A stretch of DNA of 64,000 nt from contig JAFSAU010000016.1 of assembly GCA_017442155.1 (NCBI GenBank), positions 99,723 through 163,722 on the forward strand. Direction: 5' to 3'. This DNA comes from Clostridia bacterium (GTDB lineage: Bacteria > Bacillota > Clostridia > UMGS1883 > UMGS1540). The notes under the pieces were generated by a model. It had not been told where the DNA came from. It saw only the letters and a list, made by a program, of their open reading frames with translations, and ran no database searches. Both the position numbers and the translations under genes were made by a program. This document shows positions 1-64,000 of this stretch, in pieces. The number at the start of each line of letters is the position of its first letter. The stretch's first letter is position 1.

Positions 1-1
1 T

Positions 2-619
2 GAGTTGACAGGCCAATCCATATCGTTGCCTACATCCGATTTGTGGGAAGGAATATGTGATTTTGCAGACCATGAGCTTACGGATTCCTTTTCCATTGTA
101 TATGAAGATATGGAAGCATATGAGGACGAAAAGGTTTTGGTAAAGTATAAGGCCTATGACGGCTACGTCTATGCAGTCATACAAAACAAAAGCACCGAGG
201 CGCAAACAGTCACAGCCACTATCCCCGGTATTGAAGAGGGCTTTAAGATTATTGATGGAATAGTAGGCGATAACCGGTGTACCTCCATCCATACAAACGG
301 TGTTACCTTTGCTATGGTAGGTGGCGGTGTTGTTATATGTAAGCTGAAGCATGTTGAGGGTTTGTTCTTCAGTAAGGATTATGCCAACGTGGAAGATGCA
401 ACGGGCGAAATTAGGGTTGTTTGCAATTCGGAAAAATTCACGGGCGGAACACTCGTTATTGCGTTTTATGAGAATGGAGTGCTTCAAGCTTTTGAATGTC
501 GGACAATTGACGGACGAATCGAGATTCCGGTAAATACGGAGTATGACATTAAGGCCTTTGTATTTGCCGGAGGCGGCATAACCCCGTTGCATAAGGCTGT
601 TTTCATGCAAAGAACGTAG
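2..619 (+). CDS. Hypothetical protein, C-terminal fragment
   Basis: The frame is open to the window edge, and the ORF-track start at 5 is TTG. No recognisable motifs. It lies immediately upstream of the large secreted protein. Confidence 0.35.
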   Translation, partial: ELTGQSISLPTSDLWEGICDFADHELTDSFSIVYEDMEAYEDEKVLVKYKAYDGYVYAVIQNKSTEAQTVTATIPGIEEGFKIIDGIVGDNRCTSIHTNGVTFAMVGGGVVICKLKHVEGLFFSKDYANVEDATGEIRVVCNSEKFTGGTLVIAFYENGVLQAFECRTIDGRIEIPVNTEYDIKAFVFAGGGITPLHKAVFMQRT

Positions 620-655
620 CCTGAAAATAAAAAACAAAATAGGGAGGAAACTACG

Positions 656-3600
656 ATGACAATCAAAAACAATTTCTTACGGAAGGCGATTGCACTTCTG
701 ATACTACCGGCCCTTCTGGTGGGGCTGGTGCCCGCGGTCAATGCAAGTGAGCAATACCCACTGCCCGCTAAAAATGAGGAAAGTCTCGCAAGACTGTATG
801 CCAATCTTAAAAACGATATGGTCGGGTATGACTCGGAGATCATCAGACCGGGAACCAGCGAAGTGCATATGCAAGGTATTTGCGTTGATGATGCTTATAA
901 ATATTTGTATATATCGTATACAGAGGTTATAAACAAGGTGGACCTCGCAACCGGCGAAACTGTCGGCAGACTGGGCGGCTTTAAACTGACCGGTGGGAAG
1001 GGAAAACCCCATTTGGGCTGTATGGCGTATTATGATGGCCGTATTTACTGCTCCACCGGATACAAACAAGATGCTGTAAATAAATATTTTGTAATCGCCA
1101 TTGACGAAGATGCGTTTCCCATGGATGGCTCTTATAAAGATGTTGAACCTTTTCTGAATCCGGATCGTACGCAGGTGCCTGACGGTGAAAAAGATAACTA
1201 CCATGCCTTTTTCATGGCAGATGTTGTCGAAGGCAAAAGAAGTGGACTGTATCGTGCCGCGGGCATGGACGGTATTTGCTTTGGAGCATATCCGGGCGAT
1301 ACAAGCGGCGATACATATATGCTTGTATCTCAGAGCAGTGCAAGGGGACTTACGTATTATGATAACGATTATTGTGTTATCACCGCCTATAAGCTTGAAA
1401 ACTTTATAGGGGACACAAAGGTAGATATCCCCTTAACTACGGACAGAATAAAGAATACAGAATATACACAGGATGAGCGTTTGACCTCAGATAAACGGTT
1501 GTTTGTGCACACTGGTAACGTTTATGCGAGTGTTCAGAATATGGATTATGACAAGGACACAGGGGATTTGGTCCTTATTACCTATGAACCCACTAAAACC
1601 TGGAACCTGTATTTAAACGGTGTGTTGGGAAAAGAATCCAAGCCAAAGAAATACGTTATTGATGGAAGCAAAACCCCCGTGTATAAGACACTTGAGCTCG
1701 GACAAAGCAATAACGACAGGGACCCGGATGTAAAGCAGGCGGCAATTGACAGAGTAGAAAACTTCTATAAAGCAAACAACAACGGCGAGATTCCTAAGGG
1801 AGACCATGCCGTACTGAAATGTATATGCGGCCTGGGCAGTATGGACAACCATGAATGCATCAGTACCTATGTTGAATCCACCGGCGTAGATGCGGGACTT
1901 ACCGATTTAAAGCTTTGCTTCCGTGAAATTGACGATAGAGAAGATTATGGGCTTGCATCGTTGGGGGATGGATATTATTATGCAACCTGGGATTCCACGA
2001 AGGTCAGACTTTATAAGAGCAACGAAAACTATAAATTTACAAAGGTAAATCCGCCGGCACCTGAGCTGGAAGAATTGGTGCATCTAAAGATGAATGCCGA
2101 AGACCTGTATGTAGACGAAACCGGTACGCTTCGAATGAGAAATGCGCTGGACAATGGCTACGATGCCATCGTGCAAGGCACGTCAGCGGCGGAAGATCAG
2201 AACGATGTGGCGGGGAGTGCAACATATTTTAGCGGGTTCACGCATCCCACAAATCCGGACCGCATTTATCTGGACGAAGCTACCATGGATTACTTTAACC
2301 AGAAAACTAAAAAGAGGGGATATTCCTTCAGCTTCTGGGCAAAGATGGCCATGCCTAAAAATCGTGCAGGAAGAGCCATACCCGTTGCAGGTTTTTACAG
2401 AGAGGATAAAACCTATGGCGGTGTGTTCGAACTGCAGAAACGGCAAATCGTTGAATATAAAATAAACGGATTGGGTGAAGATACTGCCGGCAGCATTTCC
2501 AAGGACTACGGTCCGCCGATATACAGAACTTCAAAACAAACCGATGGAAAAATAGGAGATGATGCGTGGCATCACTTTGTTGTTACGGAACTGGATGGGT
2601 ATTCCTACATCTATTTAGACGGTGTTCCGGGACTTGTAAAGGATTCCACCAATACTGACACCACTGTTTTTAAATATGATCTCTATAAAGACAGGGCACA
2701 CATGAAAAACAAACCCTTTCAATACTTTGAAATCGGTGGAAGCCTTTATAACATTCATCAGGATTCAGAATTGCGCGGCAGACTGACAGGGGCAGTGGAC
2801 GATGTCAGAATTTTTGCAGGGATTTTGACGGCTGAGGATGTAGCGAATATGTATGCGGCAGGCGTTTCGGCGGCGAGTGATACAGAGGCTGCATATCCGG
2901 TCACAGCTACAGACGAAACAAACAGTGTTTTCACGCCGGCTTATCCCGTCTACAACAGAAGCACAGATGGAGGCGAAGAGCTGACGGTTACTGCCACAAA
3001 AGCAGTGCAGTCCGTCAGAGACCTTTTTGTTGGTACAGATTACACAGTAAGCGGCAATTCTATTACCTTTGCGAAGGAATATCTTGCAGGAAAAAGTCGA
3101 GGAATTCACGAGCTTTTGGTGACATTTGCGGATAACACAACGGAAACTTTGCACCTTACCGTCGTGGAGGATGGCGTGGCTGTTTTGGACTACAAGCTGA
3201 ATAGAGACAGTATAAGTGGCAAGACTGTTACCGACAGCAGTGCATACGGGGTGAATGCCGTATCCTCTGTCGCTCTAACGACATACGGGGAAAATCAGAA
3301 AGCGGAAAGTGACGGCGCGGTGTCTTTTGACGGCTTTGACTACGCAAACCCCCAGTACATCTATCTTGCAAAGGATAATGCACAGTGGCTGAATGCTGTT
3401 CTGAAGGATGGCTACACGGTAAACTTCTGGGCGAATGCCGGATTTGAAAACGGAAATAAAATGGCGCTTTTAGGTCTCTATAATCAAAGTGGACGTCCTT
3501 TGGGTGCTGTGGAGGAATATGATAAAGATTCAGCTACAAGCGGTACTGCTACCTTGATGAAGGATGGAAAAATGACCATACGTGCCGATGTCGGAAACGG

Positions 3601-4210
3601 ACGATACAGAGAGGAGAGTATCAATGCCACCGCTACCGAGCAGGTAAACACCAAGGAATGGGTAATGTACACCATGACCTTTGCAGACGGAAAACTTTCT
3701 CTTTATGTTTCGGCAAAGGATACAGTAAGAAAATGCTATACTAAAGAAGTGTCTGCAAATGTTCTCGGCGAAATAGCCCATTTCATTATTGGTGCAAATT
3801 ATAATCGGTATTATAAAGCGGATTCCTGGACGGATGACTACGAAGGGCGTGGGGGATTTTGTGGTTTGATGAGCGACGTTTCGGTATATCCGAATGCGAT
3901 GAATACAGCGGCCATTGAGAGACTATACCAGGGTGGCAGGGAGTTTATAATTATACCGACTGTATCCGGCACTAATACAGTCGACGTTGCGTTTTCCGCC
4001 GCACCGGAGGAAAAAGGCACTTTGCTTGTGGCTTTGTATGAAGAGAATCAGATGATTGCAATCAAAGTATTGCCCACCGACTGCGTTCATGCGACGTATA
4101 GAGTAGAACTTGATAAGGAGATTGGCTCCGGACAGCAAATAAAAGTGTTTGCACTCAAGGGCATCCGGACACTAAACCCCGGAAGCAACTGCGTGGTGAT
4201 TAATGTTTAA
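656..4210 (+). CDS. Large secreted protein (1184 aa) with two LamG/concanavalin-like lectin domains
   Basis: GGGAGG RBS followed by ATG. N-terminal signal peptide (KAIALLILPALLVGLVPAVNA). Two LamG_3-like segments (…DDVRIFAGILTAEDVANMYAAG…, …MSDVSVYPNAMNTAAIERLYQGG…). No catalytic motif recognised. Confidence 0.55.
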   Translation: MTIKNNFLRKAIALLILPALLVGLVPAVNASEQYPLPAKNEESLARLYANLKNDMVGYDSEIIRPGTSEVHMQGICVDDAYKYLYISYTEVINKVDLATGETVGRLGGFKLTGGKGKPHLGCMAYYDGRIYCSTGYKQDAVNKYFVIAIDEDAFPMDGSYKDVEPFLNPDRTQVPDGEKDNYHAFFMADVVEGKRSGLYRAAGMDGICFGAYPGDTSGDTYMLVSQSSARGLTYYDNDYCVITAYKLENFIGDTKVDIPLTTDRIKNTEYTQDERLTSDKRLFVHTGNVYASVQNMDYDKDTGDLVLITYEPTKTWNLYLNGVLGKESKPKKYVIDGSKTPVYKTLELGQSNNDRDPDVKQAAIDRVENFYKANNNGEIPKGDHAVLKCICGLGSMDNHECISTYVESTGVDAGLTDLKLCFREIDDREDYGLASLGDGYYYATWDSTKVRLYKSNENYKFTKVNPPAPELEELVHLKMNAEDLYVDETGTLRMRNALDNGYDAIVQGTSAAEDQNDVAGSATYFSGFTHPTNPDRIYLDEATMDYFNQKTKKRGYSFSFWAKMAMPKNRAGRAIPVAGFYREDKTYGGVFELQKRQIVEYKINGLGEDTAGSISKDYGPPIYRTSKQTDGKIGDDAWHHFVVTELDGYSYIYLDGVPGLVKDSTNTDTTVFKYDLYKDRAHMKNKPFQYFEIGGSLYNIHQDSELRGRLTGAVDDVRIFAGILTAEDVANMYAAGVSAASDTEAAYPVTATDETNSVFTPAYPVYNRSTDGGEELTVTATKAVQSVRDLFVGTDYTVSGNSITFAKEYLAGKSRGIHELLVTFADNTTETLHLTVVEDGVAVLDYKLNRDSISGKTVTDSSAYGVNAVSSVALTTYGENQKAESDGAVSFDGFDYANPQYIYLAKDNAQWLNAVLKDGYTVNFWANAGFENGNKMALLGLYNQSGRPLGAVEEYDKDSATSGTATLMKDGKMTIRADVGNGRYREESINATATEQVNTKEWVMYTMTFADGKLSLYVSAKDTVRKCYTKEVSANVLGEIAHFIIGANYNRYYKADSWTDDYEGRGGFCGLMSDVSVYPNAMNTAAIERLYQGGREFIIIPTVSGTNTVDVAFSAAPEEKGTLLVALYEENQMIAIKVLPTDCVHATYRVELDKEIGSGQQIKVFALKGIRTLNPGSNCVVINV

Positions 4211-4235
4211 TTGGTTTTAAGGGAAAATGAAAATA

Positions 4236-4294
4236 TAATATAAATAGTGGAAACCACCCTATAATCAACAAAGACGATTGCGGGGTGGTTTCCA
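4236..4294. terminator. Inverted repeat between convergent genes; possible bidirectional terminator
   Basis: ggaaaccaccc … gggtggtttcc is an 11-bp perfect stem but the loop is long (about 22 nt), so the call is weak. Confidence 0.3.
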
Positions 4295-4337
4295 TAGTGA
4301 TATATGCAAAATATCGGATTGTGAAAGAACTGAGGTT

Positions 4338-5198
4338 TCAATCCTTGGCATTATTTATCATTTCTAAATACAGCATTCTGAATTTTTTCGGTGACATACC
4401 CACTCGCTCCTTAAAAAAGGTGGAGAAATAATAGGGATCATTGATTCCGATTGAAGATGCAATTTCAAAAAAGCTCTTATCCGTTTGTGAAATTAACTCA
4501 AGTGCCTTCTTTATGCGGATATTATCAAAGTATTTCATGGGCGAAACACCGAAATCCTCTTTAAATTTTCTAATAAAATAGTTAGGATGAAATTGGACAC
4601 AAGCGGCTAAATCCTTCACTGAAATTTCTTTATGAATATTCTCCTCCATAAATGTAATAACAGACTGCCAGGTGCCGATTTTAACAAAATTGTTTTTACT
4701 GCTTTCCAAAAAGAATGCCATGATTTCGGAAAGCTTTGAAATTCTGTTCAGATGATATGCTTCAATGCTTGTAAAATCGCTGTCTCGCCGTGCACTGTGC
4801 AGGCATTCTTCTAAACGTTCATAATTTTCCACATGCGCAATATAGTTGTCATCCGAGATGCAGAAAAAATCCGACCAATCAATGTCATTTATCTCGGCAC
4901 GTAAATGTATGTGATAAAACGATAGATTTTTAGAGAATTTCATGGAAATCATGCAGGGCATATTTTTAGGGAGTAATACTAATTCTTGCTTTTTAACCAG
5001 ATTGACTTTTTTATTAATTGATAGTAAAAATTCACCGTTTTCAACATAAATCATTGTGTTTTCGGCAAATTGATATTTTCCTTCCCACCGCGTACTCGGA
5101 GGATACGGAATATGTGTGACATCCTGAGGATAAAGAGAAAATTTTTGAATCCGGTAATCACCATTATTAATATAGTGCGTGTCGTTATATTGAGTCAA
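4338..5198 (-). CDS. AraC-family transcriptional regulator
   Basis: C-terminal AraC HTH (…KDLAACVQFHPNYFIRKFKEDFGVSPMKYF…). TTG start preceded by an AAGGGGTG RBS. Confidence 0.8.
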   Translation of the reverse strand: MTQYNDTHYINNGDYRIQKFSLYPQDVTHIPYPPSTRWEGKYQFAENTMIYVENGEFLLSINKKVNLVKKQELVLLPKNMPCMISMKFSKNLSFYHIHLRAEINDIDWSDFFCISDDNYIAHVENYERLEECLHSARRDSDFTSIEAYHLNRISKLSEIMAFFLESSKNNFVKIGTWQSVITFMEENIHKEISVKDLAACVQFHPNYFIRKFKEDFGVSPMKYFDNIRIKKALELISQTDKSFFEIASSIGINDPYYFSTFFKERVGMSPKKFRMLYLEMINNAKD

Positions 5199-5276
5199 GT
5201 GAACACCCCTTATTTAATTATATAAGAAATATTTTGTTCTGTCAACCCTTTTTACGGATTTAATTATATAAAACTA

Positions 5277-5305
5277 TTGAAAATGTGCACATTTTCCTAT
5301 ATAAT
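5277..5305 (+). promoter_or_regulatory. Sigma-A-like promoter upstream of the GTPase-NYN gene
   Basis: TTGAAA, 17-bp spacer, TATAAT, about 35 bp upstream of the ATG at 5342. Confidence 0.4.
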
Positions 5306-5341
5306 GTATATAGAAATATATGATGAAAGAAAAGGTGAAGC

Positions 5342-7882
5342 ATGAAACGTTTGGTGATTGGCATATTGGCCCATGTAGATGCGGGAAAAACAACGCTTTC
5401 CGAGGGGCTTTTATATACGGCGGGAATAATCCGAAGCCTGGGGCGTGTGGACCACGGGAACGCTTTTCTGGACACCGATACCATCGAACGGAAGCGAGGC
5501 ATCACAATTTTTTCAAAACAGGCAATGCTGGAGACGGATGCGGTGTCTTTTACGCTCCTTGATACGCCGGGACACGTGGATTTTTCTGCGGAGATGGAAC
5601 GAAGCCTTCGGGTGTTGGATTATGCCATTTTGGTAGTCAGTGGCGCGGATGGTGTGCAAAGCCATACAGAAACGTTGTGGCGGATGCTGCGCCATTATGA
5701 TGTTCCCACCTTTATTTTTGTCAATAAAATGGATTTGCCTACAGATGGAGAAGAAAACCTATTGCAGTCCCTGGGACAGAAGCTGGATGGTGGTTGTGTT
5801 GCTTTTGGACAGGAGGACGATGCTTTTTTTGAAAATATCGCAATGCAAAGCAACACTCTTTTGGATGCGTATCTCTCTGTCGGTAAACTTTCTGTTGATT
5901 CCATTGCCGATGCGATTGCATCGCGGCAGATTTTCCCTGTTTACTTTGGTTCAGCACTGAAAAATACCGGCGTCCGGGCCTTATTTGAGGGCGTTTGTCG
6001 GTACACGCAAGAAAGAAAGTACTCTTCCGCTTTTGGAGCAAAGGTATTTAAAATTTCCGAGGATGAAAAAGGGCAGCGACTTGCTTATTTAAAGATTACA
6101 GGAGGCACTCTTCCTGTCAAAAGCACTTTGGAGGGAAAGGGTTGGAGTAGGAAAATAAATGAAATCCGCATTTACTCCGGGGATAAATATAAAAACGTTC
6201 AGGAGGCGGCAGCGGGGAGTGTTTGTGCAATCCCGGGAATTGAAAAAACCTTTCCCGGTGAAGGGCTTGGGACAGAGCGGGAGGATGAAGTGCTTCTTTC
6301 TGAGCCGGTACTAACCTATGGTGTTCTTCTGCCGGAAGGAACAGACGTCCTCGCGGCACTTTCTGTTTTCCGTAAACTGGAGGAAGAAGAAACACAGATG
6401 CATGTTCTATGGAATGAGCTTCTGGCAAAAATTGATATTCAGGTTATGGGCGAGGTGCAGCTTGAGGTTATAAAAGAAATTCTGGAAACACGATTTGGAC
6501 TTACTGTTCGTTTTACAAGTGGCAGTATTATATATAAAGAAACAATTCGGAATACGGTTGAAGGCGTGGGTCATTTTGAGCCTCTGCGGCATTATGCAGA
6601 GGTGCATGTCCTGCTGGAACCGGGAAAAAAGGGCGGCGTTGAAATTGTGTCAGCCTGTCCGGAGGATTCACTGTCAAAAAACTGGCAACGTCTTATCCTG
6701 ACCCATCTTGCAGAAAAGACACACCGTGGCGTTCTTACCGGTGCACCCATAACCGATATTAAAATTACATTGATTGCGGGTCGTGCCCATGTTAAACATA
6801 CCGAGGGCGGTGATTTTCGCCAGGCTACGTATCGTGCCGTGCGTCAAGGCTTGATGCAGGCGGAAAGCGTCCTGCTTGAACCATGGTATTCCTTCATGCT
6901 GGAGGTACCCCAGGAATCCGTCGGGCGGGCACTGACGGATTTGGAAAGAATGGGTGCACAGTTTTCTGCACCGGAGGTAGGAGAGGTGTCCTCGGTAATC
7001 CGGGGCAAAGCACCCATCTCCCGGATGCGGGAATATCATACGACTGTCCTTGCTTATTCTCGTGGGAAAGGGCGTCTGGCTTGTACTTTCTGCGGTTATG
7101 ATGCGTGTAAAGATGCTGAATCTGTCATTGCAGAAATCGGATACGACCCCGAGGCAGATCTTGCCAACACGCCGGATTCTGTATTTTGTTCTCATGGGGC
7201 AGGGGTACTGGTGAAGTGGGACGAGGTATTTGAGCACATGCATATTCCCACGATTGCAAAACAACAAGAGGAAGCACAAATCCCGGTTGCCGCGCCTCAA
7301 CACAGAAAAATGCTGGAGGATGATGCAACACTTCTTGCTATTTACGAGCGCACCTATGGAAAAATCAGACAGAAAGACCCCGGTCGGACTCTGCATACCC
7401 CCCGTCTGCAAAAGGAATATAAGGCAAAGTCGATTCCCATGGGTCCGACATATTTGCTTGTGGACGGTTATAATATCATTTTTGCATGGGAGGACCTTTC
7501 AAAAATCGCACAGGAAAGCCTGGAAACTGCCCGCTCTCTTCTTATAAGTCGGCTATGTAATTATTGTGCCATGCGGGATTTCCGGATCATTGTTGTGTTT
7601 GATGCATATCGCGTTCCCGGTGCTTTTCGCGAAATAGAAGAGGTTCATGGCATTAGTGTGGTATATACAAAAGAAGCTGAAACGGCAGATGCCTATATAG
7701 AAAAAACTTCAAAAGAGCTTGTTAAAAACTATCGTGTCCGTGTTGCTACGTCGGACCGTCTGGAGCAAATCATTGTGTTTGGACAGGGGATTCAAAGGGT
7801 TTCTGTCTCAGAATTTTTATCCGAGGTACGTGTCGCAGAAGGGGAAATGCGGACATTTATTGAGGAAAATAATGGAAAATGA
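5342..7882 (+). CDS. TetM/TetO/EF-G-like translational GTPase fused to a C-terminal YacP/Rae1-like NYN (PIN-like) ribonuclease domain
   Basis: N-terminus GILAHVDAGKTTLSEGLLY…DTPGHVDF…NKMD supplies the G1/G3/G4 motifs of trGTPases and is very close to the TetM N-terminus. C-terminal residues about 690-846 (LLVDGYNIIFAWEDL…IIVVFDAY…VATSD…) align with B. subtilis YacP/Rae1 (LLVDGYNMIGAW…VIVVFDAH…VATSD). Confidence 0.8.
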   Translation: MKRLVIGILAHVDAGKTTLSEGLLYTAGIIRSLGRVDHGNAFLDTDTIERKRGITIFSKQAMLETDAVSFTLLDTPGHVDFSAEMERSLRVLDYAILVVSGADGVQSHTETLWRMLRHYDVPTFIFVNKMDLPTDGEENLLQSLGQKLDGGCVAFGQEDDAFFENIAMQSNTLLDAYLSVGKLSVDSIADAIASRQIFPVYFGSALKNTGVRALFEGVCRYTQERKYSSAFGAKVFKISEDEKGQRLAYLKITGGTLPVKSTLEGKGWSRKINEIRIYSGDKYKNVQEAAAGSVCAIPGIEKTFPGEGLGTEREDEVLLSEPVLTYGVLLPEGTDVLAALSVFRKLEEEETQMHVLWNELLAKIDIQVMGEVQLEVIKEILETRFGLTVRFTSGSIIYKETIRNTVEGVGHFEPLRHYAEVHVLLEPGKKGGVEIVSACPEDSLSKNWQRLILTHLAEKTHRGVLTGAPITDIKITLIAGRAHVKHTEGGDFRQATYRAVRQGLMQAESVLLEPWYSFMLEVPQESVGRALTDLERMGAQFSAPEVGEVSSVIRGKAPISRMREYHTTVLAYSRGKGRLACTFCGYDACKDAESVIAEIGYDPEADLANTPDSVFCSHGAGVLVKWDEVFEHMHIPTIAKQQEEAQIPVAAPQHRKMLEDDATLLAIYERTYGKIRQKDPGRTLHTPRLQKEYKAKSIPMGPTYLLVDGYNIIFAWEDLSKIAQESLETARSLLISRLCNYCAMRDFRIIVVFDAYRVPGAFREIEEVHGISVVYTKEAETADAYIEKTSKELVKNYRVRVATSDRLEQIIVFGQGIQRVSVSEFLSEVRVAEGEMRTFIEENNGK

Positions 7883-7895
7883 ATAAAAATAATTA

Positions 7896-7915
7896 AATAA
7901 TGCATAAATATTCTT
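7896..7915 (+). promoter_or_regulatory. Putative ARG box (ArgR/AhrC operator) upstream of the arg operon
   Basis: aaTGCATAAATATTCttg resembles the TGAAT-AAAA-ATTCA ARG-box core. A second weaker half-site follows the -10 (atagaaaatATTCAtt). Confidence 0.35.
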
Positions 7916-7924
7916 GAAAAACCC

Positions 7925-7953
7925 TTGACAAAAGGGGAAAAAGCGTGTATAAT
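7925..7953 (+). promoter_or_regulatory. Consensus sigma-A promoter of the arg operon
   Basis: TTGACA (7925-7930), 17-bp spacer, TATAAT (7948-7953). It lies about 45 bp upstream of the argC ATG. Confidence 0.55.
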
Positions 7954-7999
7954 ATGCGAAAAGATATAGAAAATATTCATTTCGGAAAGGGAAAGGTAT

Positions 8000-8932
8000 A
8001 TGAAAACGGTATTTATTGACGGTAGTGCCGGCACTACGGGACTACGTATATATGAGCGTTTGGAGGGGCGGGAGGATATTCAACTTATCCGTCTTTCAGA
8101 GGAAGTACGAAAGGACGCGGCGGCTCGAAAGGAAGCAATAAACCGAGCTGACATCGTGTTCCTCTGTCTGCCGGATGCGGCGGCTGTTGAGGCGGTGTCC
8201 CTTTGTGAAAATTCCGAAACGGTGATTATTGACACCTCAACGGCACATCGCACAAATCCGGATTGGACCTACGGTTTTCCGGAACTTGGAAATAACCGTG
8301 AGAAAATCAGAACAGCCTCGCGGATTGCAAACCCCGGCTGTCATGCCAGCGGATTCATTGCTCTGATTCAGCCTCTTGTCAGCCATGGATTACTTTCTTC
8401 CGACGCGTTTCTGACCTGCTTTTCTCTGACCGGATATTCGGGCGGCGGCAAAAAGATGATAGCGGAATATGAAGGGGAAAAGCTTCCTGCGCTCTATAAA
8501 GCTCCCCGTCAGTATGGTCTTGCGCAAAACCATAAGCATCTGCCGGAAATGGCGGCGGTTTGCGGTCTGGTAAATGCTCCGGCTTTTTCGCCCATTGTGG
8601 CGGATTTCTATAGCGGTATGGAGGTTTCTGTTCCGCTTTTCGCTAAGTATATTTCAGGTAGCTTGGAGGACATTAAAGCGGTATACCGTGATGTATATAA
8701 GAAAGGACTTGTACAGTTTTGTGAAGAAACAGACGAGGGGGGATTTCTTTCTGCGGCGGCCTACGCCGGAAGGGATGATATGGAGGTCACCGTGATGGGC
8801 AATGCAGACAGAATTCTGCTCACGGCCCGGTTTGATAATTTAGGAAAAGGGGCTTCCGGCGCGGCAATACAGAATATGAACATTGTTATGGGAGTGCCCG
8901 AGGACACGGGTCTTACGGTGAAAGGAGAATAA
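8000..8932 (+). CDS. argC: N-acetyl-gamma-glutamyl-phosphate reductase (short form)
   Basis: 310 aa. N-terminal NAD-binding motif (IDGSAGTTG) and catalytic Cys in NPGCHA. First gene of a cluster of arg genes. Confidence 0.9.
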   Translation: MKTVFIDGSAGTTGLRIYERLEGREDIQLIRLSEEVRKDAAARKEAINRADIVFLCLPDAAAVEAVSLCENSETVIIDTSTAHRTNPDWTYGFPELGNNREKIRTASRIANPGCHASGFIALIQPLVSHGLLSSDAFLTCFSLTGYSGGGKKMIAEYEGEKLPALYKAPRQYGLAQNHKHLPEMAAVCGLVNAPAFSPIVADFYSGMEVSVPLFAKYISGSLEDIKAVYRDVYKKGLVQFCEETDEGGFLSAAAYAGRDDMEVTVMGNADRILLTARFDNLGKGASGAAIQNMNIVMGVPEDTGLTVKGE

Positions 8933-8935
8933 AAA

Positions 8936-10150
8936 ATGCAGATAATACAGGGCGGTGTTTGCGCCGCAAAAGGATTTAAAGCAGGGGGTGTACATTGCGG
9001 AATCCGGAAAAACAGAACAAAAAAGGACCTTGCACTGATTCTTAGTGAGGTTCCCTGCACGGCGGCGGCCGTTTATACCCAGAATCTTGTGAAGGGAGCT
9101 CCGCTCCTTGTAACGAAAGCCCATCTTACTGACGGAAAGGCCCAGGCTGTTATTTGCAACAGCGGAAACGCGAATACCTGTAATGCAGATGGCGTGGAAA
9201 TTGCAGAAAAAATGAGTGCAGCAGCGGCATCGTCACTCGGCATTTCTCCGGAAGATATGGTGGTGGCTTCCACCGGGGTTATCGGGCAGCCCTTGCCGCT
9301 GGATCCTATTGTTGAGGCGATTCCTTCTCTTGCTGCGTGTCTTTCGGAAGATGGAAGTGCTGACGCAGGTGAGGCAATTATGACAACAGATACCATCCTG
9401 AAGGAAATTGCCGTGGAATTTGAAATTGGCGGAAAACTCTGTCGGATGGGTGGGATTGCTAAGGGAAGCGGCATGATTCATCCGAACATGGCGACTATGC
9501 TCGTGTTTATTACGACTGACACAGCTATTTCCTCTGCAATGCTGCAGAAAGCACTTTCTTCTGACATTACAGAAACATTTAATATGCTTAGTATTGACGG
9601 AGACACTTCCACAAACGATATGGTTTCTGTTCTGGCAAACGGCATGGCCGGTAACATGGAAATTACAGAGGATGGCGAGGCTTTTTCCATCTTTATGAAA
9701 GCACTGAATACCGTAACTGTACATCTTTGTCGTTTGATTGCAGGGGATGGTGAGGGGGCCACGAAGCTTCTGGAATGCAAAACCACCGGTGCAATGGATA
9801 TGAAAACAGCCAAAACTGTTGCTAAAAGCGTAATATGTTCCAGTCTTCTCAAGGCGGCTATGTTCGGTGCTGACGCTAACTGGGGACGTGTGCTTTGTGC
9901 CATCGGCTACAGCGGCGCGGATGTTGACGTGACGAAGGTAGATGTGTCTTTCCGTTCTGAAAAGGGGGAGATTGCAGTTTGCAAAGATGGGTCTGGTGTG
10001 CCTTTTTCGGAAGAAAAGGCGAAGGAAATTCTTCTGGAAAAAGAAATTGAAATTCTTGTCTCTTTAGGGGACGGACCGTGTAGTTCTACGGCATGGGGTT
10101 GTGATCTTACATACGATTATGTAAAAATTAACGGCGATTACAGGACCTGA
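8936..10150 (+). CDS. argJ: Bifunctional glutamate N-acetyltransferase / amino-acid acetyltransferase
   Basis: 404 aa with the autoproteolytic ATML site (…PNMATMLVFITTD…). The start is 4 bp after the argC stop. Confidence 0.9.
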   Translation: MQIIQGGVCAAKGFKAGGVHCGIRKNRTKKDLALILSEVPCTAAAVYTQNLVKGAPLLVTKAHLTDGKAQAVICNSGNANTCNADGVEIAEKMSAAAASSLGISPEDMVVASTGVIGQPLPLDPIVEAIPSLAACLSEDGSADAGEAIMTTDTILKEIAVEFEIGGKLCRMGGIAKGSGMIHPNMATMLVFITTDTAISSAMLQKALSSDITETFNMLSIDGDTSTNDMVSVLANGMAGNMEITEDGEAFSIFMKALNTVTVHLCRLIAGDGEGATKLLECKTTGAMDMKTAKTVAKSVICSSLLKAAMFGADANWGRVLCAIGYSGADVDVTKVDVSFRSEKGEIAVCKDGSGVPFSEEKAKEILLEKEIEILVSLGDGPCSSTAWGCDLTYDYVKINGDYRT

Positions 10151-10173
10151 TTCAGAAGAAAGGAAGAAAGAAA

Positions 10174-11040
10174 ATGGAACAGCATTTTTCAAACGCACAA
10201 CGGGCAGAGGTTCTGACACAGGCACTGCCTTACATACAAAAATATAATGGAAAAATCGTGGTCGTGAAATACGGCGGTAACGCTATGATTAACGAACACC
10301 TCAAGGAACAGGTCATGGAAGATATCGTGCTTCTTTCTCTTATTGGAGTAAAAGTTGTGCTTGTTCATGGCGGAGGACCCGAAATCAGTGAGACTATGAC
10401 GAGGCTGGGAAAGGAAGCAGTGTTTGTGGATGGTCTCCGCGTCACGGATAAGGAGACAATTGATATTGTACAGATGGTGCTGGCAGGAAAGGTAAACAAA
10501 AGTCTTGTAAACCTCCTGGAAATGAAGGGAGGTACTGCAATGGGTATTTCCGGTATTGACGGCCGTCTGATTGAAGCAAAAATCAAGAATGAAAAGCTTG
10601 GATTTGTAGGTACGATTACAGGTGTCAATATCGCGCCGGTAACAGATCTTCTGGAAAAAGGGTACATTCCTGTTGTCTCCACGGTGGGCTGTGATAAGGA
10701 GGGTAATACCTACAATATCAACGGTGATACGGCTGCGGCCTTTATTGCCGGTGCACTCGGTGCCGAGCGGCTTATTATGATGACAGACATTGCCGGCATT
10801 CTTAGAGATAAGGATGACGAGGATACCTTAATCCGTGAACTGACAATTGCGGAAGCAGAAACATTGAAGAGCGAGGGCGTTATTTCCGGCGGCATGATTC
10901 CGAAGGTTGACTGTTGCATTGAAGCTATCGACGAGGGTGTAAAAAATGTGACAATTATGGATGGCCGCGTACCCCATTCTATTCTGATGGAAATGCTGAC
11001 AGACGAAGGTGCAGGCACCATGGTACGGGGAGACAAATAA
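10174..11040 (+). CDS. argB: Acetylglutamate kinase
   Basis: AAK-family motifs VVKYGGNAM and VLVHGGGP. 288 aa. Confidence 0.9.
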   Translation: MEQHFSNAQRAEVLTQALPYIQKYNGKIVVVKYGGNAMINEHLKEQVMEDIVLLSLIGVKVVLVHGGGPEISETMTRLGKEAVFVDGLRVTDKETIDIVQMVLAGKVNKSLVNLLEMKGGTAMGISGIDGRLIEAKIKNEKLGFVGTITGVNIAPVTDLLEKGYIPVVSTVGCDKEGNTYNINGDTAAAFIAGALGAERLIMMTDIAGILRDKDDEDTLIRELTIAEAETLKSEGVISGGMIPKVDCCIEAIDEGVKNVTIMDGRVPHSILMEMLTDEGAGTMVRGDK

Positions 11041-11056
11041 GAAAGGAGTTTTTTTG

Positions 11057-12226
11057 TTGAACATTCAGGATATAGACAAAACCTTTGTTGCGGGCACATA
11101 TGCCCGCTTTCCCGTAGTACTTACCGAGGGCAAGGGATCCATAGTGTATGATGACACGGGAAAGGAATACATAGATTTAGGCACCGGTATTGCTGTAAAT
11201 ACGTTCGGAATTGCCGATACAGAGTGGGCAGATGCTGTCTCAGCACAGCTTACAAAGCTTCAGCATGTTTCAAATCTGTATTATACAGACCCCTGCGCGC
11301 TTCTTGCCAAGGCTCTCTGTGAAAGAACGGGATTTAAAAAAGTGTTTTTTGGGAATTCCGGGGCGGAGGCCAATGAGTGTGCAATTAAAGTGGCCAGAAA
11401 GTATGCCGCAGAAAAAAAGGGCGAGGACTATTATACGATTATTACGCTGCAGCAAAGCTTCCATGGCCGGACGCTTACCACACTGTCGGCCACGGGGCAG
11501 GACCATTTTCATAAGCTTTTTCAGCCGCTGACGCCAGGGTTTGTACACACACCGGCCAATGATTTTGAGACGTTGAAAAAAAACGTAAAGGAAAATAAAA
11601 CAGCGGCAGTTATGCTGGAGTGCGTTCAGGGCGAGGGCGGCGTGATGACGCTGGAGGATGACTTTGTAAAAAAGACAGCGGAACTTTGCAAAAAAGAGGA
11701 CGTGCTTCTTATTGTAGATGAAGTGCAGACAGGTAACGGACGGACAGGAAAGCTGTACGCCTATATGCACTTCGGTATTATGCCGGATATTATCACCACA
11801 GCAAAAGGTCTCGGAGGCGGTCTGCCGATTGGTGCAGCAATGCTGGGTGAAAAAGTAGAGAATGTTTTGGGCCCCGGCGATCATGGGTCCACCTTCGGCG
11901 GCAACCCTGCAGCCTGTGCGGGCGCACTGAATATTCTGTCCCGGATTGATGACGCACTTCTTGCCGGGGTGGAAGAAAAAAGTCGTTGGATTTTTGAAAT
12001 ACTGTCAGGTTCCGAGGGTGTGGAAGGTGTTTCGGGAAAAGGCCTGATGATTGGCATTAAAACGAAGAAGCCCGCCGCGGAAGTGGTTTCCGCTTGCCGG
12101 GAAAAAGGTGTTTTGTGCCTTACTGCAAAAGACAAGGTGCGGCTTCTGCCGGCCCTGAACATCCCGTTTGACATACTTAAAAAAGCGATTGGTATACTAC
12201 AGGAAGCCTGTAGGGAAGGAGCATAA
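11057..12226 (+). CDS. argD: Acetylornithine aminotransferase (class-III PLP aminotransferase)
   Basis: PLP-lysine context (…[12 protein letters not shown]…). TTG at 11057 after a GAAAGGAG RBS. The ORF-track start at 11009 would overlap argB. Confidence 0.85.
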
Positions 12227-12230
12227 CGCT

Positions 12231-13223
12231 ATGAATATAAATGATTTTAAAGGCAGAAGCTTTTTGAAGCTTCTCGACTTTTCTTCCGAAGAAATTCTAT
12301 TTTTGTTAAATCTCTCCCAAGAACTGAAAAGCAAAAAACAAAACGGTATTCCGCATAGAATGTGTGAAGGAAAAAACATTGCATTGGTTTTTGAAAAGAC
12401 AAGTACCCGTACCCGCTGCGCCTTTGAGGTAGCGGCGGCAGATTTGGGGATGCACCCGGTGTACCTTGATCCCTCTGGCTCCCAGATTGGGAAGAAGGAG
12501 AGCATTGCCGATACAGCCCGCGTTTTGGGTAGAATGTTTGATGGTATTGAATACAGGGGGTTCGGACAGGAAATTGTGGAAAAGCTGGCAGAATATGCCG
12601 GGGTTCCCGTATGGAATGGTCTTACAAATGAGTACCATCCCACGCAGATTTTAGCTGATTTTCTGACGATTCTTGAGCATTTTGGTGGCTTGCGCGGCAA
12701 AAAACTCGTCTATATGGGTGACGCACGCTATAATATGGGTAACTCGCTGATGGTGGGCTGTGCCAAAATGGGAATGCATTTTGTGGCCTGTGCACCAAAA
12801 GCGTATTTTCCTGCAGAAGAACTGATTCACACTTGCCAGGCAATTGCGGAGGAAACCGGTGCCACATTGGAATTCTGTGAAGATCCTATGGTAGCCACAA
12901 AGGATGCCGACGTAATCTATACTGACGTCTGGGTGTCCATGGGTGAGCCGGAATCGGTGTGGAAGGAGCGTATAGAGGCTCTTTCACCGTACAGCGTGAC
13001 GAAAAAAATTATGGAAAACGCCGGACCGCAGTGCCGATTTATGCATTGTTTACCAGCATTCCATGACCTGGATACTACCATAGGAAAGGAAATTTACGAA
13101 AAATTCGGTATCGGCCATATGGAGGTCTCAGATGAAGTGTTTGAGAGTGAACAGTCCATTGTTTTTGATGAAGCTGAAAACCGGATGCATACTATTAAAG
13201 CCGTTATGGCGGCTACACTCTGA
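12231..13223 (+). CDS. argF: Ornithine carbamoyltransferase
   Basis: Carbamoyl-phosphate binding STRTR motif and the HCLP motif. ATG at 12231 after GGAAGGAG. The ORF-track start at 12168 overlaps argD. Confidence 0.85.
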
Positions 13224-13234
13224 GGAGTAAAGTA

Positions 13235-14278
13235 ATGAAGAAAGCATATCTGATTTTAGAAAATAAAACAGTGCTGGAAGGAACGCGCATTGGTGCGGAA
13301 GGAGAGTCCTATGGAGAGCTGGTGTTCACCACGGGGGTTGTCGGTTATCTTGAAACACTGACAGATTCTGCCTTTGCAGGCCAGATTATACTGCAGTCCT
13401 TCCCACAGATAGGAAACTACGGTGTCATAGAGGAGGACCTTGAGGGACCCTGTCTTGCTGCAGGTTATGTGGTGCAGGACCTTTGTACATCTCCTTCAAA
13501 CTTTCGCGCAGAATATGACTTGAACACATACCTTAAAAAAGCAGGTGTTCCCGGCATTATGGGAATAGATACGCGAGCACTTGTGCGTCTTTTGGGACGG
13601 GAAGGAGCAATGAGAGCCTGCATTATGGATGCAGTTCCGGCCGATTTGGATTCTGTTTTTTCCAAGCCTTTACCCGCGACCTTGGCGGGATGTGCGGAAA
13701 AGAGGGTGATTCCGGCAAAGGGGATAAAAAAATACAATGTTTCCGTTTTAGATTTTGGGATATCGAAAAATATGCTTTCTGCACTCACAGAGAGGGGCTG
13801 TGAGGTGATGCTCTGGCCCAAAAACAGCACTGCGTCAGACATTCAGGCCGCAAAACCGGACGGGTTGCTGATTTCAGCAGGTCCCGGTGATCCGGAAGAT
13901 TACCCGGAGCAAACGGCCGAAATTAAAAAACTCATCGGTACGGTGCCAACCCTTGGTATCGGTCTCGGCCATCAGCTCTGCGCCCTTGCAATGGGTGGAA
14001 AAACAGAGAAGCTTTTCTGCGGGCACAGGGGTGCAAATCACCCGGTGAAAAGTGCAGACGGACGTGTTTATATTGTACAGCAGAATCACGGTTATACGGT
14101 GAAAAAAGAAAGCCTTCCTGGTGCAGGTGAACTTTTTATCAATTTGCATGACGGCACTAACGAGGGGCTTATATATCCGGAAAAAGGATGTTTTACGGTG
14201 CAGTTTTATCCTGTAGGACATACAGACTTTATCTGGGATGCTTTCATAAAAGAAATGGGAGGGAACGGCAATGCCTAA
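13235..14278 (+). CDS. carA: Carbamoyl-phosphate synthase small (glutaminase) subunit
   Basis: CPSase small-chain N-terminus plus a class-I glutamine amidotransferase domain (GIGLGHQL). Confidence 0.9.
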   Translation: MKKAYLILENKTVLEGTRIGAEGESYGELVFTTGVVGYLETLTDSAFAGQIILQSFPQIGNYGVIEEDLEGPCLAAGYVVQDLCTSPSNFRAEYDLNTYLKKAGVPGIMGIDTRALVRLLGREGAMRACIMDAVPADLDSVFSKPLPATLAGCAEKRVIPAKGIKKYNVSVLDFGISKNMLSALTERGCEVMLWPKNSTASDIQAAKPDGLLISAGPGDPEDYPEQTAEIKKLIGTVPTLGIGLGHQLCALAMGGKTEKLFCGHRGANHPVKSADGRVYIVQQNHGYTVKKESLPGAGELFINLHDGTNEGLIYPEKGCFTVQFYPVGHTDFIWDAFIKEMGGNGNA

Positions 14279-17200
14279 AGATAAATCCATTCAGAAGGTA
14301 CTGGTTATCGGTTCCGGTCCTATTGTTATTGGCCAGGCAGCAGAATTCGACTATGCAGGTGCGCAGGCTTGCCGTGTACTTCGGAGCGAGGGTATCAATG
14401 TTGTATTGGTAAATTCCAATCCTGCAACGATTATGACAGATAAAAATCTTGCAGATGAAATATATCTGGAGCCGCTTAATGCAGATACGGTGCGTCGCAT
14501 CATTGAAAAAGAACAGCCGGACGGCCTTCTGGCAGGCCTCGGTGGGCAGACGGGACTGACAATCGCCATGCAGCTGACTCGTGACGGCACTCTTGCAAAA
14601 AATGGGGTACGTTTGCTCGGTACTGATATCGATGCAATTGAGAAGGCGGAGGACAGGGAGCTGTTCCGGAATGCCATGCAGGAAATTGGACAGCCTGTAG
14701 TTCCGTCTGAAATTGCCACAACGGTCGAGGAAGCTTTGTCCGCGGCTGTGGGCATCGGTTATCCCGTTATTGTTCGTCCGGCCTTTACGCTGGGCGGAAG
14801 CGGCGGCGGTATTGCGGGTGATGAATCCGATTTACGGACAATTGCCAAAACGGGTCTTGATATGTCGCCCATTACCCAGGTGCTTATTGAAAAATGTATT
14901 TCCGGCTGGAAGGAAATTGAGTTTGAAACCATGCGCGATAGCGCGGGGAACGCTATTGCTGTCTGTTCTATGGAAAATGTGGACCCGGTGGGGATCCACA
15001 CCGGCGATTCCATTGTTGTTGCCCCTGCACTCACGCTTTCGCCTAAAGAATATACGATGCTTCATGATGCGGCACTGGATATGGTGGCCAAAATTGGCAT
15101 TGTGGGCGGCTGTAACTGTCAGTTTGCATTAAATCCGGATAGCTTTGAATATGCGGTGATTGAGGTAAATCCACGTGTTTCCCGTTCTTCAGCACTCGCT
15201 TCCAAGGCAACCGGATATCCGATTGCTAAAATCACAACCAAAATTGCCCTTGGATACACACTTGATGAAATTCAAAATGATATCACCGGCAGTACATCGG
15301 CTTGCTTTGAACCGACTGTGGATTATGTGGTGGTTAAGTTCCCTAAATGGCCCTTTGAAAAATTTGCCACGGCCAGTCGGGTACTTGGTACGCAGATGAA
15401 AGCCACGGGTGAGGTGATGGCGATTGCCCCTTCCTTTGAAGCTGCACTTATGAAGGCTGTGCGCGGAGCAGAAATTTCACTGGACACGCTGGATGCTAAA
15501 CCAATTTCAGATCTTTCACTTATGGAACGGCTTGCCGTAGCGGACGATCGCCGCATTTTCACGGTGTTTGAAGCAATTAAAAAAGGTGTTACCGTTGACG
15601 AAATTTTTGCAATTACAAAAATTGACCGGTGGTTTCTCAACAAAATAAAAAACCTTGCAGAGTTTGAAACAGAAATTAAAAACGGACTTTCGGACGAAAA
15701 GTATTGTCTCGGTAAAAAACTTGGGTATACGGATGCCGCACTGTCCCGTATATCCGGCCGCACGGATTTGCCGGAAGGCACTCTGTGCTATAAGAAGGTA
15801 GATACTTGTGCCGGAGAATATGAGGCAGTAAAGCCCTATTTTTATTCTGATTTTGGTGGAGAATGTGAAGCCAGAGGTTTTGTCCGCTCCGGCAAGCCGG
15901 TTATTATGGTGTTAGGTTCCGGACCGATTCGCATTGGTCAGGGAATTGAATTTGATTATAGTAGTGTGCATAGCGTATGGACACTGCAGAAAATGGGATA
16001 CGATGTGGTTATTGTCAATAATAATCCGGAGACAGTTTCCACGGACTATGATACGGCTGACCGCCTTTATTTCGAGCCGCTTTCGCCGGAAGATGTTATG
16101 CACATCATAAATATTGAAAAGCCCATCGGCGTCGTGGTGGCGTTCGGGGGACAGACGGCAATAAAGCTTACTAATTTTTTAGATAACGCCGGGATTCCCA
16201 TTTTAGGGACGTCTGCTGATGGAATTGACATGGCCGAAGACCGCGAGCGTTTCGATGCGTTACTTGAAAAATTTGGCATCCGCCGTCCGCGAGGTCTCGG
16301 GGTTCGCACGATGGAAGAAGCCTTAGAGGCGGCAAAATCCCTTGGATATCCGGTTTTGCTCCGTCCGTCGTACGTGATTGGCGGTCAGAACATGACGATT
16401 TCACGCGGCGATGAACAGACACGCCGGTATATGAAAGCAATTCTGTCCACGGGTATTGAAAATCCCGTGCTGGTTGATAAATATATGCCTGGGACAGAAC
16501 TTGAGGTTGACGTTATTTCTGACGGTGAGGACGTACTGATTCCCGGTATAATGGAGCATATAGAGCGCGCAGGCGTACATAGCGGTGATTCCATTGCGGT
16601 ATACCCGCCCTATAACCTCAGCGATAAATTGCTCGATAAAATCTGCCGTTCTGCAGAAAAACTGGCACTTGCACTGGGAACAAAAGGACTTGTCAATATT
16701 CAGTATTTAGTTTACCAGAATGAGCTGTATGTCATTGAGGTGAATCCCCGTGCTTCGCGCACAGTGCCTTATATCAGTAAGGTGACAAATGTGCCGATGG
16801 TGGACCTGGCCTCCAGGGTTATGCTTGGTGAAAAGCTGGCGGACCTTGGCTACGGAACGGGACTTTATCGAACACCGCCTTATTTTGCGGTTAAGGTACC
16901 GGTTTTTTCTTTTGAGAAGCTACACGATGCAAACTCTATGCTCAGTCCGGAAATGAAATCCACAGGAGAAGTGCTTGGTATTGGTAAAACTATGCCCGAA
17001 GCTTTGTTTAAAGGTCTTTCTGCCGCAGGTTTTGCGTTCCCGGACGAAAACGAGCGAGGCAGGACCGGTGTTCTTATCAGTGTGGAGGAAAGCGACTACG
17101 AGGAAAGTATTTCTCTTGCAAAGCGTTTCCACGACCTGGGAATTCATATTTATGCTACCACCGGCACTGCAGCGGCAATCCGCACATTAGGTATAGACGT

Positions 17201-18290
17201 TAAAGATGTGGAAAAAGAAAAAATTGAAGAACTGATGGAGGGTGGAAGTCTTTCGTATATTATTTATACCGGGGCGGTTAAAGACGGAACGGTTGGGGAC
17301 TATATTGCACTTCACAAACGGGCTATGCAGCTTGGTGTACCATGCCTTACCTCACTGGATACGGCCGGCGCACTGGCCGACATTATTGAAGGTCGTTTCA
17401 ATGGTGCAAATACGGAACTTGTGGATATCAATGCTATGCGTCCCTGGCGGAGGAAGATTCGTTTTGCAAAGATGCATTCTGCCGGAAATGATTATATTTT
17501 CATTGAGAATTTTGATGGAGGAATCACTTGCCCTGAGTCCCTTTGTGTCAGTCTCTGTGCACCACATTACGGTATCGGCGGCGATGGAATTGTACTGATT
17601 GAACGATCTTCTGTTGCAGATGCTAAAATGCGAATTTTCAACCGTGACGGCAGCGAAGGACGGATGGCAGGAAACAGCATCCGTTGTGTTGGTAAATATC
17701 TTTATGACAAAGGGTATGTTCGCAGTGAGTTTATTTCTGTGGAAACCTCCGGAAGCGTTAACCTTCTTCGGCTGTATCTTCGCGACGGTAAGGTCAGCAC
17801 GGTAACCGTGGATATGGGACGTGCCGACCTGAAAGCAGCGTCTATTCCGGCTTTAGTAAATGCAGAAACGTTGATAAATTATCCGCTGTCCGTTGGGGGT
17901 GACACCCATCGTGTAACCTGTGTTTCGCTGGGGAATCCACACTGTGTGCTGTTTTGTGACAGTATTGACGCCATCGATACGGCGGCGATCGGTCCGGCTT
18001 TTGAATATGCCGACGTATTTCCGGAGCGCGTGAATACAGAATTTGTTCGGGTTGTAAACAAAACGACACTTCGTATGCGTGTGTGGGAGAGAGGAAACGG
18101 CGAAACTCTTTCCTGCGGCACAGGGGCTTGTGCGGCGGTGGTGGCTGCTGTGGAAAATGGTTTTTGCGAAAAAAATACGGATGTGGTTGTAAAACTTCGT
18201 GGAGGGGATCTTGTGGTTAATTACAGCGATGAGCGTATTCTTCTCACTGGAAGTGCTGTCATGGTCTTTGAAGGTGAATTTGAATACTAA
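14271..18290 (+). CDS. carB: Carbamoyl-phosphate synthase large subunit (to about 17435) fused in frame to a diaminopimelate epimerase (DapF) domain (about 17436-18290)
   Basis: Two ATP-grasp halves and an MGS-like domain account for about 1055 aa. There is no stop codon before KMHSAGNDYIF…GIGGDG…NRDGSEGRMAGNSIRC…CGTGACAA, which is a full DapF fold. The first catalytic Cys of DapF (xCGNG) is replaced by Ala (MAGNS); the second (CGTGACA) is retained. Confidence 0.8.
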   Translation: MPKDKSIQKVLVIGSGPIVIGQAAEFDYAGAQACRVLRSEGINVVLVNSNPATIMTDKNLADEIYLEPLNADTVRRIIEKEQPDGLLAGLGGQTGLTIAMQLTRDGTLAKNGVRLLGTDIDAIEKAEDRELFRNAMQEIGQPVVPSEIATTVEEALSAAVGIGYPVIVRPAFTLGGSGGGIAGDESDLRTIAKTGLDMSPITQVLIEKCISGWKEIEFETMRDSAGNAIAVCSMENVDPVGIHTGDSIVVAPALTLSPKEYTMLHDAALDMVAKIGIVGGCNCQFALNPDSFEYAVIEVNPRVSRSSALASKATGYPIAKITTKIALGYTLDEIQNDITGSTSACFEPTVDYVVVKFPKWPFEKFATASRVLGTQMKATGEVMAIAPSFEAALMKAVRGAEISLDTLDAKPISDLSLMERLAVADDRRIFTVFEAIKKGVTVDEIFAITKIDRWFLNKIKNLAEFETEIKNGLSDEKYCLGKKLGYTDAALSRISGRTDLPEGTLCYKKVDTCAGEYEAVKPYFYSDFGGECEARGFVRSGKPVIMVLGSGPIRIGQGIEFDYSSVHSVWTLQKMGYDVVIVNNNPETVSTDYDTADRLYFEPLSPEDVMHIINIEKPIGVVVAFGGQTAIKLTNFLDNAGIPILGTSADGIDMAEDRERFDALLEKFGIRRPRGLGVRTMEEALEAAKSLGYPVLLRPSYVIGGQNMTISRGDEQTRRYMKAILSTGIENPVLVDKYMPGTELEVDVISDGEDVLIPGIMEHIERAGVHSGDSIAVYPPYNLSDKLLDKICRSAEKLALALGTKGLVNIQYLVYQNELYVIEVNPRASRTVPYISKVTNVPMVDLASRVMLGEKLADLGYGTGLYRTPPYFAVKVPVFSFEKLHDANSMLSPEMKSTGEVLGIGKTMPEALFKGLSAAGFAFPDENERGRTGVLISVEESDYEESISLAKRFHDLGIHIYATTGTAAAIRTLGIDVKDVEKEKIEELMEGGSLSYIIYTGAVKDGTVGDYIALHKRAMQLGVPCLTSLDTAGALADIIEGRFNGANTELVDINAMRPWRRKIRFAKMHSAGNDYIFIENFDGGITCPESLCVSLCAPHYGIGGDGIVLIERSSVADAKMRIFNRDGSEGRMAGNSIRCVGKYLYDKGYVRSEFISVETSGSVNLLRLYLRDGKVSTVTVDMGRADLKAASIPALVNAETLINYPLSVGGDTHRVTCVSLGNPHCVLFCDSIDAIDTAAIGPAFEYADVFPERVNTEFVRVVNKTTLRMRVWERGNGETLSCGTGACAAVVAAVENGFCEKNTDVVVKLRGGDLVVNYSDERILLTGSAVMVFEGEFEY

Positions 18291-18434
18291 TTCAGTTCAT
18301 TTCTGTCGTATGTGTGGGAACGAAAGTGTGTTTGTTTACGGCAACAGTCAGAATATGAAGAAGATTACAAATATCCTTTGGAAGAGGAATTTGCACTTTA
18401 TAGCAACAATGATTAAAACTCTAATATATACAAC

Positions 18435-18463
18435 ACAAACCCACCTGTAAATGGTGGGTTTGT
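18435..18463 (+). terminator. Rho-independent terminator after carB-dapF
   Basis: acaaacccacc-tgtaaat-ggtgggtttgt forms a perfect 11-bp stem. Confidence 0.5.
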
Positions 18464-18540
18464 CAGTAGTCTGATGCACATGCGATAAGTATGTGCATTT
18501 TTTTGTTTTTATAGGAAAGACTATGGTTGAGGTGAGAAAA

Positions 18541-20241
18541 ATGCAGACCTATTACCAGAAAAACCAAGCCGGAAGTCTGGATATTATTTTATACGTATCC
18601 GCGGAGGAAATGGGTATGGATTTCTCTTCGTTGAAAAATTTTTTTAAGACTTACGGGTGGGGAAAACGAAGAGTAGCACTTATAAGACGGGTTAAAATTG
18701 TTATTGCCGGCACAGTCGTACTTGTAATTCCGTTTTCTTTTTTTGCAAAAGTGGGAGCAAATGAGCGTTATGCCATGTCCTATGTCTATTATGGAACAGG
18801 GGAAGCACAATTGGAAAGTCTTTCAGTGGCAGAGGACACGCTCTCGGCAGTATCGCCCAGCTACTTTAATATCGCAAATGACGGCAGTCTGTCTTTGATC
18901 GGAATCAGTGAAATGTTTATTAACAAAATGCATGATTCAGGAATTGAGGTTGTCCCGTTTCTGAGTAACCACTGGGATCGCAAATCCGGTGAAAATGCAT
19001 TGAAAAACGGAGAGATGTTAGCGCGGGATGTAGCTTCTGCCGTCAAAAAATATAATCTCGATGGGGTAAATGTTGATATAGAAAATGTGACGGAGGAATA
19101 CAGGGCGATGTATACGGATTTTGTGCGTCGTCTCCGCGAGCTTCTACCAGACAATAAAGAGGTTTCTGTGGCTGTTGCGGCAAACCCATGGGGTGTGACA
19201 ACCGGATGGACCGGATCTTATGATTATGAGGGTCTTTCCAAAGTGTGTGACCACCTCTTTATTATGGCGTATGATGAGCATTACCAAGGGGGAGAAGCAG
19301 GAGCGGTAGCAGGGATTGATTTTGTGGAACAATGCATTCAGTATGCACTTACGCAGGCACCTGCAGAGAAACTTGTACTCGGTATACCCTTTTACGGAAG
19401 GATCTGGGGTGGTCCACTCCGTGGGTATGGCATTTCTCTACAGAAAATTGAGAGTCTTACGGAGCAGTACGAAACAAACGTACAGTTTGACACAAAAACA
19501 CAGACACCCGTTATGCTTCTTACGATAAAAGACGGGCAAGCGGGGCCTGTCATCGGAGGACAGAAGCTTTCTTCCGGCACATATATGATTCATTATGAAA
19601 ATGCGGATTCAATCAAAGCTAAGCTTTCATTGGCGGCAAAATACAATCTGAAGGGCGCGGGAAACTGGAGTGCCGGTCAGGAGACAGAGGATGTATGGGA
19701 CTATTATGAACTCTGGCTGAATGGAAAATATTTTTCGGATATCTCTGAACATTTTGCTAAGGACGAAATTTTACAGATTTCAGCAGAAGGTATTATGACA
19801 GGACAGACAGATACACTTTTTGCTCCATCGTCATATCTGTCGCGGGCAGAGGTTGCCGTTATCTGCACCCGTTTACTGACGCTTGCGAAGGGGACTGTTG
19901 TTTTTACTGATGTTCCCTCCGACCATTGGGCCTATGATGCCATACAAAGAGTGGAAAGAGAAGGCATTATGGTGGGGTATGAGGATGGGACTTTTCGGCC
20001 GGATGAACCGGTGACCCGTGCAGAGATGTCGCGACTTTTAGCAAGAATGGTGGAACAGACCTACGCAGGAGAAAGTGGTTTTTCTGATGTTTCGGATAGG
20101 CATTGGGCAAAGGAAGAAATATCGGCATTGGCGAGAATGGGTGTTCTCACAGGATATCCGGACAACACTTTCCGGCCGGATAATAAAATAAACCGCGGCG
20201 AAGCCGCGGTCATTTTACAGCGTATTAAAGAATGGTTATGA
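18541..20241 (+). CDS. GH18-family (chitinase-like) protein with an N-terminal membrane anchor and three C-terminal SLH domains
   Basis: GH18 motifs (DGVNVDIENV, …FIMAYDEHY…). Three SLH repeats (FSDISEHFAKDEI…, FTDVPSDHWAYDAIQ…, FSDVSDRHWAKEEI…). Start chosen at the ATG after GAGGTGA; the ORF track begins at 18493. Confidence 0.7.
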   Translation: MQTYYQKNQAGSLDIILYVSAEEMGMDFSSLKNFFKTYGWGKRRVALIRRVKIVIAGTVVLVIPFSFFAKVGANERYAMSYVYYGTGEAQLESLSVAEDTLSAVSPSYFNIANDGSLSLIGISEMFINKMHDSGIEVVPFLSNHWDRKSGENALKNGEMLARDVASAVKKYNLDGVNVDIENVTEEYRAMYTDFVRRLRELLPDNKEVSVAVAANPWGVTTGWTGSYDYEGLSKVCDHLFIMAYDEHYQGGEAGAVAGIDFVEQCIQYALTQAPAEKLVLGIPFYGRIWGGPLRGYGISLQKIESLTEQYETNVQFDTKTQTPVMLLTIKDGQAGPVIGGQKLSSGTYMIHYENADSIKAKLSLAAKYNLKGAGNWSAGQETEDVWDYYELWLNGKYFSDISEHFAKDEILQISAEGIMTGQTDTLFAPSSYLSRAEVAVICTRLLTLAKGTVVFTDVPSDHWAYDAIQRVEREGIMVGYEDGTFRPDEPVTRAEMSRLLARMVEQTYAGESGFSDVSDRHWAKEEISALARMGVLTGYPDNTFRPDNKINRGEAAVILQRIKEWL

Positions 20242-21672
20242 AAATTTTCTGAGAAGCGAGGCTCTCATATCCCAAAGCGGCTGTGAAAGGTCCACATAAT
20301 ATTTATGAGGATTTTCAAAACGCTTTACTTCGTCCCAAAGCTTATCAATTTCGCTGGCACAGTATTCTTTCACAGAAGAGAGCACCGGAGGCGTGTACAC
20401 GAGTTTTCCTTTGTCAAAGATTTTCACCAAAAGCTTTTCGGCACGAAAATCAGAAATTTTCTTCCGCTTCCAGGCGTGTTCCGGGTCAAAAATTTCATAG
20501 GGTTGTGTGGTGTCAATTTCCTCGTCATGCAAAGTGATTACGTCTGCAATCGCTTTATCAGTGTCTCGTTCGTATAAACGGTAAACCTGTTTAAATCCGG
20601 GTAAAGTGATTTTTTCTACGTTTTCGCTCAGCTTAATTTTGGGCTGCATTTCCTCTCCGTCCCATACAGCAGTCAGCTTATATACACCGCCAAACACCGG
20701 TTCGGACTTTGAGGTAATCAAACGTTCACCTACGCCAAAGGAATCAATCTGAGCCCCCTGCATAAGCGTGTCGCGAATGATATATTCGTCAAGCGAGTTT
20801 GAAACTACAATTTTACAGTCCGTCAGGCCTGCATCATCTAAAATTTTGCGGACTTTTTTTGTAAGATACGTAATATCACCGCTGTCGATACGTACACCGT
20901 CCAGTTTTTCGCCCATTGGCTCCAGAATTTCGCGATGCACACGGATGGCGTTCGGGAGCCCGGATTTCAGTACGTTGTAGGTGTCGATTAAAAGTGTACA
21001 GCCCTTTGGATATGTTTTTGCATAGGTTGAAAAGGCTTCATATTCGCTGTCGAAGGTCTGCACCCAGCTATGGGCCATAGTTCCGAGCGCAGGAATCTGG
21101 TATAATACATCCGAAATTGTGCAGGCAGAACCGGCACACCCTCCAATATAGGCGGCACGGCTACCGGCAATGGCGGCATCTGCACCCTGCGCACGGCGTG
21201 AGCCGAATTCCATAACGGTACGTCCCTGGGCAGCACGGACAATACGGTTGGCCTTTGTGGCAATCAAAGACTGGTGATTCATGGTAAGAAGTACCATCGT
21301 TTCCACAAGCTGTGCCTGGACTAAAGGACCGCGGATGATGATCAGAGGCTCCCGCGGAAAACAAGGGCTACCTTCACGCATGGCGTAAACGTCACAGCTA
21401 AATTCAAAGTTTTTCAGATAATCCAGAAATTCTTCGGAAAAGAGTTTGCGCGAGCGGAGATACTCGATATCTGTATCCGAAAAAGAGAGAGACTGCAAGT
21501 AGTCTATCAGCTGCTGAAGACCCGTTGCGATCGCAAAACCGCCGTTATCCGGGACCTTTCTAAAGAACATATCAAAGCATGCAATTTTGTCTTTAAGGCC
21601 GTTCTCAAAATATCCGTTTGCCATAGTAAATTCATAGAAATCGGCCAGCATAGTAAGATTTGTATTCATCAT
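20236..21672 (-). CDS. pncB: Nicotinate phosphoribosyltransferase
   Basis: 478 aa with NAPRTase family signatures. Confidence 0.85.
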   Translation of the reverse strand: MMNTNLTMLADFYEFTMANGYFENGLKDKIACFDMFFRKVPDNGGFAIATGLQQLIDYLQSLSFSDTDIEYLRSRKLFSEEFLDYLKNFEFSCDVYAMREGSPCFPREPLIIIRGPLVQAQLVETMVLLTMNHQSLIATKANRIVRAAQGRTVMEFGSRRAQGADAAIAGSRAAYIGGCAGSACTISDVLYQIPALGTMAHSWVQTFDSEYEAFSTYAKTYPKGCTLLIDTYNVLKSGLPNAIRVHREILEPMGEKLDGVRIDSGDITYLTKKVRKILDDAGLTDCKIVVSNSLDEYIIRDTLMQGAQIDSFGVGERLITSKSEPVFGGVYKLTAVWDGEEMQPKIKLSENVEKITLPGFKQVYRLYERDTDKAIADVITLHDEEIDTTQPYEIFDPEHAWKRKKISDFRAEKLLVKIFDKGKLVYTPPVLSSVKEYCASEIDKLWDEVKRFENPHKYYVDLSQPLWDMRASLLRKFS

Positions 21673-21941
21673 CCATTCTCCAAAGCATCATAGAGCCAGT
21701 ATTCAGCAATATCCATAGCGGCATACATACCGCTTCTTTCAGCCTGTTTGATCATTTTTCCTTTTTTGCCGTCATTAAGCATAAGCTGAATCGTAACACC
21801 GGTGGTAACTTCCAGGTCCTTCTTTTTCGTTGTCCCGGTCACAATCATGATAATCATGTATTTTTCCTGGGGATCACCATAATAAATCATGCTGCCGCGC
21901 CGGACCAGCGGCTTTCCCTTATAGCGTAGCATTTTTTCCAT
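21669..21941 (-). CDS. Small hypothetical protein (about 90 aa)
   Basis: ATG at 21941 preceded by GGAAAGGA. The longer ORF-track start at 22076 overlaps pgsA. No recognisable motif. Confidence 0.35.
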   Translation of the reverse strand: MEKMLRYKGKPLVRRGSMIYYGDPQEKYMIIMIVTGTTKKKDLEVTTGVTIQLMLNDGKKGKMIKQAERSGMYAAMDIAEYWLYDALENG

Positions 21942-22003
21942 TTTTATCGTCCTTTCCATAATATAATTTATTGTACCACAAAAAAATGAAAAAAGCAAAT
22001 TTT

Positions 22004-22528
22004 TTATTCTTCTTGAAATACTTTTCTGTTCCGAATCAGATAATCCATTCCGGAAATTACAGTCATTAGTGTGCATAAATAGATGAGAACATCCACTATT
22101 GTTTTGTTTATGGAAAGAATAGCGGCGATAATTGCCACGAGCTGGAGAACCGTTTTCAGTTTTCCCAATTGTCCTGCGGCAATAACAATTCCCTTTGTAA
22201 CAGCAACGAGGCGAAGTCCGGAGACAATAAATTCACGTGCAATAATAATCATAACCACCCAGTAGGCTACCTCGCCACGCTCCATAAGGCAAAGAAGGGC
22301 ACCCGTTACAAGAAGCTTGTCGGCCAGCGGGTCCATAAACTTTCCGAAATTCGTTACCAGATTATTTTTTCGGGCAAGATATCCGTCCAGCCAATCGGTA
22401 AGCGAAGCCAGGATAAAAATAAATGCGGCAATCGCTGTGTGATAGGGAATTGCCCCTATCATGTACACGATCATAAATACGGGAACTAAAGCCATGCGGA
22501 GTACTGTGAGTTTATTTGGAATATTCAT
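22004..22528 (-). CDS. pgsA: CDP-diacylglycerol--glycerol-3-phosphate 3-phosphatidyltransferase
   Basis: CDP-alcohol phosphatidyltransferase motif (D…DWLDGYLAR…). 174 aa, membrane protein. Confidence 0.9.
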   Translation of the reverse strand: MNIPNKLTVLRMALVPVFMIVYMIGAIPYHTAIAAFIFILASLTDWLDGYLARKNNLVTNFGKFMDPLADKLLVTGALLCLMERGEVAYWVVMIIIAREFIVSGLRLVAVTKGIVIAAGQLGKLKTVLQLVAIIAAILSINKTIVDVLIYLCTLMTVISGMDYLIRNRKVFQEE

Positions 22529-23831
22529 ATGTATCCTCTCCTATAATATCATATTCTTCCGATGCCAGAATCTTAACCTCTGTAAAGGTGCCGGGGTCAA
22601 GCTCCCGCTCGGAAGTGAAATAAACCTTGCCGTCGATATCCGGGCCGTCGCCTGCTGTGCGGCCTACATAAAACAAATCAGCAAAACCTTCGGTAAGAAC
22701 CGTTTGCACAGTTCCGATTTTACGTTTACACGCTTCTTTTGAAACCTCCTGCGTAATGGACATAAGTGCTTCATATCTTCTGGTTTTTGTTTCTTCGCAA
22801 ATCTGGTTCGGGAGACGGGCTGCCGCTGTTCCATCCTCCGGAGAATAACGGAAAACACCAATGCGGTCAAACGTACCACTCTTTACAAAGTCGCATAATG
22901 CCTCAAAAGCCTCTTCGCTTTCGCCGGGAAAGCCTACGATCAGAGATGTCCTGAGTACGGCATCGGGAAGCTTTTCCCGTATTCGGCAAACTAAGGCGTG
23001 TATTCCCTCTGTAGTATCGCGACGTCCCATCTGTTTTAAAACGGAATTGTCAATATGCTGAATCGGAATATCAAGATAGGGAACAATATTATCCCGATTG
23101 GCCATGACATCCAGAAGTCGATCGTCAATGCATTCCGCATATGTATAGAAAAGCCGAATCCAGGGGAATCCGATATCGGAAAGAGCTTCCAGAAGGTCCG
23201 GCAGTTTGCTTTCGCCATACAAATCCGTACCGTAGCGGGTAGAGTCCTGCGCCACTACACAAAGCTCTTTTACGCCGGCATTGAAAAGTGTTTTCGCTTC
23301 GCAGAGTATCTTCTCCATTTCCCGGCTCCGATATGGACCGCGAATTGATGGGATGGCACAGTATGTACAATGGTTATCACAGCCCTCTGCTATTTTAAGA
23401 TACGCCATATAAGAGGGCGTGGTTAAAACTCTGGGAAGATCTTCAGGATAGGGTGCTGTGTTGCCGCTGACAAAGCTACCGGTTTCGTTTTCCAGAAGCA
23501 TCGCAATCCGCGGGAATTCATCCACTCCGATAATCAAGTCTACCTCCGGCATTTCTGAAAGAATCTCATCTTTGTACCGCTGCACAAGACAGCCCGTCAC
23601 AATCAGCTTTTGTAGTTTTCCTTCTGTTTTTAAGGCAGCTGCATCCAGTATGGCGGAAATTGCTTCTTCTTTTGCATCATCTATAAAGCCACAGGTGTTT
23701 ATGACAATTGCTTCGGCTTCCGCAGGGTCGTTTACAACCGTAAAACCCTTTTCGCGGCATAGGCCTATCATAATTTCTGTGTCCACAAGGTTCTTGGAAC
23801 AGCCGAGAGAAATAAAACCAACTTTATTCAT
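22512..23831 (-). CDS. rimO: Ribosomal protein S12 methylthiotransferase
   Basis: MiaB-like N-terminus (KVGFISLGCSKNLVDTE), radical-SAM CxxxCxxC motif and a C-terminal TRAM domain. Start placed at MNKVGF. Confidence 0.85.
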   Translation of the reverse strand: MNKVGFISLGCSKNLVDTEIMIGLCREKGFTVVNDPAEAEAIVINTCGFIDDAKEEAISAILDAAALKTEGKLQKLIVTGCLVQRYKDEILSEMPEVDLIIGVDEFPRIAMLLENETGSFVSGNTAPYPEDLPRVLTTPSYMAYLKIAEGCDNHCTYCAIPSIRGPYRSREMEKILCEAKTLFNAGVKELCVVAQDSTRYGTDLYGESKLPDLLEALSDIGFPWIRLFYTYAECIDDRLLDVMANRDNIVPYLDIPIQHIDNSVLKQMGRRDTTEGIHALVCRIREKLPDAVLRTSLIVGFPGESEEAFEALCDFVKSGTFDRIGVFRYSPEDGTAAARLPNQICEETKTRRYEALMSITQEVSKEACKRKIGTVQTVLTEGFADLFYVGRTAGDGPDIDGKVYFTSERELDPGTFTEVKILASEEYDIIGEDTYEYSK

Positions 23832-24258
23832 AGGTGTACAGCGCATCCATTGCCCTGCGGATATCGGAGGATGCAAACCCCCTTCTGTTAAAGTATTGAT
23901 AAATGCGGTTAATTTCCTTTAGAGGACGGGAGCCTGTGCCGAAACGGGCTTCCATTGGCGTCAGTACATCAAACACAAGCTCCGAAAGTGCCGCGTCAAT
24001 GTATTCTTCCTCCACACCGCGGTCGCTGAGTTCCCTGGCAATTCGGTTTGGCCCGTATCCTTTTATGTTCGCAGCATCATGGGCATACCGTCTTGCATAA
24101 TCTGCGTGATCAATGTACCCATTTTGGCGGTAATAGGCGGCAGAATCTTCTGCTTCCTCCCGGTCGTATCCCTTGCGCACAAGTGCTTCCACAAGTTCGC
24201 GTTCTGTTCTTTTTTTACCGAGAACGAGACGGAGAGCCGCTGATTTTGTATCGCTCAT
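23824..24258 (-). CDS. recX: RecX-family regulatory protein
   Basis: RecX-like helical repeats (…ERELVEALVRKGYDREEAEDSAAYYRQNGYIDHADYARRYA…). Confidence 0.7.
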   Translation of the reverse strand: MSDTKSAALRLVLGKKRTERELVEALVRKGYDREEAEDSAAYYRQNGYIDHADYARRYAHDAANIKGYGPNRIARELSDRGVEEEYIDAALSELVFDVLTPMEARFGTGSRPLKEINRIYQYFNRRGFASSDIRRAMDALYTYE

Positions 24259-24271
24259 AGAGGTTTCTCCT

Positions 24272-25321
24272 TCATATAATAAGCTCTGTAATAACGTAAT
24301 TGGCAATATCCATGCCACGCTCTGTAAGACGGATGTTTTCACCATGTTTTTCTAAAAGTCCGGCACGAATCAAGCGTGGCACATTGCTATTTCCGTCATA
24401 CCGGATGCCTTTCCGCAACCGAAGTCCAAGCATGTATCGTTCTTCGTAACGGTCAGCATCCGTCAGAACAGTTTTATTTGCCACAGCATCCGTGGATGAA
24501 ATGTACGCTTTTAAATCACAAGTGTTTTCATACCTTACGCCGTCCGTATATCCGTGTGCACCGGCACCAAGACCGATATATTCACCGCAAAGCCAGTAGT
24601 TTGTATTATGCATTGCTTCAAAACCGGGACGGGCGAAATTGGAAATCTCATACTGCAGAAACCCGTGCCCTTCCAGAGACCGGCGAAGGGAATAATACAT
24701 TTCTCTTTCGGCCTCCTCCTCCGGCAGTTCCGGAGAGCGTACCGCAAAAGGAGTCCCATCCTCGATGCTTAGAGAATAGGCAGAAATATGCGAAACCGGC
24801 AGGTTACAAAGCTGATCGGCAGAAAAGGCCACATCCTCCGGCGTCTGTCCGGGTAATCCAAACATAAGGTCTGCCGAAATGTTTTCAAATCCTGCATTTG
24901 ACGCATCAAGGATTGTCTGAGCTGCATCCTCCGCCGAATGGAGACGCTCTAAGAACTGAAGTTCTTCATTCTTCAGAGATTGCACACCGATACTAATTCG
25001 ATTAAATCCAGCACGACGTAAAATCTGTAGCGAGGCGGGGGACACGGTGGCGGGATTTGCCTCCACTGTAATTTCGCCATTGCATGGGAATCTTTCAAGA
25101 AGTGTAGCCAAAAGGTCTTTAAGCAGTGTGGGTGGCAAGACAGTTGGGGTCCCGCCGCCGAAATATATTGTATCCACAGGACGCGGAGAAAATAAACGGG
25201 ATTCCTGTATTACCCTTTCCACATAGGCCGGAAAAAGTGATTCTGCACCGCTTACGGAATAGAATGCACAATATGGACATTTGCGGAGGCAAAAGGGGAG
25301 ATGTACATATAGTCCGATCAT
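24272..25321 (-). CDS. hemW: Radical SAM heme chaperone HemW (HemN-like, oxygen-independent coproporphyrinogen-III oxidase family)
   Basis: N-terminus [20 protein letters not shown]. About 350 aa, sitting immediately downstream of lepA as in many Firmicutes. Confidence 0.85.
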
Positions 25322-27123
25322 GAGTCAAGCTTGAGAACAGACATAAAGGCTTCCTGCGGAATGGAAACAGAACCAACCTGCCGCATTCTCTTTTTGCCTT
25401 CCTTCTGTTTTTCCAGAAGCTTTTTCTTACGGGTAATATCACCGCCGTAACACTTTGCCAGTACGTCCTTGCGGAGTGCACGAACCGTTTCGCGGGCGAT
25501 GATTTTTCCGCCGATAGCCGCCTGGATGGGCACTTCAAAAAGCTGTCGGGGAATGGAATCCTTCAATTTTTCTGCGATACGCCGTCCGCGTGCGTATGCT
25601 TTGGTGGAATGCACCACAAAGCTGAGCGCATCTACGATATCGCCGTTGAGAAGCATATCCAGCTTCACAAGGTCACTTTTTACATACGACTTAAATTCAT
25701 AGTCAAAGGATGCATACCCCCGTGTGCGGGACTTCAGTGCGTCAAAAAAGTCATAAATTATTTCATTGAGTGGCAGTTCATAATGCAGGGAAACACGTCC
25801 TTCGTCAATATACTGCATATCCTTATAAATGCCACGACGGTCCTGACAAAGCTCCATTACGCTTCCCACATAGGGCTGGGGGAGCATAATGTGGGCGTCC
25901 ACAAAGGGCTCTTCCATATAATCAATTTCCGTCATCGGAGGCAGGTTTGTAGGGTTGTCCACGAACACAACACTGCCGTCAGTTTTGACAACACGATAAA
26001 TAACACTGGGGGCAGTTGTAACAAGGTCAATATTGTATTCTCTTTCCAAGCGTTCCTGAATAATTTCCATATGCAGAAGGCCGAGAAAACCGCAACGGAA
26101 TCCAAACCCCAGAGCTATACTTGTTTCTGGTTCATACATCAGTGAAGCGTCGTTCAGCTTCAGTTTTTCCAGTGCTTCTCTTAGGTCCTCATATCTGGCT
26201 CCATCTGCCGGATAAATACCGGAGAACACCATGGGGTTTACTTCCTTGTAGCCCGGCAATGGTTCTCTTGCCGGAGTAGCCACTGCGGTTACGGTGTCAC
26301 CAACCTTGACGTCCTGCACAGTTTTGATGCTGGCGGCAATATATCCAACTTCACCAGCCTGGAGCGTTTCGGAGGGGGCGAATCCGTCAGGTTTAAGGTA
26401 TCCGAGTTCTACGACTTCAAATTCACCGCCCGTAGCCATGAAACGGATCATATCCCCGCGGGAAAGCTGTCCTTCGTGAATCCGGACATAAACAATAACA
26501 CCCTTGTAGCTGTCGTAGTAGGAATCAAAAATCAGAGCCCGGAGCGGTGCGGATTCATCACCGGAAGGAGCAGGGATGTTGTCAATAATATAATCCGGTA
26601 GACAATCGATGTTAATACCCTGTTTCGCACTTATCAGCGGCGCATTTTCAGCCTCGATGCCGATAACATTTTCAATTTCCCGTTTTACAACATCCGGCTG
26701 AGCACTGGGTAAATCAATTTTATTGATAACAGGAAGGATTTCCAGATTGTGTTCAATGGCAAGATAGGTGTTTGCAAGCGTCTGCGCCTCAATCCCTTGT
26801 GCCGCGTCCACAACAAGAAGAGCACCTTCGCAGGCGGCAAGTGACCGGGAAACCTCGTAATTAAAGTCCACATGCCCCGGGGTGTCAATAAGATTCAAAA
26901 TGTACTCTCCGTCATCCCGCTTGTAAACAAGCCGCACAGCACGGGCTTTAATTGTAATCCCGCGTTCCCGCTCAAGATCCATGTTATCCAGAAGCTGGTC
27001 CTCCATGTCCCGCTCGCTTACGATTCCCGTAAGTTCTAAAAGCCGGTCTGCCAGCGTGGATTTGCCGTGGTCAATATGTGCAATAATGGAAAAATTTCGG
27101 ATAAACGCCTGTCGGTCTGCCAT
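25318..27123 (-). CDS. lepA: Elongation factor 4
   Basis: [24 protein letters not shown] strong AAGGAG RBS precedes the second ATG (27123); the ORF-track start is 27144. Confidence 0.95.
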
Positions 27124-27297
27124 AAAATTGCTCCTTATTTTCATTCATTCTATATATCATACCATAAAACCAGAAAAAATGGAAGGATAAAATTATAAAT
27201 TTTAAAATTTTTTAAAAAACCCAATGTTTTCCAAGAATATTTTTCGCTACAAGGTAAACACTAACAGCACGATTTGAAATTTAAAGGAGTTTTTCAT

Positions 27298-27837
27298 ATG
27301 AAAGCAACTGGAATTGTTAGACGAATTGACGACCTCGGTCGCGTAGTAATCCCTAAAGAAATCCGTAGGACAATGCGCATTCGTGAAGGTGACCCGTTGG
27401 AAATATTTACCAACCGTGACGGTGAAGTTATCTTTAAAAAATATTCTCCCATCGGGGAACTCGGCGATTTCGCATCGCAGTACGCAGAAACTCTGGCCAA
27501 AACTTCCGGACGACCGGTTTGTATTACGGATAAAGATAATGTAATTGCTGTGTCCGGCGCACCCAAAAAAGAATTGCATGAAAAAAGGGTCAGCCCTGAG
27601 CTTGAAAGAATCATGAATGAAAAAACAACCTTCCTTCGCAAAGGAACCGGAACAAAGTTTACCGTTGCAGACGGAAGTGAACGGTATTTCGCCGGGGTTG
27701 TTGTGCCGATTATTTCGGAGGGAGACCCCATAGGCAGCGTTGTGATGATGGCAGGCGAAGGTGATGACCAGATGGGAGAGGTGGAGGAAAAACTGGCACA
27801 ATCCGCTGCCGGATTTCTTGGGAGACAGATGGAGTAG
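27298..27837 (+). CDS. spoVT: Stage V sporulation protein T (AbrB-type DNA-binding domain plus GAF domain)
   Basis: MKATGIVRRIDDLGRVVIPKEIRRTMRIREGDPLEIF is an AbrB/SpoVT swapped-hairpin N-terminus. Length about 180 aa. ATG after AAAGGAG; the ORF-track start at 27274 is TTG. Confidence 0.85.
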   Translation: MKATGIVRRIDDLGRVVIPKEIRRTMRIREGDPLEIFTNRDGEVIFKKYSPIGELGDFASQYAETLAKTSGRPVCITDKDNVIAVSGAPKKELHEKRVSPELERIMNEKTTFLRKGTGTKFTVADGSERYFAGVVVPIISEGDPIGSVVMMAGEGDDQMGEVEEKLAQSAAGFLGRQME

Positions 27838-27848
27838 AAATAAAAAAA

Positions 27849-27878
27849 GCAATTCCACGGTGCAGGAATTGCTTTTTG
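27849..27878. terminator. Bidirectional rho-independent terminator
   Basis: gcaattcc-acggtgca-ggaattgc followed by TTTTTG, with an A-run on the other side. Confidence 0.55.
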
Positions 27879-27887
27879 TGTGTTAAA

Positions 27888-28460
27888 TTAGTATTTTTCT
27901 CTATGAGCAATATCGTAGCGTATCTGCGGCAGAGACACCGTGAAGAACGCAACAACAGCCACGATGAGCGTTAACCCCAAAATAATCATTTGTATCAGCT
28001 TGATTGTGGGATCGATTACACTCAGCCGCATAAACGGATTTGCCAGATAGAAAATCAGTGAAACAAAAGACCAGATTATGGGGAAATAAACATTCCAGGG
28101 TTTTTTCTTTGCAAAAATAACAATAGCAAGACTAATAAGACCCATCAAAAAAGCAAATAATGCGGGGGGAAAGGCTGCGTTGATTGGTGTTTTGAATTCT
28201 GCCTGAAGCTCAGCTTTATACAATTTTGCAAGAGAAGCCGAATCGCTGATGCCGGAATGTTCAGTTGGCATCCAGAGGAATGTCATAAGCGAAATGGTTT
28301 TTTCTCCGTCAAGTAGCGTTCCTTCGGCATCCTTAGGGGTGTACGTAATCATCGGCAGACACATTGTAACAATAAATGCTACTATAAGCACCGCCATTGC
28401 GACTGCAAAAATGATACGAAGTTTTGGGTTTTTTACTCCTGTTTGTTCCATTGTGTTCAT
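27888..28460 (-). CDS. Hypothetical integral membrane protein
   Basis: Four or five hydrophobic helices and no recognisable motif. Confidence 0.45.
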   Translation of the reverse strand: MNTMEQTGVKNPKLRIIFAVAMAVLIVAFIVTMCLPMITYTPKDAEGTLLDGEKTISLMTFLWMPTEHSGISDSASLAKLYKAELQAEFKTPINAAFPPALFAFLMGLISLAIVIFAKKKPWNVYFPIIWSFVSLIFYLANPFMRLSVIDPTIKLIQMIILGLTLIVAVVAFFTVSLPQIRYDIAHREKY

Positions 28461-28661
28461 CCTTCCTTGTAATTGTTCAATCTTGCTATATTATAACACA
28501 GAGTGTTTTTATTGTCAAGTAATATTTCATAAATCTTTCCATTTAAATTTCTGTATTACTGAAATACAAAGAAATACGCCGTGCACAGATTCCTGTTTAC
28601 GAGAAGAAAAGCAAAGATATGAAGCATAAAAATAAGTCATGCAAAAAATAGGAAAAAAGTG

Positions 28662-28690
28662 TTGCGCTTCAAAAAAAAGTATGTTATAAT
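28662..28690 (+). promoter_or_regulatory. Sigma-A-like promoter for tRNA-Leu
   Basis: TTGCGC, 17-bp spacer, TATAAT, ending 10 bp before the tRNA 5' end. Confidence 0.5.
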
Positions 28691-28700
28691 ATATAAAAAT

Positions 28701-28784
28701 GCGGCTGTGACGGAATTGGCAGACGTGCCAGATTTAGGTTCTGGTGTCTATGACGTGGGGGTTCAAGTCCCTTCAGCCGCACCA
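28701..28784 (+). tRNA. tRNA-Leu (anticodon UAG), long variable arm, encoded CCA
   Basis: Acceptor stem gcggctg/cagccgc. Anticodon stem ccaga/tctgg with loop TT-TAG-GT. Type-II variable arm, T-loop GGTTCAAGTCC, and a 3' ACCA. Confidence 0.9.
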
Positions 28785-28790
28785 AACAGT

Positions 28791-28838
28791 AAAAATCCGA
28801 ACTCTATACCAAATGGTGAAGGGTTCGGATTTTTATAT
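28791..28838 (+). terminator. Rho-independent terminator after tRNA-Leu
   Basis: aaaaatccgaac … gttcggattttt hairpin followed by a T-run. Confidence 0.55.
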
Positions 28839-28950
28839 AACCAAAGCAAGGTAGAGTGAAGTCAATCACACTCTGTTTTTTTAAAACACGCGTAGCGTGT
28901 GCATTGCCGATGCTTTTAGGAGGTATCCCTTTTATATGTAATTATATTTC

Positions 28951-30288
28951 TTAATGATATTTCGGCAGATAGTCTCCGTGGGCCTCAATCATTTCATCCA
29001 CCATTTTTACGATGTCATCCAGGGACAGCACAGCGGCGGTATGCGGATCAAGCATGGCGGCATGGTAGATGTGTTCGCGTTTTTTGGTGCGAGCGGCTTC
29101 GATTGTCAGAAGCTGCGGGTTTACGTTTGTCATATTGAGCGCCGCAAGCTGGAGAGGAAGCTCTCCGATATAGCAGGGCTGGATGCCACGTCGGTCTACA
29201 AGACAAGGTACCTCAACGCATGCCTTCGGATCAAGGTTTGAGATAAGACCGTTGTTGATGACATTTCCGCCGATGCGGTAAGGCGTATTTGTAACCATGG
29301 CATCCATGATGCGAGCTCCGTATTCGTGGCTCTTCTTGTGTTCAAACTCGGTGTCATTCAGCCATTCTGTTTTGCGGTTTTTCCATTTGGTTTCCGCAAC
29401 TTCACAGCGACGGATATATTCGTTTATGGGAATACCGCATTTTTCAATAAGCTCCGGATAGTTCGGCTTGATAAACCAGGGATTATATTCTGAATTGTGT
29501 TCGCTGCTTTCTGTGCAATAATAGCCCAGGCGGCGTACATATTCAAGACGTGTGAAATCGGAATGCGTGTTGCCGTCATCTCCTTTAATAAAGTCATATT
29601 CATGGCTGGCGGCGCGTCTTCGGATTTCGGGATACAAATCATTACCGTCCTTGTCGCGGATTTCCAAAAGCCATGCCATATGATTGATGCCGGCAATCTG
29701 GTCCGTAAAGCCTTCCTGCTCCATGCCGAGCCGTTTTAAAAGACCCGAAGCGCAGACCTGTACGCTATGACAAAGACCAATTGTTTTCATACCGGTATAT
29801 CTTTGCAGATAGCCGGTAATCATCGCCATGGGATTTACATAATTTAAAAACCATGCATCGGGGCAGACTTCCTCAACATCATGAGCAAAATCCTCCACCA
29901 CGGGAATGGTGCGGAGCGCACGCATAATACCGCCGATACCAAGCGTGTCAGCAATTGTCTGCTTTAAACCGTATTTTGCCGGGATTTCAAAGTCAATTAC
30001 CGTGGAGGGGCGGTATCCGCCCACCTGAATGGCGTTGACAATAAAATCGGCACCGCGCAAGGCCTCCTTGTGGTTCTCTGCGCCTAAGTAAGTTTTCAAT
30101 GTGGCACGGTTTTCATTTTGTTTCTCATTGATACGGGTTAAAATTGTTAGTGAGTCGGAAAGACGTTCGCTGTCAATATCATATAAGGCTATTTCTGCGT
30201 CACGGATTGCTTCCGTGAGCATGACATCACCTAAGACATTTACCGCAAAAACGGTACTTCCTGCACCCATAAATGTAATTTTTGTCAT
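28951..30288 (-). CDS. Glycoside hydrolase family 4 (NAD+/Mn2+-dependent alpha-glucosidase/alpha-galactosidase/alpha-galacturonidase type)
   Basis: N-terminal Rossmann MTKITFMGAGSTVFAVNVLGD is typical of GH4. Start at the ATG preceded by AAAGGAG; the ORF track extends upstream to 30525. Confidence 0.8.
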   Translation of the reverse strand: MTKITFMGAGSTVFAVNVLGDVMLTEAIRDAEIALYDIDSERLSDSLTILTRINEKQNENRATLKTYLGAENHKEALRGADFIVNAIQVGGYRPSTVIDFEIPAKYGLKQTIADTLGIGGIMRALRTIPVVEDFAHDVEEVCPDAWFLNYVNPMAMITGYLQRYTGMKTIGLCHSVQVCASGLLKRLGMEQEGFTDQIAGINHMAWLLEIRDKDGNDLYPEIRRRAASHEYDFIKGDDGNTHSDFTRLEYVRRLGYYCTESSEHNSEYNPWFIKPNYPELIEKCGIPINEYIRRCEVAETKWKNRKTEWLNDTEFEHKKSHEYGARIMDAMVTNTPYRIGGNVINNGLISNLDPKACVEVPCLVDRRGIQPCYIGELPLQLAALNMTNVNPQLLTIEAARTKKREHIYHAAMLDPHTAAVLSLDDIVKMVDEMIEAHGDYLPKYH

Positions 30289-30557
30289 ATAAATCTCTCC
30301 TTTCATCGGAATTTTAACATGAAAAGCTGTGTTTGTCCATATAAAAGTGATTGGTAAATAAGGATTTATGTGATATATTGCGTGAATTAACCAAACAAAA
30401 TAAATTGCTTTTACATACAGGAGTAAAAATTTCACTTTCCGATGTAGCAAAGTACATTTTTTGCACCTTATAGCCAATTTTAAGGGTTTACATTCAATTT
30501 TAAGATTGCTAAAATGAAAATGCAAATAGCTAAAAAATTTTTAGGAGGTTTTAAACC

Positions 30558-32066
30558 ATGTACAAAAAACTATTTTCACTCGCACTTTCCCTGATTCTCA
30601 TCTTGGGAGCCGGCAGTTTTGCCGTACTTGCAGATGAAACGGAAGCAGTCCCTTTGGCTGACTTTACAGTCGGTTTTGATTCGGAGGCGGAGCTGGAAGA
30701 CTGGCGTGCCAGCGGTAGAGGAGAGTCGGTTGTAATTGACACGGCCGTTACGGATGTACCTGCGGGTATGGACTTTGGTACGGGTTCTCTCAAGTTTGAG
30801 GCGTTGAGCGCACATGTAAACGGTCTTGGAAGAAATAAAACTGTTTCAAATCTGGAGCCGGGTGCCACATACGTTTTTTCTGCCTGGGCAAAGAATGAAG
30901 CCGGTGGCATAGCCGGTATCGGTATAGGGTTTTCCACAGAAAGTGTATCTACTTATGCGGCTTATGCAGATTATTCCGTGGCAGGAGAATGGGGCAAGCT
31001 TGTTTGTTCTTTTACAGTACCGACAGACGGAACCGGTACGGAGCAAAGCCTGTGTTTAAAACAGGGCGTAGGTACTTCGGCTGTATGGTATGATGATGTC
31101 CGATTCTACAAGGATAACGGTACAAATCCCATTCAGGTCAGATACGGTTTTGAAAATGTATATTACACAGACAGAGCAAAAAGCAGTTCGGATGCGACTA
31201 AAGGAAAAGTATTGGTGCCTAAAGGATGGACAACTGGGGCAGGACTTGCATACAGTGATGCGTCTGATGCATATGCGGTGGCTTCTTCGGATACCGCGCA
31301 CAGCGGTTCTTATGCACTGAAGATGAAGGCATCCGATAATGCCTCTACACGTCGGGTGTATATGAAACTTCCGGCTTTGGAACAAGGTGCCACGTATATG
31401 GTGCAGGGCTTTATTAAGACAGTCGGTTCAACAACAGCATCAAGCGGTGGTGCGTCTATTGCCGTAACCAGGTTTGCGACATCTTCCATGGGATATGCAT
31501 GGAGTAACGGCGGCGTTGAAACGGTAAAAACAGAGTCTGCGCAAACTGCATCCGCCGGCGGATGGGTACCGGTACGGACATTTTTCACATATCCTTCTGA
31601 TTCGACAGCCGAGGCGTATGTTATACTTCAGGTGGTTGGGGGAACAGATAATTTTGTAGTATATTTTGATGATATTACAGTACATAAAGTAAATACACCT
31701 ACCCTTTCGGTGGTGGACTCCACAGGAAATATTTTATCTGAAATTGCAGACAAAACAGCAGCAACAGATGCAAAAATTCTCTTTTCTGCAGGACATGGCT
31801 CCATGGAATCAGCACCGTCATTTAAGCTTCTGTATGCTTTGTATGATACTCAGGGCGCGGCAAAGAAGATTTCAACCATCACCATTGAAGATGAAGCGTT
31901 ACCTTTGGCGACACAATACTCTCATGCTACATACGGCACATATGTGAAGGCGGGATTTCTGCGCGAAAGCATTCCCGTCACAATTCCGGCCGGATATACG
32001 CTGAAGGTTTTCGCCTTTGACAGAATCAGTAATATAATCCCCGTTTCGACAGCTTTTGTAAAATAG
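30558..32066 (+). CDS. Secreted protein with two CBM_4_9-like carbohydrate-binding modules
   Basis: Signal peptide. Jelly-roll CBM pattern (…GSLKFEA…YVFSAWAKNE…VWYDDVRFY…) repeated in the C-terminal half. Confidence 0.55.
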   Translation: MYKKLFSLALSLILILGAGSFAVLADETEAVPLADFTVGFDSEAELEDWRASGRGESVVIDTAVTDVPAGMDFGTGSLKFEALSAHVNGLGRNKTVSNLEPGATYVFSAWAKNEAGGIAGIGIGFSTESVSTYAAYADYSVAGEWGKLVCSFTVPTDGTGTEQSLCLKQGVGTSAVWYDDVRFYKDNGTNPIQVRYGFENVYYTDRAKSSSDATKGKVLVPKGWTTGAGLAYSDASDAYAVASSDTAHSGSYALKMKASDNASTRRVYMKLPALEQGATYMVQGFIKTVGSTTASSGGASIAVTRFATSSMGYAWSNGGVETVKTESAQTASAGGWVPVRTFFTYPSDSTAEAYVILQVVGGTDNFVVYFDDITVHKVNTPTLSVVDSTGNILSEIADKTAATDAKILFSAGHGSMESAPSFKLLYALYDTQGAAKKISTITIEDEALPLATQYSHATYGTYVKAGFLRESIPVTIPAGYTLKVFAFDRISNIIPVSTAFVK

Positions 32067-32123
32067 AACGATTTTGTTTTCGAGAAGCGGATTATATTGG
32101 CTCAGAAAGAAAGGAAAGACAAA

Positions 32124-35100
32124 ATGAAGAAACGATTACTATGCCTTGGACTTGTTTTTTGCCTTATGATAAGCGGTATGACTCTTTCCGTATCTGCGCT
32201 GGAGCAGAAAAAGGAATTTATTGTAAACGGCAGCTTTGAAGAAATTAAATCCGACGGAAAAACCATAAAAAACTGGAGCGTTTTAAACGAACGAAATGAC
32301 TATGTTTCTGTTGAAAACCAGGCGAAGGATGGTGAATATTCGGCAAAACTCGTCTGCCTTGAGGAAAGCGGCAACACCCGCATCATACAAAAAGTGGAAA
32401 ATTTAAAACCCGGTGGCTCGTATGTGTTTTCGGCATATGTGTTTGTCCTCAACAACAAGGGATTTCCTTTTGTAAAGATTGAAATTGGCGGACAGAATAA
32501 TAATAAGCTTGAGGTGCAGTCCAAACGCTGGGTGAAAAAGGAAATCAAATTCACCGTGCCGGAAACCTCCAATTCAGGACACATTTATCTTGGTGCATAT
32601 AATGGTGCGGAAGTGCTTTTTGATGCCGTATCCATTATCGGACCTGAAGCCGGTGAAAACGATGTTCCCAAAAAGGAAGAGCAGACCACCGTAACTACGC
32701 CCACGGATACCGGCACAAAAGAGGTTACTTTAGATACAATCGAAAACAGAACACCGCCCACAGGCACAGTCGAAAGCGTTTCGTCCCCGGACTTTATCGA
32801 GGGCAGAGAAAATATTCTCCAAAACGGTGATTTTGAAAATGATGAAAACCATATCGGCCCCTGGCACTGGGGTGCCTATAAGACAGGCTGGGAAGAAAAC
32901 CAAAAAACCTTATATGTAAAAAACTTCGGGCATAACAGCCAGAGAAGCGTACAGATTACAAACGGCGAGGCGGGCGATTTACCCTATATTCGACAGCAGG
33001 TAGAACTGCACTCGGGCGGCTCATATCAGGTCAGTATGTGGATATTCTCCCACGCACCGGAAATTATGGGCTCCGGGCAGGATTGCCCCATTGTTTTTAA
33101 ACTGGAATTTTATTCCGCAGAGCCTTCCACTGACTCTTATCTCGGCGAACAGACCGTGCGCGTATCCGGCGGTACGGGTGGAAAGTGGATGCAGGTTGTT
33201 CATGATTTCAACGCCCCGCCCGGAACGAAGGTGGCACAGGTATATGTAAGACTGTACGGTAAAGTCGATACATTCTGGGTGGATGACGTGTTCCTTTGTA
33301 ACACCGAGGTGCCGGACGGTATTTCCGTAACATCCGACCAGGTGTTCTACTATTCTGATCATACAGCCCCCGGCGTTGCTACGGCCGAAATCAATGCCGA
33401 TGTTTTCCCCGAACTTGTCGGAAGCCCGATTGATTTTCGCCTGACAAAGGACGGCACGGTGCTGGCGGAAGAGAAGGGTGTTCCCACCATAGACGGCAAG
33501 GCAAGCTTTACTTACGATATAGGACTTCTGACGGAAAAACAGTCAGAATATCGGATTGAGGCTTCTGCCGGTGAGCATATGAACTTCTGGCGGATTTATA
33601 AGTACGACCGTCCCATTTATCTCGGAGCAGATGGCGTATTCAGAAAGAACGGCGATGAAATAAGGCCTATTGCGGCATATAACTACGTCAAGAAGCACTG
33701 GGGTTACGGACTTGCGGATGCCGAAATCAATGTCGCTATTCTCGGCATTCCCACAGCTCTCGAAGGGGAAGAACTGATTGCTTCTATGCGTGCATCACTG
33801 GATGCGGCAAAAGAAGCAGGCGTTTACTGTCTGATTGCAACGTATACCAATATGCTTCCCGGCGGTCATGAAGCAAACCGTGCCACAACGGAGCTTTTGG
33901 CGAAAAATCTCCATGACCATCCCGCACTTTTCGGCTGGATGAACATGGACGAGCCGTTCCTGCATGATTCTAATCCCCATGATGACCTTCGGAATACGTA
34001 TATTGCCGTTCGGAATAACGACCCCTACCATCCCGTGTTTACCACGGAGCAGGGTTCCCTCCGGGATTCCGGTAAATATGTTGACATTTTCGGTGTTGAC
34101 CCCTATCCCGGTGACACCCGCGATCCCCTTTCATACCCGGCATCCATGATAAGCAACGCGGTGGCGGCGGTAGACGGCACAAGACCGGTTTACGGCGTAC
34201 TGCAAACCTTTAACTGGAAGAAATACTGGCCTTCAGAAAATGACATGCGGAATATGATTTACCAGAATTTCCTGGCAGGCGGCGCAGGACTCGGATATTA
34301 TAAGTTTACCAATGCCAGCGGTGATGGCAAGGATTTGGATGAAACCGACCTTTGGCCGACGCTCTCCTATTTCGCACAGAACGAGGCAGAGGATGTTTAT
34401 AATGCATTTGTGTTTGATAAATATCCGATTTTCAGCGATACGAAAAATGATAATTACTGGGCTGTTTCTTTTGTAAAAGAAGGAATACTGCATATGGTAA
34501 TCCTGAACAGGAAAAGTGAAAATCAAGCTGTTTCCTTGCCTCTTACAAGCATTAGCGGAAGTCACAGCATAGGGGCGTTCACCGCCGTTTGCGCCCATGG
34601 CGGAAACGGGGAGACGGTTTCCGGCGACGGCACCCTTTCCGTAACACTGGAGCCCGGTGCGGCAGTGGTATATAAAATCACACCGGCAAACGGAAACGAC
34701 GTTGCAGGTGTACCGATTACCAGATTCCACGACCTGACCGGATACGGCTGGGCCTATGACCAGATTCTGAGCCTGGACGAAAAGGGAATTGTCAACTCTG
34801 TCAGCGAGCATAGATTTGATCCGGCTGAAAAGATTACCCGCGGGGAATTTGCAGCCTTTCTTGTTAAAACACTGCAGTCCTTCGGCATCACGGCAGATGC
34901 GACAAAGAGCACTTTTACAGATGTTCTTGACGGTGCCCATTATGCCGATGAGATTGCCGTGGGGGAAGCACTCGGCATTCTTAAAGGTGTAGGAAACGGG
35001 ATGTATCTGCCCCAGGCAGAAATTTCGCGGCAGGATCTGATGGTGATTTCTGCTCGGGGTATGCGTCTTGTAAAAGAGCTGGCAGCAGGTGACGGCGCAG

Positions 35101-35267
35101 TCTTTGCAGATGCAGCAGAAATTGCGGAATATGCGGCGCAGGATGTAGCGGCTATGGTGAAGGCCGGCGTTGTGACAGGATATGAGGATGGATCAATCCG
35201 TCCTCTCGGAAACACGACCCGCGCTGAAGCGGCTGTCATCATGAGCCGGATCCTCTCCTGGGGTTAA
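32124..35267 (+). CDS. Secreted multidomain protein: N-terminal CBM_4_9-like modules, a putative glycoside-hydrolase-like catalytic region, and three C-terminal SLH domains
   Basis: Signal peptide, then CBM-like repeats (GGSYVFSAYVFV…GAYNGAEVLFDAVSIIGPE). Central region carries WMNMDEPF and VFTTEQGS motifs. Three SLH repeats at the C-terminus. ATG at 32124 after GAAAGGAAAG. Confidence 0.6.
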   Translation: MKKRLLCLGLVFCLMISGMTLSVSALEQKKEFIVNGSFEEIKSDGKTIKNWSVLNERNDYVSVENQAKDGEYSAKLVCLEESGNTRIIQKVENLKPGGSYVFSAYVFVLNNKGFPFVKIEIGGQNNNKLEVQSKRWVKKEIKFTVPETSNSGHIYLGAYNGAEVLFDAVSIIGPEAGENDVPKKEEQTTVTTPTDTGTKEVTLDTIENRTPPTGTVESVSSPDFIEGRENILQNGDFENDENHIGPWHWGAYKTGWEENQKTLYVKNFGHNSQRSVQITNGEAGDLPYIRQQVELHSGGSYQVSMWIFSHAPEIMGSGQDCPIVFKLEFYSAEPSTDSYLGEQTVRVSGGTGGKWMQVVHDFNAPPGTKVAQVYVRLYGKVDTFWVDDVFLCNTEVPDGISVTSDQVFYYSDHTAPGVATAEINADVFPELVGSPIDFRLTKDGTVLAEEKGVPTIDGKASFTYDIGLLTEKQSEYRIEASAGEHMNFWRIYKYDRPIYLGADGVFRKNGDEIRPIAAYNYVKKHWGYGLADAEINVAILGIPTALEGEELIASMRASLDAAKEAGVYCLIATYTNMLPGGHEANRATTELLAKNLHDHPALFGWMNMDEPFLHDSNPHDDLRNTYIAVRNNDPYHPVFTTEQGSLRDSGKYVDIFGVDPYPGDTRDPLSYPASMISNAVAAVDGTRPVYGVLQTFNWKKYWPSENDMRNMIYQNFLAGGAGLGYYKFTNASGDGKDLDETDLWPTLSYFAQNEAEDVYNAFVFDKYPIFSDTKNDNYWAVSFVKEGILHMVILNRKSENQAVSLPLTSISGSHSIGAFTAVCAHGGNGETVSGDGTLSVTLEPGAAVVYKITPANGNDVAGVPITRFHDLTGYGWAYDQILSLDEKGIVNSVSEHRFDPAEKITRGEFAAFLVKTLQSFGITADATKSTFTDVLDGAHYADEIAVGEALGILKGVGNGMYLPQAEISRQDLMVISARGMRLVKELAAGDGAVFADAAEIAEYAAQDVAAMVKAGVVTGYEDGSIRPLGNTTRAEAAVIMSRILSWG

Positions 35268-35415
35268 ATCGGACGGGAAAATGAAAAAAACTTAATTATA
35301 TTGGGGAACTACAGGCACACAGCTTGCGGTATTGCGGCACGGAAACGGATGGAGAGCGGGGACCGCATGACATGGCGTTGTGTGCCTTTGCATATTTCAG
35401 ATGGGAGAGAATGGT

Positions 35416-38385
35416 ATGAAGCGTCAAATTCTTTGCGTCCTTACAGCAACTGTATTGCTTCTGCTAAGTCTGTCAATGAGTACTGTAGCAGAGGAAAATG
35501 TGGAATTTATTAAAAACGGCGGTTTTGAGAACTTAAAATCAGACGGTACGACACTTATGAGCTGGAGTGTACTGGAGGGCGATAACGCGCGTGTTTCGGC
35601 GGCAGATACCGCGGCTGACGGAAAAAAATCAGTACGGCTTGTCTCTACCGGTGCAGATGATAAGACACGTATCATTCAGAAGGTGGAAGGAATGAAGCCG
35701 GGGGGCAGCTATGTCCTCACGGCATCGCTATATGGCTTAAACACGAAAGGCTTTGCACATATCAAGGTGGAAAGTGATAAACAAAGCAATAATACCTTTT
35801 TACAGGAATTGAACGTATGGTCAAAAACGGAAATCCACTTCACACTTTCTGATTCTGCCAGCACCGCCTGGATTTATATCGGTGCCTACAACGGCGCAGA
35901 GGTACTCTGGGACTCTGTCTCTTTAATCGGCCCCCGCGGCGAAGAGTGGATAGAACCCGAACCGGAGGTGCCGGATATCGTTCCGCCGGAAGGGGAAGTT
36001 GAAAATATCCCTGATGATTCGTTTGTCCCGGATCTCTCTCCGCTTATAGAAAACGGAGGGTTTGAAACCGGAGAAACCTGGCCGTCAAAATGGACAAAAT
36101 ACAGTAATTCGCAGACAGTTTATGAAATTGCATTCGGACACGAAAGTGAAAAAAGCCTGATGATTACAAATACAGACCGTACCGTCGCACCGTATGTAAG
36201 ACAAAGGGCGGAGGTTTATGGCGGTGGTACATATCAGCTCGGTATGTGGTTTTGTATTGAACGGGCAGAGAATGCAACAAGTTATGCCGCAATGAAGCTG
36301 GAGTTTTACGCAGAGGGTGGCAGTGCTCTCGGTGAGGAAACTGTCAAAACCTTTTCCGGCACAAATGGGAAATGGATGCAATATGTTCATAGTTTCACAC
36401 CGCCGCCCGGCACGGCGTATGCCTACGTGTATGCAAGACAGTACGGCATAGGAACAGTATGGGTGGATAATGTGTCTTTGGGCTGTCTTGTAAAACCGGA
36501 TGCCATTTCTGTTACAACGGATGAGGTGTTCTATTATTCTGATCATACGGATGCAGGCATAGCAGAGGCCGTGATTCAGGAAAAGGCATATCCGGAACTT
36601 TCAGGTGCAAGTGTGGATTTTCGTCTGACAAAGGATGGTGCGGTACTGCATGAAGATCGCAACGTACCAAGTGTGGACGGTATTGCCGTCTTTTCTTTCG
36701 ATATTTCGTTTCTTAGGGAAAAGAAAGCCGAATACCGCATAGAAGTCAGCTGTGGAGAGCATACAAATTTCTGGAGGATTTATAAATACGACCGACCGGA
36801 ATATCTTGGCTCTGACGGTATATTCCGAAAAAACGGAAAAGAAATTCGTCCGGTGATTGCCTATAATTACACTGCCACCCAGTACGGCTATGGGCTGAAG
36901 GACGCCGGTATCAACATCAGCGTTCTGAGTGTGCCGACAAATCTGTCCGATGAAGAACTCATTACCAATATGCGTTCAAAGCTTGATACAGCGAAAGAGG
37001 CCGGTATTATGTGTCTTGTGGCAACATATTCTGATATGCTGCCGGGTGGCAACGAGGCCAATCGGGCGAGGACAGAGCTTCTGGCGGCCAGTTTAAACGA
37101 CCACGATGCCCTTTTTGGCTGGATGAATATGGATGAGCCTTTTCTTCATGCCTCCGACCCACACGATGACCTCCGACAGACATACATTTCTATCCGCAAT
37201 TATGACCCATACCACCCTGTATACACCACTGAGCAGGCAACTATGCTGAAACAGTCCGGATGGTATGTGGATATTCTCGGGGTAGACCCATATCCGGGAA
37301 GCAGTCGGGCACCGGAAACCTATCCGGATGAAAAAGTAACGGCGGCAATTCGTGCCGTAAACGGCAGAAAACCGGTATACTCTGTTTTACAGGCCTATGA
37401 GTGGTCAAACTATTTTCCCACAGGGGACGAAATAAGGAATATGCTGTATCAATCCTTTCTCGCAGGGGCCAAAGGAATCGGTTATTTCCGCTTTACCAGT
37501 GCAAAGAATGGGTCGGATTTGGATGAAACGACGCTCTGGCCAGTTCTTTCTGCCTTTTACCAAAATGAGCAGGAGGATGCCTTCAATGCTTTTGTGTACG
37601 ATAAGTACCCCATTTTCAGTGACCTTGTGTGTCAGAAGTATCATGCCGTTTCCTTTGTAAAAGAAAACTCCCTGCATGTTGTGATTCTGAACCGGAAGAA
37701 GGAGACCCAGACGGTTTATCTGCCGCTAAAAAGTATAACCGGCAGTTTCGCAGTAGGCAACTTTGTAGGTGAATGTGTTTACGGAGGAAAGGGAGAGTCG
37801 GTCGCAGGGACAGGAATTCTGGAGGCAACGCTTGCACCAAGTGCTGCGGCGGTATATAAAATCAGACCGGAAGAAATCACTGCACTTACGGATTTGGATG
37901 ATATTCGTTTTTCTGAGTGTGTCAAACTGCAAACCACCATGTCTGATATGACATATACCGGTGTAAATTGTTGGTCTGGTCAGATAAACGGGGATTTAAT
38001 TCTGCAAAATGCAGGGACAGCGGTTGAAACTGTGACTGTGCAGGCTTCGGCACAGGTGGCAGAGATAGTAAATGGAGTAAGTGATGCCGTTTTTTCCGGC
38101 GGTATGTTTTCTATACACCTTTCAGGAGGGGATACCGTTCGGGTTAAATTTCATGATACAAAGCCGACGGGCGTCTACCGTGGTAATGTAAAGTATAATA
38201 AGCTTTCCGGAGGGGAAACCTATGCGGTTTTTTCAGAAAACGGTGCCATGACGGCCATGTACGGAAAAATCCGCAGTGTCCCGGAGCTTATTGGCATGTG
38301 GTATAACGGCGAAACGTTTACCGCGCCACTAAAAGGGAAGTACAAAGCCAGAACTTTTTACTGGGATGCTATGCGACCCCAATAG
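35416..38385 (+). CDS. Tandem paralog of the preceding CBM/GH-like protein, with no SLH domains and a distinct C-terminal domain
   Basis: Same architecture and motifs (EFIKNGGFENLKSDGTT…, WMNMDEPFLHASDPHDDLRQTY…, VYTTEQAT…). Similar only at protein level. ATG at 35416 after GGGAGAG. Confidence 0.6.
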   Translation: MKRQILCVLTATVLLLLSLSMSTVAEENVEFIKNGGFENLKSDGTTLMSWSVLEGDNARVSAADTAADGKKSVRLVSTGADDKTRIIQKVEGMKPGGSYVLTASLYGLNTKGFAHIKVESDKQSNNTFLQELNVWSKTEIHFTLSDSASTAWIYIGAYNGAEVLWDSVSLIGPRGEEWIEPEPEVPDIVPPEGEVENIPDDSFVPDLSPLIENGGFETGETWPSKWTKYSNSQTVYEIAFGHESEKSLMITNTDRTVAPYVRQRAEVYGGGTYQLGMWFCIERAENATSYAAMKLEFYAEGGSALGEETVKTFSGTNGKWMQYVHSFTPPPGTAYAYVYARQYGIGTVWVDNVSLGCLVKPDAISVTTDEVFYYSDHTDAGIAEAVIQEKAYPELSGASVDFRLTKDGAVLHEDRNVPSVDGIAVFSFDISFLREKKAEYRIEVSCGEHTNFWRIYKYDRPEYLGSDGIFRKNGKEIRPVIAYNYTATQYGYGLKDAGINISVLSVPTNLSDEELITNMRSKLDTAKEAGIMCLVATYSDMLPGGNEANRARTELLAASLNDHDALFGWMNMDEPFLHASDPHDDLRQTYISIRNYDPYHPVYTTEQATMLKQSGWYVDILGVDPYPGSSRAPETYPDEKVTAAIRAVNGRKPVYSVLQAYEWSNYFPTGDEIRNMLYQSFLAGAKGIGYFRFTSAKNGSDLDETTLWPVLSAFYQNEQEDAFNAFVYDKYPIFSDLVCQKYHAVSFVKENSLHVVILNRKKETQTVYLPLKSITGSFAVGNFVGECVYGGKGESVAGTGILEATLAPSAAAVYKIRPEEITALTDLDDIRFSECVKLQTTMSDMTYTGVNCWSGQINGDLILQNAGTAVETVTVQASAQVAEIVNGVSDAVFSGGMFSIHLSGGDTVRVKFHDTKPTGVYRGNVKYNKLSGGETYAVFSENGAMTAMYGKIRSVPELIGMWYNGETFTAPLKGKYKARTFYWDAMRPQ

Positions 38386-38414
38386 ACGATATAGAAAATA
38401 TCCCAACTGCATCT

Positions 38415-39248
38415 TTAGCGGTTGGGATATTTGTTCTTATTGATTTCCCGATACATTGTCGGAGAATAGTGGGTATAGTTTTTAAAAGCTTTCGAGAAAT
38501 GCTTGGCATCATCATATCCGACAGAGCGGGCAATTCTCGCAATTGTCATATTACTGTTTTCCAGAAGATTTTTTGCACGCTCCATCCGAAGATGCGTGAT
38601 ATACTGGTGTGGGGAAAGCCCCATATGTTTTCTGAAAATACGGATAAAATATGAAGTGTTAAAATGAAACATAGAGGCCAGCTCCGTAACAGAGGGAGGC
38701 GCAGCAAGATTATCCTGCATATAACCGGCGGCTTTCAGAATACTGGAGGAAGCATTTTGTGTATAGAACGGATGAGAAATTCCGGCTCCCTGTAAATAGT
38801 AAGAAATGAGTGCAAAGCAGTGCGACTGTAACATCATAAGTCCAGAAACATCCTTGTACTGACTGCACTCGAAAATGGAATAGAAAAGGGATGTCACTTT
38901 TTCCGGGTCCGTCACTTTAATTTGTAACGGGACAGGGAGACTGTCGAAAATACTTTTATTATCAATTTCAATATTAAAATGCATCCAGAGCTTTTCAGCC
39001 GGATCGGGAAAAGGCACAGACTGGTCATGGCGGAGTCCGGCGGGCATGAGAATCAGCGTGTTTGGAGTGCCGACAATCACTTCAGAATCCGTCACAATTT
39101 TAAGACGGCCGCGAAGTACATAGTAAAGCTTGGTATACTGTACCTTAATGTTTGTTTTGTTCCAGGTATCGTCCAGCTGTATTTTACCGCCATAATAATA
39201 TGATAATTTCATGTCTAACAGACTTTTTGCGTTATAATTCATATCCAT
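38415..39248 (-). CDS. AraC-family transcriptional regulator (cupin sensor plus HTH)
   Basis: C-terminal AraC HTH (…FHFNTSYFIRIFRKHMGLSPHQY……IARIARSVGYDDAKHFSKAFK…). Divergent from the 817-aa gene. Confidence 0.8.
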   Translation of the reverse strand: MDMNYNAKSLLDMKLSYYYGGKIQLDDTWNKTNIKVQYTKLYYVLRGRLKIVTDSEVIVGTPNTLILMPAGLRHDQSVPFPDPAEKLWMHFNIEIDNKSIFDSLPVPLQIKVTDPEKVTSLFYSIFECSQYKDVSGLMMLQSHCFALISYYLQGAGISHPFYTQNASSSILKAAGYMQDNLAAPPSVTELASMFHFNTSYFIRIFRKHMGLSPHQYITHLRMERAKNLLENSNMTIARIARSVGYDDAKHFSKAFKNYTHYSPTMYREINKNKYPNR

Positions 39249-39384
39249 GTTTTAAATATATCACCTTTTTATCTTTTCTGCAAGAGGCAAGTCGATTTTT
39301 TTCACCATTTCGTCAATTTTTAGGGTTTATAACGGTAGTATGTGATGTTATAATACATAAACTGAACGTATTGAGGTGAATTTG

Positions 39385-41829
39385 ATGTATATTTCATTGC
39401 CGAAAACAGAGGGAGAACCGCTTCTTCCAACATATTTTCCTACAACAATGCAAGCCTTTGTATTTCGGAACTGGAGCATGGTTGCTAAAGAAAGAATAGC
39501 ACTCGTTTTAGAAACAACCGTCGAAAATGTAGAAAATCTCGCCTTTGGAATGGGATTGCAGCCGCAGGAAGATGTTTCTCTCTGGGAAACACGAGGATAT
39601 ATCACGATTATTCGTTCCAACTGGCATCTACTGAACTACGAACAGCTTTTGATGCTTTTGGATTGGACGGCGGAACGTCTTGCCCTTGTTTTAAAGGAAG
39701 AAGATTTTTTAAGTGAAAAGCTGGGGAGAACGAAACCGCAGTGTGAGAAAATTACATATAGACCTCTTTCGGAAGAAGAACAGGCGAAAACAATAAAAAT
39801 AAGGAACGTAATAGAAAAGCTCCAGCATGAGATGCAGAACTTGGATAAAGCATCTCCTTTCGATTTTTACTCTTTATTCAAAAGAAAAACAGCCGAAGAA
39901 AGCGACGCTTGTATTGTTGACAACACCGGAGATCCGCTTTGTCAGGAAGCAATCAGACGATTCCGGAAAGATCTTTCACAAACTGTAGAAAAACACTCGG
40001 ATAAAACACTATATATTTCGTATCTTCGGAATAAGGAAGAAGAATTTCATTCTATTGAAATATCGGAAGACAGCGTGCATATTTCCGCAGGTGGTTACGG
40101 AGGCATTCTTCGCGGCCTGTATCGGCTTTTAGATATGGCGAGAACCTCCGGTTGGAAGAAAATAAAAAAGGAATGGGAGCCGCAAATTAAACTACGCTGC
40201 ATATACCCTTTTTCTGCGTCCTATCAGGATATTTTCGAGGGTGATTCCTCCGCATCATGTCCGGACAGTCTATTGGAAGAGTATGCCCGTATCGGTATAA
40301 ATGGGATATGGCTTCCGGTACTTTTGTACAGAATGGTTTCGTTTCCTTTTTCCCCGAAATTGTCGGAAGGCTATGAAATGCGTGTGAAGAATCTCCGGTC
40401 TTTTGCAAAGCGGGCGGCTTCTTTTGGGATTAGAGTATATCTATATTTAAACGAACCTCGCAGTATGCCCCTCGAGGCGTTTCGGGGAAATCCCGACATG
40501 ATGGGGACGCGTGCCGGCGATAAAGCCACCATGTGTATCTGTCATGAAAAAACAATTGCATATCTTGAATCTTCGATTTCTTCACTCTGCAGTCAGGTGC
40601 CGGAGCTTGGCGGTTTTTTCGTCATTTCAATGGCAGAAAATTTAACACTCTGTAAGTCTAAGCCAACTAATTTTTATGATGAAATGTGTCCACGCTGCAA
40701 GGATATACCATCTTGGAAGTTAGCTTCTACGATGCACACCGCACTTTATAACGGAATGAAAAAAGCAGCTCCGCACATGGAAATGTTTTATTTTGACTGG
40801 AGCTGGACAAGAGAAGACATAGGAATGTCCCCGGCCGATGCAGATAAATGTATCAGGGATCTTCCGGAGGGCGGTATTTTGCTTTGCCAACGTGAGATAG
40901 GGCTGGATTTTCCGAGAGGTGGACTTATCAAAACAGCAAGAGAATATGCCTTGAGCGTAAATGGAATCAGCCCCCGAAGCCAACATGCCTGGAATATTGC
41001 AGGAGAATCCGGTCACCGCACTGCCGGAAAAATGCAGATTAATACCTCCTGGGAATGTTCCACTGTTCCGTATCTTCCTGTTTTCCAAAGAAACATAGAA
41101 CAGGTGGAGGCGATGAAAAGAGCTGGCTTGAATTATATCTTTTTCAGTTGGACGCTTGGCGGTTATCCGTCACCAAATATCCGTCTTGTTTCTGAATCGT
41201 TTTTTACTGCCGGCGAAGGAAAGCCTGATTATCTGAAACAACTTCAAAATATGTATGGAGAGAACAGTGAATGCATCTGGAAAGCAACGGAACATTTCAG
41301 CCTTGCAATGGAAGAGTATCCTTTTGATAAGGATTTCATATACAGTGGTCCGTCAAACGGCGGTGTGGGAAATATTTTTTACGAAAATCCAACCGGTCGT
41401 CCTTCGACTATGACCTGTTACACCTATGATAGTTTGAGTGACTGGGCAAAAATTTATCCTGAAGATGTTCTGGAAGAACAGTATTTCCTTCTTAGTTCCG
41501 AATGGGAGAGAGGGCTTTCGTATCTTGAGGGAATGGAAAATGAAATACGCGACATATCGTTTGCCACATACATACAGTTTAAGTCCTCATATCATCAGAT
41601 TCGTTTTATTCGCCTGCGGGACCGTTTTCTTTCCGGAGATAAAACATGCAGACAGGAGATTTTATCTATCGCAGCCGAAGAAGAAAAAATAGCCCGGGAA
41701 ATGTTTAAAATTATGTGCCGTCGTCCTTCAATCGGATTCGAAGCGGCAAATCACTATTATCTTAGTCCCGGAATGGTGATGGAAAAATTGGTAAACCTTG
41801 CGCATATAGCAGAACACTTCCGTGCATAG
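39385..41829 (+). CDS. Cytoplasmic hypothetical protein (about 815 aa), possibly a TIM-barrel glycoside-hydrolase-like enzyme
   Basis: No signal peptide. Contains …IRVYLYLNEPRSMP…, which resembles the NEP acid/base motif of clan GH-A. ATG after GAGGTG. Function not identified. Confidence 0.4.
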   Translation: MYISLPKTEGEPLLPTYFPTTMQAFVFRNWSMVAKERIALVLETTVENVENLAFGMGLQPQEDVSLWETRGYITIIRSNWHLLNYEQLLMLLDWTAERLALVLKEEDFLSEKLGRTKPQCEKITYRPLSEEEQAKTIKIRNVIEKLQHEMQNLDKASPFDFYSLFKRKTAEESDACIVDNTGDPLCQEAIRRFRKDLSQTVEKHSDKTLYISYLRNKEEEFHSIEISEDSVHISAGGYGGILRGLYRLLDMARTSGWKKIKKEWEPQIKLRCIYPFSASYQDIFEGDSSASCPDSLLEEYARIGINGIWLPVLLYRMVSFPFSPKLSEGYEMRVKNLRSFAKRAASFGIRVYLYLNEPRSMPLEAFRGNPDMMGTRAGDKATMCICHEKTIAYLESSISSLCSQVPELGGFFVISMAENLTLCKSKPTNFYDEMCPRCKDIPSWKLASTMHTALYNGMKKAAPHMEMFYFDWSWTREDIGMSPADADKCIRDLPEGGILLCQREIGLDFPRGGLIKTAREYALSVNGISPRSQHAWNIAGESGHRTAGKMQINTSWECSTVPYLPVFQRNIEQVEAMKRAGLNYIFFSWTLGGYPSPNIRLVSESFFTAGEGKPDYLKQLQNMYGENSECIWKATEHFSLAMEEYPFDKDFIYSGPSNGGVGNIFYENPTGRPSTMTCYTYDSLSDWAKIYPEDVLEEQYFLLSSEWERGLSYLEGMENEIRDISFATYIQFKSSYHQIRFIRLRDRFLSGDKTCRQEILSIAAEEEKIAREMFKIMCRRPSIGFEAANHYYLSPGMVMEKLVNLAHIAEHFRA

Positions 41830-41894
41830 AAAATTTTTGATATTTTTCCGTCTGCAGGGAATAATAAATATAAATTTTCATGCGGGAGGAAAAA

Positions 41895-43193
41895 ATGAAT
41901 AAATCCATTTGGACAGAAAATGTCCAATTACCTTCGTTTGAAAAGCTTGAAGGCGATATAAAAACAGATGTGTTGGTTATCGGCGGAGGGTTGTGCGGCA
42001 TTCTTTGCGCGCTTCGCCTGAAAGAAGCCGGTGTTGATTTTATACTGACAGAAAAAAACCGTATTGGGTCGGGTGTTACACAAAATACCACAGCAAAGAT
42101 TACCTCTCAGCATGGCTTAATCTATGCAAAGCTCTTGCAAAAACGGGGGAGGGAAACGGCACAAAAATATCTTTTCGCAAACGAAAAGGCAATTCATGCG
42201 TACGAAAAATTGGCATTGCATTGTAATTTTGAAAAAAAAGAGGCTCTTACGTATTCGCTTTCTGACAGAAGAAAGATTGAAGAGGAGGTAAAGGCAGTTT
42301 CGTCTTTAGGATTATCGGCAGACTTTGTGGAAAATACAGAGCTGCCCTTCCCGGTTCGCGGAGCTATTCGATTTAGAAATCAGGCATGTTTTCATCCGCT
42401 TCGCTTTCTCGCGGAAATCACCGGAGATTTGCCGATTTATGAAGATACGCCGGTGGAAGAACTGATGCCCGGCTATGCAGTTACATCTTCCGGGAAAATT
42501 CATTTTAAAGCCTGCATTATAGCAACACATTTTCCGATATTAAACAAGCATGGGGCGTATTTTCTGAAACTGTATCAACACCGTTCGTATGTGACGGCAG
42601 TAGAAAATGCACCGCATTTTTCAGGAATGTATGTAGACGAAAGTATGACAGGGTTTTCTTTCAGGAACTTTGATAAATATCTTTTTATTGGCGGCGGAGA
42701 TCACAGGACAGGAAAAAAAGGGATTGGATGGGATTCTGCGGAGTCGGTCTTGAAAAAGTATTATCCTGCCGCCAGAAGGGCCTTCACGTGGGCCACGCAG
42801 GATTGCATGAGCCTTGACGGCTTGCCTTATATCGGTGCATATGGAAAACACGCCGACGGTCTATATGTCGCCACCGGATTCAACAAATGGGGCATGACGT
42901 CCTCTATGGTAGCGGCAGATATTTTGTGTGACCTGGTACAAGGAAAGAAAAACGAGTTTGCAGATGTTTATTCACCCCAGAGAAGTATTTTGACGCCACA
43001 GCTATTTGTGAATGGAATTGAGGCTGTGGCAAGCATCCTGACACCTACTAAACCTCGTTGTCCCCATATGGGATGTGCACTCAAGTGGAATAAGAACGAA
43101 CGAACGTGGGATTGTCCGTGCCACGGCTCGCGTTTTTCCGCAGAAGGAAAAGTGCTTGACAATCCTTCCACAGAAAATATAAATAAATCCTGA
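41895..43193 (+). CDS. FAD-dependent oxidoreductase with C-terminal Rieske [2Fe-2S] domain (YhfW-like)
   Basis: N-terminal dinucleotide-binding motif DVLVIGGGLCG. C-terminal Rieske CPHMGC…CPCHGSRF. ATG after GGGAGG. Confidence 0.75.
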   Translation: MNKSIWTENVQLPSFEKLEGDIKTDVLVIGGGLCGILCALRLKEAGVDFILTEKNRIGSGVTQNTTAKITSQHGLIYAKLLQKRGRETAQKYLFANEKAIHAYEKLALHCNFEKKEALTYSLSDRRKIEEEVKAVSSLGLSADFVENTELPFPVRGAIRFRNQACFHPLRFLAEITGDLPIYEDTPVEELMPGYAVTSSGKIHFKACIIATHFPILNKHGAYFLKLYQHRSYVTAVENAPHFSGMYVDESMTGFSFRNFDKYLFIGGGDHRTGKKGIGWDSAESVLKKYYPAARRAFTWATQDCMSLDGLPYIGAYGKHADGLYVATGFNKWGMTSSMVAADILCDLVQGKKNEFADVYSPQRSILTPQLFVNGIEAVASILTPTKPRCPHMGCALKWNKNERTWDCPCHGSRFSAEGKVLDNPSTENINKS

Positions 43194-43223
43194 ATTTGTA
43201 AAGAATTTGACGTACTAAGATAA

Positions 43224-43257
43224 AAAAGACTCAAACCATGATTGGATTGAGTCTTTT
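43224..43257. terminator. Bidirectional terminator between convergent genes
   Basis: aaaagactcaa-accatgattgga-ttgagtctttt. Confidence 0.55.
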
Positions 43258-43276
43258 CTGTAATTTGTTTCAAAAA

Positions 43277-44521
43277 TTATTTTACGGGATAAAGCGGATA
43301 TTTTTCGCAGAGGGCCGAAACTCTATTGCGGATTTCGTCTGCTTTTGTCTCGTATTCCTTAAGTGTCATAGCAACCAATGTGGCAATTTCAACCATATCA
43401 TCTTCTTTCATGCCGCGGCTTGTAACTGCCGGAGTACCGATGCGGACACCGCTGGTGATAAATGGGCTCTTTGTATCAAAGGGAATGGCATTTTTGTTAG
43501 CAGTAATACCCACTTCGTCAAGACGATGCTCTGCTTCTTTACCGGTAAGGTCCATGTCTGTAAGATTCAGAAGCATCAGATGGTTGTCCGTGCCGCCGGA
43601 AACGAGCGGAATACCATTGTCTAAGAAAGCCTTGGACATGGCGGCAGCATTCTTTACAATCTGCGTCTGATATGCTTTGAAATCATCGGAAAGTGCTTCT
43701 TTCAGGCACACGGCTTTTGCTGCAATCACATGCATCAGCGGTCCGCCCTGAATGCCGGGGAATACTGCTTTGTCAATTTGTTTTGCATATTCTTCCTTGC
43801 AGAGAATAAGGCCGCCGCGGGGACCACGAAGCGTCTTATGGGTTGTGGTTGTAACAAAATCAGCATACGGGACGGGATTGGGGTGAAGCCCAGCCGCCAC
43901 AAGGCCTGCAATGTGTGCCATATCTACCATCAGATACGCGCCTACTTCTTTTGCAATTTCGCCGAATTTAGCAAAATCAATGGTACGGGGATATGCACTG
44001 GCACCAGCCAGGATCAACTTTGGTTTGTTTTCGATTGCAAGACGGCGAATTTCATCGTAATCAATCGTATTGGTGTCTTCTGTAACACCGTAGGGAACGA
44101 TGTTATAGTATTTACCGGAAATATTTACAGGGCTACCGTGACTTAAATGTCCACCGTGGGCAAGATTCATGCTGAGAACCGTGTCGCCCGGCTCCAGAAA
44201 CGCGAAGAAAACAGCCAGGTTAGCCTGGGCACCGGAATGAGGTTGTACATTGGCGTGCTCCGCACCAAAAACTTCACAGGCGCGTTCGCGTGCCAGATTT
44301 TCCACGATATCTACACACTCACAGCCTCCATAATACCGTTTGCCCGGATATCCTTCTGCGTATTTATTCGTGAGGGGTGTTCCCATAGCCTCAATTACTG
44401 CATTTGAAACAAAGTTTTCCGAAGCAATCAGCTCAATCTTATTGCGCTGACGGTTTACCTCTGCTTCAATGGCGTCGGCAACCTGCGGGTCAATTTTCCG
44501 TATTTCATTTGTGCTGTACAT
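43277..44521 (-). CDS. glyA: Serine hydroxymethyltransferase
   Basis: Full-length SHMT (…[18 protein letters not shown]…[12 protein letters not shown]…). Confidence 0.95.
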
Positions 44522-44626
44522 AAAAAAATAACCTCCAAAAAATCTTTGTATAATATTATATATGAAAATCTTTACTTTTGCAAGTGTTTTATGCTAAAAT
44601 AAAAAAGAAAAAAGGAGGAAAGAGGA

Positions 44627-45259
44627 ATGGATAAGAAAAATAAGATATTAAAGATTCGCGAACAGTTCGATATTCTGTATCCGGATGCCGATTGCACATT
44701 GGAGTATAATGATGCATTTCACCTTCTTGTAGCTACGCAGCTTGCCGCGCAGTGCACCGATGCACGCGTTAATCTTGTCACCCCGGCATTATTTGCAAAA
44801 TTCCCGGACCCGGCGGCTTTTGCTGCGGCTGATATCGGAGAATTGGAAGAACTGATTCGTTCAACCGGATTTTTTCATAATAAAGCAAGAAACCTGAAAG
44901 CCTGCGGTGAGGTGCTCTGTAATGAATTTGGTGGAAAGGTACCGGGCACTATGGAAGAACTGCTTCGTCTGCCGGGCGTGGGCAGGAAAACGGCGAATCT
45001 TGTTCTTGGAGATGTTTTTGGGAAGCCGGGAATTGTGGTGGACACGCACGCCGGACGCATTGCCAGAAGAATTGGGCTTACAAAAAATCAAAACCCCACA
45101 AAAGTGGAGTTTGATTTGTTAAAAATAGTTCCCAAGGACTACCAGACCCGTTTCTGTCATCAGCTTGTCCTGCACGGAAGGGCAGTTTGCCGGTCTCAGA
45201 ATCCTAAATGCATGGAATGTACAATTGCACCGTACTGTAATGCTTATAATCCCAAATAA
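44627..45259 (+). CDS. nth: Endonuclease III
   Basis: HhH-GPD motif ([13 protein letters not shown]) and a C-terminal [4Fe-4S] Cys cluster (C…C..C…C). Confidence 0.9.
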
Positions 45260-45474
45260 TTCCGGAGTAAAATTTCGATGATTTCATCGCGCTCTGCGTG
45301 ATTTATGAGGCTACGGGCGTTTTTATGGCTGGTGATATATGTGGGATCTCCGGAAAGAATGTATCCCACCATCTGGCTTACCGGGTTATAGCCTTTTTCT
45401 GCGAGTGCTCCGTGCACGGTTGTCAAAATTTCCCGTACCCTTTGTGCCTGGTCTGTTTCAATGTTGAATTTCAT
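45244..45474 (-). CDS. UPF0297/IreB-family small protein
   Basis: …[57 protein letters not shown]… matches the conserved about 80-aa IreB/YrzL family. Confidence 0.65.
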
Positions 45475-45605
45475 GGTGTTTCCTTCTGTGCCCATGTTTT
45501 CCACCGCCTTTCATATCTTTAAAGATATTATACGACATATCGAATCAAAAAGCAAGCCTTTTTTCTTACAAAAATGTTAATTTTTTGTTTCATGACCCAA
45601 AATAA

Positions 45606-45645
45606 GCACGGGACGTCCCACCGGACACCCGTGCATACTTTTTTG
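45606..45645. terminator. Rho-independent terminator, usable in both orientations
   Basis: gcacggg…cccgtgc stem flanked by an A-run and a T-run, directly downstream of the M23 peptidase stop. Confidence 0.5.
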
Positions 45646-45647
45646 TT

Positions 45648-46382
45648 TTATTTTATACCAAAAGGGTCAATTGGTTTTCCATCTTTTTCCATGGAAAAGT
45701 GAAGGTGTACTCCATTTTCTGCATCAGCAGTTTCTCCCATTTTTCCAATCTCTGCTCCGGCGGTGACGGTACTGCCTTCTGCGGCCGAAACGGAGGAAAG
45801 AGAGCTGTATAAGCTTTTCAATCCATTTCCGTGCTCTATTACAACTGTGGTTCCGAAAAGATGGTCGTCATAGATTGTTTCCACTATACCGTCTGCCACA
45901 GCAAGCACCGTGTCTGTTTCACTTGGCAGAAAATCTATACCAAGATGACAACGCCATTCATCCAGTGGTTCAAAAAAGACAAGAACTTTATCAGAGTAAG
46001 ATGCAGACACTTCTCCGGAGGACGGCAGGAAAAAATCATCCGGGGAGGAAGCAGGGATACTTTTCATCGTAGCATTTACCGGTGCTGCGTCTGCTTCATT
46101 ATTTATTGGTTTGTCAGTGGGTTTCGGGGTTGGTGTAGCAGTGACATGTTCTGTGGCAGGTGTTGCGATGGGACTGGGGGGAGATGGGAAGGATTCCGTG
46201 ATTGTAGCTGTCTGTTCTTCACCTTGTCGGCTTACATTCTTCATAGAATTGTACGTTTGTGTTGCGATAATGGCAAGAGCCACACACCCTATGGCAATCC
46301 ATGTACTTGGTCGAAATTTTTTCATACTAAAAACGCTCCTTTCATAGAGGTATTTTCTCCTGTTTTTTCTAACATTATGCAA
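45648..46382 (-). CDS. Membrane-anchored M23-family (LytM-domain) peptidase
   Basis: N-terminal TM helix and a Pro/Thr-rich linker. C-terminal M23 motifs (…GIVETIYDDHLFGTTVVIEHGNGL… …GVHLHFSMEKDGKPIDP). Confidence 0.8.
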   Translation of the reverse strand: MHNVRKNRRKYLYERSVFSMKKFRPSTWIAIGCVALAIIATQTYNSMKNVSRQGEEQTATITESFPSPPSPIATPATEHVTATPTPKPTDKPINNEADAAPVNATMKSIPASSPDDFFLPSSGEVSASYSDKVLVFFEPLDEWRCHLGIDFLPSETDTVLAVADGIVETIYDDHLFGTTVVIEHGNGLKSLYSSLSSVSAAEGSTVTAGAEIGKMGETADAENGVHLHFSMEKDGKPIDPFGIK

Positions 46383-46438
46383 AAATAGTATATTTTTTTA
46401 AACGTTGCAGATACTAACCTAAAAAAGGAGATGAAGCT

Positions 46439-47398
46439 ATGAGTATAAGAACGGACTTGGCGATAGAAAGTGCAGAATTATATTGGGAAACTGCAGAAAC
46501 ACAGGATATTCCGGGCGTAAGTTGCGAGGAAGACGGGGATGAGGAAATCCGAATCACCCGCGTGGAAGTTTTAAATGAAGAAGGGGAGAAAATAATCGGG
46601 AAAAAGCCAGGGCGATATGTCACAATTGAAATGCCGTCGCTTCTGGAAAGTGAATCTTCTGTACAGCAAAAAGCAAGCCGGTTTCTTTCGCAGGAGCTTT
46701 CCGGTATGATGGAGAGTACAAAGCTGACATTGGTGGCCGGCCTTGGAAACAGTGAAATCACACCGGATTCTTTAGGGCCGAAGGTGATTCCACGTCTTGT
46801 GGTCACGCGACATTTATTGTCGCACCTACCCCAGACTGTTGAGCATCTCGCTCCCGTTTGCGCACTGGCACCCGGTGTTCTGGGAATTACCGGGATTGAA
46901 ACCGGTGAAATAATAAAAGGAGTTGCCGAGCGCGTAAAGCCCGATCTTGTGATTGTGGTGGATGCGCTTGCTTCCCGGAAAACAGAGCGTGTCAGCACCA
47001 CTATCCAGATTGCCGACACAGGAATAAGTCCCGGAAGTGGTGTTGGAAATAAAAGAAAAACAATCAATGCAGAGACGGTAGGCGTACCTGTTATTGCCAT
47101 TGGTGTACCCATGGTTGTAGATGCAGCAACAATTGCAAATGATACAATAGACCTTGTAATTGATACACTGTCCCGTAATTCCCAAGGAGAGTTTTTTGAT
47201 ATGCTTCAAAACATTGACCGGGAGGAAAAACATGCCTTAATACGGGAATCTCTACCGAAAGAAATGAGCGATATGATGGTTACGCCTAAAGATATTGATG
47301 CGCTTTCCGAAAAAATTGCCCATGTGGTGGCAAATGGTATCAACCTTGCTTTGCATAAGGGAATTTCAGAAGAGGAGATTGCTTCTTTTGTCAGTTAA
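46439..47398 (+). CDS. gpr: Germination protease (spore endopeptidase)
   Basis: N-terminus MSIRTDLAIESAELY is typical of GPR. 319 aa. Confidence 0.85.
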   Translation: MSIRTDLAIESAELYWETAETQDIPGVSCEEDGDEEIRITRVEVLNEEGEKIIGKKPGRYVTIEMPSLLESESSVQQKASRFLSQELSGMMESTKLTLVAGLGNSEITPDSLGPKVIPRLVVTRHLLSHLPQTVEHLAPVCALAPGVLGITGIETGEIIKGVAERVKPDLVIVVDALASRKTERVSTTIQIADTGISPGSGVGNKRKTINAETVGVPVIAIGVPMVVDAATIANDTIDLVIDTLSRNSQGEFFDMLQNIDREEKHALIRESLPKEMSDMMVTPKDIDALSEKIAHVVANGINLALHKGISEEEIASFVS

Positions 47399-47909
47399 GA
47401 AAAAAATGTACTGCAACAGAGGCAAGCAGAATTCCCGTAGCATCAGCAAGCAAAGCACTTTTTAAGGTGTACCGGCTGTCCTTTGCATGGGTTGCAGCAA
47501 AATAAACCGTTAGTGTATAAAACGTAGTTTCTGTCGAACCGGAAATTACAGAGGCAACACGGCCTGCAAAACTATCCGGCCCATAGGAGTTTAAAATATC
47601 ATTCAGAATTGCCAGCGACGCTCCGCCGGAAACAGGCCGAAGAATTGCCAGAGGAAGCACTTCGGAGGGAAAACCCAGAGGTTTAAAGACATAGGAAAGA
47701 CCATGACATAAAAGATCGATGGCACCGGAGGCTTTCAGCATACTGACGGCCGTTACAAGACCGACAATCGACGGAAGAATTGTGATTGTTGAGTTTAGAC
47801 CGTTTTTGGCTCCCTTTAAAAAGATGTCAAAAAGTGAAACACCGCGAAAAAGCCCAAATAAAATAATTAAAAAAACAGTTAGTGGGATAATTAAATCAGA
47901 AAACTGCAT
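47391..47909 (-). CDS. spmB: Spore maturation protein B
   Basis: Nucleoside-recognition/Gate-domain membrane protein. Paired with spmA. Confidence 0.8.
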   Translation of the reverse strand: MQFSDLIIPLTVFLIILFGLFRGVSLFDIFLKGAKNGLNSTITILPSIVGLVTAVSMLKASGAIDLLCHGLSYVFKPLGFPSEVLPLAILRPVSGGASLAILNDILNSYGPDSFAGRVASVISGSTETTFYTLTVYFAATHAKDSRYTLKSALLADATGILLASVAVHFFLN

Positions 47910-47912
47910 ACC

Positions 47913-48488
47913 TTAACCTCGCTTCTGGAACAGTTTGGCACTGAAAATGCCTACAAAAAGTGCAGATATGGACACAATCCATACTGGAACAATGATTTCG
48001 CCCGGATTTGCAGACCCGGTCATCTGCCGTAAAAGAAGCAGGGTTGTTGGAAACAGCTGCAGGGAGGCGGTGTTGATTAGAACAAACAGACACATTTCAT
48101 TCGATGCCCTTTTTTTTCCGCAGTTTCGTTCATCCAAAAGCTGCATTGCACGAAGTCCAAGTGGGGTTGCAGCATTTCCCATTCCGAGGAGATTTGCGGC
48201 TATATTCATAACAATTGCACCGTGTGCCGGGTCATTCTTTTCAAGTTTGGGGAAAATAAAGCGGGTAAGAGGACGCAGAAGGGATGCAACGCAATGAATA
48301 ACACCGCTTTTCTCCGCAATTTCCATAAGTCCAGTCCAAAAACACATTACACCCAGCATTCCTAAAACAAGTGTTGCTCCTTCGCCGGCACCTGCAATGG
48401 CCGCTTCGCCAACCTCTGCAATGCGTCCCGTAAAAATTCCGAAAATAACAGCGGCAAGGAGTATAAAGCCCCAAATATAATTTAACAT
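47913..48488 (-). CDS. spmA: Spore maturation protein A
   Basis: MLNYIWGFILLAAVIFGIFTGRI. Membrane protein immediately upstream of spmB. Confidence 0.8.
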   Translation of the reverse strand: MLNYIWGFILLAAVIFGIFTGRIAEVGEAAIAGAGEGATLVLGMLGVMCFWTGLMEIAEKSGVIHCVASLLRPLTRFIFPKLEKNDPAHGAIVMNIAANLLGMGNAATPLGLRAMQLLDERNCGKKRASNEMCLFVLINTASLQLFPTTLLLLRQMTGSANPGEIIVPVWIVSISALFVGIFSAKLFQKRG

Positions 48489-48531
48489 AAAATCCCTCCC
48501 GTCTTATCCTTATGAATAGGATGTTGATGAT

Positions 48532-51500
48532 ATGCAAGAAAGTAGACATAAGGGTTTGTCGGAAATTTCGGACGGGCAGGCACTTGCGCTTGGCGTAATC
48601 GCAGGTGCATCTGAAGCCATAACAGAAAAAATCGGCATGGATGAACTCATGAATGTGAAGGGGGCAAAAAGCTGGAAACAGTATATTGTGAGAAACGCAA
48701 GGGCAGAAGCGGGAGAAGAAGGCATTTCAAACGTAGCCAATTTTCTGGGAGATATTATTGTAGCCGGCGACGAAAGTGAGTTTCAGAAGAACATAGAATA
48801 CTACGTTAAAGAAAAAGGACTGAAGGAAAACGAAGCATTCGGAAAAGCTTTTGGCGACCAGCTTTTAAGCATGGGACTTGATGCCCTTGCAGGTGCTATT
48901 TCGGGAAGCGTAATATCCGGCTCGTTAACACTTGTGAATAGTGCGGTACGGACACGGACAAACCGAGCAGAAGAAAATGAAATGGTACGCGGTATGCAGC
49001 AATGGCTTGCAGAAAGAAAGACACGGGAAGGAGAAGGAACACAGTATTCAATCACCGAAATTCGGGGAAAAAATGGGAGCTACGGAAATGGTGTTTACTT
49101 GGACACGAATGTTTTTGACGGTGTAAAGCCACGGGATTGGGGGAAAACATTAAATCGTTTTGTATATAACAATCTCGCCGGAAGTGAACTTACCATGTAC
49201 GACAAAAATGGGAATGCGGAAAGTGTTTTTCTTGCTAAGGCAAATGACAGGGTGAAAAAGGACGGGACAAATAATAGCCATAAAGTGATAGATAAGCTGG
49301 CAAGATACAAGGGGGACAATATTCGTGCACTTGCTACTGTACATCTGTCAGAGGCCTTGGAAACATCCGGAAATGAGAGAAGCACCAATGAACATTCACA
49401 TCAGTGGATGGATGAAAACGGATGGATATACAGAACTGCTTATTTTATGGATAAAAAAGGTGCAATATATGAAGCCACCCTGAATATAGCAGATGGAAAA
49501 AACAGAAAAATTCTTTATGATATAAATAAAATAAAAAAGATTGACGACGGCGTTGTGCCCTCGACCACAAAGGGAAGGGGCTCGCTCATAAACATCAATC
49601 CTTTTAGTAATATGGTAACACAAAAGAAGGGGGATGTCAAGCCTTTTGATGAAAATAATAGCTTTGCAATCAGCAGAATGCTTCCGAGAGCCGGAGAAAG
49701 TGGCCCCATACTTCCCACGGCGAAAGAGGAAATGGAAGCGAGAGAGCGGCAAAGAAGGGCAAACGAGGCAAAGACAGAGACGGAGCGGACGGGCATATTG
49801 TATGGGGCAACGGAAGAAAAAATCGGGATGGCGGTACGAATTTCGGAGGCCATAAACCGCGAGGTGGTATTTTATGAAAATACAGACCCGAACGTAAAAA
49901 ACGATGACGGATATTATAACAGCCGGGACGGAAAAATTTATATCAATGCAAAAAGTAAAAATGCGATACCAAGGATTATTGCACATGAAATAACGCACAG
50001 CGTGGAGCTTGCGGATTCGTATATAGACCTTTTCCGCACCGTAATCCGGCACATCCAGAAATCAGGTAAAAGCATTTCTGATATGCGAAGTGAGATAAAA
50101 AGCAGATACGAGGAAAATGGCGTGAAGCTTTCCAAAACTGCTGCGATTGATGCGGAAATTATGGCGGAATATATTGCGGAGCACCTTCTCACAGACGAAG
50201 CAAGCATTACAAACCTTGCGAAAGAAAGCCCCAAAAGTGCGAGAGGAATACTCCACTTTTTGGATTCTATTTTGGCAAAGCTGGGAAATACAAATGCGCA
50301 AGAACGGGTCTTTGTTGCGAAAGCACGGGCATTATATGCAAAGGCACTTGGAGAAACGCAGAGCACGGCGGAAACGGAAAGTGAGAGAATGCGGGGCGAG
50401 CGGCCGGTAGGGGCGGATAGCATCCGCCCGGATGAGAATGGTGCCGGAAACGGGCGGATAGTATCCGCCCCTACGGTGTCCGAGACAACAGGAGAGAAGC
50501 ACCCGATTATCCGGGAGAACGTTTTGCCGACGGCGGCAGAACGGTTTGGAAACAAGACGGTAGAGGCCCAGGACGGGCGGCAACCGGCAACCTCTACGAC
50601 GGAAAACGGCGGGACGGAGAGTAGAAGGGCAGAAGGAATGGCCGAGGTAGAAGCTATCGTTTCGGAAAACCTTCGGCCGGAGATTGCAGAAAATGCAGAG
50701 CTTATGGAAATGCTGCGTGCACAGTTTGGCGCAGACGGTACGGCGGCACTTGCCCGGCAAATCAAAGCAGAGGTTGAAAGAACCGGCACGGTCGGTAGAT
50801 TCGGCGTGCTGCTTTCCGATGGCGGCATGGCGGTGGAAGAAACTTTGGGGGCTGGCGATGTAAGCAATGGCGGGGAAAGACAATTTTCCATTTCAAAGGA
50901 TGAAGGCGCAGATACACTTCGTGAACGAGGAAAAATAACTGTAAATATGGATGAAGATGCGCGATATGAGGTGTTAAAGGACAAGAAAGTGACTCCTCAA
51001 GAAGTCGGGAGCCAAGGCAATGCTGATATTGATTTTGAATACCTTGAAAACAACATAAAGAGCGTTGTTGAGAAGGGGTTGCTGAAAAAATTTCAACAGA
51101 TGGGATTATTCAAGCGATACAAGTCAATTGCAGTGGGTGATATTTCCTTTGACTTTACAGGCAAGGGATTCCGGAAAAGTTTACACTCACAGGAAACGGC
51201 ATACGGAGGCAGTAAGGCGGATTTTGCGAAAGTATTGCTAAACTTAGAAAATTTGTTAGACGCTTCTGTTTTGATTGAGACGCATACTGATAAAGGAAAA
51301 GGAATGGACAAAGAAAAACGTGGACTAGAAAAAGTTTATGTTTTGTTCGGCGCATTAAGCGAAGACGGAACAATTACACCAGTTCAATTTGAGGTTGAGC
51401 AATACAAAAGCAATGAAAATCGTTTATACCTTGCTGTAGCATTAACAAAAATAGAGACAGGCGTCAAGGGCAATACGGCTTCCAAAGAACGGAAGGCGAC

Positions 51501-54354
51501 AAGCCTGTTACCAGTCTCTGATATCAGTATAGCAGAAATCTTTACAAAAATCAACCCCACAGACAAAAATTTTCTAAAATATATTCCCAATCAGTTTCTG
51601 GGTGCAGAACAAATTGCGGCAAAAGAAAAGGCGTTTGCAAAAGATAAAGAAAAATACTCCAATAAAACCAATCAACGTGATGACAACATTCAATACGCCA
51701 TAACAAAAGACCCCGTCGATACAGAAACCACCACGGAGAGTGCAGAAACAACTGACACTGCAGACTTCTGGGATGCATGGCTTGAAAAGGTGAAGGAATA
51801 CGGTGCAATGGAGAAGGGCGAGAAACCGGCAGCCTCTACGACGGAAAACGGCATGGCGGAGAGCAGAGGAGTAGAAGGAATGGCCGAGGTAGAAGCTATC
51901 GTTTCGGAAAACCTTCGGCCGGAGATTGCAGAAAATGCAGAGCTTATGGAAATGCTGCGTGCACAGTTTGGGGCTGACGGTACGGCGGCACTTGCCCGGC
52001 AAATCAAAGCAGAAGTTGAAAAGACCGGCTCGGTCGGTAGATTCGGCGTGCTGTTTTCCGATGGTGGCATGGCGGTGGAAGAAGCTTTGGGGGCTGGCGA
52101 TGTAAGCAATGGCGGGGAAAGACAATTTTCCATTTCAAAGGATGAGGAGACAGAAGGAATCTTCTCTGCCCCGCAAGAAGTGACAGAAAAGCTTTCAACG
52201 CAAGTGGATGCATGGCTTTCCGGAAAAATGGGTAGCAGTGATGTTTTTGATATAGGCCAAACGCCAATGGTACTGCAACAACTGGGAGCATTGGATTTGC
52301 CTGTTAGCATGAGCCAGGAGGTAATGGCGAAAATAACGGGCGAAAAGCATAATATTTCGCTTGGCGAAATAAAGCGTTTGCCACAAGCTATTGCGGATCC
52401 CATCATGGTATTCCAATCTGCTACAGTGCAAGATGCACTTGTGATTTTGACAGAGCTTTCTGATAAGAGTGGGAATGATGTGGTTGTAGCCATGCACCTA
52501 AACAGAAGGCGTGGGTTTAATAACATAAACAGAATTTCCAGTGCGTATGGGAAAAACAACATAGGGAATTTTATATCGCAGCAGATAGAAGCAGGGAATT
52601 TAAAATACGCAGATAAAAAAATGAGCCAAGAATGGCTTCGTAGCAGAGGGCTCCAATTGCCCAAGCTGAACACCATTCTTAACTCTAATAACAGTATACT
52701 CCAAAAAGAGGATATTGTCAATAAGTATTTTATAAAAAAATCCGGAAAATATGCACAGAATGCGGAAAATAAAAGTTTTTCTATAAGCGAGAAGCAGAAG
52801 GATGGACGGCAGTATTCGATTGGAAAAGAAAAAGGGGTTGCAAAGAAGGATGACACAGAGTATAATAAATACAACATGCCGAATCGACCGCTGAAACCAG
52901 GGGATACGTTTCCACCGTTCAATGAATCACATAGTGATGCAAACGAGAGAGCGACACGGTGGGCACACAGAGAAGACATAAAAAATGGCGATAAGGTAAT
53001 GGTGACATATCATGGCATGAAATACGTCATAACAAAAGACGATAATACACATTTAAGGTACACAATCGACAGAAAATTAACAAAAAAAGGATATTTAAGT
53101 GCGAAACAGTATTATGGGGAGGTAGAAGAATTTGACATTAATAGAGATGAACAGCAAAGAACAAAAGGAATTCTTTCAGACGGTAAGGGGAATAGAGAAT
53201 ACAATAGCAATAGAGAGGGAGGAAGTAGAAACGATACTTTGCTTAGTGCGGACAGTGGAAGGACTGGAGATGCTGAAGCAGTTCCTGGCAGAACAGGAGA
53301 AAGAACCGACGGCACAAGAGATACTGCACGAAGTATCGAAGATCAGCAGGATAGAGGAGCAGTTCATCCCGTGGGACGAGGAGGACGACGAAGAGGAGCA
53401 GTAGATGATGAAAGCATCCAATACGCCATAACAAAAGAGCCCGTCGATACAGAAATCACCACGGAGAGTGCAGAAACAACTGACACTGCAGACTTCTGGG
53501 ACGAATGGCTTGAAAAGGTGAAGGAATACGGTGCAATACCGAAGGGCGAGAAACCGGCACGGGACATTGAGGTTCCGAAAAAGATTGGAAAAAACAAGCC
53601 GGTAAGTCAGACCGTACGTACCATTTTAGAAGCGAAGGTAACGCCGGACGAGGCTATTCCCACCATAGAGCAGATGGTGTTAGACGGGGAATTCTCCTAC
53701 GACGTGCACACGGACAAAAAAGCCATAAAAGAAGCTGACGGAAAAATTGAAAAGCGGGGGTATATAGCCGCTTATGATGCCTGGGCAAAAGATATGGATG
53801 CCGGGAAAGTCTCGAAAGAAAACACGGCGTTAGGCTGGGCCCTTTACAATCAGGCGGCAACAAGCGGAGACATAAAAACCGCAACCACCATTCTGAACAA
53901 AATGGTGCAGCACCAGCGGAATGCGGCCCAGGCTTTGCAAGCAACCCGGATACTAAAGCAGCTTTCACCGGAGGGGCAGTTATATCAGGCAGTAAACGCC
54001 GTGGAAGCCCTGCAACAAGAGCTAAAAGAAAAATACGGAGACAAGGCACCGGATTTAAAAATCGACGAAAACCTTGCAAAAGAATTTTTAGAAGCAAGAA
54101 CCCAGAATGAACGGGACGAAATCATAAAGATAATCTACCGTGACATCGGGCGGCAGATGCCCTCCCGGTTTATCGACAAGTGGAACGCATGGCGGTACCT
54201 TGCCATGTTAGGGAACCCCAGAACGCACATTCGGAACATCGTCGGCAATGCGGAGGACAACGTGTCAAATGTGAAAATCTTTTGTCGAAAAAGAAAAAAT
54301 AAAAGGGACCATTTACGCATAACCTGCATACTGTGTATTGAGGCGCATATATAG
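48532..54354 (+). CDS. Giant hypothetical protein (1940 aa) with an HExxH zincin-like motif and internally repeated modules; resembles mobile-element polyvalent proteins; 3' end appears truncated
   Basis: Single open frame with no signal peptide or TM segment. IIAHEITHSVE gives an HExxH motif. Two DNA-level repeat modules lie inside the ORF. The C-terminus ends in an aberrant tail (…NVKIFCRKRKNKRDHLRITCILCIEAHI*). Confidence 0.55.
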   Translation: MQESRHKGLSEISDGQALALGVIAGASEAITEKIGMDELMNVKGAKSWKQYIVRNARAEAGEEGISNVANFLGDIIVAGDESEFQKNIEYYVKEKGLKENEAFGKAFGDQLLSMGLDALAGAISGSVISGSLTLVNSAVRTRTNRAEENEMVRGMQQWLAERKTREGEGTQYSITEIRGKNGSYGNGVYLDTNVFDGVKPRDWGKTLNRFVYNNLAGSELTMYDKNGNAESVFLAKANDRVKKDGTNNSHKVIDKLARYKGDNIRALATVHLSEALETSGNERSTNEHSHQWMDENGWIYRTAYFMDKKGAIYEATLNIADGKNRKILYDINKIKKIDDGVVPSTTKGRGSLININPFSNMVTQKKGDVKPFDENNSFAISRMLPRAGESGPILPTAKEEMEARERQRRANEAKTETERTGILYGATEEKIGMAVRISEAINREVVFYENTDPNVKNDDGYYNSRDGKIYINAKSKNAIPRIIAHEITHSVELADSYIDLFRTVIRHIQKSGKSISDMRSEIKSRYEENGVKLSKTAAIDAEIMAEYIAEHLLTDEASITNLAKESPKSARGILHFLDSILAKLGNTNAQERVFVAKARALYAKALGETQSTAETESERMRGERPVGADSIRPDENGAGNGRIVSAPTVSETTGEKHPIIRENVLPTAAERFGNKTVEAQDGRQPATSTTENGGTESRRAEGMAEVEAIVSENLRPEIAENAELMEMLRAQFGADGTAALARQIKAEVERTGTVGRFGVLLSDGGMAVEETLGAGDVSNGGERQFSISKDEGADTLRERGKITVNMDEDARYEVLKDKKVTPQEVGSQGNADIDFEYLENNIKSVVEKGLLKKFQQMGLFKRYKSIAVGDISFDFTGKGFRKSLHSQETAYGGSKADFAKVLLNLENLLDASVLIETHTDKGKGMDKEKRGLEKVYVLFGALSEDGTITPVQFEVEQYKSNENRLYLAVALTKIETGVKGNTASKERKATSLLPVSDISIAEIFTKINPTDKNFLKYIPNQFLGAEQIAAKEKAFAKDKEKYSNKTNQRDDNIQYAITKDPVDTETTTESAETTDTADFWDAWLEKVKEYGAMEKGEKPAASTTENGMAESRGVEGMAEVEAIVSENLRPEIAENAELMEMLRAQFGADGTAALARQIKAEVEKTGSVGRFGVLFSDGGMAVEEALGAGDVSNGGERQFSISKDEETEGIFSAPQEVTEKLSTQVDAWLSGKMGSSDVFDIGQTPMVLQQLGALDLPVSMSQEVMAKITGEKHNISLGEIKRLPQAIADPIMVFQSATVQDALVILTELSDKSGNDVVVAMHLNRRRGFNNINRISSAYGKNNIGNFISQQIEAGNLKYADKKMSQEWLRSRGLQLPKLNTILNSNNSILQKEDIVNKYFIKKSGKYAQNAENKSFSISEKQKDGRQYSIGKEKGVAKKDDTEYNKYNMPNRPLKPGDTFPPFNESHSDANERATRWAHREDIKNGDKVMVTYHGMKYVITKDDNTHLRYTIDRKLTKKGYLSAKQYYGEVEEFDINRDEQQRTKGILSDGKGNREYNSNREGGSRNDTLLSADSGRTGDAEAVPGRTGERTDGTRDTARSIEDQQDRGAVHPVGRGGRRRGAVDDESIQYAITKEPVDTEITTESAETTDTADFWDEWLEKVKEYGAIPKGEKPARDIEVPKKIGKNKPVSQTVRTILEAKVTPDEAIPTIEQMVLDGEFSYDVHTDKKAIKEADGKIEKRGYIAAYDAWAKDMDAGKVSKENTALGWALYNQAATSGDIKTATTILNKMVQHQRNAAQALQATRILKQLSPEGQLYQAVNAVEALQQELKEKYGDKAPDLKIDENLAKEFLEARTQNERDEIIKIIYRDIGRQMPSRFIDKWNAWRYLAMLGNPRTHIRNIVGNAEDNVSNVKIFCRKRKNKRDHLRITCILCIEAHI
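50582..50903 (+). repeat. Intragenic repeat module B, copy 1 (about 322 bp)
   Basis: About 93-95% identical to 51824-52145. Encodes …STTENG…EGMAEVEAIVSENLRPEIAENAELMEMLRAQFGADGTAALARQIKAEVE…FSISKDE. Confidence 0.85.
51688..51831 (+). repeat. Intragenic repeat module A, copy 1 (about 144 bp)
   Basis: Near-identical to about 53414-53559. Encodes QYAITK(D/E)PVDTE(T/I)TTESAETTDTADFWD(A/E)WLEKVKEYGA…KGEKPA. Confidence 0.85.
51824..52145 (+). repeat. Intragenic repeat module B, copy 2
   Basis: Directly abuts module A copy 1. Paired with 50582-50903. Confidence 0.85.
53414..53559 (+). repeat. Intragenic repeat module A, copy 2
   Basis: Paired with 51688-51831. Confidence 0.85.
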
Positions 54355-54379
54355 ATGCGCCAAGGATAGGAGATAAAGT

Positions 54380-54601
54380 ATGCTAATTCAGGTTCAATCT
54401 GTTACAGACGCTGTCAGAATGAAAAAATATCTGCGAAACCGGGGCATACGGGCTGAAGTGATACAATCACCGTCCTCTGTACGTGGCGGAAGCTGCAGCT
54501 TTGCTGTACGCGTTCCGGCTTCTGCATCGTCATCTGCCGAAAAAACGGCCCGGGAATCCGGTGTCGTTATCCTTGGTATCATGGGAAGTGGTGAAGGATG
54601 A
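54380..54601 (+). CDS. DUF3343-like small protein (putative S/Se carrier)
   Basis: 73 aa (MLIQVQSVTDAVRMKKYLRNRGIRAEVIQSP…GGSCSFAVRV). Its stop overlaps the start of the cysteine desulfurase, which is the usual pairing. Confidence 0.55.
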   Translation: MLIQVQSVTDAVRMKKYLRNRGIRAEVIQSPSSVRGGSCSFAVRVPASASSSAEKTARESGVVILGIMGSGEG

Positions 54602-55746
54602 TATATCTTGACAACGGTGCGACTTCCTTCCCGAAGCCGCGACGGGTTCATGCCGCATATGCGCGGTGTATGCAGCAATATGCGGCAAATGCGGGCCGAG
54701 GGGCGCACCGCTTAAGTGTGTTGGCTGCAGAACAAGTTTGGGAAACACGCACTCTTTTAGCCAAGCTGTTTCATATTCCTTCGCCGGAGCGGATTGCGTT
54801 TACGCAGAACTGCACAGAAGCCATTAATACCGGAATGAAGGGCCTACTCAGGGGCGGTGATGATATTGTTATCTCTGATATGGAGCATAACAGTGTGTAT
54901 CGTCCTGCTATGGCTCTCGAAAAAAAGGGGATACGCACACTCTTTGCCCGTTCTGATGAGGAAGGACGTATTTCTCCCGAGGCAATTATCCGGCAGATTA
55001 CACCACGTACGCGAATGATTTGTATACAACACGCTTCCAATGTGGGAGGTGGTATAAATCCGATTCGTGAAATCGGAAAAGTTGCCAGAGAACACGGTAT
55101 ACTTTTTATGGTAGACGCGGCCCAGACAGCGGGGAGTGTCTCCATCGATGTTGAGAGAGACTGTATTGACCTTCTTGCTTTTCCTGGACACAAAGGACTT
55201 TTGGGACCACAAGGAACCGGTGGACTATATGTCCGGAAAGACCTGGAGGTTTCTCCCTTACGCGAGGGTGGCACAGGAGGAGCGTCGGAAAGCCCTGATA
55301 TGCCTGATTTTTTGCCGGAAAGGCTGGAAGGCGGCACAATAAACCTTCCCGGTATTGCCGGCCTTGCCGGAGGCGTTCAGTTTGTTTTGGAAAAAGGACC
55401 GGGAACGATCGGACGTCACGAACAGAAGCTTGTTAAACGATTCATTGATCGCGTTTCAGTCTTTCCGGATATCAGGATTCTTGGACCGGTGGACAATCAA
55501 AACCGCGCAGGAGTTGTTTCAATTGTTTTTACCGGTAAAGACAGCGCAGAAATTGCCGGGACACTGGACAAAAAATTTGGTATAGCCGTCCGGTCGGGTC
55601 TGCACTGTTCACCGCTTGCCGCAAAGCGTTTCGGTATTCTTGAAGAGGGAAGCGTTCGTATTTCTCCCGGTTTTTTTAACACGACACAGGAAATGGACTA
55701 TGCGGCCTGGGCAATAGGTGAAATTCTAAAAAAACAGCATAAATGA
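54598..55746 (+). CDS. Cysteine desulfurase family protein (class-V aminotransferase fold)
   Basis: MIYLDNGATSFPKP… N-terminus, a PLP-Lys region (…FPGHKGLLGP…) and an active-site Cys loop (SGLHCSP). Confidence 0.85.
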   Translation: MIYLDNGATSFPKPRRVHAAYARCMQQYAANAGRGAHRLSVLAAEQVWETRTLLAKLFHIPSPERIAFTQNCTEAINTGMKGLLRGGDDIVISDMEHNSVYRPAMALEKKGIRTLFARSDEEGRISPEAIIRQITPRTRMICIQHASNVGGGINPIREIGKVAREHGILFMVDAAQTAGSVSIDVERDCIDLLAFPGHKGLLGPQGTGGLYVRKDLEVSPLREGGTGGASESPDMPDFLPERLEGGTINLPGIAGLAGGVQFVLEKGPGTIGRHEQKLVKRFIDRVSVFPDIRILGPVDNQNRAGVVSIVFTGKDSAEIAGTLDKKFGIAVRSGLHCSPLAAKRFGILEEGSVRISPGFFNTTQEMDYAAWAIGEILKKQHK

Positions 55747-55808
55747 AAAGGGGTGCGCGTAGGCATAAATAAAGCCTATGCGCACTTTGTGTAAAGGGGA
55801 GAAAGAGA

Positions 55809-56051
55809 ATGAGGATTTACGATTTTCGCCAGAAAGAGGTCATTAATCTTGCGGACGGAGCAAGACTCGGTTATGTTTTTGATGCAGAAATAGATTCGGA
55901 AACAGGAAAAGTAAATGCCCTCATTATTCCGGGGCAGGGGAAAGTACTCGGTCTTTTTGGAAAGGATAATGAATTGGTGATTCCCTGGGAAAGTATTAAA
56001 AAAATCGGTGATGATATTGTTTTAATAGACACAAATAGTATATCTCGCTAA
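55809..56051 (+). CDS. YlmC/YmxH-family sporulation protein (PRC-barrel)
   Basis: 80 aa; MRIYDFRQKEVINLADGARLGYVFDAEID…GKV…LIIPG matches the YlmC/YmxH family. Confidence 0.75.
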   Translation: MRIYDFRQKEVINLADGARLGYVFDAEIDSETGKVNALIIPGQGKVLGLFGKDNELVIPWESIKKIGDDIVLIDTNSISR

Positions 56052-56086
56052 ACAAATTATCTGGTTAAAGAAGAATCTTGCGTGTC

Positions 56087-56911
56087 TTAAAATCCGAAAT
56101 GCTCTTTTTGATATTTTGAAGGTGAACTTCCTAATTTTTCCTTGAAAATTTTTATAAAATAACTGGAGCTTGAGAAGCCGGTTCTGCTTGCGATTTCAGA
56201 AATGGAATGTTTTCCTTCCGAAAGTAGTTTTAACGCTTCGCATATGCGAAGATTCATAATATATGAAAAAGGGGTCTGCCCATTTTCTGATTTAAAAACG
56301 CGGATAAGAGTGTCGTTGCAGACGTTCATAATAGAGGCGAGCTCTTTAATAGAAAGTTCATGTGCATAATTCTCCTTGATATATGATATGACAGGTGCTG
56401 TACGTTTTACATTCCGAGTATCATTATCCGACATAAGAAAGCCGTTTTCTTGCAGTATGCTGGAGAAAAGCATAAGATATGCTTTAATGCGAAGGCGAAA
56501 GGTAGGAGAACATTCTGAATATGTGGTATGCATTACCTCAAAAAGCATATTCGCCTCCTCATACTGCGGATGGTTTGTGTCAAGGAGATAAAAGGAGTCC
56601 GGAGCCGAAGTTAAATCTACAATTTCTCCAAGAATGCTTGTGTCAAAAATAAAGCCGCGAATAGATGCATCTTCCGTTTCAGACTTAGCTTCGTGCATGA
56701 CATATGGCCCGAAGAAAATAATGTCTCCGGCATGGAGAAGATGTACCGCGGTTCCCACGCGAAACTGTACACTGCCACTTAAAACCTGGTTTATTTCCGC
56801 GTCACGGTGATAATGACCGGAAATCAGGTTTTTCTTGTCTATAGGATTCGACATATATACCGGAAAGTCTGCGGAGATATATTTTTCAAATCTGTAGGGC
56901 AACTGCTTCAT
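56087..56911 (-). CDS. AraC-family transcriptional regulator (cupin plus HTH)
   Basis: C-terminal AraC HTH (…LASIMNVCNDTLIRVFKSENGQTPFSYIMNLRI… …IASRTGFSSSSYFIKIFKEKLGSSP). Confidence 0.8.
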   Translation of the reverse strand: MKQLPYRFEKYISADFPVYMSNPIDKKNLISGHYHRDAEINQVLSGSVQFRVGTAVHLLHAGDIIFFGPYVMHEAKSETEDASIRGFIFDTSILGEIVDLTSAPDSFYLLDTNHPQYEEANMLFEVMHTTYSECSPTFRLRIKAYLMLFSSILQENGFLMSDNDTRNVKRTAPVISYIKENYAHELSIKELASIMNVCNDTLIRVFKSENGQTPFSYIMNLRICEALKLLSEGKHSISEIASRTGFSSSSYFIKIFKEKLGSSPSKYQKEHFGF

Positions 56912-57038
56912 GATATTACTCCTTAAAATCGATATAATGAAATAAATAGTCTATTTTCTTATATATTTTAAAAAAATATTCGTGTATACTATAATTATAA
57001 ACGTATTTGAAAAAAAGTCAAGCAAAAGGAGTACAAAA

Positions 57039-58754
57039 ATGGAAATTCCGCATATTTGGGGACAAGGACAAATATTTGCCTTCTCAGCTTTGGATGGAAA
57101 TGTGTATCGGAGCTTTGATTTTGCCGGGACATTATCCGGTGACAGAATCGGAATCCGTTTTAACACAAAAATCAGAAGGGAGCTTGCAATGACAGGGCTT
57201 CAGGAGGGGGATATTGCTTTTCGTGCTGTCTGCGGCGACTATATTCATGCTGAAACTGTCGGAGGGGATTTGAAAATTATTTTTTCGGCGGCACATCTTG
57301 TAATCGGACAACTTCCGGAAGGCGCAGCTGCGGTTGTATTTACCGAGGGTAAATGTAAAACGGAAGATACAGGAGGAAGTATTGTACAAGACACCGGAGA
57401 CGGAGAATATACTGCTCTGGCTCTTTCTGGAAACCGGTTTGCTTTTGCCTGTTCTGATACAAAATTAAAGGCAGTAAAAACCGCAAAAGAGGGGCTTTGC
57501 GTTGATATTTTAGCGGAGGAAGAAAAAAAGCTTTCTTTTTACCGGAAACATTCTACCTCTCCCGTCTATTCTGACCTTTATGCGAAATGTCTTTCTGTCA
57601 TGCGCACACAGCTTTTCTCACCGGAATCGATTTTCTCCACAATCTGGTCTACACCGGATCGACTACCGCATCAGGATTTGTTTCTGTGGGATTCCGTTTT
57701 CCACGGCATTGGATTTCGTAATGTAGATGGAAATTTGGCAGAGAATGTTATTCTTGCCATGTTGGAGAGCATACAAGAGAACGGAATGATTCCCTGTCGT
57801 TCTAAAATTCTGAAGGATGGGAATATTTTCAGTAAAGAAAGCCAGCCTCCTATAATCGCCTGGGGTACCTGGATGGTTTATGAGAAAACAAAAAATCTGA
57901 ATTTTCTAAGGACCGTTTTCCCAAAAAACATCTTATTTTTGCAGTGGTGCAGGGAAAACCGGAGGCATGTAAGCGGCCTTTATGCCTGGTTTGTTGACGA
58001 AAATACTCCCATATGCCGTTGTGGAGAATCCGGAATGGACAACTCTCCCCGTTTTGACAAAACTGCGAACCTTCTTGCTATCGACTTTTCCTGCTATATG
58101 GCAAACGAAATGCGTTTTATGGCGAGAATAGCGGAAGAAATAGGTGAGGATAGTGCGGCTTGGAAGATAGAATATCAATCGCTGAAACAAATGATTAACA
58201 AAACACTTTGGGATGAGGAAAGCGGTTTCTATTACGATTATGACATCAATAAAGGACAATTACATAAGGTGAAAAGTGTGGCGTCCTTTCTACCCTTTTT
58301 TGCGGGAGCGTGCGAAGGGGAGAGAAGCCGCCGGTTAGCCTCACATCTGACTAATCCAAAAGAGTTTTATGCACCGGTTCCTATTCCCACGATTTCTGCT
58401 GATGACAGAACCTACGGCAGTGATATGTGGCGCGGTCCGGTATGGATTAACTTCAATTTTATGATTTGTGAAGGGCTTCGAAAGACCGGTTTCGGGCCGA
58501 TAGCTACGGAAATTACGGAAAAAACACTGCAAACAATTTACGCGTGGTATAAAGAGACCGGGGTTATCTTCGAGTTTTACGATTCGGAGAACAAAAAGCC
58601 CCCTTACTCGCTCAGGCGAAAGGGGGACCCTGTTGAGCCGTATGATATGCGTGTCCGTGTACAGACAATCCGGGATTTCGGCTGGAGCTGCTGTCTGACT
58701 CTTGATATGATTGCCCAACTTAACAATCAAAGTGCTGATTCGGCAGATTTATAA
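57039..58754 (+). CDS. Cytoplasmic six-hairpin glycoside hydrolase (GH63/MGH1-like)
   Basis: No signal peptide. About 570 aa with the (alpha/alpha)6 glucosidase-like motif distribution (…LWDSVFHGIG…, …DMWRGPVWINFNFMICEGL…). ATG after AAAGGAG. Divergent from the AraC regulator. Confidence 0.5.
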   Translation: MEIPHIWGQGQIFAFSALDGNVYRSFDFAGTLSGDRIGIRFNTKIRRELAMTGLQEGDIAFRAVCGDYIHAETVGGDLKIIFSAAHLVIGQLPEGAAAVVFTEGKCKTEDTGGSIVQDTGDGEYTALALSGNRFAFACSDTKLKAVKTAKEGLCVDILAEEEKKLSFYRKHSTSPVYSDLYAKCLSVMRTQLFSPESIFSTIWSTPDRLPHQDLFLWDSVFHGIGFRNVDGNLAENVILAMLESIQENGMIPCRSKILKDGNIFSKESQPPIIAWGTWMVYEKTKNLNFLRTVFPKNILFLQWCRENRRHVSGLYAWFVDENTPICRCGESGMDNSPRFDKTANLLAIDFSCYMANEMRFMARIAEEIGEDSAAWKIEYQSLKQMINKTLWDEESGFYYDYDINKGQLHKVKSVASFLPFFAGACEGERSRRLASHLTNPKEFYAPVPIPTISADDRTYGSDMWRGPVWINFNFMICEGLRKTGFGPIATEITEKTLQTIYAWYKETGVIFEFYDSENKKPPYSLRRKGDPVEPYDMRVRVQTIRDFGWSCCLTLDMIAQLNNQSADSADL

Positions 58755-58794
58755 GACAAAAAACGTGTAAATCAATCCATTATAACCAAAAAGG

Positions 58795-59370
58795 CTACTT
58801 ATCGAGAGTTCGGATCCACTCAGCATACGCGTCGTAAGTCATAAGAGAATTGACTGCTGCAAGGAGTGCTTTAGGAGAAAGATGCGGTGGAAGAGAAAGA
58901 TGCGCGGATAACAGTGCTCTTCTGGCCGCACTGTCTGCACTTCCCGAGAGACCGTCTGTGTAAAAATCCAGCTTTGTAACAGACCGATTTGTTTCCTCCT
59001 TTTGTGTAGCAACAGAACGAATTACCTTGAGAAGTGTTTCAGTATCCTGCCCCTCCACGCCGAGTGTCCCTTCGGCCGAGGGGCGGTTTTTTCGTTTTTC
59101 TTTTCCGGGGCGGGCAGGAATATATGCATGACGTACCTCACCTGTTTTTATTCTTTCGGAAAGAAAAGAACGGATTTTAAATCCGGCACTGTCTGAATCC
59201 ATCAGAATAATAATGCCGTTTTTTTCAGCAAGAGAACGGATATAGGATAGCCTTTTTTCGTCCGTGAAAATTGAAAATCCGCAGGTTGGCACCACAAGGG
59301 CATCACATACAGAATCAAGCGTAATCTTATCGTATATCCCTTCTACAATAATAGCCTCTCGAATTTTCAT
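58795..59370 (-). CDS. Toprim-domain protein, RNase M5 paralog (YusF/DUF4093-like)
   Basis: MKIREAIIVEG…DxD (MDSDSAG)…FKIR…HAYIP parallels the RNase M5 motif order. Confidence 0.6.
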   Translation of the reverse strand: MKIREAIIVEGIYDKITLDSVCDALVVPTCGFSIFTDEKRLSYIRSLAEKNGIIILMDSDSAGFKIRSFLSERIKTGEVRHAYIPARPGKEKRKNRPSAEGTLGVEGQDTETLLKVIRSVATQKEETNRSVTKLDFYTDGLSGSADSAARRALLSAHLSLPPHLSPKALLAAVNSLMTYDAYAEWIRTLDK

Positions 59371-59389
59371 TTTTTCCTCCTGTTAAAAC

Positions 59390-60553
59390 TTAGAGCATCC
59401 GTCCTCCGTCTCCTGCATCTGTAACGTAAAACGTGGGGGCATAGCCAATCTTTTCTGTATAAATCGTACCTACATTTTTCTTGAATTCTTCCACGGCTTC
59501 GTTTTCAACAAGGCTTACAGTACAACCGCCGAAGCCGGCACCGGTCATACGGGACCCAAGACAGCCTTGCTGTGCTTGTGCCGCTTCTGCCAGCGTGTCA
59601 AGCTCCGGACCTGTAACCTCATAAAAATCGCGTAGGGAAGAGTGTGATTCGTTCATCAGCTGTCCAAACCGCGTAAGTTGACCTTTCTTTAGCGCGAGTA
59701 CAGACTGCTTTACGCGTTCACACTCTTCTATAACATGATGCGCACGTCGGAGAACAGTGGAATTTTTTATTGCGCCGGAAAAAGACTGAAATTCTTTTGA
59801 TGTCATACAGCCCAAATGGGTCAGGTGCGGAAGAACTGTCTGTAAATTCCGGAGTGCTTCTTCGCACTCCGCTCGCCGTTCATTGTATTTACTTGTGATA
59901 AGGCTACGCTTTTTATTTGTGTTTGCAATCACAATTCTGACACTTCCAAGGGACAGGGGAACGGTTTCAAAGGAGAGATCCTTACAGTCAAGGAAAATAG
60001 CATGGTCTTTTTTCCCGAGTGCAGATGCAAACTGGTCCATAATTCCGCAGTTTACGCCGACATAGTTGTTTTCGGCTCGTTGGCCGATAACAGCCATATC
60101 CCGCATGTCCGGCATATGTTTGGTAGCAAGATAATACATGCAAAGTGCAGATGCTACTTCAATTGCAGCTGAAGAAGATAGACCGCCGCCATGTGGGGTT
60201 GTATCGTGATACAGAAGGTCGCACCCCGGAACTTTTATACCGGTTCTGAGTAGCTCTGAAGCAACGCCGAGCTGATAATTCCCCCATGTTAGTTCTCTAT
60301 AGTTCTCTATAGAGGAAAGGTCGGCCTCCACTAAAACATCCAGGTCTGTTGCCCGCATACGAATGATATTGTCATTGCGTTTTCGTGCAATAATTGTTGT
60401 TCCCAGTGTGATAGCTGCAGGTAAAACAAATCCACCGTTGTAATCTGTATGTTCACCGATAAGATTGACGCGCCCCGGAGAAGCAAAAGCAAGGATTTCA
60501 CCGCCGTTGCCAAAATATGTACAAAACTGCTTTTTTAAAACATCCAAATTCAT
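59390..60553 (-). CDS. galK: Galactokinase
   Basis: GHMP kinase; galactokinase signature VNLIGEHTDYNGGFVLP and ATP motif (GLSSSAA). Confidence 0.9.
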   Translation of the reverse strand: MNLDVLKKQFCTYFGNGGEILAFASPGRVNLIGEHTDYNGGFVLPAAITLGTTIIARKRNDNIIRMRATDLDVLVEADLSSIENYRELTWGNYQLGVASELLRTGIKVPGCDLLYHDTTPHGGGLSSSAAIEVASALCMYYLATKHMPDMRDMAVIGQRAENNYVGVNCGIMDQFASALGKKDHAIFLDCKDLSFETVPLSLGSVRIVIANTNKKRSLITSKYNERRAECEEALRNLQTVLPHLTHLGCMTSKEFQSFSGAIKNSTVLRRAHHVIEECERVKQSVLALKKGQLTRFGQLMNESHSSLRDFYEVTGPELDTLAEAAQAQQGCLGSRMTGAGFGGCTVSLVENEAVEEFKKNVGTIYTEKIGYAPTFYVTDAGDGGRML

Positions 60554-61536
60554 TATCTGTTCTCCTTTGTTATAAATCTTTTATAAGCGATCCGCAGTTC
60601 TTCTGCCCGTTCCTCCGGTGCGGTGGGGTTGCAGTGGGCCCAGGCACCCGTCTCACTGGAAGCATTAAATTTTTGCTTGTCGGCAGAACGCATGGGTGGG
60701 AAAAACTGAATATGAAAATGAAAATCCTCGGTTTCCTGCAGATTAACAGGGGCATTATGCATACACATCATATATGGAAAAGCAAAGTCAAAAAGGCTGT
60801 CCAGCATTCCAACTGTCTGTTTCAGTGTCTGTCCTAACAAGAAACGCTCGTTTTCTGTCAAATCCGTGATATAGCGTACACAGCGTTTCGGTACAGCATA
60901 AACACCGTATGGATATTCACAGAAGAAGGGAAGAAATACCGTAAAACCTTCATTTTCAAAAATAATTCGCTTTTCAAAACGGTTTTCCTCCTTTACCATA
61001 TCACATAGGAGACAATTTCCGGTTTTTTTTCTGTGCAGTTGAAAGGATTCATGTTCCAGTTCCAGCTTTTTGGGAAGAAATGGATAACCGTAAATCTGTC
61101 CGTGTGGATGAGGCATAGACACACCAACCAGTTCCCCGCGATTTTCAAAAATAAAGATATACTTGATTTTTTCATCCTGCCGAAGAGCCTCAAAACGTTC
61201 ACACCATAAATCCACAAGCTTCTTTACATGCGTGTCTGAAAGCTCCGGGAGTGTTTCGGTATGGTTTTTAGAGTAGAGAATCACCTCGCATTTTCCGTAA
61301 GCTTCCGCTGTACGGTAAACACCGCCCGCTGTATCATCCGGTATGGGCGGGTCTTGCCGGAGCGCAGGAAAATCGTTATCATATTTCAGCACTGTAAAAT
61401 CATCCGGAACTTTTCCGGAGCCGGGGCAAAAGGGACACCAATCTTTTGGCATATTGGGGCGTGCTTGCCTGTGGGATGCTATCATCACCCAGTCTCTTGT
61501 TAAAGGATTAAAACGAATTTCAGCCATTGTATTCAC
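60553..61536 (-). CDS. galT: Galactose-1-phosphate uridylyltransferase (HIT-family)
   Basis: N-terminus …FNPLTRDWVMIASHRQARP…CPFCPG… is the GalT zinc/HIT signature. Stop overlaps the galK start. Confidence 0.85.
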   Translation of the reverse strand: MNTMAEIRFNPLTRDWVMIASHRQARPNMPKDWCPFCPGSGKVPDDFTVLKYDNDFPALRQDPPIPDDTAGGVYRTAEAYGKCEVILYSKNHTETLPELSDTHVKKLVDLWCERFEALRQDEKIKYIFIFENRGELVGVSMPHPHGQIYGYPFLPKKLELEHESFQLHRKKTGNCLLCDMVKEENRFEKRIIFENEGFTVFLPFFCEYPYGVYAVPKRCVRYITDLTENERFLLGQTLKQTVGMLDSLFDFAFPYMMCMHNAPVNLQETEDFHFHIQFFPPMRSADKQKFNASSETGAWAHCNPTAPEERAEELRIAYKRFITKENR

Positions 61537-61778
61537 TCTTTTCTGTAAAATCTCTTTTCAGTATACAGAATGAATGCGGAAAAGTCCATGTAAAAACGTG
61601 AGTGGTATATGGATAAATGTGAGTCTAATGCGACAAAAGCGTGCTATCGCCGATAAACGCACAAAGGATGGAAGCCTCCGATGCCAAATCACTTGGAATC
61701 GTATCAATATATCTGCTAAATTCCAGAAATCTACCGGAGTTTCACGTTGTTTGTCGAGGGAGAAAGATACATTAAAAA

Positions 61779-63191
61779 TCACATCAATTGATTAATTTTA
61801 TAAAACTGTTCCTTTCTGCGCAGAACCTCATCAAAATCGTGGGTATAGCCGTCATCATGCTTGAAATTAAAAACACGTTCAACCTTGTCTGGAAGAAGAA
61901 GACGGCTTACTCCACCCGCTCCAAGCGCAAAAATATGGGCACAGTCCGTCATGGTAACGGTATTATAAAAAGATTCCGTACCGGGTTTTGCATACCCCAC
62001 ATTTTCAAGATTTCCCACTGTGGCCTTCTGGCGGTACATATAGTAAGGGAGATACCCTTTTTCGGTAACAGAACGGTACGTACAGGCCAGCATGTCTGCC
62101 ACCTCCGGCACCTGAATGACCGGTTCACCACTCTGACGAAGCGCAGAAGCTCTTTTGATGTATAACGTATGCAGTGTCAGACTTTCCGGCGAAAGACTTA
62201 GTATGGTTTCCAGAGAATGACAGTACATAGAAAAGTCCTCGCCGGGGAGACCGGCAATTAAATCCGTGTTAATATTATCAAAACCCGCTTCCCGTGCCAT
62301 GGAAAACGCGTCCAGAAATTGCTGTGCTGTATGTCGTCGGCCGATGCGTCGGAGTGTTTCATCATGCATCGTTTGGGGATTAATGCTGATTCGGTTCGTA
62401 CCGTACTGTTTTAAAATCTGAAGCTTCTCCGGTGTCACCGTGTCGGGACGGCCGGCTTCCGTTGTAAACTCCATGTTTTCCTGTACCTGGAGAAAATCGC
62501 AAATTCCGGAATGAAGTTTTTCTAAAAGAGAAACAGACAGACTTGTAGGCGTTCCACCGCCTATATATACTGCTTTCAAAGAAAGCCCAAGTTCTCGTAT
62601 AATTTCGCCTGTTCGCTTAATTTCCAAAAGCAAAAGTCGAACATATTCTTCCTGTGTTGCCACAGCCCCCGTGCCGGAAATGAAAGAGCAATAGCTGCAT
62701 CTGCTGGGACAAAACGGAATTCCGATATATACGCAAACATTTTTTCGATTCCGGGGATGACGACCTTCTTCAAGTGCCACCGATACAGCTAAATTGATTT
62801 TATCTTCATCAGCAAGATATACATCTCGCAAAATTTGACGTACTTCAGCTTCTGTTTTTCCTTCTTCCATCAATATCCGCACAAGCTTTGCCGGACGAAC
62901 ACCGGTGAGGATTCCCCAGGGTGCCGGAAGAGGTGAGAGGGGACTTAGCGCAAAATAAGCACTGCGTTTAACGAGATTTCCAAGGTCGCGCTTGGAAAGG
63001 TCCGTTCCATCCATGCTTTCTGTATGTTTTCCTTTTTTTGTTAAAATATCTGCTTCGCTGGTCACATACGTTTTTCCGCCCGAAACAGAAAGAGTGCTTT
63101 TTAATGTCACATTATGATGTTCAGGAAAGAAAAGCAGAACAATTTGTTCTGCTTCATAATCCATAGTATGTCCTTCTGATAGTATTTTCAA
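61779..63191 (-). CDS. hemZ: HemN-like radical SAM protein, HemZ-type (coproporphyrinogen dehydrogenase family)
   Basis: Aligns from the N-terminus with B. subtilis HemZ (MKILSEGH… …WGILTGVRPAKL… …YIGIPFCPSRCSYCSF). Confidence 0.75.
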   Translation of the reverse strand: MKILSEGHTMDYEAEQIVLLFFPEHHNVTLKSTLSVSGGKTYVTSEADILTKKGKHTESMDGTDLSKRDLGNLVKRSAYFALSPLSPLPAPWGILTGVRPAKLVRILMEEGKTEAEVRQILRDVYLADEDKINLAVSVALEEGRHPRNRKNVCVYIGIPFCPSRCSYCSFISGTGAVATQEEYVRLLLLEIKRTGEIIRELGLSLKAVYIGGGTPTSLSVSLLEKLHSGICDFLQVQENMEFTTEAGRPDTVTPEKLQILKQYGTNRISINPQTMHDETLRRIGRRHTAQQFLDAFSMAREAGFDNINTDLIAGLPGEDFSMYCHSLETILSLSPESLTLHTLYIKRASALRQSGEPVIQVPEVADMLACTYRSVTEKGYLPYYMYRQKATVGNLENVGYAKPGTESFYNTVTMTDCAHIFALGAGGVSRLLLPDKVERVFNFKHDDGYTHDFDEVLRRKEQFYKINQLM

Positions 63192-63815
63192 TTATTCCCA
63201 CTCCCAATCAAAATTTGCAAACGGATTGAATTTCTTTTCTGCTCCGATTGTCGTATCTCTTTCGTGCCCCGGATAAACCCGTACCCCTTCATCCATGGAG
63301 AGAAGTCGTTTTATACTTTTTTTCATGGTTTCCTTGTCCCGACGTTCAAACCGGCCGATGGACCGGAAGAAAAGTGTGTCGCCGCTTAGCATTGTATCAC
63401 CGGAGAGAAAACAGCTGCTTCCTTTGGTATGGCCTGGCGTATGCAAAACCGAAAAAACAGTATCACCCACGGAAAAGGTATCGTTTTCTTCTAACAGACG
63501 GTCAGCCGTACATCCTGAATAAGGGAAGCCAAACCGTTCTGCATGGCTTGCTTTTGCGTTCTCTAACATGGGAGCGTCAAGCCGGTGGATACAAATCGGA
63601 ATCCCAAAATATTCTTTCAGTTGTCCTGCGGCTCCGGCATGGTCAAAGTGACCATGGGTCAACAGAACTGATTCGGGATGCCAGGATTTATCTTCGATAA
63701 ACCGGATGATTGAATCTCCGGACCCGCCGGGGTCAACGATTCCGACTTTTCCGCTATCAACAATAAAATAACAGTTAGTACCTAATGGCGGCACCTGTAA
63801 AATCTGTAATTCCAT
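63192..63815 (-). CDS. MBL-fold metallo-hydrolase (glyoxalase II-like)
   Basis: HxHxDH motif (LLTHGHFDHAGA). 207 aa. GGAGGA RBS. Confidence 0.8.
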   Translation of the reverse strand: MELQILQVPPLGTNCYFIVDSGKVGIVDPGGSGDSIIRFIEDKSWHPESVLLTHGHFDHAGAAGQLKEYFGIPICIHRLDAPMLENAKASHAERFGFPYSGCTADRLLEENDTFSVGDTVFSVLHTPGHTKGSSCFLSGDTMLSGDTLFFRSIGRFERRDKETMKKSIKRLLSMDEGVRVYPGHERDTTIGAEKKFNPFANFDWEWE

Positions 63816-63823
63816 ATTTCCTC

Positions 63824-64000
63824 CTATTGATGAAGGCGCATGACGTTGAAAACGCCCGGCACAGTATACAGACGTTTAATAACCGAAGTCAACTGTGCTG
63901 CATTTTCTATTTCGAGTGTCAGTGTAATCATAGCCATCTTGTTTTTCTGCGAACGGGAATTGAGGGCTGCAATTCCGATTTTAAAATCAGAAATTGCATT
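63824..64000 (-). CDS. relA: C-terminal fragment of a RelA/SpoT-family (p)ppGpp synthetase (ACT domain); gene continues beyond the window
   Basis: Translation …NSRSQKNKMAMITLTLEIENAAQLTSVIKRLYTVPGVFNVMRLHQ* resembles the C-terminal ACT domain of Firmicute RelA. Stop codon at 63824-63826. Confidence 0.45.
   Translation of the reverse strand, partial: NAISDFKIGIAALNSRSQKNKMAMITLTLEIENAAQLTSVIKRLYTVPGVFNVMRLHQ

Follow-up and report, generated by a model that had tools for sequence, protein, structure and literature searches.

The locus raises the question of what a bacterium might do with a translation factor that carries its own endoribonuclease. In the window, which here means the whole 64-kb stretch of DNA that was analysed, one open reading frame joins an EF-G-like GTPase to a nuclease domain of the Rae1/YacP type. 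Since both catalytic centres appear intact, the natural reading is that of a ribosome-targeted RNA-cleaving factor. We give a probability of roughly 0.55 to the reading that the protein is a bifunctional ribosome-quality-control factor, namely a GTPase-docked equivalent of Rae1 that would act in ribosome rescue, with its GTPase on the trailing ribosome. Homology is the basis for RNA cleavage, ribosome binding, GTPase activity and all functional steps proposed here.

Gene layout and the family of fusion proteins

The fusion gene encodes 846 aa, and the whole coding sequence is taken up by the GTPase body, an extension, a tether and the NYN nuclease. The features are, in positions of the window:

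5277..5305, + strand: promoter-like site TTGAAA-17-TATAAT of the fusion gene (11/12 matches)
5332..5338, + strand: ribosome-binding site AAGGTGA, read directly, preceding the ATG at 5342
5342..7882, + strand: open reading frame of the fusion protein
5342..6010, + strand: G domain, aa 1-223 (Pfam GTP_EFTU 4-223, E 8.7e-51)
6038..6514, + strand: EF-G-like domains II (aa 233-303) and III (aa 320-391) (Pfam EF-G_D2 and EFG_III, the latter a weak match at 320-391 below the Pfam cut-off; AF2 confident)
6524..6862, + strand: domain IV, aa 395-507 (Pfam EFG_IV, E 3e-18)
6776..6838, + strand: domain IV tip, loop III, aa 479-499, AGRAHVKHTEGGDFRQATYRA (family signature; conservation 0.95)
6869..7114, + strand: domain V, aa 510-591 (Pfam EFG_C, E 1.3e-13)
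7115..7246, + strand: C-terminal mini-domain of the GTPase subfamily, aa 592-635 (AF2 pLDDT 71-84)
7247..7447, + strand: flexible tether, aa 636-702 (pLDDT <50 at 649-659 and 676-695)
7313..7366, + strand: tether helix, aa 658-675 (helix predicted in both models)
7448..7879, + strand: Rae1/YacP-type NYN endoribonuclease domain, aa 703-846 (Pfam NYN_YacP, 156 bits)

The ATG at 5342 is favoured as start by the family consensus N-terminus MKRLVIGILAHVD. The promoter-like stretch is kept in near-identical strains, the sequence further upstream is not, and no RNA leader was found upstream of the gene. The original prediction had placed the gene under its own sigma-A-like promoter at the head of a set of housekeeping genes. 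The promoter could be located, but the position at the head of an operon could not be upheld, because argC has its own perfect -35/-10 promoter and the fusion gene looks monocistronic. The gene is solitary and chromosomal, with one copy per locus examined and varying neighbours; the "plasmid" carriers of the family are only non-mobilizable megareplicons or pieces of chromosomes.

The EF-G-like five-domain GTPase body comprises aa 1-591, and Foldseek matched the N-terminal body to the EF-G fold (E about 1e-51, about 680 columns matched to EF-G). The G domain contains G1 AHVDAGKTT (10-18), RGITI (52), T55 of switch I, G3 DTPGH (74-78) with the catalytic His78, G4 NKMD (128-131) and G5 GSAL (203-206), so that the motifs on which the GTPase assignment had been based (AHVDAGKT at 10, DTPGH at 74, NKMD at 128) are all in place. 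The union of a translational GTPase with a Rae1-like NYN nuclease in a single polypeptide was likewise borne out by the Pfam architecture of the 846-aa reading frame.

The search for the same fusion in other Clostridia, which had been proposed as a check, yielded a large family. GTPase plus C-terminal PF05991 is the architecture of all of the best 120 homologues, and there are more than 120 full-length ones. A query with linker plus NYN domain returned at least 150 clusters (50% identity level) at E<1e-42, among them 81 complete fusions, the rest being fragments that still contain the linker. Carriers are Clostridia (Oscillospirales, Lachnospirales and relatives). The G1-G5 motifs and His78 are invariant in 121/121 close and 81-82/82 distant (39-57% identity) members, and loop III of domain IV is as conserved as the P-loop (0.95). 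Judged by these alignments, strong purifying selection keeps both catalytic centres intact.

Ten TetM-like/NYN_YacP fusion proteins were listed in Atkinson 2015 (BMC Genomics 16:78, Additional file 8), and the fusion was noted again by Matelska et al. 2017 (NAR 45:6995); both studies recorded the fusion only and called the protein "Tet". The window protein presents 54% identity end to end to R. albus 7 YP_004106010 (857 aligned columns), shares its signature loops with all ten Atkinson 2015 sequences, and agrees with the proteins of both studies in architecture and motifs, with nothing structural that differs. On sequence grounds, the window gene is a member of the TetM-like/NYN_YacP fusion family catalogued in 2015 and 2017. 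In the literature searched, no characterised protein with this architecture and no experimental work was found. The original prediction, which knew of no characterised protein of this kind, was thus supported by these searches, whereas the architecture itself had already been recorded. New with respect to the earlier papers are the assignment of the GTPase body to a separate non-Tet clade with unfused members, the absence of the drug-displacing Tet loop, a family far beyond ten species, a tether with a conserved helix and a minimum length, and an empty rae1 slot in one carrier.

The Rae1-type nuclease and its tether

Pfam NYN_YacP (PF05991) matches residues 705-844 with an E-value of 7.8e-46 and 156.5 bits against a gathering cut-off of 24.6, and the C-terminal part matches the B. 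subtilis YacP/Rae1 crystal chains 5MQ8/5MQ9 (E 2e-25). The AF2 model of the domain superimposes on 5MQ9_A with a TM score of 0.77 and 2.4 A over 145 columns (39% identity, E 2.9e-12); overall, the identity to B. subtilis Rae1 is 39-41%. The expected motifs are present as LLVDGYN (705), VVFDA (751), ETAD (780) and ATSD (802). For NYN_YacP proteins, Matelska 2017 gives G-Y-N directly after the first Asp and an active site with four or more Asp residues; here, D708 (followed by G-Y-N), D754, D783 and D805 are invariant in 121/121 close and 82/82 distant members. D708 and D783 are equivalent to D7 and D81 of Rae1, which are published catalytic mutant positions; the Rae1 D7N/D81N mutant is inactive in vivo (PMC10351889). 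Taken separately, as had been suggested, the two halves of the protein therefore gave an EF-G fold by Foldseek and a Rae1 fold by AF2 against 5MQ9, the latter with its catalytic Asp residues conserved. The gene is predicted to encode a complete, catalytically competent translational GTPase to which an intact NYN endoribonuclease of the Rae1 type is attached by a flexible tether no shorter than 63 aa.

NYN_YacP fold, D-G-Y-N motif and the four Asp residues are common to both, and the fusion NYN presumably shares the chemistry of Rae1 and its substrate, mRNA on stalled ribosomes. Experiments on Rae1 gave mRNA substrates and translation dependence. Cleavage in the A site was a docking proposal from 2017 that was later replaced by its own authors; the current view is that Rae1 cleaves at the tail of a stalled or collided ribosome, about 12 nt upstream, and its contact with ribosomes is only transient (2026 preprint). 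The fusion NYN ends about 25 residues before the Rae1 C-terminus, and because these residues are missing, its ribosome contacts may differ from those of Rae1. Furthermore, Rae1 is a free single-domain protein of about 170 aa whose gene lies between rlmB and sigH, whereas the fusion NYN is covalently tethered to a GTPase and encoded elsewhere, next to arg genes and not in the canonical cluster cysS-mrnC-rlmB-rae1-sigH. C. difficile and Listeria have rlmB-NYN-sigH at the canonical slot. Monoglobus pectinilyticus carries the fusion, and its slot after rlmB is empty (in a split assembly that is partly covered); in the 64-kb window, a second NYN_YacP was not found. Based on this one split assembly and one window, standalone Rae1 has probably been replaced by the fusion in these lineages.

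The stretch between body and nuclease had been described as a linker of about 110 residues. A linker region does exist, but it is really a structured extension (592-635) plus the tether (636-702). The extension is a mini-domain modelled as helix, beta-hairpin and helix (AF2), with Y601, D606, S613, F615, C616, G619 and W626 invariant; it is unrelated to the TetM C-terminal extension, and unfused relatives of the GTPase stop right after it. The tether of about 67 residues is largely disordered apart from the conserved helix, and has a basic segment with a net charge of +5 immediately ahead of the NYN domain. It is homologous among family members and 63-192 aa long, with none below 63 aa. The helix has the consensus D-E-E-L-x-x-I-F-E-R-T-Y-G, in which all close family members have L664, I667, E669, Y672 and G673, and E663, I667, F668 and G673 are still conserved among members at 39-57% identity; this makes the helix a candidate for a docking motif. 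How the NYN domain lies with respect to the body is not confidently modelled by AF2, pLDDT being the sole score and the tether scoring low.

The GTPase clade and its proposed action on the ribosome

In order to place the GTPase, a neighbour-joining tree was calculated on 587 columns with fused, unfused, Tet and EF-G sequences. Fused and unfused proteins group together with 100/100 support, Tet proteins form a clade of their own (100/100) that excludes the fusion protein, and both clades together separate from EF-G (100/100). By this tree, the fusion GTPase falls, together with unfused proteins, into a distinct clade whose sister group is formed by the Tet ribosomal protection proteins. As the tree, which is weakly resolved, places some unfused GTPases within the fused ones, the GTPase clearly has a function without a covalently attached nuclease. 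The original prediction had spoken of a close resemblance to TetM and EF-G. The G1/G3/G4 motifs are indeed intact, but the identity is only 27-31% to Tet(M), Tet(O), Tet(S) and TetB(P), in alignments that end at residues 586-603, and 28% to EF-G; the curated EF-G cut-off (TIGR00484, 659 bits) was not reached by the fusion protein (290 bits).

The protein resembles Tet(M)/Tet(O), its nearest outgroup clade, as a five-domain EF-G-like GTPase of similar length, with a Tet-style loop I in domain IV (GVGHFEPLRHYAE, 408-420) and a D-F-R motif after loop III. With EF-G it has in common the overall fold, the GTPase motifs and a His at the His position of the domain-IV tip; in contrast, its body has about 590 aa compared to about 690 in EF-G, and GHFEPLRHYAE, shorter by 4 residues, stands where EF-G has the loop I motif SGGRGQ[YF]GH. 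The loop III tip differs from both TetM (YGLYYSPVSTPADFR) and EF-G (DGSYHEVDSSEMAFK).

According to the reading that we prefer, the EF-G-like body in its GTP form would dock at the factor-binding site of a ribosome that is unable to proceed, with domain IV (aa 395-507), the part that would be expected to enter the 30S A site, in or at this site. Because domain IV would fill the A site, the nuclease would act away from it, and the tether would let the NYN domain reach mRNA on the 30S solvent side; with a minimum of 63 aa, the tether speaks for a remote target. In the most likely arrangement, the GTPase would sit on the trailing, collided ribosome in a rotated, EF-G-receptive state, and the NYN domain would cut the short mRNA segment between the entry channel of the trailing ribosome and the exit side of the leading one. 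GTP hydrolysis would then release the factor, and the truncated mRNA would send the upstream ribosome(s) to tmRNA/SmpB rescue. Sequence alone fixes neither the docked ribosome (leading or trailing) nor the cut position.

A possible, though doubtful, alternative is that the body binds the leading stalled ribosome in a non-rotated state with a vacant A site, for instance at a hungry codon or with a drug-blocked A site. The tethered NYN domain would then cut downstream at the entry channel, which by ribosome geometry is the closest mRNA stretch outside the A site on the same ribosome, and 3'-to-5' trimming would lead to a non-stop complex for tmRNA. The sister position to the Tet proteins and a loop I that is Tet-like and not EF-G-like would fit with this, as TetM-type factors bind to ribosomes whose A site is vacant (PMC7456112). 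However, standalone Rae1 cuts upstream of the stalled ribosome and not downstream, and the domain-IV tip is neither Tet-like nor EF-G-like, so that a state preference cannot be read from it.

Rather unlikely is a nuclease that targets rRNA or tRNA instead of mRNA. In that case, the docking partners of the GTPase would be ribosomes that are immature, damaged or idle, and 16S/23S rRNA or a bound tRNA would be processed or inactivated by the NYN domain, with a role in ribosome maturation, turnover or translational shutdown. An A-site-bound factor places its C-terminus near h44, the decoding centre and the sarcin-ricin loop region, as in EF-G and TetM structures, and the same might hold for the fusion protein. 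Early context work also put YacP in an rRNA/tRNA processing neighbourhood (mrnC, rlmB; PMC5499597; Atkinson 2015). Against it stand the mRNA substrates and translation dependence of Rae1, and a tether of at least 63 aa would be needless if the target adjoined the docking site.

It is improbable that the protein protects ribosomes from tetracycline, or another A-site antibiotic, with an acquired accessory RNase. This had been speculated by Atkinson 2015, and it agrees with the sister position of the clade, with tet_protect as the best NCBIfam match (394 bits) and with the Tet name that PGAP gives to homologues from Agathobacter rectalis and L. salivarius. However, the score is half of the curated cut-off (NF012153, 775 bits), and all Tet-specific models fail (Tet_M_W 263 versus 1100 bits, Tet(M) 213 versus 1420 bits), also for the unfused sisters. 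In TetM, Pro509 of loop III clashes with tetracycline (PMC7456112). TetM L505/S508/P509/V510 align with R481/V484/K485/H486 of the fusion protein, and the Y-Y-S-P-V-S tip (506-511) aligns to A-H-V-K-H-T, with the invariant Lys485 opposite Pro509, so that in the fusion family the TetM residues are replaced by an invariant R-A-H-x-K-H motif. The Tet C-terminal extension (a helix), which is needed for TetM function, is absent from the fusion protein, and neither a tet(M)-type leader peptide nor a Tn916-type neighbour nor any mobile-element genes were found in the context of the fusion gene. A tetracycline-resistance determinant was thus rejected on the failed curated Tet cut-offs, the absent Tet loop III and the ordinary chromosomal context. 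Instead of making the cell resistant to tetracycline, the fusion protein probably cleaves mRNA on ribosomes that have stalled or collided.

A toxin-like or anti-phage abortive-infection effector that halts translation by cutting RNA on ribosomes is very improbable. Ribosome-dependent RNases such as RelE are classic toxins, and the Rae1 preprint speculates on the cutting of phage mRNAs, but at E<=0.01 there was no PADLOC match for the fusion protein, and no conserved partner, antitoxin or immunity gene lies beside the gene at the loci examined, where neighbours vary and the gene is solitary in a broad family. Two "Bacteriophage sp." records carry the gene, which might speak for such a role; these records are bacterial chromosome fragments with AddAB, FeoB, GltX and GlpK. 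Equally hard to credit is the literal model of the original prediction, an A-site delivery module for a nuclease that cuts the A-site codon: it follows the 2017 Rae1 docking proposal, since superseded, the NYN domain could not share the A site because domain IV of EF-G/TetM-type factors occupies it in their complexes (PMC7456112), the tip of domain IV is among the most conserved segments here, and the tether points to a remote site.

Relation to known systems

Among the closest known proteins are the unfused sister GTPases, which share domain-IV loops and C-terminal mini-domain with the fusions (40-55% identity over residues 1-634) and end at about residue 634. They occur on the Ligilactobacillus salivarius megaplasmid and in Neobacillus cucumis, Intestinibacter bartlettii, Bifidobacterium avesanii and a Coriobacteriaceae isolate, are uncharacterised, and have no NYN domain within 10 kb. 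RefSeq names them, like the fusions, [quoted passage not shown]. Our data suggest that this name is misleading for the clade, and resistome counts in gut metagenomes could be too high as a result of it.

From the fusion, one would expect Rae1 to be linked in function to this unstudied clade of GTPases. As a tentative Rosetta-stone reading, the whole unrecognised subfamily, sister to the Tet proteins and with unfused members in Bacilli, Peptostreptococcaceae and Actinobacteria, might sense ribosomes that are unable to translocate and recruit or position Rae1-type nucleases. If this were true, organisms with separate genes would have in the unfused GTPase the missing partner through which Rae1, in spite of its only transient binding, locates collided ribosomes, and there would be a GTPase-gated bacterial no-go-decay pathway, analogous but not homologous to Hbs1-Dom34 plus Cue2. 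According to the 2026 preprint, no ribosome-bound Rae1 structure exists because binding is transient. The fusion holds the same nuclease on a ribosome-docking GTPase, which might be trapped by a non-hydrolysable GTP analogue or by mutation of His78 and would thereby offer a handle on Rae1 recognition of stalled or collided ribosomes by cryo-EM and cut-site mapping. Members of the clade are present in gut and industrial Firmicutes that have been cultured, and several of these are genetically tractable; tractable carriers of the fusion include Acetivibrio thermocellus, Ruminiclostridium cellulolyticum, Lachnoclostridium phytofermentans and Agathobacter rectalis.

The same design logic is known from MutS2/RqcU (ATPase plus SMR), SmrB, yeast Cue2 and Hbs1-Dom34 (a GTPase-delivered A-site factor), in which a ribosome-state sensor or NTPase works together with an mRNA endonuclease or a rescue module when ribosomes stall or collide. 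In fold there is no relationship, SMR versus NYN and MutS ATPase versus EF-G-like GTPase, and the likeness of the fusion protein to these systems is one of analogy only.

Domain architecture and catalytic centres

The fusion gene is an 846-codon ORF located at exactly 5342-7882 on the + strand of the window, whereby an AAGGTGA ribosome-binding site precedes the ATG at 5342 and the N-terminus of the predicted protein, MKRLVIGILAHVD, agrees with the family consensus. The ORF and all motifs quoted for it in the original prediction were found in place. The predicted architecture, a GTPase joined to an NYN nuclease of the type of Rae1 (the free endoribonuclease YacP of B. subtilis), was borne out far beyond chance by Pfam and by a match of the C-terminal 220 residues to the YacP/Rae1 crystal chains 5MQ8/5MQ9 (E 2e-25). 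Thus, the feature is real and had been well described.

Pfam domains of the fusion protein
aa 4-223: GTP_EFTU
aa 233-303: EF-G domain 2
aa 320-391: EFG_III, weak match
aa 395-507: EFG_IV
aa 510-591: EFG_C
aa 705-844: NYN_YacP, 156 bits against a cut-off of 24.6

An AlphaFold2 model of the fusion protein, based on 69 family sequences, has a mean pLDDT of 81 and is confident for both the EF-G-like body and the NYN domain. Between them lie a mini-domain (aa 592-635), modeled as helix, hairpin, and helix with a pLDDT of 71-84, and a tether (aa 636-702), which is mostly disordered and includes one helix at about residues 658-675; neither the mini-domain nor the tether helix was matched by Pfam. Foldseek structurally aligned the body with EF-G, EF-G2, mtEF-G2, and aEF2 (E ~1e-51, ~680 columns), and no solved chain spanning body plus nuclease occurred among its matches. 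In a second model, comprising aa 575-846, the NYN domain superposes on Rae1 5MQ9 with a TM score of 0.77, 2.4 Å, and 39% identity, followed by other PIN-like nucleases; the fold search with the isolated C-terminal model yielded only such Rae1 and PIN-like matches, all of them for the NYN part. Structure modeling, which the original prediction had proposed, returned an EF-G fold for the body and a Rae1 fold for the C-terminal part.

Conservation was analyzed in a close alignment of the query and 120 homologues with 56-99% identity. Here, the G1 motif AHVD[AS]GKTT, the switch I residue Thr55, the G3 motif DTPGH with the catalytic His78, the G4 motif NK[MT]D, and the G5 motif GSAL are invariant, as are D708 (followed by G-Y-N), D754, D783, and D805 of the nuclease. 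The GTPase motifs and the four NYN aspartates are also kept in 81 full-length cluster representatives with 39-57% identity. A D-G-Y-N motif and at least four aspartates are the hallmarks of NYN_YacP domains (Matelska et al., 2017). The comparison with Rae1 suggested by the original prediction found the catalytic aspartates conserved, including D708 and D783, which align with D7 and D81 of Rae1; a D7N/D81N double mutant of Rae1 is catalytically dead in vivo (PMC10351889). As judged from these alignments, both catalytic centres of the fusion protein are kept intact.

The mini-domain and the first NYN strand lie 63-192 residues apart in 79 diverse members and 63-81 residues apart in the close family, and this distance was never below 63 in any member measured. 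A helix in the middle of the tether with the consensus E-L-x-x-I-F-E-R-T-Y-G is still conserved at 39-57% identity, and the 28 residues just before the nuclease are basic. Since the tether has a minimum length and an internal conserved motif, these data suggest that the nuclease must act at a considerable distance from the C-terminus of the body, and that the mid-tether helix docks on something. The fusion protein combines an intact GTPase of the ribosome-binding EF-G type with an intact nuclease of the Rae1 type, linked by a tether that is both long and conserved.

Where domain V meets the mini-domain (aa 581-618, nt ~7082-7195), C589, C616, and H618 are invariant or nearly so. This cluster could be a candidate metal (Zn) site, whereby C581, which belongs to the candidate set C581/C589/C616/H618, and C584 are not conserved in distant family members.

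Family, unfused sisters, and genomic setting

Fusions of this kind had been observed before, and the present one is a further member of a family recorded in 2015 and 2017. Additional file 8 of Atkinson (2015) records a TetM-like/NYN_YacP fusion in ten sequences, namely from R. albus, E. eligens, E. rectale, B. proteoclasticus, C. cellulolyticum, C. lentocellum, L. phytofermentans, R. thermocellum, and two from D. hafniense. The R. albus entry shows 54% identity to the window protein from end to end. The "TetM-NYN_YacP fusion" reappears in Matelska et al. (2017), who regarded its role as unclear. Full-text literature searches revealed no experimental study of the fusion, and two recent Rae1 papers do not mention it; the fusion family is experimentally untouched and its analysis timely.

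The search for the same fusion in other Clostridia, advised in the original prediction, uncovered a widespread family, which is far larger than ten species. The linker and NYN segment alone retrieved 370 cluster representatives (50% identity clusters, E<1e-30). Among the best 150 of these, all below 1e-42, 81 represent complete fusions with a length of 822-1156 aa, the others being fragments in which the linker is still present. Short entries that might pass for naturally split forms with separate linker-NYN genes are assembly or gene-call fragments; in one of them, the last residues are translated adapter sequence. Across GTDB species genomes, a scan identified fused genes in Oscillospiraceae, Lachnospiraceae (Blautia, Acetatifactor, Pseudobutyrivibrio), and other Clostridia, with Monoglobus and Agathobacter as cultured carriers. 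A full fused gene with 54% identity is also found on CAVJLG010000039.1, a contig labelled Barnesiella intestinihominis and binned to Bacteroidota, where a contaminated bin is more probable than a genuine presence beyond Firmicutes.

Proteins with 40-55% identity over residues 1-634 and no NYN domain within 10 kb were likewise recovered by the genome scan; such unfused GTPases score about 650, against an EF-G and Tet background of about 320. These unfused sisters come from a Coriobacteriaceae isolate, Bifidobacterium avesanii, Neobacillus cucumis, and Intestinibacter bartlettii, and a plasmid search added further ones on Ligilactobacillus salivarius megaplasmids. They have the same loops and mini-domain as the fused proteins, and their C-terminus follows directly after the mini-domain; therefore, the fusion consists of a complete GTPase of the subfamily plus tether plus Rae1. 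Two unfused proteins are basal and three are nested among the fused ones in a neighbour-joining tree, whose weak resolution does not extend to counts of gains and losses.

In Listeria and C. difficile, the Rae1 gene lies in its usual slot between rlmB and sigH. The fusion carrier Monoglobus pectinilyticus has unrelated genes after rlmB with no NYN detectable there, and the slot after rlmB is likewise empty of NYN in Vescimonas fastidiosa (Oscillospiraceae). The fusion is the sole NYN match in the Monoglobus records, which were covered in part and stem from an assembly spread over at least 18 "plasmid" records. No second NYN_YacP occurs in the 64-kb window. That the fusion stands in place of a standalone Rae1 is thus suggestive but not conclusive.

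Sequence features around the fusion gene
4338-5198, - strand: AraC-family gene, divergent and upstream of the fusion gene, GC 0.35 against ~0.47 in its neighbours
5245-5217, - strand: perfect promoter of the AraC-family gene
5277-5305, + strand: promoter-like TTGAAA-17-TATAAT of the fusion gene, from sequence
7901-7914, + strand: ARG-box-like TGCATAAATATTCT, just upstream of the argC -35 and the sole match in the window
7925-7953, + strand: perfect TTGACA-17-TATAAT promoter of argC, from sequence; argC lies 118 nt downstream of the fusion gene

The original prediction had placed the fusion gene under its own promoter at the head of housekeeping genes. The promoter-like site is present, but an operon shared with the downstream genes argC, argJ, argB, argD, argF, and carA/B is ruled out by the perfect promoter of argC, and the fusion gene therefore looks monocistronic. 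The ARG-box-like site may be a putative ArgR/AhrC operator, but the evidence is weak, since at least one match occurred in 14 of 100 shuffles. The 5' UTR of the fusion gene is only ~35 nt long, and Rfam detected no RNA leader, riboswitch, or tet(M)-type attenuator near the gene. Near-identical strains are devoid of the AraC-family gene; there, 205 nt separate the end of the upstream gene from the fusion gene, and homology to the window starts 83 nt before the ATG, promoter included. The AraC-family gene thus looks like a recent strain-specific insertion, and the HTH link hinted at by Matelska et al. (2017) is not applicable here. For the 1184-aa protein encoded just upstream of the fusion gene, NCBIfam gave no match; in related strains, another SLH protein takes its place.

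A conserved gene neighbourhood was not found, as the homologues examined sit in unrelated contexts, and none of the neighbourhoods examined contains mobile-element genes. In Anaerotruncus (CABJAH010000002.1, 5414-5881), smpB, encoding the tmRNA partner, lies ~2 kb upstream of the fusion gene; it is absent at the other loci examined, and its presence is probably due to chance. The fusion occurs in only two plasmid records, each of them a non-mobilizable megareplicon or a piece of chromosome that harbors housekeeping genes, which argues against mobility. The OY7257xx series (records L101, L104, and L105) is one long-read community assembly, in which chromosome pieces of Monoglobus, Collinsella, Subdoligranulum, and Bacteroides were deposited as numbered "plasmids," a trap for plasmid statistics.

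Three further observations concern the window itself. The 1339-aa ORF at 14271-18290 (+) encodes a carbamoyl-phosphate synthase large chain with a C-terminal DAP_epimerase (aa ~1217-1332) and is either a true CarB-DapF fusion or the result of a lost stop or frameshift between two genes. The only Pfam match of the 1940-aa ORF at 48532-54354 (+) is a phage MuF C-terminal domain (aa 1266-1367). Such domains are typical of large polymorphic or phage- or conjugative-element-derived proteins, and the ORF may be what is left of a mobile element. A cluster of genes for very large proteins of the cell surface or secreted ones (Laminin_G_3, SLH, CBM_4_9, GH18) is located at 656-4210 (+), 18493-20241, 32097-35267, and 35380-38385.

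Possible action on stalled ribosomes

The original prediction assumed that the nuclease cleaves within the A site, a premise that is outdated. In EF-G and TetM-type factors, it is domain IV that enters the A site of the 30S subunit. By analogy, the body of the fusion protein would dock on a ribosome that is unable to proceed, and since domain IV would occupy the A site, the tethered nuclease would work outside of it. Most likely, the factor would sit on the trailing ribosome of a collision, in the rotated, EF-G-receptive state, and would cut the mRNA between the entry channel of the trailing ribosome and the tail of the leading one, which is the position cut by Rae1. Rae1-dependent cleavage on collided ribosomes leads into tmRNA rescue. 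As the main alternative, the body might bind in a TetM-like manner at the empty A site of the leading ribosome, with the cut located downstream. It is less likely that the nuclease targets rRNA or tRNA. A toxin or defence role is also less likely, as PADLOC found no match to a defence system and the two "Bacteriophage sp." matches that could speak for phage carriage (MT835563.1 and MT835514.1, GenBank "UNVERIFIED," human gut virome) are scaffolds of bacterial chromosome; MT835514.1 harbors genes for AddA/AddB, FeoB, GltX, GlpK, and a DinG-like helicase.

No ribosome-bound Rae1 structure exists. A naturally tethered Rae1 together with a clade of unfused GTPases offers a direct way to study how Rae1 recognizes ribosomes.

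The GTPase body compared with TetM and EF-G

The close resemblance to TetM claimed in the original prediction is contradicted by scores, identity, loop III, C-terminal extension, and tree alike. The protein misses the curated NCBIfam cut-offs for tet_protect (394 vs. 775 bits), Tet(M) (213 vs. 1420), and EF-G (290 vs. 659), and the unfused sisters are likewise below the Tet cut-offs. Among solved structures, the body is equally distant from TetO (230 bits) and EF-G (227 bits). Plasmid-borne Tet(M), Tet(O), Tet(S), and TetB(P) show 27-31% identity, with alignments ending at residues 586-603. On these sequence grounds, the GTPase body is not TetM, and antibiotic protection appears a less likely role. 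RefSeq/PGAP nevertheless assigns the name [quoted passage not shown] to a fused protein of Agathobacter rectalis (NZ_CP143948.1, 6090-8891) and to an unfused sister of L. salivarius (NZ_CP062072.1, 7001-8920). Because both are far below the Tet cut-offs and lack the Tet loop III, this name is probably misleading for resistome surveys. The sole other translational GTPase in the window is LepA (EF4; 25318-27144, - strand; 1001 bits against TIGR01393).

Loop III of TetM has been described as the functionally most important loop, and its Pro509 overlaps bound tetracycline. In true TetM numbering, the loop III residues L505/Y506/Y507/S508/P509/V510 align with R481/A482/H483/V484/K485/H486 of the fusion protein. 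Thus, the fusion family lacks the Tet motif of loop III and carries its own domain IV tip, R-A-H-x-K-H-T-E-G-G-D-F-R, in its place, which is as conserved as the P-loop. Compared to EF-G, the loop I motif SGGRGQYGH is missing, and the C-terminal extension of Tet proteins is unrelated to the 592-635 mini-domain. In a bootstrapped neighbour-joining tree (587 columns, 71 sequences), the clade with the fusion family, a separate Tet clade, and the grouping of both together against EF-G each received 100/100 support.

Follow-up and report, generated by a model that had tools for sequence, protein, structure and literature searches.

A CarB-DapF fusion of uncultured Clostridia conserves a diaminopimelate epimerase fold with alanine in place of the first catalytic cysteine

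The 64-kb stretch of clostridial DNA analysed here (the window) carries on its forward strand an arginine operon, in which argC (8000..8932; TIGR01851, 345.5 bits) is followed by argJ (8936..10150; TIGR00120, 476.9 bits), argB (10174..11040; TIGR00761, 265.4 bits), the acetylornithine aminotransferase family gene argD (11057..12226; TIGR00707, 439.6 bits), the ornithine carbamoyltransferase gene argF (12231..13223; TIGR00658, 421.4 bits) and carA, encoding the small, glutaminase subunit of carbamoyl-phosphate synthase (CPSase; 13235..14278; NF009475, 336.9 bits). The starts of argD and argF were taken from locus L081, that of argD from the called gene. The operon ends with an open reading frame (ORF) of 1339 codons plus stop at 14271..18290 (+), which begins as carB, overlaps carA by 8 nt and continues into a dapF-like sequence. 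The argC-led gene order and the adjacency of carA and carB are the same in relatives, and the genes downstream of the fusion are not conserved there. A second dapF was seen neither in the window nor, in 80 relatives, within 10 kb.

The 1339-aa product, free of internal stops, consists of a complete CarB and a complete DapF domain joined end to end. The CarB part (14271..17441, +; aa 1-1057), delimited by profiles and by alignment to E. coli CarB, scored 1401.7 bits against NF003671 over aa 1-1040 (cutoff 599) and 1371 bits against TIGR01369 (cutoff 1027). It is full length, with two ATP-grasp halves, the oligomerisation domain and the MGS-like allosteric domain in the expected Pfam order, and it ends at its natural C-terminus LVDINAMR (aa 1050-1057). 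We take this segment to correspond to the C-terminal VISVQEMH of the E. coli protein; the computed alignment ends at E. coli residue 1049, 24 residues short of that C-terminus. A basic junction of about five residues (PWRRK, aa 1058-1062; 17442..17456, +), with an AF2 pLDDT of 60-76, leads into the DapF-like domain (17457..18287, +; aa 1063-1339), whose limits follow from TIGR00652, the match to 2otn and the AF2 model. TIGR00652 matched aa 1063-1337 with 265-270 bits over profile positions 1-268 of 270 (cutoff 114.65), PF01678 gave 183 bits against a cutoff of 34.7 (E = 1.7e-54), and phmmer aligned the domain to 2otn with E = 2.4e-67. The open frame and the scores of both parts above cutoff bear out an earlier note on this DNA, which had read carB as running without a stop into DapF, and every DapF landmark quoted there (KMHSAGNDYIF, GIGGDG, NRDGSE, GNPH and CGTGACAA) is present in the ORF. 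The AF2 model of the domain superposed on the closed DapF 9mro with a TM of 0.91 and an rmsd of 1.9 A, the best Foldseek matches of this model were all DapF, and the AF2 two-domain model had a pTM of 0.83.

An identical 1339-aa protein (NCBI MBQ7032888.1) has been recorded from three sources, on four contigs of 50-200 kb, and about 50 of the 80 fetched GTDB loci carry full in-frame fusions of 1336-1347 aa. These records exclude the artefact that the earlier note had wished to see checked, a stop or frameshift at the junction. The 284-aa "stand-alone" versions (P0015, P0078) that some databases list might still suggest that carB and dapF are separate genes whose dividing stop or frameshift was missed, or that the Cys codon was miscalled. 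These short calls arose from N-runs or upstream frame breaks in the scaffolds, with the frame continuous across the junction, and the artefact reading, whose probability we regard as negligible, is already refuted by the independent assemblies and by the open frame common to about 50 independent genomes. A miscalled alanine codon had previously been dismissed on the ground that GCA lies two substitutions from a Cys codon; the dismissal stands, on independent assemblies and codon distance, and the distance is in fact three, since GCA and TGY differ at all positions. A Shine-Dalgarno-like match of at least 5 bases precedes the carB start in 40 of 44 loci and the Met at 17436 in none of 88, which agrees with the claim that the ORF holds no convincing internal ribosome-binding site. 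No stable split of the fusion into two genes was seen in the loci examined. The ATG at 17436, which encodes the Met before the domain, was considered as an old dapF start and rejected, because LVDINAMR is the C-terminus of CarB.

An opposed pair of thiols is the defining feature of PLP-independent racemases. In solved DapFs the first of them stands at the N-terminus of an N-domain helix (CGNG), and this cysteine is absent from the window protein. In phmmer alignments to 2otn, 9mro, 3ejx, 8qzy and 2q9h, Ala1133 (codon GCA, 17667..17669, +) falls exactly on it (sCGNG or mCGNG versus mAGNS), at the position of H. influenzae Cys73, the base for the L-centre. The second cysteine, Cys217 for the D-centre, is retained as Cys1282 (18114..18116, +), which aligns with the second catalytic Cys of solved DapFs and lies in CGTG at the N-terminus of the C-domain helix; both assignments had been made from the sequence before and are upheld by these alignments. 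Taken as it stands, this sequence leaves no room for the canonical two-thiol mechanism. In the C. glutamicum enzyme CgDapF, activity was "almost completely lost" when the equivalent residue was replaced (C83A), and likewise in C221A (PMC5296763), while a Cys73 equivalent, Cys75, binds LL-aziDAP and contacts the alpha-amine (PMC12039745). Because such engineered Cys-to-Ala mutants are nearly inactive, canonical two-base epimerisation is unlikely, and the domain is probably no longer an ordinary epimerase, as had been suspected. A cysteine at position 9 was considered as a relocated base and rejected, since canonical clostridial DapFs have C, A, L or T there; across the homologues this position is C/T/S/A/L, as in canonical enzymes, with Cys in most clade members and Ala1071 (codon GCC, 17481..17483, +) in the window. 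Position 76 varies among N/S/A/C.

Far from being an oddity of one genome, the carB::dapF fusion occurs in uncultured Oscillospiraceae and other Clostridia from gut and rumen, in at least 522 GTDB species genomes, and is the usual arrangement in a large clade. Among 195 homologues, position 73 is Ala in 191, Gly in four, and Cys, Ser or Thr in none, so that, on the question of commonness raised earlier, fusion and substitution alike proved widespread. All four Ala codons are used at this position (GCG 47, GCC 24, GCA 10, GCT 3, besides GGC 4), and Cys217 is kept in 194 of the 195 (TGC 83, TGT 5). At each of N64, G74, N75, N157, H159, N190, E208, R209, C217, G218 and T219, conservation across the 195 homologues is 97% or higher, which means that 11 of 12 active-site residues reach a level attained by 69 of 279 alignment columns (25%). 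The distal-site residues N64, N157, N190 and R209, which recognise the non-reacting L-centre of DAP, are present in the window protein together with E208. The ratio of DapF to CarB divergence was 1.48 in 946 Ala-Ala pairs versus 2.0 in the single Cys-Cys pair, indicating that, measured against CarB, divergence of the domain is no quicker than in Cys73 sister fusions, and none of about 50 full-length loci showed a truncated domain. These sequence comparisons indicate that Ala73 (rarely Gly) is maintained by purifying selection and that the one-Cys DapF domain is a selected variant, neither an error nor a decaying relic. In the main Ala clade a further set of residues, F23, E25, N26, C33, C38 and E57, lies at the N-domain bottom beside the junction and is absent from Cys73 fusions. 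No loss of Cys73 outside the CarB-fused context was seen among the 150 best family representatives, and in the deep lineage P0151 the cysteine was probably lost independently. We found no paper describing a CarB-DapF fusion.

The fusion had been called unexpected on the ground that its two activities share no pathway. This is half right, as carA-carB and dapF share a nitrogen operon: an unfused dapF orthologue lies in the nitrogen-assimilation operon gltB..glnA-ANTAR-dapF-pyrG-nadE, and the fusion is explained by adjacency because purF-carA-carB stands directly upstream of dapF in such an operon in a sister lineage. Gene order and sequence thus indicate that the ancestral loss of a stop codon joined carB to the dapF immediately downstream, and the ancestor of the domain was apparently the housekeeping dapF in the nitrogen operon. 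Fusions with Cys73 were also identified, namely P0127 (1349 aa, NCBI MGI6497870.1), P0283 (1351 aa), P0125 and P0124, likewise from Oscillospiraceae-labelled MAGs. They have the same architecture, junction length and junction pattern as the window protein (...NTELVDIN-MR-5 aa-F-KM...), to which P0127 is 60% identical over its full length. Unlike the window protein, they show the canonical MCGN motif, keep K954 in the CarB nucleotide site and lack the residue set of the Ala clade, and they lie in carA-carB::dapF or gltB..glnA-ANTAR-purF-carA-carB::dapF-guaA-pyrG contexts rather than in an arg operon. Since the junctions of Cys73 and Ala73 fusions agree in length and pattern, the cysteine was lost from a protein that was already fused, the change from Cys73 to Ala being placed by these comparisons in a single large clade of descendants, Clostridia of gut and rumen, that includes this window.

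The CarB part changed as well. The nucleotide-effector (UMP/IMP) pocket presumably comprises K954, T974, T977, K993, N1015 and T1017. In the main Ala clade, the window CarB included, it bears K954Y, N1015Y and T1017G (E. coli numbering), and the window CarB keeps T974, T977 and K993 and the ornithine-site T1042; the roles of these pocket residues have been described in part (PMC6245113). Several lineages combine a broken CarB with an open, in-frame DapF part: L091 and L093 have TAG stops in CarB, L031 and L070 have frameshifts, P0301 is a CarA'-CarB'-DapF chimera, and P0122 is an ArgF'-CarB'-DapF chimera adjoined by a MurE with the DNPR (DAP-type) motif. Such loci hint at a function of the domain that may not need an active CPSase.

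Canonical DapF (EC 5.1.1.7; B. anthracis 2OTN, Anabaena 9MRO, H. influenzae 1GQZ) is a free protein of about 280 aa, whereas the fusion domain forms the C-terminal part of CarB. The two have the same two-domain fold, 38-43% identity, and N11, N64, G74-N75, N157, H159, N190, E208-R209, G218-T219 and the D-centre thiol Cys217 in common; the fusion domain differs in Ala for the L-centre base Cys73 and in the clade residues F23, E25, N26, C33, C38, E57 and R206. The nearest solved non-DapF relative is the O-ureido-serine racemase DcsC (7VDY), which has the DapF fold (E = 3.2e-38 by sequence) and is an example of this pocket adapted to a substrate with a ureido group. In DcsC both cysteines are still present and the residues of the distal site are altered, whereas the fusion domain has an unchanged distal site and has lost one cysteine. 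In arylmalonate decarboxylase (Gly74/Cys188) and trans-3-hydroxy-L-proline dehydratase (Cys/Thr), the replacement of one of two opposed cysteines gave one-base chemistry. Like the fusion domain, these enzymes have one Cys replaced and the pocket kept; they belong to other families, in which we claim no membership for the fusion domain, and they act on substrates that carry a second carboxylate or a leaving group, whereas DAP has neither. Among the Foldseek results, 6R76 and 4K7G were distant fold neighbours of the domain model, which we take to be single-thiol descendants of two-thiol racemase folds. Ammonia-dependent CPS I retains a dead glutaminase-like domain (Cys to Ser) and is a precedent for a CPSase with a fused pseudo-enzyme domain, although that domain is not DapF. 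E. coli DapF is a non-catalytic activator of RppH (PMC6061791, PMC4227774), a precedent for DapF action via protein contacts, although the partner differs and E. coli DapF is still a full epimerase.

The earlier proposals of a pseudo-enzyme, a regulatory appendage or an enzyme with altered chemistry are all still live, except that a decaying relic does not fit the conserved pocket and the lack of acceleration. Our favoured guess, offered tentatively, is that the domain may be a module that binds DAP without epimerising it and is coupled to the allosteric domain of the CPSase. It would close on LL- or meso-DAP, or on a closely similar ligand, without a two-base proton swap; its open or closed state would reach the neighbouring allosteric domain of CarB through the very short linker, and the domain would thereby tune or stabilise the CPSase of the arginine or nitrogen-assimilation operon. 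In favour of such a module we count the loss of an essential catalytic residue with fold and ligand pocket kept under selection, the confinement of that loss to CarB-fused proteins among the 150 best family representatives, the joint appearance in the Ala clade of the N-domain residues and the remodelled CarB effector pocket, the pTM of the two-domain model, and the lack of an internal ribosome-binding site or a stable two-gene split; the putative interface and coupling are derived from topology and pTM only. The retention of Cys217 in all but one homologue with strict Ala/Gly73 seems tighter than pure ligand binding would need and points towards chemistry, and we know of no established physiological reason for DAP control of carbamoyl phosphate.

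It is possible, if rather doubtful, that the domain is still the cell's diaminopimelate epimerase, fused through gene neighbourhood and using a non-canonical L-face donor such as a water trapped in the Ala/Gly cavity, perhaps at a low rate that suits an LL-DAP wall and a trickle of meso-DAP for lysine. Its operon position makes it orthologous to the unfused dapF (ANTAR-dapF-pyrG-nadE) and to the Cys73 fusions, no other dapF lies nearby, and L041 has no separate dapF at the old operon position; a sole DapF would have to be active still, except where ddh or a lysine/LL-DAP lifestyle offers a way round it. The unrelaxed constraint on the DAP pocket, His159, Glu208 and Cys217, the survival of the DapF part beside a disrupted CarB and the DAP-type MurE at the P0122 chimera fit an epimerase too, and LL-DAP walls have been reported for Christensenella minuta (PMC7937921), one clade locus being labelled Christensenella sp. 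Against an epimerase stand the near-inactivity of the engineered mutant (PMC5296763) and the variable positions 9 and 76, which offer no conserved compensating acid or base. Selection for residual activity would moreover favour Ser or Thr, neither of which ever occurs in the 195 homologues. Other LL-DAP organisms, to our knowledge, keep a canonical DapF. We consider it unlikely that Cys1282, acting with no partner on the opposite face, moves a single proton stereospecifically on DAP or an isostere, for instance in a beta-elimination or in a stereoselective or irreversible protonation. Strict Cys217 and Ala/Gly73 over hundreds of species, 3-hydroxyproline dehydratases among the structural neighbours of the fold and survival of the domain without an intact CarB would suit such an enzyme, and Koo, Vederas and Blanchard reportedly saw single-Cys DapF mutants catalyse HF elimination from 3-fluoro-DAP. 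The unchanged distal and proximal recognition residues mean that the substrate would have to be DAP, which has no leaving group, or a near-isostere; no accessory genes co-occur, the downstream genes are not conserved, and a candidate substrate in arginine or nitrogen metabolism is not known. A functionless relic, in which DapF became dispensable and a dead domain was tolerated at the CarB end or served as a folding or oligomerisation aid, would account for the lost catalytic residue, and is very improbable. As a single nonsense mutation would remove the domain, its persistence alone is weak evidence for function; the relic reading is largely refuted by the pattern of conservation, that is, by the pocket residues and Cys217, synonymous turnover at Ala73 and Cys217, an unraised relative rate and the absence of truncation.

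Public records name the fusion protein "carbamoyl-phosphate synthase large subunit" or "diaminopimelate epimerase, partial", with the consequence that DapF will be scored as present when the metabolism of many abundant uncultured Clostridia of gut and rumen is reconstructed. Lysine and peptidoglycan synthesis may be wrongly predicted for this clade, as the domain lacks a residue whose loss nearly abolishes activity. A one-thiol DapF with an otherwise untouched pocket in hundreds of species is a natural experiment that could bring to light another source of the proton, one-base chemistry of a new kind or a sensor of DAP. One-base chemistry, if true, would represent the same evolutionary route as in arylmalonate decarboxylase and 3-hydroxyproline dehydratase, with the enzyme tethered to CPSase in hundreds of species, and DAP sensing, if true, would be a new link from a cell-wall and lysine precursor to the carbamoyl-phosphate supply for arginine and pyrimidines.

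The open reading frame at 14271..18290 (+) comprises 1339 codons without internal stops, and its product matched two families of profiles over their whole length. Residues 1-1040 matched the CarB profiles NF003671 (1401.7 bits, cutoff 599) and TIGR01369 (1371 bits), and this part qualifies in full as a CarB; residues 1063-1337 matched the DapF profiles TIGR00652 (265-270 bits, cutoff 114.65) and PF01678 (E = 1.7e-54), and all the DapF motifs quoted in the earlier note were found in the ORF. Residue-by-residue alignments to the solved DapFs of B. anthracis (2otn), Anabaena (9mro), Arabidopsis (3ejx), P. aeruginosa (8qzy) and H. influenzae (2q9h) placed Ala1133 at the first catalytic Cys (Cys73 in H. 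influenzae numbering), in agreement with the earlier note, and Cys1282 at the second (Cys217). The Ala1133 codon, GCA at 17667..17669 (+), matches TGY at none of its three positions, and three substitutions, not the two previously stated, would thus be needed to restore a Cys codon.

The results also confirmed that the carB-dapF junction is unbroken, as had been claimed. An identical 1339-aa protein is deposited at NCBI as MBQ7032888.1 ('MAG: carbamoyl-phosphate synthase large subunit [Clostridia bacterium]') and is recorded from several sources, on four contigs of 50-200 kb; the names given to the protein in public records are limited to CarB and 'diaminopimelate epimerase, partial'. Scanning a single genome from each GTDB species gave more than 600 pattern matches, and among the matches listed at least 522 were confirmed as relatives that span the CarB tail as well as the DapF domain. 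About 50 of 80 fetched loci contained a complete in-frame ORF of 1336-1347 aa, and the remaining loci were cut by contig ends, except for a few with lesions within carB. Fission into two genes as a stable state, suggested by 284-aa database entries (P0015, P0078 and P0024), was rejected, since N-runs or upstream frame breaks were responsible and the frame is continuous across the junction even in the loci behind these entries; the cluster of P0024 also includes a 1343-aa member. An artefact is thus largely excluded, with practically no probability left to it. The literature searched described neither a CarB-DapF fusion nor a DapF that naturally lacks Cys73.

The junction-spanning stretch of the fusion protein reads ...VDINAMRPWRRKIR..., and the expected product is ~147 kDa. 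The alignment of the window CarB to E. coli CarB ended at E. coli residue 1049; from the last 24 residues of the E. coli protein, we take LVDINAMR (aa 1050-1057) of the window to be the counterpart of the C-terminal VISVQEMH (1062-1069), and the conserved Met1056 is therefore a CarB residue and not a former dapF start. Between the natural end of CarB and the first DapF strand (KIRFAKMH) lies a linker of only about five basic residues, PWRRK. An SD-like match of at least five bases ahead of Met1056 occurred in none of 88 loci, which bears out the reported lack of a convincing internal ribosome-binding site, and an SD-like site preceded the carB start in 40 of 44 loci. A free DapF arising from an internal start at Met1056 was accordingly rejected, this Met lying within the CarB C-terminal motif, and the DapF-like domain is predicted to be produced as part of CarB. 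The AlphaFold2 model of aa 900-1339, built with 54 sequences, gave a mean pLDDT of 87.9 and a pTM of 0.83, with a pLDDT of 60-76 in the linker; its DapF part superimposed on the closed, inhibitor-bound Anabaena enzyme with a TM of 0.91 and an rmsd of 1.9 A.

DapF catalysis relies on a thiolate and a thiol placed on the two opposing faces of the alpha-carbon. In Anabaena, Cys75, which corresponds to Cys73, is alkylated by LL-aziDAP and, like Asn13, is in contact with the alpha-amine (PMC12039745), and the E. coli DapF C73A/C217A double mutant is inactive (PMC6061791). With Ala in place of Cys73, no L-centre base is thus available in the window protein. A relocated catalytic Cys at position 9 of the H. 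influenzae numbering, where most relatives read KMHSCGNDY, was considered and rejected: in the Ala clade this position is C in 141, T in 25, S in 17, A in 4 and L in 2 sequences, with Ala in the window, and canonical clostridial DapFs that possess Cys73 also have C, A, L, T or I there. At position 76 the homologues have Asn, Ser, Ala or Cys. Inspection of positions 9 and 76 thus revealed no conserved candidate for a replacement base among the homologous domains, and we conclude that the canonical two-base mechanism cannot operate.

Position 73 was compared across 195 homologous domains of 55-82% identity: 191 have Ala and four have Gly, and none has Cys, Ser or Thr. In 88 loci, the codons at this position are GCG (47), GCC (24), GCA (10), GCT (3) and GGC (4), and those of Cys217 are TGC (83) and TGT (5). 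The residues that bind DAP in solved complexes (N64, G74, N75, N157, H159, N190, E208, R209, C217, G218 and T219) are each at least 97% conserved, a level that no more than 69 of 279 columns reach; at N11, 165 homologues have Asn and 28 have Asp. Within the same proteins, the DapF part diverged 1.48-fold faster than the CarB part in 946 Ala-type pairs versus 2.0-fold faster in the one Cys-type pair available, with no sign of relaxed constraint on the Ala-type DapF part. We regard it as firm that the Cys-to-Ala change is derived and maintained, and that strong selection acts on the DAP pocket and Cys1282. The domain thus resembles the DapF family in sequence and fold but differs in one defining feature, the first catalytic Cys, and for this reason we do not file it as a diaminopimelate epimerase but as a derived variant of the family.

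The main Ala clade carries residues of its own, F23, E25, N26, C33, C38, E57 and R206 (domain numbering; aa = number + 1054), which are not common to Cys-type fusions or canonical DapFs and which, judging from fold topology, would lie at the end of the N-domain barrel that adjoins the N-terminus and CarB. Two of them, C33 (86%) and C38 (91%), are new conserved cysteines at window 17529-17558 (aa 1087-1096, CPESLCVSLC); close to the ancestral C42 in helix alpha1 of the N-domain, they form a C-x4-C-x3-C pattern that does not occur in canonical DapFs or Cys73 fusions. On the CarB side, changes were found at the positions of E. coli K954, N1015 and T1017, which we take to be effector positions. 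The K954 position (CarB aa 943, 17097-17099) is Tyr in 36 of 44 Ala-type sequences, whereas Cys-type fusions keep Lys; the N1015 position (aa 999, 17265-17267) is Tyr in 43 of 44 and the T1017 position (aa 1001, 17271-17273) is Gly in all 44, with Ser at both in Cys-type fusions. The window has Tyr, Tyr and Gly, respectively. The positions of S948, T974, T977 and T1042 of the ornithine site are conserved in both types. Roles for T977, K993, S948 and T1042 of CarB have been described (PMC6245113). This pattern suggests that the UMP/IMP pocket of CarB may have been lost or repurposed in the Ala73 clade.

A homologue search over ~15 billion proteins, with one representative per 50%-identity cluster, also retrieved CarB-DapF fusions of the Cys type, namely P0283 (1351 aa), P0125, P0124 and P0127 (1349 aa), the last of which shares 60% identity with the window protein; GCA_050950425.1 is one of the genomes with a Cys73 fusion. 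Junction length and pattern are common to the Cys-type and Ala-type fusions, and one ancestral fusion thus came before the loss of Cys73. In a neighbor-joining tree, the Ala/Gly types were nearly monophyletic; the deep resolution was poor, and the order of events was therefore taken from the shared junction. We conclude that the fusion is real and ancient. In the set of the 150 best representatives, every Ala or Gly at position 73 belonged to a CarB-fused protein or a fragment of one. One of these, P0151, represents a deep lineage of fused proteins that lies as far from the Ala clade as from the Cys-type fusions; as it lacks the other Ala-clade residues, its Cys73 was probably lost independently. 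Further DapF fusions, all with Cys73, join DapF to a ~400-aa class I/II aminotransferase-like N-terminus (P0238), a GNAT-like acetyltransferase (P0237), a 400-aa uncharacterised N-terminal region (P0195) or a degenerate CarB-like half (P0190).

In the window, the fusion gene is the last of the operon argC-argJ-argB-argD-argF-carA-carB::dapF, an order repeated in most relatives with enough sequence. Just upstream of this operon, 5342-7882 (+) encodes an 846-aa EF-G/Tet(M)-like translational GTPase, which scored 394 bits against the tet_protect model (under the cutoff of 775) and has an extra C-terminal NYN_YacP nuclease-like domain. Elsewhere in the window are large ORFs of 1184 aa (656-4210 (+), no NCBIfam match), 817 aa (39376-41829 (+), no Pfam match) and 1940 aa (48532-54354 (+)), with SLH/CBM_4_9 surface proteins nearby at 32097-38385. 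An alternative Ala-type context, gltB-gltD-pyrG-carA-carB::dapF, was found at locus L041, and L065 shares the pyrG position; conserved downstream partner genes were not found among the relatives compared. The Cys-type fusion P0283 lies in gltB..glnA-ANTAR-purF-carA-carB::dapF-guaA-pyrG, and the closest unfused canonical DapF (P0129/P0284, 52% identity) in gltB..glnA-ANTAR-dapF-pyrG-nadE-aminotransferase. The NCBI record prefix of the latter, CALWPT01, is absent from the contig accessions of 80 fusion-bearing loci. These contexts imply that the dapF of this group belongs to a nitrogen-assimilation operon, and adjacency would explain the fusion, since purF-carA-carB stands directly upstream of dapF in one lineage. 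The fused domain would appear to be orthologous to the usual dapF and not an extra copy, and no second dapF was found in the 64-kb window or in the first 80 loci. At L085:1-17484 and L096:1-14402, a canonical or Cys73-type dapF is one gene of a large nitrogen-assimilation operon with many glutamine amidotransferases, an uncommon setting for dapF; the operon comprises split genes for glutamate synthase together with glnA, an ANTAR regulator, purF, carAB, guaA, pyrG, nadE and a class I/II aminotransferase, which might be DapL.

Several lineages have altered carA or carB. P0122 (L087:10001-11539) is a 512-aa chimera of ArgF 1-128, CarB ~960-1054 and a Gly73 DapF-like domain, in which a deletion took away carA, most of carB and the remainder of argF and left the DapF part in frame from the argF start, with predicted expression. 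It adjoins the dcw cluster mraZ-rsmH-PBP-murE-mraY-ftsW, whose MurE has a DAP-type DNPR motif; the architecture is restricted to one 90% cluster, and no diverged homologues sharing it were found. P0301 (L090:6489-8657) is a CarA(1-213)-CarB(835-)-DapF chimera with an intact DapF part; a scaffold-gap artefact was rejected, the N-run lying outside the ORF, and the deletion, seen on one scaffold, may be real. The carB of L091:5697-9725 contains two in-frame TAG codons, at a conserved Ser and Glu, and that of L093:5307-9350 one, at a conserved Lys, with the DapF part intact in both; the resulting 574-aa ORF of L091 is present in a second assembly too. Recoding of TAG is unlikely, as the stops align to differing residues (S, E and K). 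Frameshifts occur in the carB of L031 and L070, where the DapF part stays open. Branch-specific dN/dS of CarB and DapF in the broken-carB lineages gave saturated or distorted dS, the nearest relatives sharing only 67-77% DNA identity. Few and undatable though they are, the damaged-carB cases hint that the domain has a role that does not depend on CPSase activity. In five closely related species (L003, L007, L013, L024 and L025, e.g., L025:6643-11167; 71-75% identity), CarA is cut to its N-terminal ~135-143 residues by deletion of the glutaminase domain, and what remains of it continues in frame into CarB-DapF(Ala73) as one ORF of ~1503-1532 aa, the product of which is probably an ammonia-dependent CPSase.

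Different roles of the DapF-like domain were weighed against these results. A functionless relic is largely excluded as very improbable, given the selection on the DAP pocket. Two rivals are to be taken seriously. A one-base enzyme with new chemistry, proposed by analogy to arylmalonate decarboxylase and 3-hydroxyproline dehydratase, would make use of the retained Cys217, and we regard it as unlikely. An attenuated or water-assisted epimerase, the low rate of which could suit an LL-DAP cell wall as reported for Christensenella minuta (PMC7937921), is a somewhat less improbable proposal, albeit still an unlikely one; the presence of Ala or Gly at position 73, never Ser, suggests apparent removal of the chemistry and not its preservation.

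This last point is one reason for the reading that we prefer, in which the domain binds DAP without epimerising it; the others are that Cys73 was lost only in the fused context, probably twice, that the loss coincides with new junction-side residues and a remodelled nucleotide-effector pocket, and that there is hardly any linker. A precedent is found in CPS I, with its dead glutaminase domain. Another is E. coli DapF, which acts non-catalytically on RppH (PMC6061791). Against the preferred reading stand the strict retention of Cys217, the apparent orthology to the housekeeping dapF with no second copy nearby, and, as a hint, the open DapF part in the damaged-carB lineages P0122, P0301, L091, L093, L031 and L070. 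For the present role of the domain in this family, we infer, tentatively and as a possibility, that it would serve as a DAP-binding, non-epimerising module coupled to the allosteric domain of CPSase, through an interface deduced from fold topology and pTM rather than from coordinates.
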